A stretch of DNA of 63,560 nt, counting the filler, from Octopus bimaculoides (Eukaryota): assembly GCF_001194135.2 (NCBI RefSeq). It is 7 parts of 6 records of this genome, joined end to end, with 100 filler letters (N's around TTAATTAATTAA, not from the genome) between each part and the next. Parts side by side here need not be neighbours in the genome. Positions count along the whole stretch, not along the records: positions 15,114 to 35,370 come from NC_069004.1; 6 more parts are not named here. One strand, given 5' to 3'. The notes under the pieces are model-generated. The model searched no databases, was not told the DNA's origin, and saw nothing but the letters and a program-made list of their open reading frames with translations. The first letter of the stretch is position 1; every line of letters begins with the position of its first letter. The position numbers and the translations under genes were made by a program. Shown here piece after piece: positions 1 to 63,560 of the stretch.

Positions 1-3000
1 CAAGAAATGGAGAATATTCTTTAATAGAAAGATCTTTTTATCGAGATGATAGATTGCTTTAATAGAGAAACGTGGACCCCCCCCCCCTCAAGTTACCGGT
101 TCTGTACAGTCTGCCACTATGTTTTCTAAACAATAAGGATTTAAAATTAAGGTGCTGAGCTGGCAGAAACGTTAAGACGCCGGGCCAAATGCTTAGCTGT
201 ATTTCGTCTGTGTTCAAATTCTGGCGAGGTCGACTTTGCCTTTCATCCTTTCGGGGTCGATCTAGTCGACTGGACCCCTCTCCAAAAATTTCGGTCTATA
301 CCATTTTTCATCACATTGGCGTGATTGTTCCGGGTCGATATATTTTGATCTTGGGCAGCCAAGATCAAGCCTTCACTCTCTGCCTTTAGCCCCTGAGAAG
401 TAGAAAAGAATAAGGATTCAAATTTACATTTAAACAACGTATAAATTAGTGAATCGGTCAGAGGTAATACTAGATTTAAATGAAAACTCATTTAAAAAAA
501 GAAGAGCAACATTTTATGTAAGTCACCAACCCTAAAAATATTTTGAAAAAAATCTATTTGCAATTCGTTGAGAATTCTGTCTTTTAACAAAAAATTAGTC
601 TACGAAGCAGATAGATCACTTCTAAAACATTAAACAAATACTTACAAAGAGAATCTTCAGCAGCTCCGATCCAATGCCAGCAAAATTCCACGCCTGTTGA
701 AATGATCAGTCAGTTCGATTTCCATGTTTCCACCTATATAGCTAAGATCTTTGCTACACTAACAATATAACAATCTATTCATGTACTGGTGTCATTTTGC
801 AGTTTAATGAAGCTATAAAATGTATGAAATTATTTATAATCAGCATATAGAAGCGCACGTGCGCACGCACACAAGGAATAAAATAAAATATGTAACAAGA
901 GAATTTACCGTTAATTATTCGGAAAGATGGACATTCAGGATTGAACCGAACTTTTGGGGGAAGAGTCCAGTCGATTAGATCGACCCCAGTATGCAACTTG
1001 TACTTAATTTATCGACCCCGAAAAGAAGAAAAACAAAATCGATAACGGCGGAATTTGAACTCAGAACGTAAAGACAGACGAAATACCGCTAAGCATTTCG
1101 CCCGACGTGCTAGCGATTCTGCCAGCTCACCGCCCTATCGATCTTATTTATTGATTCACTTTGGTAGCGCGTTGCTACTTGTAACCTCAGATATTGACAT
1201 GATTCCAATAAGCCTACAAGTGTTAAAATCCATTCTGATCGTCTTTCCTGTTCCTATGAGGCAAACCTTCTACAGCCGCTCCACAGAACATTCCATTCCA
1301 ATCTCATTTAACCATTTCACTATGTTTTTTTTTTTCTCACATTCCCTAAAGCACCAATTATTATTATTGTTGTTGTTATTATTACCATTATCATTAATAG
1401 CAGGCTCTACGTTCATAAGTCAAGAAATGCAATGAAATATATATAATCGCTGACAGAATAACAATATTTAGATTAACCTTGGCAAAACGTTATATTAGTG
1501 AATAAGTTTTACACTTGAGTAACGAAAGAGTGATACAGTTAAACAACATGGCGATAGAGAAAGAAACCTATTGGCTGCTGCTACTGCTGCTGGCATGTTT
1601 TCATAGCGGAAACAGAAAATATTTTATGACTTTGGGGTTACGATAGTATTAAAGGTGGGGATGGGGAGATAACTTAGAAAGAACAACGGAAAGATACACG
1701 CAAACGAAACATACATAGACGCATACGCGCGCACACACACACACACACGCACATTCTATTGCTTCTTTCAGTCATTTTGACTGTGGCCATTGTGGAGCAG
1801 CGCCTTTTAGTCGAAGAAATCGATCCCTGAATTTATTCTTTGCAAGCCTAGTATTTATTCTATCGTTCGCTTTTGCCGAACTGCTACGTTACGGGGACGC
1901 AAACACACTAAGATCGGTTGTCAAGCGATGGTGGAGGGACAAACACAGACACAAATATATTCATATGTATATGACAGGTTTCTTTAAGTTTCCCCTCTAC
2001 CAAATCTGCTCACAAGGCTTCGGTCGGCCCGAGGCTCCAGTGGAAGACACTTGCCCAAGGTGCCACGCTCCGAACCACATAGTTCCGGACTGTGTGGTTG
2101 TAAATAATGCACATAATTCCTCATCTCTTAAATATAGAAACGAAGTCTGTCATTGATATATAGAAGAAAGAGGATGAGGGAAAGAATCGAACCCTGGCAA
2201 ACACCGAGAATTGATTGAGGGTGTAACGGAAAGATGTTCTTTCACATGTGCCGCGATGGTGCAACTTGATAGAAAGCTGTCAAAGGTCTGACCATGGTTG
2301 GCATGTCTTCGATCAGAGGTATGCTGGATCAAATCTGACTGGGTTAAATAAAACAAAAATACATGCTACAAGGAAGTGCCAAACATCCTGCCTGTAAATA
2401 AAAGACAGGATATCAACGGATGGACTTTGTTTCAGTCAAGACAAAACCGAGGAAAAGCAAGAAAGGAAACATTAAATCATCCTAGATACATTGTAGTCCC
2501 AGATACACTATTTTTAAAAAACAACCAGGAAGAAAATAATGCAGTCGTATATACATATATCTGGATTACAGACATTTGAAAATGTAGTCTCAGTTACGCT
2601 ATACTTGAAATAGAGATTGAACGATCTTAAATATTCAGCGATTTATCTGCACTAACATGGCCGCATCAGAGTTAAACAACAACAATAAAAATATCACGGG
2701 CAGCAGCAGCAGCAGCACCACCACCAAGAATGGCCACAGTGTTTTATGTCCCATCATTTACTTATCAATTGTAATTTTCAGTACATGAACCTCCCCACCG
2801 CGCACACACACACAGAGACTTACATACGAATTCAAACATACATACAAACACAGGCATATTATACCCCTCTCTCTATATATGTATTTGTATACATATATCG
2901 TATATACATATATGAGTGTGCGTATGAATGTATATATTTTTCTCTATACATATATATATTCTTATGTTTAAAAATGTATATATATGAATGCATGTATGTG

Positions 3001-3499
3001 TAAATACACACTTGTGTGTGTGTTTGTATACCCATTTCAATTTCTTTTTTCTATATTCTCAGCACTAAACTTCCCTTTTCTGTCTCAATCTTTCACCTAC
3101 TTTTCTCTCTGCCAATCTTTATCTGACTATCTCTTCCATTATAATTCTCTCACCAGATTTTTATCAACATTTATCTTTATGGCTTCATTCCTTAACCCCT
3201 CAAAAAAAAAATGTCTATAGAGAGAGTTTGTAAAGTGCTTAGCTGTTATATTGTCATTAATATGCTCCAGCTAGGCACACCCATCTCGGAAATAACTGCA
3301 GCAGGAAAGATCTACTCTACCTCGATAAACAGAGAAACCGTCTTCCGAAAGCACACCGATGATAGCTCCGCCTGAAGAAGTTACAGAGCTTTCTAATAAA
3401 GGCGTTGAAAAGACTCTTGTTACTTTCTTTACATCAACCAGGATAACTACAAAAGTATAGACACCAATGATTGCAAAGTGCAACTACTCTACTCTGGTA

Positions 3500-3870
3500 A
3501 AGTGGAAATCTCCTGGTAATGCTATGGTGCCAAATTTCTGGCTACCATGCGCACATAAAAATTAGTTCAGTTATTCAATGAAAACATACAAATTTAAGGG
3601 ACAGGACGAAATTTTCCCCACTGGAAAAGAAAAAAATGGTGCCGACGAGGATCATATGGATGCAAAGACCAACTCTTAATTGCATGATCCTTGAGAACGG
3701 ACATAAACACAGAAATCTCAGTTCTGCATGGGTTGATTATAAGGAGGCCTTCGACAGCATGTCGCATTCATGGATCTTGAAATCGACGGATATCTTTAAA
3801 ATGTATTCTGTGATTTCAAATTTCCTGAAGCACAGCATGTGAATGTGAAATATGAATCTCAATCTATTCA
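3500..3870 (+). mobile_element. R4/Dong-type (REL) LINE RT fragment
   Basis: WKSPGNAMVPNFWL and KHRNLSSAWVDYKEAFDSMSHSWILKS. Confidence 0.75.
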
Positions 3871-4217
3871 GCTTCGTCCACCTCACAACCTCTTTCTCCA
3901 TAGCCAAAAGACACAAGAATACCGCTTGCCTTGCCTTCTTAATAGTAGATGATGGATTCGGCTGTTACTCGGGTTCGTCCCACACGCAATCACAGTTATT
4001 CCACATCGCTCCCATATTTGGCAATACTCAGACATGGTATATACATGTATGAGTACACGTGTGTGTGTGTGTTCAGGAAAGACAACCGAGGTAAACATAT
4101 TTTAGCAATTCCATTTTATTAAAATCAATAAACGAAAATAATTCATTGCACAATGATCAAGAAAATGGATATCTTATAAAATTGGTTGATCTAACTATGC
4201 TATTTTCTCTATTTCAG

Positions 4218-4483
4218 ATGCTAAATCAAGATTTTGTAAGCCATACACGCAGTCGACTCGAAGCAGCTCTAATGAACCGAAAAGTGGCTTGCATTCTGAT
4301 CTTAGTACTCGTACATTGACTAATGTGCCGAGGCAAAGTACCCAGCATTACTACAAACCTGACGTTCCTGGAGCTAACCAAATTGGCCGGGCAACGGGCC
4401 GTGCTTCAATATCGATATCTTCCATTAGTATATTGATGTCAACTTGCTGGACAGCCGTATTATTACTATTCAGCCTTTCATAA
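4218..4483 (+). CDS. Terminal coding exon of an upstream gene; probable GPI-anchored cell-surface protein (S/T-rich linker plus hydrophobic C-terminal tail)
   Basis: Strong acceptor ttttctctatttcag|at at 4217/4218. Read in phase 1 the frame is open to TAA at 4483: (D)[87 protein letters not shown]. Small residues precede a terminal hydrophobic stretch with no cytoplasmic tail. Upstream exons were not found in the window. Confidence 0.7.
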
Positions 4484-4951
4484 AACACACTATATATCAA
4501 CATTTTATATACATATATGCATATATAAATGTATATATACATGCACACACGTATATGTATATGTATATATATGTATATATATATATATAAGTATATACGT
4601 ATATATATATCTTTGAATTTATATATATATATACATATATATCTTTGAATTTATATGCATATATATATACATATAGAGACAGAAACATACACACATATGG
4701 CTTTATATATATATATATGTATACATGCTTATATATATATATACACACATATATTACTTGTAAATACACATGCACACGGCCACACAAACAAATATATGTA
4801 TGCATGTATATACATACAACATATATATGTATATACATATATACATACGTATAGGTATATGTATTTATATTAACTTTGGCTTGCATGTGAGTCAAACTTT
4901 CAGATAAATTATATATAAGCAGACACACCAGACATACACACATATGCATGC

Positions 4952-4984
<33 letters not shown>

Positions 4985-5569
4985 TTTCAGAAAAGTTACC
5001 CAAAAACCACGTAGTAGATTTTATTCATTTCTTCAGACTGAGGGTGGACGGATGAATATGTGTTTGAGTACGTGTGGGTGTATGTGTGTATATATGTACA
5101 TATATATATATACATACATATATGCACATATACACAAATACGTATATATATTTGCATATATATATATGTATATATACATATATGCAAATACATATATACA
5201 TATATTGATATATACGCATAACATAGCTTGAGTGTGTGTGTATATAATTAACGAAAACGCATATTTCTGTATGTATGTTTGTCACACATACACATAGAAA
5301 GCGTTTTGCACACAACTAAGCAGTCAGAAAAACAAGCATACATATATGTATAGAGATATATATATGCAAACACAGGCAAAGACACACAAGCATAGCTAGA
5401 AATATAAACTTATATGAATAATTAATTAATTAATTACCCTTATTAATTTCAATGTGTCGATGTTGATACATTCTTCCCCGACAGATATATGCATAATCAT
5501 GAAGAAACACCATTCAATCAAACAAGCTTCATTATTTGTATACACACGCAAAGATTACAACAAAACGGC

Positions 5570-5609
<40 letters not shown>

Positions 5610-7098
5610 NNNNNNNNNNNNNNNNNNNNNNNNNNNNNNNNNNNNNNNNNNNNNNNNNNNNNNNNNNNNNNNNNNNNNNNNNNNNNNNNNNNNNNNNNNN
5701 NNNNNNNNNNNNNNNNNNNNNNNNNNNNNNNNNNNNNNNNNNNNNNNNNNNNNNNNNNNNNNNNNNNNNNNNNNNNNNNNNNNNNNNNNNNNNNNNNNNN
5801 NNNNNNNNNNNNNNNNNNNNNNNNNNNNNNNNNNNNNNNNNNNNNNNNNNNNNNNNNNNNNNNNNNNNNNNNNNNNNNNNNNNNNNNNNNNNNNNNNNNN
5901 NNNNNNNNNNNNNNNNNNNNNNNNNNNNNNNNNNNNNNNNNNNNNNNNNNNNNNNNNNNNNNNNNNNNNNNNNNNNNNNNNNNNNNNNNNNNNNNNNNNN
6001 NNNNNNNNNNNNNNNNNNNNNNNNNNNNNNNNNNNNNNNNNNNNNNNNNNNNNNNNNNNNNNNNNNNNNNNNNNNNNNNNNNNNNNNNNNNNNNNNNNNN
6101 NNNNNNNNNNNNNNNNNNNNNNNNNNNNNNNNNNNNNNNNNNNNNNNNNNNNNNNNNNNNNNNNNNNNNNNNNNNNNNNNNNNNNNNNNNNNNNNNNNNN
6201 NNNNNNNNNNNNNNNNNNNNNNNNNNNNNNNNNNNNNNNNNNNNNNNNNNNNNNNNNNNNNNNNNNNNNNNNNNNNNNNNNNNNNNNNNNNNNNNNNNNN
6301 NNNNNNNNNNNNNNNNNNNNNNNNNNNNNNNNNNNNNNNNNNNNNNNNNNNNNNNNNNNNNNNNNNNNNNNNNNNNNNNNNNNNNNNNNNTATATATATA
6401 TATATATATATATTAGTTATGCATATATGTATAAACTCTTTAGAATTAATGTCCCAAAATTATTGATATGATCTCGTGATATTAAACCACTATTATATTT
6501 TGGGTTCCTCATTCCACCAATAAAGACACGAGTACTGGTTGTAGTACCTTCACTTATTTGGATCTTGTTTAATGAATATATTTAATTACTTTCGGGTTCG
6601 TTTGATAAAGACGTTTGTCGCACCACTGTGATCTTTTCAATGTCCTGCCCTTTTTGCAATGCAATTACATAAAGAAGAGGATGTTGTAACCGCCACACTT
6701 GTGTAATAAATTACCGTGATACACGGACTAAAACTTTATGCCATAATATTAAAAATAGTATATTACATTCAGTGCAGGTGTATTTATTCGCCGAATGAGC
6801 CTCCCAAAGTACAATACTACGTGTGTGTGTGTGTGTGTGTGTGAATGTGTACGAGTGTGAATGCGTCTGTGTTCATGTGCGTATATTTATGAGCTCTTTG
6901 TGCGTGTATACGAGGTGCTTGTACAAAATTAAAATTTCTGTATTGTAGAGAACGTACTGAGATAGATCATATCTATTCATATAACACAGTCTTAGATATC
7001 ATAATATTGATCACGTATTTTCAGTACTGGAAATAATTTCATTATTAATTATTATTATTTATATATATACATGTATAAATACACACACGCATATATGT

Positions 7099-7148
<50 letters not shown>

Positions 7149-9643
7149 GTGTATATATATGTATGTATGTATATATATTTGACCTGCTCTACAGAAATGT
7201 TTCACAATTTTTAAATGAATGTTAATCGCTTTCATATGCATGGATATATATGCATGTCAATCTAAAACTACGCATATATATATATACATGTATATATATG
7301 GAGTAACGCAGATCTGTATAATTGCAGGCAAATGTACACACAGACGTCAAGTTACCCACATAATTCTTACATATATACATATATGCATTTATGTATGTTT
7401 ATGCATGCATGTCTGTTTAACTGATGTCACCATACAAAATGTTTTGATGAGAACCAATAAAAGGTATATGTATATATGTGTGTTTTTGTAGGGACATGAA
7501 TGTGTGTGTGTANNNNNNNNNNNNNNNNNNNNNNNNNNNNNNNNNNNNNNNNNNNNNNNNNNNNNNNNNNNNNNNNNNNNNNNNNNNNNNNNNNNNNNNN
7601 NNNNNNNNNNNNNNNNNNNNNNNNNNNNNNNNNNNNNNNNNNNNNNNNNNNNNNNNNNNNNNNNNNNNNNNNNNNNNNNNNNNNNNNNNNNNNNNNNNNN
7701 NNNNNNNNNNNNNNNNNNNNNNNNNNNNNNNNNNNNNNNNNNNNNNNNNNNNNNNNNNNNNNNNNNNNNNNNNNNNNNNNNNNNNNNNNNNNNNNNNNNN
7801 NNNNNNNNNNNNNNNNNNNNNNNNNNNNNNNNNNNNNNNNNNNNNNNNNNNNNNNNNNNNNNNNNNNNNNNNNNNNNNNNNNNNNNNNNNNNNNNNNNNN
7901 NNNNNNNNNNNNNNNNNNNNNNNNNNNNNNNNNNNNNNNNNNNNNNNNNNNNNNNNNNNNNNNNNNNNNNNNNNNNNNNNNNNNNNNNNNNNNNNNNNNN
8001 NNNNNNNNNNNNNNNNNNNNNNNNNNNNNNNNNNNNNNNNNNNNNNNNNNNNNNNNNNNNNNNNNNNNNNNNNATATGTACATATATAGAGTGAGAGAGA
8101 CATACACATACATAAGTGTCTAATGCATACATCCCTTTAGATATCTAAATATATACGTATAAATATGTGTATATAGAGAGAAACAGAAACGCATACATAA
8201 GCATATATATATATATATATATTATACATGTACACACACATGAATATTGCGTTTGTATTATATTATCTACATCCATTTCTTATTTGAAATCTTTAGTGCA
8301 TGTATGGCGAATGCTGTGTGTATATGTATTAGATTTTTCTTTCTGTGTGTGCAGTTGTGTTTTGCGATTGTGCGTTTGGCCTCGTGAACGCCTTTCTATG
8401 TGTGTATATTAGTGAGTGAATTATTGCCGTGTGTGTACATCGCCATAGATATAGGCCGAATATCTGTGTTCGATAAACAGAATACTTGCTCATATCTCTG
8501 TCTGTATATGAAAATATTACTATGAAACATTTTTGTTTTAACATTTCTACGTTAATTTTATTTCGTATTTCTACTAATTGTTATCTACAACAAACTTTAC
8601 ACCCGCTGCAGAAACATATCGTGTATAACCAGATAATTGTACACTGATTGTTAACTGATGAGCGCCAACTGTTCTATGTATACATATGTATATAAATGTC
8701 TATGTATGTATATATACATATATATATATATAAATATATATGTATATATATACAAATATATATACACATATGTATACACATGTATGTATATATATACGAT
8801 TACGTATATATATATTTATGCATAAATACATGTTTATATAAATAAATGTATTTGTCTATTGATTTATATATTATATAAAACATCTAGAATGGAAACAATA
8901 AGGAAATCTAATGTTTTACTGGAACTTGCAGAGTAAGTGGATGAAATGCACGAGGAAAAATTTCAAGAAAAATATACTATTGTTTTTTTGCTTAAAAATA
9001 AAAGAATTTAAAGAATCGAAATTGAAATAGGAAATGTTGTTGAAATAGGAAATGTTCATACAAATTCCTCGCGATACATTGTCTTTGACATATGAAATCA
9101 AACTTGCAGATATTTCTTTGCTATGAGACCAGATAGATGCCGGTGTTAAAGTGAAATTGGCGCCGATGCTTCCAGTCAATTTGAAGCTGATAAATTCTAT
9201 GATGAAATCTTCAGGAGATATTAAAGTTACAAGGTACGAATGATACAGTATTAGCGTAAGATTCAAGACGCCATGTTTACCTTCGGTTCTCTTCCCATTG
9301 TGTCTTTTGGTACCAGGTACGATTCACTTCCAGTCGTGGTCATTCCGCAGATTTATTTTGTGTGTTTTATTCGTGGTGAAGCACGATTCCTACGATGAAA
9401 AGTGACTTCCACGGACTACAACTGACGAATGATTGAAACATTCTGCAAACAGATTTTTTTAATACATATATATATATATAAAATATATATATATATACAC
9501 ATACATACGTATTCATGTATCTATATATATATACCTATGTATGTATATATGCATGTATGTATATATGTATGTATATATGCATGTATGTATGCATGTATGT
9601 ATGTGTGTCTGTATGTGTATATCTATGCGTATGTATGTATGTT

Positions 9644-9674
<31 letters not shown>

Positions 9675-10362
9675 ATATGTGTATGTATATGTATGTATGT
9701 GTATGTATGTATATATGTATGCATATATATGTATNNNNNNNNNNNNNNNNNNNNNNNNNNNNNNNNNNNNNNNNNNNNNNNNNNNNNNNNNNNNNNNNNN
9801 NNNNNNNNNNNNNNNNNNNNNNNNNNNNNNNNNNNNNNNNNNNNNNNNNNNNNNNNNNNNNNNNNNNNNNNNNNCATATATATACACATATATATCCATA
9901 TATATATATATATATATATATACACGCACATACATACATATGCAAATAAGTAAACCAAGTATATATTTACGTCTATCTTATTTTTTGAAATATGAGTATG
10001 TCTACATTTATATCCATAATATTTCACGACATTAATAAAGATATTAATCTTTGTTGTGATGTGTCGGCCATTAGACAAGGAGACATAAGAGAAAAATTCC
10101 TGTTTAAGGGTAGACAACTTAATGTGTGTCAACTAAATAATCAGTTACTCATCTGGCTGATGATTTTCGTCGTTTTATAGACAAAGCAAGTAAACATTTA
10201 TACATTAAAGTTTCTACTCTTTGTCTTATTTTACCATACGTTTGAGATTATGTGACGTACGTTGTACGTACATTACAAATTGCCACATAAGCTATTTATA
10301 TATATATGTTTACACACGCACACATATACACACACATACAGCCACCCATATANNNNNNNNNN

Positions 10363-10409
<47 letters not shown>

Positions 10410-12877
10410 TCACACACATGTATACACACACATGTATAAAATAATGTGTTTTGAATAGCACAACAATGCACTATAATAACAACAATGAACTATAGTACCT
10501 GTTATAATTTAAACATCCACATTCTGATATAATATTTCGGAATATAAAAATTCCTTCAGATATCACTAGGAATTGATCGAGTCACTGCTATATATATATA
10601 TATATATATATATATACGTTTATGTGTAATACATGCTGACAATTATGTGCACGCATACCCAGTAAGTTATGTATGTATGTATGTGTATATACGTAAGAAA
10701 AGAAATAGTGTGTGTATATCTTCTTTGCATACAGTTGCACTGATGAATATGTGACGTGTTCATGTCAAAAATATGTTTAGCTGTGATAGGAATAACCTAT
10801 TGGAGGTAAATATATTTTCTTCTATCACTTAATTGTATTACAGTAATTGGTAGCTTCTTTTCGTTATAGTTCCATCCAGGTAGAATCTGGTTATGCTCTC
10901 AGCCATGCCACATGCGCTTTCGTTGTGTGGTTAATGCATAACAAATCAGGGCTTCGATGCAGTCTCCCTATTATGAATCTATTTGCGTGGTGTAGATACA
11001 ACAGGTAGTTTATTATAAAGTAGAGTATAGGTAAACCTTTTCTTACATTTGTGGCTATCTTCTCAATGAAGATATTTACGAAAGAAGGTTCGTGTTTTTC
11101 AGATATCTAAGTTACAATAGAATTTGTTTCCCCACTTTGCACTAAGTGTGTGTGTATGTATGTGTTTTTTTTTAAATCTTCTTTATTCGTTTCAATCATT
11201 AGATTGAGGCCGTGTAACTGCACCGCCTTCAAGAATTTTAGTAGGATGAATCGACCGCGGAGAAACGAAATAAAGTTGTTCTCAACAGATTTGGTGGGAG
11301 ATAGAATTATTTTCTAATAGGTTTGACTGAGTTTCATACGACGTAAATCTTCTTGGATGCGTAGGAAGAACCCACCTCATCATCTTGAACTTGTCTCAAA
11401 TCCGTTATTCTGCTTCTGATACCTAATGAGAGGGGTTCGTCTTAAGCGCCCACGGAAATTTAAGCCTTATGAATTTCTGTGTCAAACTGGTATTAAAATA
11501 TATATATTTACGTTTTTATATATGTGCATATGTATATATGTTTGAAGTTGTGCATGTCTATACATATAAACGTACGTAAATAGGTGGTACAATCGCTAAG
11601 AAAAACAAAATTCACTACAATTGTGCTGTACACTTTACTCTGGGAGCAAGAAGTGTGAACGCCCGTCAGTTTCGCCCCGGGTGTGAAACATCAAACTGTG
11701 AAATTTAGAGAAAGAAAAACGGAAGCGAAAAATGGCGAGTTTACACAGCAGTAAATACAGTGTGTGATTTATTGGTTTTCTTTATAATAATTGGGCGTGT
11801 GTACGTAAGTGTGTGTGTGTACGTGTACTGGTTACAAATACATCAACTTGGTTGGATTTATAAAAGCACACTGCATTCTGTATAGTGTGTGTGTGTGTGT
11901 GTTTACGCGCGCATACATATATACAGATATATGTATGCTCATCGTTTTACAAATGAGAAGCAAAATACACGCCATGGAAACGGTATTTATGTATTTATGG
12001 TGGCGCTGATATTTCTCGCTGTTGCAACTCAGAGTGTCGCCAATATTCTCGTTATTCTTGTACCTGATGATAAATTGCAATCTACAGTATTTATATTCAA
12101 ATATGATGGCCAGGATTCATGTGATATCCGCCTATCTACATATGTGTGTGTGTGTGTGTGTGTGTGCATATGCTGATACACATTAACACATATTCACATA
12201 CATATGGAAGCACACGCACAAACATATATACATACACGCAAGAACAGATGCATAAATGCGTTCGTACATTTTTAAACACATACATACTGGCACAGATATT
12301 TGCACACACACACATACATGCTCACTCACGCATAACGTTTGTGTTTGGCCTTAAAATGTATTGAATTGTTATATCATATTTACAGTTATCCCTATTCGTC
12401 TCACATATTTCTCTTAGTTCTGTATGACATACATTCTATTTCCTATTTCTTCCATTGACCACACATATTTTAAGCAAATCAGTCTTTGCTTCGTCCATCA
12501 TATTGTGTTAGAAATAGCTGTAGTTTGTAGTTCAATCATCAGCCACGTGATCAGCGTGTATGGACGTGAATGTCGGAGTCGTAACAGAGAGTAATATCAG
12601 CGCTTTAATGTAATCCAAAGCGTTTTTCCCAGAGAATCGAAACGCATGAACTAAGGGCAAACTACATAGATATCCGAGCAAACTGCATTCAAATACATAA
12701 TAATAACAATAATAATAATAAAGATATCGGATTGAAAGATAGTGAAATTGGGACTTCATTGCCGAACTGCAGAAAAATGCATTTCTGTATTCTACAAGAA
12801 TCCTAAGAAAGATTCTTGAGATTTACAGAAACCAAAACTTCAAGACAACATTATTGCTAATATAGCCTGTAATAGGG

Positions 12878-13340
12878 TGGTGAGCTGGCAGAAGCGTTAG
12901 GACGCCGGGCGAAATGCTTAGCGGTATTTTGTCTGCCATTACGTTCTGAGTGTAGATTCGGCCGAGGTCGACTTTGCCTTTCATCTTCGGGGTCGATGAA
13001 ATAAGTACCAGTTATGCACTGCAGTTGATGTAATCGACTTAATCCCTTTGTCTGTCCTTGTTTGTCCCCTCAATGTTTAGTCCCCAGTGGGCAATAAAGA
13101 AATAAATATAGACTGTAATAATTATAATAATCTTTTCTACTATAAGCACAAGACTTGAGGTTTTGTTGGAGGGGTTCGTCGAATACCACGACCCCAGGGC
13201 TCAACAGGGACATATCGCCTGGAATGACGAAAGGCACAGTCGACTTTGGACGTTTCTGAGCTCAGAATGTAAAGACACGCGAAATGCCACTAACCATTCT
13301 GTCCAGCGAGCTAACGATTCTGCCTGCTCGCTCGCCGCCT
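12878..13340. mobile_element. SINE family A, two convergent copies
   Basis: Plus copy 12878-13106 and minus copy 13136-13340. Confidence 0.8.
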
Positions 13341-13984
13341 TCATAATAATGTAAAACAAAAGAAACTGCGTAACTCCGTTGCAGAGGAAATGTTATTTCT
13401 GTTTATTTATAACTACTTTTCGCATTTCTTTTATCGTGTTCTCCCTTATTCATCTGACGAAACGACGGAAAAATTGACAATGGAAAGACGAGAGTTTCCG
13501 TTTTTCTTTTCCATTGAACCTTTCTTTCCATTTTTACACCCCTTCTCTCTCTCTCTCTCACACATTCTCTAGACCTTTCCTTTCTCCGTCATTTCTCACT
13601 GACGAAGGTTTAACAAGTCAGAAACAATGGAAGCTGTTTCCTTTTCTTTTCTTTTCTTCTTAGTGTCAAACTGATATTCATCGACTTCATCGTTCATTTG
13701 TGATGTTAATATATTATGAAATAATATATATGTGTACGTATGCACAGATATGCGTGAACGAAATATATACATACAAACATACACTCACACACAAATACAC
13801 ACACACACGCATATCCCTTAGTATTAAATGTCGGAAAAAGACCGGTCAGTACCATGGTAGAGATTAATAATACGTTTTATTTTCGTCCAGTCAGTCTCCT
13901 GCTACTCTAAGTTTCATCTGTAGGTGCACAAAATCTAAATTGCTTGAAAATCCCGTGCATTACAGGTTAAAATCAGATTAACAA

Positions 13985-14018
<34 letters not shown>

Positions 14019-14085
14019 TATTTATAATTATATATGTATATACACACACAAGTGTGTGCGTGTGTATGCATATCTNNNNNNNNNN

Positions 14086-14133
<48 letters not shown>

Positions 14134-14522
14134 AGTGTTCGAATAAGTGCTGCACATAGTTTCATGCCATGGAAACACGTTAAATCAGCAAATTTATATA
14201 ACGGGCCATGTGTCTCTAAGCAGTTCTTCAGACGTTGCGTAAATCTGCCAAATTTATGAAAGTATTAGTAGCTCGTATTAAAATACTGCGGATATTACAT
14301 GGTAATTATCTCTAATTGGATGGAGTACATTTTTTTGTTGCTTCTACCAATAACGGAACAGTAAACTATACACACACACACGTAACATAAACACATACTA
14401 CACACACCCCACAAACACACACGCGCGTATATATATATATATATGAATATACATATATAATTATACATATATATATGTATATAAATAAAAATGTAGGTAT
14501 ATAATACACATATACAGATGTG

Positions 14523-14574
<52 letters not shown>

Positions 14575-14975
14575 TGTAGCAATGTGTATATTATATAAAT
14601 ATATATGAGTTTATATGGGCAGCTGCATTTGTGCATGTGATTAAGTGCGCATTTGTGTGTTCGTCCTGGTGTGCTGATATGTGTGTACTATACATATCAC
14701 AGAGTTGTGCGTGAAAATCAAGGAGATATAAAGGCAGAAATGTAGGTGATTATATAAGTATATAGGTAAATAGTGCACGCACGTGTGTCTGTGTTAGTGA
14801 GATTCATATGCATATATGTGTGTGGGCATGTCTATCTGTGTGTAGATATGTATCAAACATGCATGCATACACATGTATATATATGTATATGCACATGCAT
14901 TTATATATATATATATATATATATTAACGAAAAATGTTTATATGTATAAATATATATATTTATATATATATACCT

Positions 14976-15013
<38 letters not shown>

Positions 15014-15114
15014 NNNNNNNNNNNNNNNNNNNNNNNNNNNNNNNNNNNNNNNNNNNNTTAATTAATTAANNNNNNNNNNNNNNNNNNNNNNNNNNNNNNN
15101 NNNNNNNNNNNNNT
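15014..15114. other. Assembly gap with ttaattaattaa linker
   Basis: N50-type gap with an embedded TTAATTAATTAA. The same linker occurs at about 35415, 44868, 52148, 59474 and 61364, so it is an artefact. Confidence 0.9.
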
Positions 15115-15648
15115 TCAATTTTGGTGTATTGGTGCAACTCTGAATTTTGATTACGATCAACAAATTATATTATCTCATAAATTAAAAAATCTGGGAAAAT
15201 TTGGGTAATCAAAGGAGTCCATAGATAAAAAAAAAAAAAGATTGAGAAACGCTGTTCTAAATCATCTAAAATATTAAACTTCTCTTGGTCATTTTGTGGC
15301 GTAGCTTACTTGAAAGATAAGTAATATGACTTCTTCCATTCATCGTATTTCTCCTGGATCTAATGGAGAAAGAGCACCTTGTCTCTAGTGCTTATCCTCA
15401 TTTGAACATAATTGGGATTCAGGTAAATACACTGTGATTGATTCACTGAGTCTATTGGGTAATATTTTTGTGAAGATCTTCCTGACTATAGAAGGTAAAG
15501 AATAACAGTGGTGTAAGAAGTGTATCAGGTCTGTACGAGGATTATAACAAGATTATAACAATTGTAAAGGAGAGAGTAATATGATGAAAGTAATACAAAC
15601 AAAAGCAGTTACCATCTTTTCTTAATTTTCCTTTTCTTTCTGTTTTAG

Positions 15649-15691
15649 ATACCTCGGCACCAACCACATGTGAAACCATCTCCTGTGACCT
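15649..15691 (+). CDS. TNF-like gene A exon 2 (stalk, 43 nt)
   Basis: tttctgttttag|ata...gtgacct|gtaagt; encodes IPRHQPHVKPSPVT+t. Flanking introns are homologous to those of gene B exon 2. Confidence 0.8.
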
Positions 15692-18600
15692 GTAAGTATA
15701 TATATTTTGTTACCATTTTCCTATCCATGTGTCTATAATATCATCTTCAGCTGTAACATATTGTTACATTAATGAAATCACTAAACATGTTCTCAGTAAC
15801 AGACCTTCCTCAAAGTTCAACCCATGACCTCAATGTGGTGGGAAGGTTAAACGAGTGAGTGTCAGAGCTATGCCATCGGGGACTCTGAGTCCCTGTTAGG
15901 GCCACCCAAGGTGGACAGGTTTGACACCAGCGGTGCTAGGGCCGCAACCCGGCTAACTGAAGGGCAATGGTGAATTCCAGGCAACATCTGTTCCGGAATC
16001 CAGCAGCTTTCTGGTGGTGTTGGACTGCATCTGTAGGCATCCTGCAGCAAGAAGGCTTAACACAAGAACAACCTGCCAATGGTTATGTACGGTGGCTTAT
16101 GAATACAGGCAGCAACTGTTTCCATGGGCTCTGATCATCCCTTGAAACTCCTATGAACTCATCACTGGAACCAGGAATGGCTTCAACACACTGCAGTATT
16201 GGCCATCAACAGAAAGTAAGAGACATACTAAAGAAATAGATGGCAAAAATACCCATATTATTAAATATATAAAAGAAATGTCTACGATAATTAACTGGAC
16301 CATGGCTTTAGATGACACTTTGACAGGAGGAAACTCCCTGTGTACATTTTGTATTATCAGTCTCAGCAAGGCATTGCTACCGTACAACTGACCATATTAA
16401 AGCCTATGAAACTATATGATGGGTGTAATATATAGATATTTATATAGTCTTGGTTTTCTTCATTAATGGTTAATACTTGTTCTCCATGATGATTGTGAAA
16501 CAGTTAATGTTGTACAGTTATTTATTAGATGATAATCTGAAGTATAAAATATATGAGATGCATCAGGTAGTGACATTTTCTGGTCTTAGTCTTCTGTTTG
16601 ATAATGAACCGGATCTATTTTAAAACGGGGGCCACAGTTTTCATTAATGTTTTACGTAGTGTTTTTGGTACGGAAAGACTTTCAAACTTCGTATACTTAT
16701 CTATTTTGTGTTATAGAACAGAAAAATATTTTTGTATTCGAATTTATTTCATGTAAAAAATTGTCTTATTTTGATTATTTCAACCAATCACTGACAAGTA
16801 TTCAGTTGTTTATATTTACTCCTTTGGCTGATTAAGCGGTGTAAAGCGTATTTAATCTCCATAACTTCTTTTTTCATTTTAAATTTGCTTTTTTCATTTT
16901 CTTTTTTTTTTCTTCGTTTTATTTGCTTTTTTCTTTTTAAATTTGCTGTTTTACCCTAACCCTAACCCTAACCCTAGGGTTAGGGTTAGGGTTAAGGTTA
17001 GCCTATAATAGAAATGTTTATTAGCTACTGCCAATATGCTTCAGCCATTTTTTGACAAGGAAATAATAATTTTATCACCGATAGAATTGTTTCAGAATCG
17101 TTTGTTTATGTAGTCGGCACTTAATGTATATCGGTTGAATGGACGTCAGTGATTGGTTGAAATTACAGAAATACGACAACTTTAACATGGAATAACTTAG
17201 GGATTTCTTTTTTTTTTTTTTAAGAAGACTAAGATAAAAAGATGTTTTATATGACACATTCTACCAGTGTTCCAAGTTTCAAAGTGTTTCGTTAAGAAAA
17301 TACTGTGGCCCCCGTTTTAAAATAGATCCAATGAACCTGTATTCAAATACATCTTATTTACTCTGTTTTCTCACTTCCTTCAGTTCACCATGCCTTCTTT
17401 CACTTGAAAACAGAAGGTTACAAAAAGTTGGGTAAGTTAATTTATACAGATTTATAGCAAACTTTTTCTCATTATTCAAATTATGCTCATTAAATTACTA
17501 CAATTACATCATCATCATCATCATCATCGTTTAACGTCCGCCTTCCATGCTAGCATGGGTTGGACGATTTGACTGAGGACTGGTGAAACCGGATGGCAAC
17601 ACCAGGCTCCAATCTAATTTGGCAGAGTTTCTACAGCTGGATGCCCTTCCCAACGCCAACCACTCAGAGAGTGTAGTGGGTGCTTTTACGTGTCACCCGC
17701 ACGAAAACGGCCACAAAATACTTTCATTAAAGACATGTGTTAATGACTATTATTATGTACTTGAATTAACTCCTGCTATTATAGAATTTGAGAAAACTAT
17801 TATACTTGGGTGAAGTATATCACCAATATAGACTTAAGTGTTATGACAAGCATGAGTTAACTACTATATTGAAAGATATGGACCAACTATAATTATAATT
17901 AGAAACGTCAAATACAACATGTAGAGATATGTGGACCAACTACTACTACCACCACCACCACTATGACAACCTCTACATATGTCTGATAATACTACAGGTG
18001 GGAGGCGTTTACTGCTTGGGTTGTGGTTTAATTATTACAGACCAACCTCCAAAACATAAATAAAACACTAACGAACAAAATCAACATCAACAAACAAGAG
18101 AAATAAATATATTCAGTATTTTGACATTGATAAGATCACATCAACAAGGGTTAAATAGAGACAGTCTGTATAAGAATAGGAATGTCCTTAGACTTCATTT
18201 AATTGTATTCAGAAGTTTTAAAGATTATACAGAGCATATCTGAATGATTACTTTTAACTACATTGTTAGCTGGACAATTATATATATATATATATATATA
18301 TATATNNNNNNNNNNNNNNNNNNNNNNNNNNNNNNNNNNNNNNNNNNNNNNNNNNNNNNNNNNNNNNNNNNNNNNNNNNNNNNNNNNNNNNNNNNNNNNN
18401 NNNNNNNNNNNNNNNNNNNNNNNNNNNNNNNNNNNNNNNNNNNNNNNNNNNNNNNNNNNNNNNNNNNNNNNNNNNNNNNNNNNNNNNNNNNNNNNNNNNN
18501 NNNNNNNNNNNNNNNNNNNNNNNNNNNNNNNNNNNNNNNNNNNNNNNNNNNNNNNNNNNNNNNNNNNNNNNNNNNNNNNNNNNNNNNNNNNNNNNNNNNN

Positions 18601-20195
18601 NNNNNNNNNNNNNNNNNNNNNNNNNNNNNNNNNNNNNNNNNNNNNNNNNNNNNNNNNNNNNNNNNNNNNNNNNNNNNNNNNNNNNNNNNNNNNNNNNNNN
18701 NNNNNNNNNNNNNNNNNNNNNNNNNNNNNNNNNNNNNNNNNNNNNNNNNNNNNNNNNNNNNNNNNNNNNNNNNNNNNNNNNNNNNNNNNNNNNNNNNNNN
18801 NNNNNNNNNNNNNNNNNNNNNNNNNNNNNNNNNNNNNNNNNNNNNNNNNNNNNNNNNNNNNNNNNNNNNNNNNNNNNNNNNNNNNNNNNNNNNNNNNNNN
18901 NNNNNNNNNNNNNNNNNNNNNNNNNNNNNNNNNNNNNNNNNNNNNNNNNNNNNNNNNNNNNNNNNNNNNNNNNNNNNNNNNNNNNNNNNNNNNNNNNNNN
19001 NNNNNNNNNNNNNNNNNNNNNNNNNNNNNNNNNNNNNNNNNNNNNNNNNNNNNNNNNNNNNNNNNNNNNNNNNNNNNNNNNNNNNNNNNNNNNNNNNNNN
19101 NNNNNNNNNNNNNNNNNNNNNNNNNNNNNNNNNNNNNNNNNNNNNNNNNNNNNNNNNNNNNNNNNNNNNNNNNTGTGTGTGTGTGTGTATATATAAATTA
19201 AGGTGGCTCTCTTTTACTTGTTTCAGTCATTTGACTGCGGCCATGCTGGAGCACTGCCTTTAGTCGAGTAAATCGACCCCAGGACTTATTCTTTGTAAGC
19301 CTAGTACTTATTCTATCAGTCTCTTTTGCCGAACCGCTAAGTTACGTGGATGTAAACAGACCAGCATCGGTTGTCAAGCGATGTTGGTGGGGACAAACAC
19401 AGACATACAAACATATACGTGTCTTCTGCTATAGCCCTGAGCCAACCGAAGCTTTGTGATTGAATTTGGTAGGCGGAAGTTACTGCCGTGTGTGTATACG
19501 TCTGTGTATGTGCTTGTGCCTCTCTCCCAAAGAGAGAGAGAGGGGGATATATCCATATATATGACAGGCTTCTTTCAGTTTCCGTCTACCAAATCCACTC
19601 ACAAGGCTTTGGTTGGCCTGAGCTTATAGTAGAAGTCACTTGCCCAAGGTGCCACGCAGTGGGACTGAACCCAGAACCATGTGGTTGGTAAGCAATCTAC
19701 TTACCACACAGCCACTCCTGCACCTATATATTAATGCTAGGTCTAATAACCAGCTGATGTAGATTTGTGTGAGGAAACACTGTAATGCATTGTCTATGAG
19801 TAAATAAATCATTTCTATATAACTTTATACTTGGTTCATTATAATATGCTCAGTGATGTGTTACATAATTTTCCTCTTGAATAGAAACAGCACAAGCATG
19901 TTGTGACATGTACAGACAGCCATGTACAACATAGTAAATGGCTGGCTGCAGTTAAGTTTCGTATTAACAATAAATGTTTGACAGATTAGAAGCTCTTTGC
20001 ATTTATTTGTAACTTTGAGCATCTAATCAGGATTGGCAGTTTTAATAAAGAAGTTGGTAGTAACCTCATGATACTAGCAAGTAGCTAGAAAGGCCTCCAA
20101 GTGTTTTCACAGGGTTCTAATGTTTATTAGCTCTAAAATATTTCTCAGTGTGTATGCAGAATGTAGACTAGATGAGACATGAATTAAATGGACAT

Positions 20196-20230
<35 letters not shown>

Positions 20231-21693
20231 CCTATGTGTGTGTTTGTTTCCTAAAGAGCTGGCTTGATCTTCATCCCTACCATACAGTATGAGATGGTTG
20301 ATCCTTTAAACTCATATCTCGAAGTTACTTTCCTCAAAAGCAACATTAAAGGAATCCATTCTGCGTAAAACAAATAGCAAAGAAGGCGTTGTTTCCTTGA
20401 AAGTTCCCTCTCTTCATTCTTAATCTTCCTAGATCCTGTCTGTTTTATGGGAGTTCTGTCTTCCAGTTCTCCATGCCTTTTTTTCAAACAATCCTTGACA
20501 TCCTTTGCAATTCCAAACCTGTTCAACCATTCAATGTTCCTCAAACATGGTATCATGTCAGAGGCCTTACAAAAATATGTCCAGACCATTGCTAAACTTG
20601 TCTTCCTTTGCTTACTGTCTTTCATTACCTTTTTCCTATTTTATTGGAGAACTTAAGACCAGCTACTCACAGATAAAATGGTGATTATTATTATTATCAT
20701 CATTATTATTATTGCTATTATTATTATTATTGAGTGAGAGCAGTGCATGCTATCAACTTGACACTGAGATACGAATATACAAGGCCTAGTATACCTGTCT
20801 GATAAGGGTACACCAGGCACATGCATCACAACCATATGTGTATGAGATGATGATCTTATATCAAGATAAACAGTACATGACCTTGCAGGTGAGGCCCAGT
20901 TGGAATTTTCTTCTGGATCAGTAGCCCATCGCACTCAAAAGGTCACAGATTAAGGTTTGTTTAAGGATGATAAACAAAACACCCATGTATCCAGAGGTGA
21001 TTTATTCAAACCCCAAAGAATTCCTCTCAACACATCTGTGATACTCTCCCACAAATTCTACTCACGATCAGAGATGCACATATCATCAGTCACTAAAGGA
21101 CATGTTCGTCTGGTTAATGACAAGCAGCTGACATGCAAATCAGTGTTATTGAGCAGAATATTTGCTGTGGCCCATCTTTTATACCACGACTAAATAATGT
21201 ACATGTTAATACTTCCAATCAGTTAATTATCATTTATCAGTTATTATTATCATCTTCATCATCATCACCACCACCATTATTATTATTATTATTTCTTTTT
21301 TCAGATGACGTGATTAATTTACAGTGGCTGAAAGATGACAGCCAAAATGTTGGTAACATTAAATTGATTGATGGATGTTACTTCTCTATACCCCAAGATG
21401 GTCTTTACCAAATAAACTTTGTGATCCAGTTGCATATTCCGAAAGATGCTAATGCATCAATTGTAACCTTGGTGTTACAGAGAAAGAATAATGAAAAAGA
21501 TTATGTATTCATGAAGAAAAGTTCAAGTTCCTTAACCATATCAGAACATGACACGATACAGTCATCATTTAGATACAAATTTAAAGCTGATGAGATAGTC
21601 TTTTTAAAGATGAACATGGCAAAATTTATCAGCTGCAATAAGAACTCCAGCTATTTGTATATCAGCAGATTGAACATAAACAATAATCATTAA
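15649..21693 (+). CDS. TNF superfamily ligand-like gene A (exons 2-4; exon 1 not resolved)
   Basis: Exons 15649-15691, 17384-17431 and 21305-21693 have canonical AG/GT sites and join in frame (phases 0/1/1): IPRHQPHVKPSPVT-FHHAFFHLKTEGYKKL-DDVINLQWLKDDSQNVGNIKLIDGCYFSIPQDGLYQINFVIQL...YISRLNINNNH*. It carries TNF-domain hallmarks (A-strand xxHL, conserved LQW, IPxDGLYxI). Exon structure matches paralog B. Confidence 0.85.
16611..17329. mobile_element. Palindromic MITE with 28-bp TIRs and 8-bp TSD (Merlin-like by GG ends), telomere-like core, in gene A intron 2
   Basis: TIR ggatctattttaaaacgggggccacagt at both ends; TSD aatgaacc on both sides. Internal inverted repeats (ttcaaccaatcactgac). 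Central (taaccc)n-(tagggt)n palindrome at about 16955-17000. Empty site in gene B intron 2. Confidence 0.85.
17384..17431 (+). CDS. TNF-like gene A exon 3 (48 nt, first THD strand)
   Basis: cacttccttcag|ttcacc...aagttgg|gtaagt; phase 1-1; encodes FHHAFFHLKTEGYKKL. 39/48 nt identical to gene B exon 3. Confidence 0.88.
17507..17714 (-). mobile_element. 5'-truncated 3' end of the same RTE LINE, inserted in gene A intron 3
   Basis: Matches 46745-46930; absent from the homologous position in gene B intron 3. Confidence 0.85.
19200..19725 (-). mobile_element. SINE family B, full-length copy in gene A intron 3
   Basis: Match to 25060-25465. Confidence 0.85.
20260..20650 (-). mobile_element. R4/Dong-type LINE RT fragment
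   Basis: KQRKTSLAMVWTYFCKASDMIP...LNRFGIAKDVKDCLKK (degenerate AWIDYRKAYDMVPH). Confidence 0.65.
21305..21693 (+). CDS. TNF-like gene A exon 4 (TNF homology domain, terminal exon)
   Basis: atttctttttcag|atgac acceptor; open to TAA 21693 (within ORF 21133-21693). Motifs LQW, G-I-K-L-x-x-G, IPQDGLYQI. Confidence 0.9.
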
Positions 21694-21727
21694 AATGTTG
21701 TGCTTCTTCTGTGGGCATTTTCATTTG

Positions 21728-21945
21728 ATTATATCTTATTTCTTTATTGCCCACAAGGAGCTAAATATAGAGGGGACAAACAAGGACAAAGGGATTAAGT
21801 CGATTACATCGACCCCAGTTTATTGACCCCGAAAGGAGGAAAGGCAAAGTTGACCTTGGCGGAATTTGAACTCAGAACATATTGGGAAACAAAATACCGC
21901 TAAGCATTTCGCCCGGCGTGCTAACGTTTCTGCCAGCTTGCAGCC
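21728..21945 (-). mobile_element. SINE family A copy immediately after the gene A stop codon (3' UTR)
   Basis: Match to family A, about 35 nt after the TAA. Confidence 0.8.
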
Positions 21946-22439
21946 TTTTATAATCATTTGATTATGTCTGTTTCTTTGTATTTTGTCTAGCTCAAAATGC
22001 AAAAAAGACATTGATGTAAATAGTCATGTATATTGTTTGTACGCACCAATCCTCACACATGGGCAAATACGTATTTTTCTATATAACATGCTATTGAATC
22101 ATTGTAAATAAACAATCATTGTAAATAAACTAATTCTAAAACTAATATATTCCATGTTTTCTATTTTTACGATTTCCTATTCGGTCTTCTACTCTTCCTA
22201 TTATTATTTTATTTTTTCCTTTCTTTGTTTTGCACCATTGCTTAAACTTTGGAATTTTTGTATTTTTAATGGACCAAGCAATGCACTTAGTAATTCTGAA
22301 AAGAAAGCAACATGGAAGTGATACATGAAAAGTTATTAAATGTGAAAGTGTATGGGAGAAAGAGTCTTCCCAACTACCCTAGTTGAAAGCAGTATAATAA
22401 AGTAATTCAAGATGTGAATGCTGGAAAATATCACTGAGA

Positions 22440-22730
22440 TTTTTTAAATTTCTGTTGGGAAAGGATATAGCCTGGTCATCCAAATAGTTAATCAGGTTGT
22501 ACAGGAAGTTGTCATAACTTATGACTGATATTGCAGCATTATAGTTGACTATTACAATGATAAAAGAGATGCTTTAGAGAGAGGTAATTACAGATGTATC
22601 AGACTGCTGGACCAAGTCCTGAAAGTTACAGAAAGAACTATTACTCAATTAATTAGGAAGCAAATTAGTCTTGATGAGATGTAGTTTGGTTTCATGCCAT
22701 GGAGAACTATTACTGATACGATTTTGTAAC
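22440..22730 (+). mobile_element. RTE LINE reverse transcriptase fragment
   Basis: DALERGNYRCIRLLDQVLKVTER...ISLDEM*FGFMP. Confidence 0.75.
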
Positions 22731-23239
22731 GATGAATGTAAAAATAAAATAAGGAATGGCAAACATGTTATAAGTTATTTTATTTTATTTATTTATTTTT
22801 TTTTTTTCACTCATTATTCAAAATTTCAAAGTGGGCTGTGGAGCCTGAAAATGTAAATTTAAGAACTTCAGATTTTAACAGTTGTTTTTAAAGGATTTCA
22901 CAATAAAAAGATATATTCTTGAAAATTTTTTGCTCCACCCTAATGTGCAGCTTAAGTGTGTGAGAACAAGGTACAAATATGTTGAAAGAAAAACTGGACC
23001 TAAGAGTGATCAAATTTAGAGTAAAAAACAGCTATTAAGGAAGAATTATAAAGCTCATAAAGGAAGAATTAAACATACATAGATACAGTTTTTAATAGAC
23101 AACACGTCTTTTTTTTAAATTTGATAAATCAAAACACAAAGTTGTTGGAGTAAATGCATATTAGCATGCAAGAATTAAGCTTGGTTATAACAAAATATGA
23201 ATACAAAATCTCTACTTACTGTGGTCATTCATTCTGATC

Positions 23240-23680
23240 CTCTTATTACTGCATGAACTTCCTCATTTTTGACGATTTCTTGTGCACAGCTTCTGGAAAA
23301 TCTCTCATCAAGCGCCAGCGGCAGTCTACCATCATGTTTGAATCTTATTGGCCTTGAGAGTGTTCTTCCATTACTTTCACATCTCAATGAAAGTGTTTAC
23401 CTTGTTCTTTGCTAACATCACGCAATTTCTTTCGAAACTCACCCAAGTGATTGAGTAAGTAGTGTAATTTAATGCCCATTCTACATCCAGGTGTTTGTAA
23501 ACTCAAGATCAGTTCTTTCACAATCTCCCACGGAAATTCCACACCACATCAGAGAAGACATTCCAAGCGCTAGCCTCAACTACACTCATTGTTGTAACAA
23601 AATGTGGACCCCTGAAGAGTATTCTTATTCGAGGTTCATCAAATATTCCTGCCTTCTTGTCATTGAAATCTGGAGAGCTT
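23240..23680 (-). mobile_element. DNA transposon transposase relic (Chapaev/CMC-like)
   Basis: KAGIFDEPRIR...EASAWNVF...GCRMGIKLHYLLNHL...VSKEQGKHFH*DVKVMEE...NMMVDCRW. The superfamily assignment is from memory of the motif. Confidence 0.65.
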
Positions 23681-23724
23681 GTACATATATACATACAGTC
23701 TCTACTGTGATCAAGTTTTATGTG

Positions 23725-24076
23725 CAGTGTCTCTATTTGTTGTATTTGATCCACATGTATAATTTCAATTATAGTTGGCCCAAGTCTTTCAATATACTAA
23801 TTAATGCTTACTTGTCATAAGAGGTATATAATGGTAATATACTTCAACCAAATGGAATAGTTTCCCCTCATTCTACAACAGCAGGACTAAACCCAAGTAC
23901 ATAACAGTAGCCTTTATCATATGTCTATAATGAAAGTATTTTAATACTGTAATAGTAAGAATTAGCTTAAATCTGTAATTTCAGTTATTTAATGGGCATA
24001 ATTCAAATTATGAGAAAAAGGTGTGCAATAAATCTGAATAGATTAGCTTACCCAACTCTTCGTAACCCTTTGTTTT
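23725..24076 (-). pseudogene. Partial duplicate of gene B (3' part of exon 3, its donor and about 320 bp of intron 3)
   Basis: Near-identical to about 29275-29623 (tgtctctatttgttgtatttgatcc...cttacccaactcttcgtaaccctttgtttt). It diverges mid-exon, and no exon 4 was found downstream. Confidence 0.8.
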
Positions 24077-25059
24077 CCCTATGAACCAGAGGGTTATTAA
24101 CGATATTCTTGTCACCTGGCTTCAAATGGTTTCTTGAGAACCATTCTTTTTTTTACCTAGTGATCTTTTGCAGCACTACTGTTCTAATAGTACAGGAAAC
24201 AAGGGTATTTAGTGTAACTTCTTTGCTGGTCCAGTAGGAGGTTTATAATTTTCAAATTAATACAAATTACCTTTTTCCTACAAATAGTGGTATGAAGTTA
24301 AATATTGGCATGCTCCAGGTAGATACCAATGTGATGTGTTGTGATAGAGCAAATCAGATGCCAGTTTTGGAATCAGCAGTCAAAAATTAGTCTGAAGCAG
24401 GTCTAAGATTTTATACCAGAGAAAAAAAAGTTTTATTTTGTTGACTAGTATTATTAACATTACATGATATTTACACTTAAATGTCTCATGTTATAATATT
24501 CACACAGACAGAGGGAACACAGTCGGATTAATTCATTAAATTGTCCCATTGTTCATGTTATAGACACAAAACCCATCCCATTTTTCAGTCTTATGTATTT
24601 GAAAAGCAAGCACAAACAAACAATGATCAATGGTCCTTACTGGACCATAGGCTCACAAGGCCAATTTGTTTGGATTCTGTGGTGAAGAGGTGCTGGTTCA
24701 TTGCAGGATTACTTACTTCTGCCAGCTGAGTGGACTGGAGCCACGTAAAATGAAGAATTTTGCTTATAAACACAGTTCTTGAACAAAACACTTGCCCAGT
24801 TTTTTCTCACAGCACATTTATACAATGTTGCTCATACACACTTACGTTGCATATCCAATGGAGCATGCTCCATTTCTTTCCAGTCTACTAAGGTCCTCTA
24901 CATTCAAGACCCCTATCATGCAATATTGCAGTCCTAACACAAGTGTTATACAACCTACCATTCAGTCTATCAGAAAATATCTTTGTTGTCAGCAGTCATA
25001 GTACAGTTGAGAATCCCTTCTCCAGAATTCTTGGGACCGAAAGTGTTGTTGATACTCTC

Positions 25060-25465
25060 TTTTTACTCTTTTACTTGTTTCAGTCATTTGACTGTGGCTA
25101 TGCTGGAGCACCGCCTTTTAATTGAGCAAATCGATCCCAGGACTTATTCTTTGTAAGCCTAGTACTTATTCTATCGGTCTCTTTTGTCGAACCACTAAGT
25201 TACGGGGACGTAAACACACCAGCATCGGTTGTCAAGCGATGTTGTGGGGACAAACACAGACACACAAACATATACACACACACACATATATATAAACACA
25301 TATATACGACAGGCTTCTTTCAGTTTCTGTCTACCAAATCCACTCACAAGGCTTTGGTCGGCCCGAGGCTATTGTAGAAGACACTTGCCTGAGGTGCCAC
25401 GCAGTGGGACTGAACCCGGAACCATGTGGTTTGGAAGCAAACTACTTACCACACAGCCACTCCTG
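25060..25465 (-). mobile_element. SINE family B (tRNA-derived, internal (TA/CA)n)
   Basis: ggagtggctgtgtggtaagtag...gggttcagtcccactgcgtggcac...actgaaacaagtaaaagag. Other copies at about 1755-2095(-), 19200-19725(-), 26160-26330(-), 32300-32580(+), 35785-35960(+), 44735-44823(-), 57930-58040(+), 60280-60480(-) and 60930-61070(-). Confidence 0.85.
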
Positions 25466-26301
25466 TTTTTTTTTAATTTTTTTTATTTCAGAGTATTTTT
25501 TAATTTGTGTTTATAAAATAGGACAGCATGAAGATAAGACCAAAATCTAAATACAATATCCATATTTACATTTCATAATATAACTTATACATACACCCTG
25601 AAATGTAGTTTTATGTACATTTTTAATCATTTTTTTTTAAATACACAATACCACCAGAAATATATGATATCAGTCTCCAAGTATGATGTCAAATTTTGAT
25701 TAAAAGGTTATTGTCACATGTACCCCATTTGTATTATATTTTGTAACATACAATAGGTTTTTAAGATATAAAAACAAACCATTCAACTTAATTACAGGTA
25801 AATCATTTCTGCTATAGGTACAAAGCCTGAAATTTTGAGTAGGAGAGCTAATCAATAACATCAACTTCAGTACTTGACTGGTACTTATTTCATTGACCCC
25901 AAAGGGATGAAGGTTAAAGTAGACCTTGATGGAATTTGAACTCAGAATATAAGATGGATAAAATGCTGCTAAGAAATTTTTTAAGCATACTAAAATAAAT
26001 AAAACGAAAACAGAAAAAAAAGGTAAGTATTTTATTTTTAAAGTTATGTACATGTAATGATGTTAAGCATTTTTACAGCATTTAAGTAAAATGAAAACTG
26101 AAAACAATAAGCATTTTATATTTAATTATGTACGTGTAATTATGCTAATCATGTTACATTTAGTCGAGCAAATCGACCCCAGGACTTATTCTTTGTAAGC
26201 CTAGTACTTATTCTATCGGTCTCTTTTGCCGAACCGCTTTGTTACAGGGACGTAAACACACCACCATCGGTTGTCAAGCGATGTTGGGGGGACAAACACA
26301 G

Positions 26302-26337
<36 letters not shown>

Positions 26338-26338
<1 letters not shown>

Positions 26339-26900
26339 CTAGCAGTATAGCCCGGCGCTGCTCGGGATTAAGCTAGGATTATTAAATGATTAAGTGCTTT
26401 ATTTCAAACCAAAATAAGTAACATCTACATCATATTTGAGCGAAATCCGTTGAAGTTGGTTTGGTTGAAAATGGTTTGCTGGCAATTTGATTGGGAAATC
26501 CCATAAGGAATCAGTTTATTGGTTATTTTCAGTCATTGACTCTTTTTTTTAAATGCTGAATTAGAGATCTGCATAGGAGAAGGTTGATCTGAAGATTTGC
26601 ATTGGGGATCTGGATTGGAGTAACTTAGGAAAGCTTACCAACAACCTTAACCAAAAAATAAGGGGCCTCTCCCTTCTAGGTTAACTAACCCTAACCCTAA
26701 CTGACCCTAAAACCGTAACCCTAACCGTAACATCCTAGTGGAAATCGTGCGGGTGTTAATCTGAAAAATTATCAAACCCTTTTTGTGGTCCGAAAAACGG
26801 GTTGGGGGTGGGGTGACTGACAATTGTTACATACGTTTTTGTTTCATAGTTGTGAATGTAAACAAAACTCTTTCGCTCCCAAAGTATATGTGCGTATGTG
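26338..26900 (+). mobile_element. Possible Helitron/HINE-like element with (taaccc)-like repeats
   Basis: Starts actagcagtatagcccggcgctgctcggg (subterminal hairpin); aaccctaaccct tract at about 26690-26730. Confidence 0.4.
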
Positions 26901-27433
26901 TGAGAGTGAGAGGGGGGAGAAAGATGAAAGATTTAAAATAAAAAATTTTTGAATTGTTGTGTGAGAAAGTATATATAATCTTATAGAATAGAGTGTCTTT
27001 CAAAAACATCTTATATTTGAAACTATATCTCATGTTTAAGAAAACAAATGCATTTTACTCTGTCTTCCTTAGCTACATTTTCTTTCCTAATACGCTTTGT
27101 CTCCCTCTTCCACTTGTTCGTTCCTTTTTCTTTTTTTTTTTTTTGTTAGACGCTGTCTTGGTGAGAGAAATTTTTTTTTCCTTCGCCGCTTTGTCTCCCT
27201 CTTCCACTTTTTTTTTTTTAGACGCTTCGCAAGCAGTTTCTCCCTGTCACAAACACACTATTTCTTTCTTTCTCTCTCTCTCTTTCTTTCTTTGCTGGTT
27301 CTTGTGACCCGACACTTGGATTGGCTGCTGCCAATTGCATCTTGGAATAAGACCAACCTTTATTTGAGACCTACAACCACAAGCTATTTTGGCATGGGTG
27401 CTTACCAGTTGTAAAAATATATTGAGGATTATT

Positions 27434-27804
27434 TTAGTGTATGTTGGTGATAGAACAGCGGCTTGAGGACTTATCAGGACTGATGAATTTCACTTTGTTC
27501 ATCCTGAAATAGATCTTGTCATTAACTTCAAGATATTTTGTGGATATCAATTGTATCCTGGTATGTTCTGAGAAAGTTAAGGAATTTAAAGTTTCCTTTA
27601 TGTATTCATATTGTGTTCCATTCTTTCCCTCCAATGTCAAGAACATATGAAATGTAATAGTATTTTTTGGAATGTTGAGTTGAATTGTACATTCTATAAG
27701 GTAAATACCATCTTCAGGAATATAAATGAAAGTTCCACCAAGCAATTTAATATCCCCTTTACTCTGGTTCATAACTTTTATCCATTGTAAATTAGTTAGA
27801 CTCT
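27434..27804 (-). CDS. TNF-like gene B exon 4 (TNF homology domain)
   Basis: tttttccag|agagt acceptor; lies within ORF 27434-27817. About 38% aa identity to gene A exon 4 by hand alignment. Confidence 0.9.
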
Positions 27805-30800
27805 CTGGAAAAAACAAAAAAAAAACCAGACATAAAGTGTTGGAGTGTACACAGAATGAAATTATAGAAAAATGTAAAAGGTATATATGGTATACAAAAA
27901 AAAAAGGAAGAAGTATTCATAGTACACATCAGTAAAAAAAAAAAAAAAGTGTTTTTTCTGATACAGGAGGACCTCTAGGGTGGGGCAGTAGGGGCAGTTA
28001 TGTCTGTTGTAGGCAATCTGTACTCTCCTCCTCTTTTGGGTATCACTTGCCATGTTCCAACTCATTCCTCCTACTCCAAATCAATCCACATTAACTTTTA
28101 TTGATGCAATCGTTGGACTGGACTGCCTATATTCAGTCCACTGCAGGATGAAGACTTCAGCATATCCTCTCCACCAACCATGTTCTGATGTGGAGGCTGT
28201 GAATTTGAGCTTGAGACCATACTGGTTTGTTGATCCTGCCACACTGGCTCAACATGGCTTGGCAAAAGGGTGCTTTTTTTTTTCTTTTATACTTTTACCT
28301 AGGAGTAGATAAGTCAGTGGAGGCGCAATGGCCCAGTGGTTAGGGCAGTGGACTCGCGGTCACAGGATCGCAGTTTCGTTGTGAGTGTTTATCGAGCGAA
28401 AACACCTAAAGCTCCACGAGGCTCCGGTAGGGGGATGGTGGCGAACCCTGCTTTACACTTTCACCACAACTTTCTCTCACTCTTACTTCCTGTTTCTGTT
28501 GTACCTGTAATTCAAAGGGGCCAGCCTTGTCACACTGTGTCACGCTGAATATCCCCAAGAACTACGTTAAGGGTACACGTGTCTGTGGAGTGCTCAGCCA
28601 CTTGCACGTTAATTTCACGAGCAGGCTATTCCGTTGATCAGATCAACTGGAACCCTCGACGTCGTAAGCGACGGAGTGCCAACACAGATAAGTCAACTGC
28701 ATCAACTCCAATGCTTAACTGATACTTATTTTATTGACTCCGAAAAAGATGAAAGACGAAGTTGACCTTAGCAGAATTTGAAACCAGAAAATAGGGACAG
28801 ATGAAATATCCCTAAGCACTTCACCTGGTGTGCTAAAGCTTCTGCCAGCTAGTTGTCTTATTGATGTGATCTTATTGATGTTAAAATACTGAATATATTT
28901 ATTCTTGTTCACTGATGCGGAATTTGTTTTTTTTTTTGTTTTTTACACCTTCTCAATTTATGACCCATGTGACAAAGATCGTCCACACTTACGACCACAA
29001 AAAAAAAAAGAAAGAAAGAAAAAAAAAGAAAATAAATAAATAAAAATCGACTTTCAGACGTTGGGCAGGTACACGTACAATAACTGTGGCAGCATCTGGC
29101 AACGGAGGCCTCCCTCAGATCCCGGCATCCACTGTCTGCTACTGTCTCTCACTCAGTCGGTTTCAAGCATCAGTTGTGTGTGAATGGGAAAAGTGTTGTT
29201 GTTGATGGTGGTGGTGGTGCTGGCGGTAGTAGAAGCAGTAGCAACAGCAGTAGCTGTAGCAGCAGTTTGGCACATGTCTCTATTTGTTGTATTTGATCCA
29301 AATGTATAATTTCAATTATAGTTGACCCAAGTCTTTCAATATACTAATTAATGCTTACTTGTCATAATAGGTATATAATGGTAATATACTTCAACCAAAT
29401 GGAATAGTTTCCCCTCATTCTACAACAGCAGGACTAAACCCAAGTACATAACAGTAGCCTTTAGCATACGTCTATAATGAAAGTATTTTAATACTGTAAT
29501 AGTAAGAATTAGCTTAAATCTGTAATTTCAGTTATTTAATGGGCATAATTCAAATTATGAGAAAAAGGTGTGCAATAAATCTGAATAAATTAACTTACCC
29601 AACTCTTCGTAACCCTTTGTTTTTAGGTGTAACAAGGAATGGTGAACTGAAAGATTGGAAGAGAGAAAGCAGACAGTGAGAAGGATATATTTTGATATAG
29701 GTTCAATATCAACAGAAGACTATTCAAAGAAAAGAGCACCTCCTGATGTATTTCATATATTTAATATTTCAGATTATCATCTAATAAATAACTAAACAAC
29801 ATGTTAACAGTTTCATAATCATCATTATCATAAATAAAAATTATCTTCATGGAGAACAATAATTAACCATTTATTAACCATTAATGAAAGGGAGCCAAGA
29901 CTATATAAACATCTATATATTACACTCATCACAGTAGTTACATGAGCTTTAACATTGTCAGATGTACGGTAGCAATGCCTTGCTGAGACTGATAGTACAA
30001 TTCTAGTAAACGTGTACAGGAAGCTTCATCCTATCAAAGTGTCATCTAAAGCAGGGGTTTTCAAATTGTGGTCCGCGGACCACAGGGGGTCCGCAAGGAC
30101 AAGACAGGGGGTCTGTAGACAGCAAATACTTTTTATGGGCAATTTGATTTTATATATGTTTTTTAATCGAAATCTTTTAATTGACAATAAACCTATTTGT
30201 TAAATACTGTTAAATAAATAAATGTAAAAATATGTTATTTTAAGCAAATATTTATGTGTAAATTTAATAAGCGTTTATAAGGGGGTAGTAAAGCCTGAAA
30301 TATAAAGGGGTCCGCAAGTCAAAAAGTTTGAAAACCCCTGATCTAAAGCCATGCCCAATTAATTATTGTAAACATTTCATGATGTGGGTATTTTTTTCCA
30401 TTTATTTCTTTATGCCTGTAACTTTTCAAGTTGAAAGAATTGTTGCCTATTAAAATATTAAAATAGACTAATATATTGAGGACATGTTTAAAGATTTCAT
30501 TACTGTTACAATATATTAATGTCAGATGATTTTATAGACATATGAAATGAGAAACGATTACAATATATGTACTTACAGGGTGGAGAAGTTGGTGTCGTGG
30601 GCAGTGGTGAAGTTGTTGCCACAGGCTGTAGAGGAGGTGGAGGAGGACATTTCTTCTAAAGTAAAAAAATAAAGAGAGAAGAAGAGGCAAACTAAGATAA
30701 GAGGGTGACTGGTGCTATTTGTATTATTTCCATCATATTACTTTCTCTTTTAAGGTTTGTCATTGTCTGGTTACAATCCTGATACACTTGTTATATACTT

Positions 30801-32471
30801 TTACTATTGGAGGCGCAATGGCTCGGTGGTTAGGGCAGCGGACTCGCGGTTTCGATTCCCAGACCGGGCGTTGTGAGTGTTTATTGAGCGAAAACACCTA
30901 AAGTTCCACGAGGCTCCGGCAGGGGATGGTGGCGAACCCTGCTGTACTCTTCCACCACAACTTTCTCGCACTCTTACTTCCTGTTTCTGTTGTGCCTGTA
31001 ATTCAAAGGGTCGGCCTTGTCACCCTCTGTGTCTCGCTGAGTATCCCCGAGAACTACGTTAAGGGTACATGTGTCTGTGGAGTGCTCAGCCACTTGCACG
31101 TTAATTTCACGAGCAGGCTGTTTCCGTTGATCGGATCAACTGGAACCCTCGACGTCGTAAGCGACGGAGTGCCAACCACAAGAACAATACTTTTACTACT
31201 TTTGTCTTATACTTGATACACTCTTCTCACATTCACGTTAGTATTGGTCTCTTGTTACATATTATCTCTGTCATGTTACTGTGCTACACACACAAATATG
31301 TACACACACACACATATGAGAAGTAAAAGGAATCAACAAACGCAGGCAGATAATATTTTTCATTATAAATGATCTTGACAGTCTTTTTAAATATTCTTTT
31401 CACTCTACTGTTATTTTATTGCCATTTATTTCCGAGCATTATAAATTTTACAGGTAAAATATTTTTCTGGGAATAAATTACGATTAATAACACTGCTGCT
31501 ATGGGAAATTATTGCTCAGCTTTACAAGTTTTCACTTAACAAGCGGTCTCTGGAAACAAATTAATTCATATATCGAAATGTTACTGTATATACACACACA
31601 CACACACACAAATATATATACAGTGTGTTCACAAAGTCTGGGTACATGGAGTAAATAAAATCGTAACATAAACAAATATAAGAAATAATAATTTCTTAAA
31701 GTATGTGTTAATCCCCATGTGGGTACATGGAGTAAATAAAATCGTAACAGAAACAATTAAATATAAGAAATAATAATTTCTTAAAGTATGTGTTAATCCC
31801 ATGTGGGTACATGGAGTAAATAAAATCATAACATANNNNNNNNNNACAGAAACAATTAAATATAAGAAATAATAATTTCTTAAAGTATGTGTTAATCCCA
31901 TGTGGGTACATGGAGTAAATAAAATCATAACATAAACAATTAAATATAAGAAATTATAATTTCTTAAAGTATGTGTTAATCCCTATGTACCCAGATTTTG
32001 TGGACACCCTGTATAAAGCACTCAATGTTAAATGTACCTGGTTGACTATATGAAACAATTAGGTAGCAAAAAATGCAAGTAGAATTAGCATTCAAGGTAA
32101 TTTGTCATGTATGACAGGTAAATCCAAATAACACTACGAGAATTTCAAGAAATTCAGAGTAAAAGACAGCAAGAATAAGAATGGAGACAATCACATCTTT
32201 AACTGGTGATTACACCATACTTTACTGATAATTGTTTCTTTTGTGCCAACATATTTAGATACAGAAAAAATGAATAAAATTTCCACTCAAATTAATATAT
32301 CTGAAAATAGTGGCTGTGTGGTAAGTAGCTTGCTTACCAAACACATGGTTCTGGGTTCAGTCCCACTGCGTGACACCTTGGCCAAGTGTCTTCTACTATA
32401 GCCTCGGGCCAACCAAAACCTTGTGAGTGGATTTGGTAGACGGAAACTGAAAGAAGCCCGTCGTACATATG

Positions 32472-32508
<37 letters not shown>

Positions 32509-33597
32509 ATGTTTGTCCCCCCAACATCGCTTGACAACCGATGCTGGTGTGTTTACGTCCCTGTAACTTAGAGGGTTGACAAGACAACACATGCTCATGG
32601 AAACTAATGAACATTTATTTACATTATGTCTACCCAAAACGAAAGATTGCCAAAACAGCGATTTTTCGTTTCGATTTGCATGTCTGTCAATTTACTATGA
32701 TCGCTTTAACATAAGCAAAATCAAAATTTTAAATTGGGGAGGGGGCGGATTTGAAAAGGTGGAAAGTGCATTTTTCAAGGAGATGTGCAATTCTTCAAGA
32801 AGAGGTGCAATTACATTGACCTCCTAATATGAAACAAAACCCATTTTCTTTTTATCCAGAAAACGGGGTGGGGTGGAACCATTGGAAATTTCACCCCCTA
32901 CTCCCCCCCTTTTTTTAAAAAACAAAAATACGCGGAAAGAATACATTTCCGACAGCTTACGAGGTCTTCTAAAACGATTGCACCCCCCCCCCCAAAAAAA
33001 AACGCGAAAAGAAAATTATTTAGCACCGAACTTTAGTCTGGTATGAAACTATAAATTTACCGAAAGTTGTCTCATTTCTAAAAATAGAATGAGGGGAGAA
33101 CCGTCAAAACGGGGGAAACCCGAAATGACGACGTTGCTGCTANNNNNNNNNNNNNNNNNNNNNNNNNNNNNNNNNNNNNNNNNNNNNNNNNNNNNNNNAT
33201 AAATTTACCGAAAGTTGTCTCATTTCTAAAAATAGAATGAGGGGAGAACCGTCAAAACGGGGGAAACCCGAAATGACGACGTTGCTGCTAATGGTTTTAT
33301 GTGTGGGATAGTAAAAAATTTGGACAAATTTAAATGTACGACAATTATTCAAAAGCCTGCTGAAAGTAAATAAAGTTCGAGTTTTACCTGGGTTAGGCAG
33401 ATACAAACAAAAACAAGTATAATCAAACAACAAAGGCTTCCGTATTTATAATAATTTGAGTCGAGAATTTTCTGACATCTAGATTTAACTGATTTGTCTG
33501 GAGTAAAATTTCCAATTTCGTCCACATTTTGGAATGAGTTTTGTTGTTTATTGTTCGCATCTTGGTCCAAAAGAGTTAGTGATAAAGCAGGAGGCAT
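27434..33597 (-). CDS. TNF superfamily ligand-like gene B, complete 4-exon type II membrane protein (235 aa)
   Basis: Exons 33597-33388 (210 nt), 30655-30577 (79), 29646-29599 (48) and 27804-27434 (371) total 708 nt in one frame, all GT-AG. Protein: MPPALSLTLLDQD...YYKYGSLCCLIILVFVCICLTQ (TM) KKCPPPPPLQPVATTSPLPTTPTSPP (stalk) FHHSLLHLKTKGYEELESLTNLQW...IPEDGIYLI...SITNIH*. Confidence 0.9.
28319..28686 (+). mobile_element. SINE family C in gene B intron 3
   Basis: ggaggcgcaatggcccagtggttagggcag...gacggagtgccaac; flanked by an agataagtca duplication. Confidence 0.85.
29599..29646 (-). CDS. TNF-like gene B exon 3 (48 nt)
   Basis: ccaatctttcag|ttcacc...gagttgg|gtaagt; encodes FHHSLLHLKTKGYEEL. 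Confidence 0.9.
30052..30340. mobile_element. hAT-type MITE in gene B intron 2
   Basis: 14-bp perfect TIR caggggttttcaaa; perfect 8-bp TSD atctaaag. The paralogous empty site (single ctttagat) is at 16306-16313. Confidence 0.9.
30577..30655 (-). CDS. TNF-like gene B exon 2 (Pro/Thr-rich stalk)
   Basis: tttactttag|aagaaa...ccaccct|gtaagt; encodes KKCPPPPPLQPVATTSPLPTTPTSPP+t. Confidence 0.87.
30808..31185 (+). mobile_element. SINE family C in gene B intron 1
   Basis: Same family; flanked by a tacttttacta duplication. Partial copies at 36400-36603(-) and 37370-37545(-). Confidence 0.85.
31621..32011. mobile_element. Tc1/mariner-type MITE with internal tandem array (about 4 x 82 bp), in gene B intron 1
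   Basis: TA-flanked. TIRs cagtgtgttcacaaagtctgggtac / cagggtgtccacaaaatctgggtac (22/25). Units start gggtacatgg at 31640, 31721, 31805 and 31904. Confidence 0.8.
33388..33597 (-). CDS. TNF-like gene B exon 1 (cytoplasmic tail plus transmembrane signal-anchor)
   Basis: aaaaATGcct start; ends ...CICLTQ cag|gtaaaa in phase 0; hydrophobic segment GSLCCLIILVFVCICL. Lies within ORF 33349-33615. Confidence 0.85.
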
Positions 33598-33659
33598 TTT
33601 TGGAAGTTTTCGCACACTAGACGCAACACGGTGTTAGCAGCAGCGATTAAAACTAGTCT

Positions 33660-33694
33660 GAATGAATGAATGACTTCGTCAGTGAATTTAAATA
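33660..33694 (-). promoter_or_regulatory. TATA-like box plus Initiator core promoter of gene B
   Basis: Minus strand TATTTAAA (33694-33687) followed by TCATTC (33665-33660). The Inr A at 33663 is 31 nt from the first T of the TATA box and 66 nt upstream of the ATG. Confidence 0.6.
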
Positions 33695-34002
33695 CCGCTA
33701 CGTTTTGACGTTTCTCTTAGCTCCTCCTCTTCTTTGTCGTACTATACAAAAAAACGTGGTAGCAACACATCCACTTCCTTCCTGTTCTCTCACTCTCTCG
33801 TGCCTTTTCTCTCACCTTCTTATTTTCTCGTTCTCTCGTTCTTTATCTCGTTTTCTTCTCTCCCTCTCTCTCCTCCTCCCTCTCCCTCTCTCTCCTCCTC
33901 CCTCTCCCTCTCTCTCTTCCTTCGTATCAAATTTAAGGCCGTTTTACTATTTGCATTGACAACATAGTAAATTATGCGCCCACGTAATTTTAGTGCATTA
34001 CA

Positions 34003-34918
34003 TCAGGTTATCCCATAAGTTCTGTCCAATTTTACCTTTTTTAAAATTGAATGAAATTTAATAGTATTTTAGAATGTCTAATGGAATTAAAAATTATTTT
34101 TATGCATTTGTGTACATTTAAACTAATTAAATATTATTTTACAGAATAATAGAATTAAAATTTCTTTGATTAAAACCCTTTCTAACATGAAAGTATCCAT
34201 AGAGCATTTGAGGAACAAAATGTTTTATGAGTAGAAAAAGGAAACTCTGCAGCCGAAGCTACTCCAAACATACACCCAGTTTATGGGAAAGAATGCTTGA
34301 ATGAAAGAACTTGCAGAAGATGGTTTGCAAAATTCAGAAGTGGAGATTTCAGCCTTGAAAATGAAGATCAAACAGGACGTCCAGTTGAGTTTGATGATAA
34401 GCTCCTTGAGGCATTACTTGAAGAAAATCCTGCATTATCAGTTGAAGAATTGCCAATAAAGCTTAGTTCAAACCATACAACTGTTTATCGTCATCTTCAA
34501 CAACTTGGAAAGGTTCCTAAACTTGGAAAATGGGTGCCTCATCCTGAGTTGACATCTGCTCTTCTCTCCATTCTCGCGAAATCATTTCACCCTTTTTGGA
34601 TAGACTTGTGACTGGTGACGAAAAATGGATCTTCTATCGAAATGTTAAACGTCGTAAACAGTGGCTCTGTAAAAGGGGAAAAGCTCAACCACAACCGAGA
34701 AGGGAACTTCATAGGAAAAATGTTCTTCTCTCTATTTGGTGGGATTGCAAGGGAATAATTCGCTTTGAATTGTTACCACCTAATGTAACAATCAATGCTC
34801 AAGTTTACTCTCAGCAATTAGAGCGTTTGAACCAAGCTTTGAAGGAAAAAAGACCCGCTTTAGTGACTCGAAAAGGAGTGATGTTTCATCAGGACAATGC
34901 GCGACCCCACACTGCATC
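34003..34918 (+). mobile_element. Mariner transposon, decayed and 3'-truncated
   Basis: TIR-like end after TA (catcaggttatcccataag). ORFs with RRWFAKFRSGDFSL, GKWVPH, VTGDEKW, LLSIWWD and HQDNARPHTA; stop codon, frameshift and deletion present. Confidence 0.9.
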
Positions 34919-35370
34919 ACTCCTTTTCGAGTCCAGGGCAGGTAACATACTGGATCTCTGCTTCACAAATAATATGGATCTGTAGTGAAACTACCTATCG
35001 TCTCTTCTACCTATCGCCATTAGATACAAAACTGATATCGCCATTCTTCTCATTTAAATATAAACACACGCGAGCGTAGCAGAGAACATCAACCTTGTCA
35101 TCATGTGACTGATCATTATTCGAATCGGCAACTTCTTCGAACCGTTCCCGCCAGAACGCAAACTGACCAATCACAGCCCCTTATAAGGTCACATGATAGT
35201 GTTTTTCTGCTACCGTCTTGGAGCCCCCTTAACGCCTTAAATAGAGCAGCTCATACCCAACAAATTTGTCTCGGTCCAGTTTCTCTATAGAGACTGTTCC
35301 GTGTACCACACGACAGCAGCAGCAACAATCAGCCAGTGACCACTTCAACAGCTTCGTCCAGCCAACGATG
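34919..35370 (+). mobile_element. CR1/L2-like LINE fragment abutting the mariner
   Basis: RAGNILDLCFTNNMDL resembles the end of an APE endonuclease. Confidence 0.5.
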
Positions 35371-35700
35371 NNNNNNNNNNNNNNNNNNNNNNNNNNNNNN
35401 NNNNNNNNNNNNNNTTAATTAATTAANNNNNNNNNNNNNNNNNNNNNNNNNNNNNNNNNNNNNNNNNNNNAAATGGGGAGGTTTTCCGTGGAAAGAAAAA
35501 CCTACGAAAAGACCACGGTAACCTCGGTCCTTAGTGTCACAGTTTGTTAAATAAAATTTCTTTTATTTATGCAAGAAACGTAAGTAACTCTGTTTACAAA
35601 ATTTTGAAACGTTTTATAGAATCATGGTCAAGGTGGCTTCGTCATTTATACGTGCCATTCTTGCTACATGTATCCATCTTTTTTCGAAACACACACACAC

Positions 35701-35736
<36 letters not shown>

Positions 35737-35948
35737 GGATAGATAGATAGATAGATGGATAGATAGATAGACAGACAGATAGGTGAGTGGCATAGGAGTG
35801 GATGTGTGGTAAGATGCTTGCTTCCAAACAACACGGTTCTGGGTTCAGTCCCACTGCGTGGCACCGTAGGCAAATGTCTTCTCGTATAGTCTCAGGCCAA
35901 CTAAAGCGTTGTGAGTGTATTTGGTAGACGGAAACTGAAAGAAGCTCG

Positions 35949-35983
<35 letters not shown>

Positions 35984-36620
35984 NNNNNNNNNNNNNNNNN
36001 NNNNNNNNNNNNNNNNNNNNNNNNNNNNNNNNNNNNNNNNNNNNNNNNNNNNNNNNNNNNNNNNNNNNNNNNNNNNNNNNNNNNNNNNNNNNNNNNNNNN
36101 NNNNNNNNNNNNNNNNNNNNNNNNNNNNNNNNNNNNNNNNNNNNNNNNNNNNNNNNNNNNNNNNNNNNNNNNNNNNNNNNNNNNNNNNNNNNNNNNNNNN
36201 NNNNNNNNNNNNNNNNNNNNNNNNNNNNNNNNNNNNNNNNNNNNNNNNNNNNNNNNNNNNNNNNNNNNNNNNNNNNNNNNNNNNNNNNNNNNNNNNNNNN
36301 NNNNNNNNNNNNNNNNNNNNNNNNNNNNNNNNNNNNNNNNNNNNNNNNNNNNNNNNNNNNNNNNNNNNNNNNNNNNNNNNNNNNNNNNNNNNNNNNNNAC
36401 AGGTACAACAGAAACAGGAAGTAAGAGTGAGAGAAAGTTGTGGTGAAAGAGTACAGCAGGGTTCGCCACCATCCCCTGCCGGAGCCTCGTGGAGCTTTAG
36501 GTGTTTTCGCTCAATAAACACTCACAACGCCCGGTCTGGGAACCGAAACCGCGATCCTACGACCGCGAGTCCGCTGCCCTAACCACTGGGCCATTGCGCC
36601 TCCCTCGGTGACTGTATTAA

Positions 36621-36777
36621 CCCGTTGAATCCGCGATTATGCCTTAGCTCGGGAAGGCTGAAATAATTATGCTTTTGCCAATCAGTGAACGGCAAACATA
36701 AAATCACGTGACCACTCGCTTTCTGCGACTCCCGAACGAAACTGCGCCCGCTCAAGGGTACTCGTGGATTCAAAGAG
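36621..36777. mobile_element. piggyBac-type MITE (157 bp)
   Basis: TTAA on both sides; terminal inverted repeats cccgttgaatccgcga / ctctttgaatccacga. Confidence 0.65.
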
Positions 36778-38140
36778 TTAAACTATGACAGATGTTGGGG
36801 AAATAGCCGGGAAATTATATTAAACATCTCTAAAATATCTCTAGAGAAATGTGGCGAGCTGGCAGAATTGTTAACACGCCGGACAAAATGCTTAGCAGCG
36901 TTTCGTCCGAACTTATCTGTTGGGTTCAAATTCCGCCGAGGTCGACTTAGCCTTTCATCCTTTAGAAGTCGATAAAATAAGTACCAGTTTAACATTGAGG
37001 CCGACTTAATCGACTTAGCCCACTTCCCTGAAATTGCTGGCCTTGTGCCAGAATTTGAAACCAATATATCACTGTAGAAATTATCATTAGTATATCACAA
37101 TAGAAGTTAGTTCAAATATTAGTTTCGAATTTTAGCACTAGGCCTGCAATTTTAGGGGAGGTGTAAGTCAATTACATCGATCCCAGTATTCTACTTTATT
37201 CTATTGACCTCGAAAAAAATGAAAGGCTGAGTCAACCTCAGCAGAATTTGAACTCAGAACGTAAGGGAAGACGAAATACAGTTAAGCATTTTGCCCGACG
37301 AGCTAACGATTCTGCCATCTCGACTCCTTGAAGTAATTTTCAAATATCACTAATATATCACTATATAGAACTGGGACTCCGTCGGTTTACGACGACGAGT
37401 GTTCCCGTTGATTCGATCAATGGAACAGCCTGCTCGTGAAACTAACGTGCAAGTAGCCGAGTACTCCACAGACACGTGTACCTTTAATGTAGTTCTCGAG
37501 GAGATTCAGCGTGACTCAGAATGGGACAAGGCTGGTCCTTTGAAATACACGTGCCACTCATTTTTGTCAACCAAATTCCTAAGCCACGCGCCTTCACGAT
37601 TGCTATAGGGGTGATCATAAACATTAGTAATATCCTCAATTATTGCTGGATTTGGTAAGGCAGATATTCAGGTTATGCGTGCAATTAATTAAACCCTTTC
37701 TAGGTACAATCTCATGGTCATACGTGATCAAAAAGGGTCTTTACCTTTTTTACTTAGATAAGGAAAACAAAACTAAGCAGGAAAATTCCATTCTCTGCGA
37801 AATTAATTCCTACTTTCTGAGTTCAAATTTCGCCGAGGTCGACTTTACCTTTCATCCTTTCGGGGTCGATTAAATAAGTACCAGAGAGACACTGGGATCG
37901 ATGTAGTCGGCTTAATCCCTTCCCCCAACTTTCAGGCCTTGTGCTTCCAGTAGAAAGGATTTTGATATTCATTCAAATAAATCGATGATATCCCATGGAG
38001 AGCTGTATCTTAATTGTTTAGCATTCAAATTACTCTGTCAAATGTCATGTTTATTCATGCCCATTGTATGAATAAACATGACGTTTGCGATAAGTCATGT
38101 ATTATCTTGGAGCTTCGAGATAGCGACGATGTTTTTATTA

Positions 38141-38475
38141 CCTTCGCTAGGGCGGAGGTATTGTTTTCAGTCGTGTTTGTTTATTTGTTTGTTTGGTCCG
38201 TGGACAAGATATCTCAAGAACCGCAGGACGGATTCGGATGAAACTTTCAAGGATGTTTGGCCTTGTGACTGGCACGAACTGGTTAGATTTGGGTATCGAT
38301 CCGGTACCGGACAAGGATTCTGGATTATTTTTCCGGCTTTTTTTACTTAATCTTTGAGAGCGGTCGGGTTCCTTTTTAGTATTCTCGTTTATTTCAGGTA
38401 TTCTCATTTTAAAAATCATCTCCGACTAATCGTTGAGAGAACGTTGGCGTTGCCTTGGCGGAGGTTTGTGCTCTC
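38141..38475 (+). mobile_element. Helentron-associated non-autonomous element (HINE-like)
   Basis: taccttcgctagggcggaggtattgttttc...(tttg)n...ggattcggatgaaacttt...gccttggcggaggtttgtgctctccgagtgct. A second copy lies at 54195-54548. Confidence 0.7.
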
Positions 38476-61685: not shown

Positions 61686-63560
61686 TGGGGAAGAATGTGG
61701 AAAATGAGAATGGTATGTATCAATAAGAGGATAACATAGAGGAAGAGAGTAAAAGAATAAGGAAATGGAAAGAGAAGGAAAAGAGGCATAAAACTTCATA
61801 GTTCAACTTTCCGTAGAAGTCAAAGCAGGGGACCTTAGGTGTAGTCCTGCGTATATCAATGAGTGTACCTAACCGTTTAAATCACCTGTGAATTAAACCC
61901 CCATACTTTGTACTTTGTGTATATATATATATATATNNNNNNNNNNNNNNNNNNNNNNNNNNNNNNNNNNNNNNNNNNNNNNNNNNNNNNNNNNNNNNNN
62001 NNNNNNNNNNNNNNNNNNNNNNNNNNNNNNNNNNNNNNNNNNNNNNNNNNNNNNNNNNNNNNNNNNNNNNNNNNNNNNNNNNNNNNNNNNNNNNNNNNNN
62101 NNNNNNNNNNNNNNNNNNNNNNNNNNNNNNNNNNNNNNNNNNNNNNNNNNNNNNNNNNNNNNNNNNNNNNNNNNNNNNNNNNNNNNNNNNNNNNNNNNNN
62201 NNNNNNNNNNNNNNNNNNNNNNNNNNNNNNNNNNNNNNNNNNNNNNNNNNNNNNNNNNNNNNNNNNNNNNNNNNNNNNNNNNNNNNNNNNNNNNNNNNNN
62301 NNNNNNNNNNNNNNNNNNNNNNNNNNNNNNNNNNNNNNNNNNNNNNNNNNNNNNNNNNNNNNNNNNNNNNNNNNNNNNNNNNNNNNNNNNNNNNNNNNNN
62401 NNNNNNNNNNNNNNNNNNNNNNNNNNNNNNNNNNNNNNNNNNNNNNNNNNNNNNNNNTTCATATATTTATCTACCGTCCAGTGCTTGCAATATAATTACC
62501 ATATTCGGTAATAAAATATTTACCTACAATCATGTGATAACAGGACAAAATATCTACAAGAACTATAACAGAAATACAAAAAAAAACTAATCTCTTAAAT
62601 TATTATTATTGTTGTTGTTGTTACTGTTATTATTATTGTCATTATTATTATCATCCTCATTATTATTGTTATTATTATTATTATTATCTTCATGGTTATT
62701 ATTATTATATTTTTTAAGTGTCCACCATCATTGATTTGTTTGAGAGTAACTGAGATGGAAAAATAGTTATGAATCAGTTTATAGCTGTGTCTGCAATGGC
62801 GTCGAATGAACCTGCAAACAGATTGATATATTACAGCTTCAACGTAAACAGCCTAAATATGCTGCTACCTAAATATTTTGCAGACTTTCCGGACATAGAC
62901 GACATTTTTGTTTTTGTTTAGGTGTTATTGTATCATTATTGAATTACAGAATTGGTAAGCAATAGTGTTGCAAAGTGATAAACTATTTAGAAATCTCACT
63001 CGCTGATCAACGTTATTGTTTCCTGTGTCAAATCTAAATTATTATTGATGCAATTTTATTTGTGTGTTTTTTGTGGTTTCTATATTCTGTAGATTCTTTC
63101 TTTTTTTTTTTTCAAAAAATATTATTCCGTGTCTAATCACTAACTATGGCTTGCTGTCAATATTAATAAAGGTAGAGGATGTACACAGGCAAAATGGCAG
63201 GGGATTCTTATAAGCAGAGTGGTAGACAAGGCAGTGGGAAACTGGTTGAATCAAAAGAGTGTCGGACAGAATGTTCAGTCATTGGTAGAATCGGTTGAGC
63301 GTCGGGTAGAATGGGGAAATGGTAGAATCAGAAAACAGTATTATCTGTATCTTATTGCACTTTCTTCCGTCCTTTTTTCAAATTCCACTATGACCGAACT
63401 TTCTAAGTCTCTCTAAAGGAGAGATACGGCAGCAGTACTGGGTATTAATGTTCATTGCCAAACTAACGCGGGAGTCCAGAGAAATAGAACGAATGCTGCT
63501 GTCGATTAGCTCGGAGAGGCGATTGCCTTAAGCTATCTATGTAACGCCCAAATATATAAA

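Follow-up and report, generated by a model that had tools for sequence, protein, structure and literature searches.

The ligands of the vertebrate TNF superfamily (TNFSF), as represented by TNF-alpha, lymphotoxin-alpha, RANKL, TL1A, CD40L, TRAIL, and APRIL, are type II membrane proteins with a C-terminal jelly-roll domain of ten strands, recognizable by its A-strand and by the motifs L-x-W and (I/V)P-x-x-G-x-Y. Their genes occur in local clusters, with most of the domain coded by the last exon. The two octopus genes considered here have all of these characteristics in common with them. They differ from the vertebrate ligands in having a shorter domain, of about 140 aa, with short loops; identity is 11–17%, the PROSITE signature is unmatched, and no furin site was found in the stalk. 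Invertebrates have TNFSF/Eiger homologues of their own, including the TNFs of abalone and oyster, and the lineage-specific expansion seen amongst them is seen in the octopod genes as well. Expansions of TNF ligands specific to particular lineages have been described in molluscs, with six paralogues of Octopus vulgaris forming one monophyletic group (bioRxiv 10.1101/2024.07.27.603686).

The window, i.e., the whole stretch of DNA analyzed, consists of 63,560 nt from Octopus bimaculoides, and the two genes, except for exon 1 of gene A, lie in the piece from 15114 to 35370, which belongs to chromosome CM046624.1 (9.90–9.94 Mb). A preliminary description had placed them tail to tail with stop codons about 5.7 kb apart, and so they were found: gene A is on the plus strand and gene B on the minus strand, the distance from stop to stop is 5,740 nt, and the terminal exons (21305–21693 in A and 27804–27434 in B) are paralogous, with 39% protein identity (BLASTP E = 1e-27). 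It is very probable, in my judgment, that both genes are intact and represent a branch of the TNF ligand superfamily specific to octopods, that they encode type II proteins, and that they form part of a cluster of four or more genes, one that would have been built by repeated local duplication with a single member (A) inverted.

The genes are real, correctly read, ordinary, and already known from public annotation, as LOC106872473 (A) and LOC106872472 (B). UniProt gives both the name "TNF family profile domain-containing protein", which I take, from the name rather than by recomputation, to imply that both proteins match the PROSITE profile of the TNF homology domain (PS50049). The concern that automated annotation might miss these genes was unfounded, as both have been present since the first RefSeq release. 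The gene models made from the sequence have GT-AG junctions throughout and agree residue for residue with the independent RefSeq models XP_014774969.1 (B) and XP_014774972.1 (A), and the splice junctions had therefore been predicted correctly. The related concern, that annotation might misjoin the genes, was half right. These older models describe A and B correctly, but each of the two RefSeq annotation releases contains one model (XP_052832125.1, of 315 aa, in the newer release and isoform X3 in the older) that splices from within the last exon of a neighboring gene, C, to exon 2 of gene B. Because XP_052832125.1, the current product of LOC106872472, merges two neighbors, the intact four-exon gene C is left without a representation of its own. 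Neither the A nor the B locus was found named in the literature searched. The impact on the field is small, given that the genes are already in RefSeq and bear a TNF-family name in UniProt and that molluscan TNF expansions, including those of octopus, are on record; what practical value there is lies in curation. For cephalopod immunology, there is now a defined cluster of four divergent TNF ligands, usable in tests of immune induction and receptor pairing.

Gene B is complete within the piece (33597..27434, minus strand), with four exons of 210, 79, 48, and 371 nt, intron phases 0/1/1, and one open frame of 235 codons. The coding part of exon 1 (33388–33597, 210 nt, phase 0 donor) starts with the ATG at 33597, encodes the cytoplasmic tail and transmembrane segment (YGSLCCLIILVFVCICLTQ), and is 100% identical to residues 1–70 of the public protein P0003. 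Exon 2 (30577–30655, 79 nt) encodes a Pro/Thr stalk, KKCPPPPPLQPVATTSPLPTTPTSPP, and has a tandem NAGNAG acceptor, use of the alternative start at 30652 dropping one Lys (isoform X2); the public isoforms are of 235 aa (P0021) and 234 aa (P0003). Exon 3 (29599–29646, 48 nt, phase 1 to 1) reads (F)HHSLLHLKTKGYEEL(E), and exon 4 (27434–27804) encodes most of the TNF homology domain and ends with a TAA stop. With its start codon, open frame, stalk, and a hydrophobic segment at residues 52–70 (mean Kyte-Doolittle value 2.27), the gene encodes the complete type II protein that had been described.

The statement that both genes have four exons with phases 0/1/1 holds in full for B, while only exons 2 to 4 of gene A lie in the piece. 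The pair had been placed from 15500 onward, and nothing coding begins there; exon 2 begins at 15649. This exon (15649–15691, plus strand, 43 nt, entered in phase 0 and left in phase 1) encodes the stalk IPRHQPHVKPSPVT between the acceptor ttctttctgttttag and the donor gtaagtat, and its product is identical to residues 65–78 of P0002, the full-length public model of gene A. Exon 3 (17384–17431, 48 nt, phase 1 to 1) encodes (F)HHAFFHLKTEGYKKL(D), the beta strand with which the TNF homology domain opens, and exon 4 (21305–21693) encodes most of this domain in 129 aa before a TAA stop and is 100% identical to residues 95–223 of P0002 (tblastn). The junction between these two exons aligns without gaps to paralogs B, C, and D. 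No match to the exon 1 peptide of P0002 occurs in 15114–35370, and neither P0002 nor P0008 could be traced to a contig by exact look-up. Phases of 0/1/1 can nonetheless be assigned to gene A, because exon 2 is 43 nt long, exon 3 is 48 nt long, and exon 1 of P0002 ends on a codon boundary (after LTQ), as in B. The common 48-nt exon 3 that had been noted is indeed homologous in A (17384–17431) and B (29646–29599), with 39 of 48 nt identical and both copies provided with polypyrimidine-AG acceptors and GTAAGT donors.

Three gaps of N's fall in the genes, all intronic, none crossed by a reading frame, and the same three are present in L001, a stretch taken from the same record. One, in intron 3 of gene A (18306–19173), has a (TA)n microsatellite on one side and a (TG)n microsatellite on the other. 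The other two are in intron 1 of gene B, at 31836–31845, within a tandem array of 85–99-bp units (31639–31988), and at 33143–33198, between the two copies of a perfect 92-bp direct repeat (33051–33142 = 33199–33290). The last looks like the unmerged overlapping ends of two contigs, with probably no sequence missing. The 5,740 nt between the stops (21694–27433) comprise the 3' UTRs and a spacer in which SINE-like repeats occur along with a 349-bp segment copied from gene B (part of its exon 3 and intron 3); no further exon 4 of the family was found there. Searches of 15114–35370 for Rfam families and tRNAs found none.

The two genes had been thought to be the product of an inverted local duplication. 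They belong instead to a cluster of at least four genes within 36 kb, in the order D > C > B > < A, and exons of all four are found in L001. In a tree, A groups with C and D, and B groups with P0005 of O. sinensis, while no two members of the cluster are further apart than A and B (exon 4 identity 64% in nucleotides, 38.5% in amino acids). A and B are therefore not each other's duplicate. Paralog D (P0004) matches A with a tblastn E-value of 1e-39 and B with one of 1e-34. The closest relative found for A is this cluster neighbor (56% identity), and for B it is P0005 (53%). P0005 does not qualify as a clean ortholog of B, given introns that are 70–87% identical outside a block around exon 3. 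On the 35-kb contig of O. sinensis that carries it (L002), the next 10 kb downstream contain no A-like exon.

The same architecture and the same HHAFFHLKT-GY first strand are found in O. bimaculoides LOC106873363 and LOC106878338, in O. sinensis LOC118761074, LOC115224005, LOC115224014, and LOC115224071, and in GAB1598702 and GAB1610964 of Argonauta hians. In all five genes checked (A, B, C, D, and the gene for P0005), the first strand is coded by a 48-nt exon. Octopod family members have 20–56% domain identity to A or B, which stand apart from these relatives as distinct, divergent members. A two-sequence profile made from translations of exon 4 alone, run by exhaustive HMMER against 1.84 billion representatives (E < 0.001), found octopod proteins only, once spurious matches were dropped. 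The latter were P0012, P0015, P0017, P0018, and P0020, long proteins with internal repeats whose matches were scattered over many short segments. A word-indexed protein search was too lossy for this family, exon 4 of B giving no match and a 12-sequence profile only four proteins.

The region around exon 3 of gene B has a peculiar pattern of conservation. A block of about 245 bp (29513–29757, minus strand), extending some 110 nt into intron 2 and some 85 nt into intron 3, has a counterpart in A at 17332–17508 and is 94.3% identical to the P0005 gene, as against just 67.5% for exon 4. Overlapping the upstream part of the block, the final 350 nt of intron 2 are 86–89% identical amongst B, C, and D, as compared to 66–79% for the domain exons. 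Conservation above that of the domain exons points to an element controlling the splicing of the micro-exon or to localized gene conversion. In addition, the tandem neighbors C and B may give rise to conjoined transcripts through GTAA donors within the last exon of C (at 12557 and 12719 of L001), and if so, the product would contain one partial and one complete TNF homology domain. That the locus is an octopod-restricted, fast-diverging cluster with both of these characteristics (one or the other explanation of the block, together with conjoined C-B transcripts) is an idea I hold only tentatively, and rather doubt.

Returning to the reading of A and B as ligands, each protein begins with a short cytoplasmic tail at its N-terminus, continues through a single transmembrane helix and a proline-rich stalk, and ends with the TNF homology domain, which spans about 140 aa and is coded by the 48-nt exon (first strand) and the terminal exon. 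By analogy with TNFSF ligands, the jelly-roll domains would assemble into a homotrimer at the cell surface, whose ectodomain might be shed by a protease, and the trimer would be predicted to cluster cysteine-rich receptors of the TNFR type, leading to TRAF, NF-kB, JNK, or apoptosis signaling. The putative role is most plausibly in immunity or tissue homeostasis. The conserved strand residues of the TNF trimer core (G-x-Y-x-I and the C-terminal hydrophobic strand) fit the predicted homotrimer, a fit that is only suggestive. One might suppose that the proteins retain the TNF fold and no longer act through TNFR-type receptors, serving, for example, as adhesion or recognition molecules or as secreted effectors. 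The great divergence of the family, with the exon 4 profile reaching octopod proteins only, would accord with this, as would the absence of the classic signature and the low identity to solved ligands. I consider it improbable, however, as the whole type II architecture of the TNFSF has been kept and nothing in the present data hints at another partner.

One or both genes could be duplicates in decay, pseudogenes (whether expressed or not) in a cluster of fast turnover. For exon 4, dN/dS ranges from 0.38 to 0.66 over all pairs of paralogs, and the coding sequence is thus constrained, with the upper end of the range, the value for A and B, suggesting that constraint is relaxed. That value, the 64% identity of exon 4, the stray 349-bp copy in the spacer, the chimeric C-B models, and the final strand of B (SRCSITNIH, with a 5-residue deletion), which departs from the family, are what one might expect of decay. 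Against this, both genes keep an open frame through every exon and have consensus splice sites, every pair of paralogs has a dN/dS below 1, the motifs L-x-W and G-x-Y-x-I, at core positions of the fold, are invariant throughout the family, and the structural model of B (see below) is confident throughout. The isoforms X1 and X2, which differ by the NAGNAG acceptor, may also reflect transcript evidence. Decay is accordingly very unlikely. A separate idea, that exon 4 evolves faster than neutral sequence, was prompted by intron blocks 75–80% identical between A and B, as compared to 64% for exon 4. It is unproven and was rejected, because BLAST blocks represent a conserved subset of introns whose other parts cannot be aligned, and because dN/dS is less than 1.

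The evidence supports the view that A and B encode proteins with a TNF homology domain rather than a C1q domain. Given a 12-sequence alignment of the family, AlphaFold2 produced a model of the gene B domain with ten beta strands (pLDDT 90.9, pTM 0.86); a two-sequence alignment gave a pLDDT of 61.7, and that model was left out of the fold search. The best 50 Foldseek matches in the PDB were all TNFSF ligands (RANKL, TNF, TL1A, CD40L, APRIL, and TRAIL) and included no C1q structure, with E-values of 1e-7 to 2e-6, TM-scores of 0.63–0.78, probability 1.00, and identities of 11–17%. It was B that was modeled, and gene A would share the jelly-roll fold, judging by 41–43% identity in the common alignment. 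Pfam profiles point the same way: seven of the 12 family members match TNF (PF00229; best E = 1.1e-6), and none matches C1q (PF00386) at E ≤ 1. With a gathering score of 23 bits for the TNF profile, B alone falls below (16.2 bits, E = 0.01, for exon 4) and A alone has no match, while D exceeds it, with 26.7 bits over profile positions 1–124 of 127. As to topology, one strongly hydrophobic 19-mer follows a tail of 42–51 residues (in B from the window, in A through P0002), and no signal peptide was found in either protein.

The notion that these are C1q-domain proteins, secreted molecules of pattern recognition, has in its favor the jelly-roll fold common to both domains and weak matches of two family members to BclA_C (best E = 2.6e-4), which I take to be a C1q/TNF-like domain, but it is already largely refuted, and hardly credible, in view of the profile and structure searches just given and of proteins that have an internal transmembrane anchor and Pro/Thr stalk in place of a signal peptide and a Gly-X-Y collagen stalk.

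The PROSITE signature PS00251, searched for as a regular expression that human TNF matched as a control, is absent from all 12 family members, and a polar residue follows the Tyr of the G-x-Y strand (GIYEI, GLYQI). Many accepted members of the TNFSF also lack the PS00251 pattern. The alignment by hhalign of the family with human TNF alone was weak (probability 11%, E = 0.0027). In support of the TNF reading, the family profile matched a TNF-family PDB chain, 7dov, with an E-value of 1.9e-5, over a region that covers the L-x-W and IP-x-DG-x-Y motifs. The title of 7dov differs between sources, being given as lymphotoxin-alpha in the sequence table and as zebrafish TNF-alpha in the Foldseek table.

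The piece of the window at 15114-35370, taken from NC_069004.1, contains a pair of long open exons, one on each strand and paralogous to each other (39% protein identity, BLASTP E=1e-27), the fourth exons of gene A (21305-21693, + strand) and gene B (27804-27434, - strand). Gene B begins with an ATG at 33597, its first exon (210 nt of coding sequence) closing at a GTAAAA donor; exon 2 (30655-30577, 79 nt) codes for a Pro/Thr stalk, and exon 3 (29646-29599, 48 nt) was located by a scan for AG-48 nt-GT windows open in phase 1. Spliced together, the four minus-strand exons read through 235 codons in a single open frame, and the intron phases are 0/1/1. Gene A has homologs of exon 2 (15649-15691, 43 nt) and exon 3 (17384-17431, 48 nt) on the + strand. 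The four-exon pair proposed in the preliminary description holds for all of gene B and for exons 2-4 of gene A, whose exon 1 is absent from the piece; the distance between the two stop codons, put there at about 5.7 kb, was measured as 5,740 nt. Colinear blocks of 75-80% identity are common to the introns of the two genes, showing that the duplication took in whole genes, not exons alone.

All three N runs in the piece are intronic, and no reading frame of A or B relies on continuity across a gap. The first (18306-19173) lies in intron 3 of gene A, between (TA)n and (TG)n runs, and the second (31836-31845) in intron 1 of gene B, within an 85-99-bp tandem array. The third (33143-33198, 56 N), also in intron 1 of gene B, has a perfect 92-bp duplicate on either side (33051-33290), and for that reason is probably a false gap with a duplicated overlap, left where overlapping contig ends went unmerged. 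The 36-kb record locus that holds the cluster (L001) matches the window at 100% identity and has the same gaps.

The choice between a TNF and a C1q domain is clear at the level of the family, which is TNF, although single proteins gave less: the gene B protein alone scored 16.2 bits against Pfam TNF (E=0.01), under the cut-off of 23 bits, and the gene A protein alone had no TNF match in Pfam. Seven of the 12 aligned family domains matched Pfam TNF, the best with E=1.1e-6, and Pfam C1q drew no match. The paralog encoded by gene D (protein model P0004; tblastn E=1e-39 to A and 1e-34 to B) reached 26.7 bits, above the cut-off, over profile positions 1-124 of 127. The family profile also matched PDB chain 7dov (labeled lymphotoxin-alpha in the sequence table and zebrafish TNF-alpha in the entry title of the Foldseek table) with E=1.9e-5, spanning the L-x-W and IP-x-DG-x-Y motifs. 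An AlphaFold2 model of the gene B domain (exons 3 and 4), built from the 12-sequence alignment, has ten strands (pLDDT 90.9, pTM 0.86), and its best 50 Foldseek matches in the PDB were solely TNFSF ligands (RANKL, TNF-alpha, TL1A, CD40L, APRIL and TRAIL; TM-score 0.63-0.78). Since no family member matches the classic PROSITE TNF signature (tested as a regular expression), and hhalign of the family with human TNF alone is weak, the family is a divergent branch.

The topology is type II: one strongly hydrophobic 19-mer lies downstream of a cytoplasmic tail, no signal peptide was found in the sequence, and the stalk is Pro-rich, without Gly-X-Y repeats. Intact genes with type II features, the fold of the TNF homology domain and homology to TNFSF are established here. 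By analogy with known TNFSF ligands, the products would form trimers and engage cysteine-rich receptors of the TNFR type, with TRAF/NF-kB/JNK or death signaling possibly downstream, and might serve an immune or homeostatic role.

The expectation that annotation might miss these genes was not borne out. The locus corresponds to GCA_001194135.2, chromosome CM046624.1, about 9.90-9.94 Mb, where gene A is LOC106872473 and gene B LOC106872472. The gene A protein (P0002, 223 aa, XP_014774972.1, UniProt A0A0L8H6W3) matches exons 2-4 exactly and has an additional exon 1 not in the piece; a gene B protein (P0021, 235 aa, XP_014774969.1, UniProt A0A0L8H6M7) is identical to the model described here. A tandem NAGNAG acceptor (tttAGaAGaaatgt, 30652-30657) stands at exon 2 of gene B and accounts for RefSeq isoforms X1 and X2, one lysine apart; P0003 (234 aa, XP_014774970.1) uses the acceptor 3 nt downstream. 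UniProt names both products "TNF family profile domain-containing protein", and none of the papers searched names either locus. An exhaustive HMMER search of 1.84 billion representative proteins with a profile of the A and B exon-4 translations gave only 20 matches at E<0.001. Five, long repetitive proteins, were dropped as spurious; the genuine ones came only from octopods, namely O. bimaculoides, O. sinensis and Argonauta hians. The finding is real and the TNF assignment correct, but public annotation already has both genes, which make an ordinary case of lineage-specific expansion of TNF ligands, surveyed across molluscs including O. vulgaris (bioRxiv 10.1101/2024.07.27.603686).

Four family genes lie in L001, in the order D, C, B and then, on the opposite strand, A. 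Gene D (LOC106873363) has its exon 4 at L001 4964-5353. Gene C, upstream of gene B and outside the piece (L001:10001-12787, window-equivalent about 43694-40908), is intact, with exons at 10001-10222, from 11339, at 11899-11946 and at 12405-12787. Exon-4 identities are 79% for C-D, 72% for A-C, 70% for A-D, 68% for B-D, 66% for B-C and, lowest, 64% for A-B. A neighbor-joining tree places A with C, D and others, and B with the O. sinensis protein P0005. From these groupings and identities, A and B did not arise as sisters in one inverted local duplication, as had been proposed; within a cluster built in several steps, they are the pair furthest apart. Exon-4 dN/dS (0.38-0.66) shows constraint, perhaps relaxed, with no gene-wide signal of positive selection.

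The only products of gene C seen are fusions with B and a 71-aa fragment (P0014). The concern about mis-joined models is partly justified. XP_052832125.1 (P0001, 315 aa) runs from C exon 1 to the middle of C exon 4 and jumps to B exon 2, and the older isoform X3 of LOC106872472 (P0022) makes a like jump from a second site inside C exon 4. Each of the two internal sites is a good phase-0 donor with GTAA, and the fusions could be artefacts of the models or true read-through transcripts.

One block of ~245 bp, made up of exon 3 (48 nt) with intron sequence on both sides, is far more conserved than the domain exon. It is found in gene B (29513-29757), gene A (17332-17508), L001:11790-12030, L001:3500-3740 and, on the 35-kb O. 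sinensis contig with the P0005 gene, L002:17958-18201. Between gene B and the P0005 gene the block is 94.3% identical and exon 4 67.5%; in the comparison of B, C and D, identity is 86-89% over the final 350 nt of intron 2 and 66-79% in exon 4. The remaining intron parts are hardly alignable. Such conservation could reflect a splicing element for the micro-exon or localized gene conversion.

The region also holds several repeats. A 349-bp direct repeat (23728-24076 and 29275-29623, 98% identical) has a copy in the A-B spacer that combines the 3' half of exon 3 of gene B with the initial 324 nt of its intron 3; this is either an error of assembly or a small duplication of very recent date. A mariner/Mos1-type transposase remnant (34297-34985, + strand; HTH_48 and Transposase_1, E=7.7e-28) is inactive, as it is split across two reading frames. 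A SINE-like repeat of ~170-400 bp, which matched nothing in tRNA and Rfam checks, occurs in several copies 85-97% identical (19209-19720, 25066-25465, 26159-26339 and 32309-32582) and is also abundant on L002. Finally, a 370-bp repeat (90% identical) in B intron 3 (28318-28683) and intron 1 (30808-31176), with a further copy on L002 at about 4349-4728, is probably an unclassified transposable element.

Follow-up and report, generated by a model that had tools for sequence, protein, structure and literature searches.

The introns of two neighbouring genes in Octopus bimaculoides resemble each other more closely than does the exon that encodes their TNF-homology domain, which raises the question of whether the introns have been preserved, have been homogenised, or have simply been overtaken by the exon. 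Both genes lie in the window analysed here (the whole stretch of 63,560 nucleotides, filler included, joined from 7 parts of 6 records of this genome), and they are convergent neighbours of four exons each on chromosome CM046624.1 (GCA_001194135.2), gene A on the plus strand and gene B on the minus strand. The part that carries them is 100% identical to this chromosome record. The introns probably out-align exon 4 through the fast coding exons of an octopod-specific family rather than through any preservation of the introns.

In the models of both genes every splice site is GT-AG and the frames are continuous (splice-site reading), and the predicted models agree exactly with the annotation, gene A with P0002 and gene B with P0003. 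Exon 1 of gene A lies beyond the edge of the piece. Exon 2 of gene A (15649..15691, plus strand), with an AG acceptor and a GTAAGT donor, consists of 14 codons and 1 nt and encodes a proline-rich stalk (P0002 residues IPRHQPHVKPSPVT). It is followed by intron 2 (15692..17383), the 48-nt exon 3 (17384..17431; FHHAFFHLKTEGYKKL), intron 3 (17432..21304), which contains an assembly gap at 18306-19173, and exon 4 (21305..21693), which encodes the TNF-homology domain, includes the stop codon and is documented by the ORF, P0002 and the AlphaFold2 fold. Exon 3 is predicted by the structural model to be the first beta-strand of this domain (strand at residues 81-86). In gene B, on the minus strand, exon 1 (33388..33597) corresponds to the N-terminus of P0003, ends at the donor CAG/GTAAAA and carries the start codon, the cytoplasmic tail and the transmembrane helix. 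Exon 2 (30577..30655) again encodes a proline-rich stalk; its NAGNAG acceptor offers an alternative start at 30652, and isoforms of 235 and 234 aa are listed. Intron 2 (29647..30576), the 48-nt exon 3 (29599..29646), intron 3 (27805..29598) and exon 4 (27434..27804, TNF-homology domain, stop codon included) complete the gene. Hidden alternative exons within intron 2 are ruled out, since the annotated models (O. bimaculoides, O. sinensis/O. vulgaris) all have four exons and the identical set.

For the product of gene A, AlphaFold2 gives a model with a pLDDT of 80-93 over the domain, at least ten strands and a hydrophobic helix at residues 38-64. Foldseek against the PDB matches this model to TNF-alpha, RANKL, FasL, TL1A and APRIL (E 2e-9 to 5e-8, probability 1.00, TM 0.67-0.83 on the target), at a sequence identity to the solved TNF ligands of just 12-16%. 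The Pfam model PF00229 (TNF) scores exon 4 of B at 16.2 bits against a cut-off of 23 (E = 0.01), the Pfam search of exon 4 of A gave no TNF match, and the annotation lists PF00229 as 'weak' on the paralog E. UniRef labels the products 'TNF family profile domain-containing protein' or 'THD domain-containing protein'. Exon 1 of B encodes LCCLIILVFVCICL, after which comes the proline-rich exon 2. The products of A and B are thus predicted to be type II membrane proteins with a stalk and a C-terminal TNF-homology fold. They would share with the TNF ligand superfamily and its mollusc lineage-specific expansions the type II topology, the stalk and the C-terminal ten-strand jelly roll, the predicted fold matching solved ligands at TM 0.70-0.83, but they differ from it in the low identity, in the sub-threshold PF00229 score and in that the relatives found are all from octopods. 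The homologs were found by an exhaustive profile search (a word-indexed search with exon 4 of B alone gave none), which recovered relatives in Octopus bimaculoides, O. sinensis, O. vulgaris and Argonauta hians. At least four family members are present in about 30 kb here, and at least ten clusters at 50% identity overall. A literature search on octopus TNF-like expansions found nothing specific.

The homology between A and B, established from self-BLAST and A-versus-B BLAST, is collinear and inverted. It begins in the 3' end of intron 1 of A (15513..15648, plus strand), which is homologous to B 30804-30656, and comprises A 15513-15798 / B 30804-30474 (65% with gaps), A 16213-16313 / B 30425-30341 (72%), A 16305-16610 / B 30052-29700 (75%, E 1e-63), A 17332-17508 / B 29705-29521 (80%), A 17715-17949 / B 29489-29256 (76%, E 2e-44) and A 18057-18148 / B 28945-28857 (78%). 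Intron 2 of A is homologous to that of B outside the insertions at 15799-16212 and 16611-17329, and the B-homologous parts of intron 3 of A are 17432-17508, 17715-17949 and 18057-18148, those of intron 3 of B being its first 343 nt (29598-29256) and 28945-28857. Further 3' in intron 3 of A, the stretch 20684-20986 is homologous to the paralog E and shows no homology to B. The exon 4 match (A 21286-21699 / B 27824-27416) reaches 65%. In a 60-column sliding window over the A/B alignment, with the transposons excised, identity is 0.72-0.78 at the end of intron 1, 0.18-0.40 in exon 2 (a consequence of a large indel), mostly 0.75-0.90 in intron 2, 0.85 in exon 3 and 0.75-0.90 over the first ~340 nt of intron 3; intron 2 dips to 0.5-0.7 around the site of the MITE and in a poorly aligned stretch past the first insertion. 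Without gaps, intron identity between A and B is 0.81-0.83, equal within and between species.

Exon 4 of A and B is 63.4% identical in DNA (122 aligned codons) and 39% in protein (51/132), close to the two-thirds and 38% estimated by eye in an earlier note on this DNA. Its central claim, that the introns are more alike than the TNF-domain exon, is borne out by these figures, with blocks of 75-90% against 63% in DNA and 39% in protein. For example, its pairing of 16340-16460 with 29990-29870 resolves into 16349-16414 / 29935-30000 and 16417-16460 / 29888-29931, each 89% identical, and its pairing of 17715-17960 with 29490-29215 corresponds to the fifth of the BLAST matches given above. The end of intron 1 and ~340 bp of intron 3 align as it had stated, while 'nearly all of intron 2' does so solely after the insertions are removed. 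By sequence comparison, the pattern is a general one that extends to D, E and two other loci. In the paralogs E, D, P0023 (on another O. vulgaris chromosome) and P0010 (O. sinensis) the intron blocks are kept at 67-84%, and their exon 4 has 38-54% protein identity to that of A or B; likewise, intron against exon 4 identity is 0.88 vs 0.67 for B/E and 0.89 vs 0.78 for E/D.

The intron blocks could have been copies of a repeat dispersed through the genome, a possibility that the earlier note had itself raised against its reading. In a sample of ~207 kb from six loci, four intron blocks give 37 matches, all of them collinear in family genes or in a fragment termed copy C, while the SINEs of the same introns give 20-54 matches in the identical sample; these copy counts rule out a high-copy repeat. 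The true insertions, in turn, are transposons, as judged from empty sites and target-site duplications, which also argues against the blocks being such a repeat. In gene A, intron 2 holds the insertion 15799-16212 and a MITE at 16611..17329 (plus strand) that has terminal inverted repeats of 31 nt and is flanked by the 8-bp target-site duplication aatgaacc; B has the empty site, the O. vulgaris ortholog has the element, and 26 related copies occur in the sampled loci. Intron 3 of A holds a SINE at 17509-17714. In gene B, a MITE at 30340-30052 with the 8-bp target-site duplication ctttagat lies in intron 2, and SINE-type repeats lie at 28850-28689 and 28683-28318 in intron 3. Copy C (23728..24076, minus strand) is a 349-bp fragment between genes A and B that is 98% identical to B 29275-29623. 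It takes in the donor site together with the final 25 nt of exon 3 and 324 nt of intron 3, and comparison with the intergenic region of O. vulgaris revealed no counterpart.

The evolutionary rates of the two compartments can be read from the orthologs. Between O. bimaculoides and O. vulgaris, the blocks conserved between paralogs are 0.887-0.933 identical (they differ by 7-11%), all collinear noncoding segments are 0.78-0.96 identical, all but one at 0.87 or more, and the mean noncoding difference is 0.083 (5,438 sites). The introns drift at the ordinary noncoding rate, with no special preservation. No segment is less conserved between the orthologs than exon 4, which differs at 0.130 (A) and 0.148 (B) of its sites vs the noncoding 0.083 (p = 0.0024 and 7e-5, respectively). 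Pairwise Goldman-Yang ML, with two species and ~125 codons, gives omega values of 0.58 (A) and 0.64 (B) between orthologs and of 1.38 and 0.79 between A and B, none distinguishable from 1, and in this setting omega above 1 was not found formally for exon 4. The sole significant departure from 1 is that of the paralog E, which is clearly constrained between orthologs (omega 0.24, 2dlnL 14). The A-B differences in exon 4 are uniform by codon position (0.35/0.37/0.38), and codons of the beta-strands vary at least as much as those of loops (the partition omega estimates being unstable). Variation is therefore not concentrated in loops, contrary to the prediction of a simple receptor-surface model. 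Strong diversifying selection on exon 4, as the earlier note proposed, is the best supported of its options as far as fast evolution is concerned, and omega (0.6-1.4 for A and B) is not well below 1; the component of positive selection does not follow, omega being indistinguishable from 1. The high replacement rate may nonetheless be adaptive rather than merely relaxed.

On the reading that we favour, A and B would be members of a family of TNF-superfamily-like ligands that is octopod-specific and clustered locally, and their separation would be about twice as old as the split between O. bimaculoides and O. vulgaris. With so recent a separation and ordinary noncoding drift, the introns would still be ~80% alike. 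Exon 2, and above all exon 4, has changed at or above the noncoding rate, and in exon 4 an amino-acid replacement is about as likely to become fixed as a silent change. In this way the exon would have overtaken the introns in divergence. The speed of exon 4 may stem from very weak constraint, from diversifying selection on the ligand surface, or from both.

Two other readings place the cause in the introns. The blocks might serve regulation or splicing, for example in defining the micro-exons of 43-79 nt and 48 nt, and be kept by purifying selection. The best conserved stretches do adjoin the 48-nt exon 3, the start of intron 3 is common to the paralogs (83-89% over the first ~50 nt across all of them), and alignable noncoding divergence is about one third of dS. 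However, between orthologs the blocks are no more alike than are relics of shared transposons or the remaining intron and intergenic DNA (mostly 0.87-0.96), the nine genes compared have no invariant run of at least 8 nt in common within the blocks, and MITE and SINE insertions are tolerated within them; a search of the blocks against Rfam gave no match, and an intron-hosted RNA is not supported. Such selection is thus very improbable, and with it the conserved intronic regulatory elements that the earlier note had offered as an option. The mark of gene conversion is that a gene is closer to its paralog within the species than to its ortholog. Here, instead, the introns of A and B group by orthology between O. 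bimaculoides and O. vulgaris (intron 2, 99-100% bootstrap), the ortholog pairs of exon 4 do so at 100% bootstrap, and the ratio of paralog to ortholog divergence for A-B is 2.2 (1.85-2.69) in noncoding blocks, 3.0 (2.1-4.4) at third positions of exon 4 and ~2.6 for ML dS. A conversion of the exon 2-intron 3 region between A and B, as had been suggested, is unneeded in view of the orthology grouping and of ratios of 2.2 vs ~2.6, and a single history would suffice for A and B. The ratio over all sites of exon 4 is 3.2 (2.5-4.1), which, set against the noncoding 2.2, would also accommodate an early burst or a greater age of exon 4, and it agrees with a mosaic history in which conversion or unequal crossing-over before speciation homogenised the region from exon 2 to 5' intron 3 of A and B while the exon 4 ancestor was older. 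Some mosaic history in the cluster follows from the B/E ratios, 1.6 (1.36-1.88) vs 3.3 (2.6-4.2), whose intervals do not overlap. Similarly, the D and E genes of O. bimaculoides pair with each other (84% bootstrap) in the 3' block of intron 2, unlike in exon 4, where E groups with its O. vulgaris ortholog (100%); copy C, which matches the junction of exon 3 and intron 3 of B, shows that local copying has been recent; and the 3' part of intron 3 of A resembles E and is missing from B. For A and B themselves this history is nevertheless unlikely. The strict orthology of their introns leaves no conversion since speciation, the third positions and ML dS agree with the intron ratio, and the same intron blocks are kept in a paralog on another chromosome. 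Moreover, the A/E intron that abuts exon 4 is 83% identical (0.877 ungapped) vs 72-74% in exon 4, hence the contrast tracks the exon boundaries and not a conversion tract. An incongruence between the intron 2 and exon 4 trees was considered and rejected: the unrooted topologies agree for A, B and D+E, and the local D/E signal alone is left. The 'conserved introns' of young paralogs need calibration by orthologs before they are given a regulatory or a gene-conversion reading.

A reading in fast coding exons leads to the question of what the neutral yardstick is. The intron JC distance between A and B is 0.21 vs a dS of 0.52-0.70, and between orthologs the noncoding distance is 0.083-0.096 vs a dS of 0.23-0.30. 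The dS is hence 2.5-3.3 times the intron divergence, and relative to alignable noncoding DNA synonymous sites diverge 2.5-3 times faster, orthologs included. The near equality of exon 4 dS and intron divergence that would have spoken against the earlier note is not seen. Since the excess is equally present between orthologs, it is no pointer to homogenised introns. With dS as yardstick exon 4 seems weakly constrained, and with introns as yardstick it seems faster than neutral, so that the choice between them matters. An exon-directed substitution process has been proposed for conotoxin and snake-toxin exons, and to our knowledge targeted mutation or ectopic conversion in these genes, though long suspected, has never been demonstrated. 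By analogy, exons of the octopod family might take about three times the substitution rate of the abutting introns, at silent and replacement sites together, by targeted local mutation or by patchwise ectopic conversion among exon 4 copies. This is improbable, although several observations agree with it: the synonymous difference of exon 4 between orthologs is 0.24-0.29 in all three genes vs 0.083 in the noncoding sequence (p < 1e-4 each), the difference at four-fold sites is 13/80 (0.16), multi-nucleotide changes affect eight or nine codons in each ortholog pair, and exon and intron are similar in GC and CpG content. However, the excess recurs in exon 1 of E, where 67 codons carry 9 synonymous codon changes and 14/67 third positions differ, so exon 4 is not alone in the offset. 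Behind it may be a general difference between coding and noncoding DNA, the rates coming from family genes alone, or an alignment effect of the gapped noncoding identity of ~0.88. If the process were real, the octopod TNF-like family would be a diversity-generating ligand repertoire in an invertebrate.

Fast exons within slower introns, the reading preferred here, have counterparts in venom. In the three-finger toxin genes of snakes, paralog introns are more than 85% similar according to one report (PMC2474615), and the crotaline phospholipase A2 isozymes are a further example of accelerated evolution (Nakashima et al. 1993, 1995, as they appear among the references of PMC6062510). Like these families, the octopus genes are recently duplicated and clustered and encode secreted or surface proteins whose fold is kept, with paralog introns highly similar and the mature target-binding exons diverging much more. 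Unlike them, the octopus products are TNF-like and not known toxins, omega is ~0.6-1.4 and not clearly above 1, member E is under clear purifying selection, and intron identity is lower (~80%). The noncoding divergence of the crotaline PLA2 genes is reportedly about one fourth of the synonymous divergence, similar to the octopus ratio of about one third. The analysis thus identifies an octopod-restricted, clustered TNF-like family in which the extracellular domain is replaced at a pace similar to that of neutral DNA or higher. Such turnover is usual in venom, immune-recognition and reproductive proteins. Little is known of the immune and chemotactile ligands of cephalopods, and the family is a candidate for a signalling or defence repertoire that diversifies rapidly in these animals. 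Concerted evolution in tandem arrays is a further comparison. A and B differ from it in that paralogs within a species are not the closer pair and orthologs group at 99-100%, but the cluster resembles such arrays in its highly similar noncoding stretches, in the hint of D/E homogenisation in one intron block, and in the recently copied 349-bp fragment.

The greater likeness of the introns over exon 4 in the two TNF-like paralogs is real. CM046624.1 (GCA_001194135.2, Octopus bimaculoides) is 100% identical to the window over 19174-35370 and 17434-18305, and the genes form a convergent pair on this piece. Gene A (+) has exon 2 at 15649-15691 and exon 3 at 17384-17431, both with splice sites read from the sequence, and exon 4 at 21305-21693, with exon 1 outside the piece, past its edge. 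Gene B (-) has exon 1 at 33597-33388, exon 2 at 30655-30577, exon 3 at 29646-29599 and exon 4 at 27804-27434. As read from the sequence, the introns of both are canonical GT-AG and join the frames. The models correspond to the annotated proteins P0002 (A, 223 aa) and P0003 (B, 234 aa), found by an exhaustive profile search, and this match bears out the four-exon scheme of the earlier note. The annotated 235- and 234-aa isoforms of B arise because of a NAGNAG tandem acceptor at exon 2 (30652-30657, ttAG AAG/AAA). Another annotated protein, P0001 (315 aa; L001 10001-26261), combines two genes, with exons 1-3 and a portion of exon 4 taken from paralog D and exons 2-4 from gene B; a chimeric annotation or read-through transcription is the probable reason.

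The A-B homology is collinear and inverted by BLAST. It pairs A 15513-15798 with B 30804-30474 (65% with gaps), 16213-16313 with 30425-30341 (72%), 16305-16610 with 30052-29700 (75%, E 1e-63), 17332-17508 with 29705-29521 (80%), 17715-17949 with 29489-29256 (76%), 18057-18148 with 28945-28857 (78%), and the two exons 4 (65%). The breaks are later insertions. A carries a MITE at 16611-17329 (31-nt terminal inverted repeats, 8-bp target-site duplication aatgaacc) with an empty site in B, a SINE at 17509-17714 and a further element at 15799-16212; likewise, B carries a MITE at 30340-30052 (target-site duplication ctttagat) with an empty site in A. In the middle of the former MITE, telomere-type hexamers, (CCCTAA)n then (TTAGGG)n, form a perfect-looking palindrome at 16943-17014. 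With the insertions excised, 60-column windows of the A-B alignment give identities of 0.72-0.78 at the end of intron 1, 0.18-0.40 in exon 2, mostly 0.75-0.90 in intron 2 (dipping to 0.5-0.7 past the first insertion site and near the site of the MITE), 0.85 in exon 3 and 0.75-0.90 over the ~340 nt with which intron 3 begins. In exon 4, protein identity is 39% and DNA identity 63%, with differences even across codon positions (0.35/0.37/0.38). The BLAST blocks and this sliding-window alignment thus uphold the earlier observation that the introns are more alike than exon 4. A dispersed repeat as the source of the intron homology is ruled out by copy counts in ~207 kb of octopus sequence (L001-L006), where the four intron blocks match collinear family-gene positions only, plus one 349-bp copy, and the SINEs of the same introns have 20-54 matches.

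Pfam TNF on B exon 4 scores 16.2 bits, sub-threshold against a cut-off of 23. AlphaFold2 models the C-terminal domain of the A product with pLDDT 80-93 and places a transmembrane helix at residues 38-64; the model matches solved TNF-alpha, RANKL, FasL, TL1A and APRIL (E 2e-9, TM 0.70-0.83). From this helix and domain and the matches to solved ligands, both products are predicted to have type II membrane topology, a stalk rich in proline encoded by exon 2, and a TNF-homology jelly roll encoded by exons 3 and 4. Profile and database searches found relatives in octopods only (O. bimaculoides, O. sinensis, O. vulgaris and Argonauta hians), named ‘uncharacterized’ or ‘TNF family profile / THD domain-containing’ in their sources; no paper describing an octopus TNF-like family was found in the literature. 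The O. bimaculoides cluster spans ~30 kb in the order E, D, B, then A reversed in orientation. It was compared with the O. vulgaris orthologs of A and B (L002) and E (L003), and with the paralogs P0023 (L004, another O. vulgaris chromosome) and P0010 (L005, O. sinensis). The intron blocks are present in all compared relatives at 67-84% identity to B, and their exon 4 is 38-54% identical to A or B in protein and 67-69% to B in DNA. Hence, the pattern belongs to the whole family and not to the A/B pair alone.

Three explanations had been offered, namely diversifying selection on exon 4, gene conversion homogenising exon 2 to intron 3, and conserved intronic regulatory elements. The last is not supported, as the introns are not specially conserved. 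The paralog-conserved blocks are 0.887-0.933 identical (ungapped) between O. bimaculoides and O. vulgaris, and all collinear noncoding segments of the locus range over 0.78-0.96, all except one at least 0.87; the pooled noncoding difference, a yardstick that takes in shared transposon relics and intergenic DNA, is 0.083 (n=5,438 sites). When nine genes are aligned from intron 2 through exon 3 into the start of intron 3, no stretch of at least 8 nt is invariant; the Rfam search of the blocks gave no match, and the annotated models of two species have no extra exon in this region. For A and B, no gene conversion has to be invoked. In neighbour-joining trees, each gene falls with its ortholog (A_bim with A_vul, B_bim with B_vul) for both intron 2 (99-100% bootstrap) and exon 4 (100%), and A-B intron identity is equal within and between species. 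The paralog/ortholog distance ratio, in which rate differences among sequence classes cancel out, is 2.2 (1.85-2.69) for noncoding blocks, 3.0 (2.1-4.4) for exon 4 third positions, ~2.6 for ML dS and 3.2 (2.5-4.1) for all exon 4 sites. A single duplication date, ~2x the species split, fits both introns and silent sites, and the surplus all-site divergence of exon 4 probably consists of replacement changes. Between A and E, identity is 83% (0.877 ungapped) over the 300 intronic nt just upstream of exon 4 and 72% in exon 4; therefore, the contrast follows the exon boundary.

Fast or diversifying evolution of exon 4 is, with moderate confidence, the best supported of the three. Exon 4 evolves fast: every other segment of the ortholog alignment is better conserved, and the fraction of sites that differ is 0.130 for A (p = 0.0024 vs noncoding), 0.148 for B (p = 7e-5) and 0.106 for E, the last not significant. 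Replacement-site differences are 0.099, 0.125 and 0.062 respectively, against 0.083 for noncoding DNA. Omega (pairwise Goldman-Yang ML) does not differ from 1 for the orthologs of A (0.58) and B (0.64) or for A-B in O. bimaculoides (1.38) and O. vulgaris (0.79), and is significantly below 1 for E (0.24). A mean omega of ~1 with the fold kept suggests that constrained and positively selected sites may be mixed; splitting omega by strand versus loop gave unstable estimates, and strands vary at least as much as loops. Silent sites diverge 2.5-3x more than alignable noncoding DNA, also between orthologs (pS 0.24-0.29, ML dS 0.23-0.30, four-fold sites 13/80; noncoding 0.083). This excess is present in every exon examined, all from family genes (exon 4 of A, B and E and exon 1 of E, with L002, L003 and L006), and since E exon 1 also has it, it is not specific to exon 4. 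Base composition was rejected as its cause, with no exon-intron difference.

Other parts of the cluster do show some mosaic history. The paralog/ortholog ratios for B/E are 1.6 (1.36-1.88) versus 3.3 (2.6-4.2). In the intron 2 3' block (L001 3220-3611 in E, 11572-11898 in D), O. bimaculoides D and E group together at 84% bootstrap, contrary to the exon 4 tree, where the O. vulgaris ortholog is the partner of E (100%). The disagreement is a hint that D and E, which lie next to each other, underwent conversion after the species split. The 349-bp copy lies between A and B at 23728-24076 (- sense), is 98% identical to B 29275-29623 and spans the exon 3-intron 3 junction, with 25 nt from the end of the exon, the GTAAG donor still intact, and 324 nt of the intron. 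The O. vulgaris intergenic region lacks it, and so the copy is recent and lineage-specific. The O. vulgaris B ortholog has, upstream of its stretch homologous to intron 2, a 116-nt piece like 5' intron 3 (L002 39812-39697; 82% to B 29539-29428), a further sign of local copying of this segment.

The octopus family shows the ‘accelerated evolution of protein-coding regions’ of snake-toxin families. Examples include three-finger toxin genes, whose introns are >85% identical and whose exon segments diverge (PMC2474615), and crotaline PLA2 genes (Nakashima et al., 1993 and 1995, as cited in PMC6062510).

Other elements lie in and near B intron 1. Two 92-nt stretches (33051-33142 and 33199-33290), 100% identical, flank a 56-N gap (33143-33198) and are most likely an assembly artefact at the gap edge. 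A tandem repeat at 31639-31988 (unit ~82-84 bp, copies 86-92% alike) adjoins a 10-N gap in the same intron, and a frame-broken mariner/Mos1-type transposase relic is found at 34297-34985 (+), with Pfam Transposase_1 (E 8e-28) and an HTH_48 tail.
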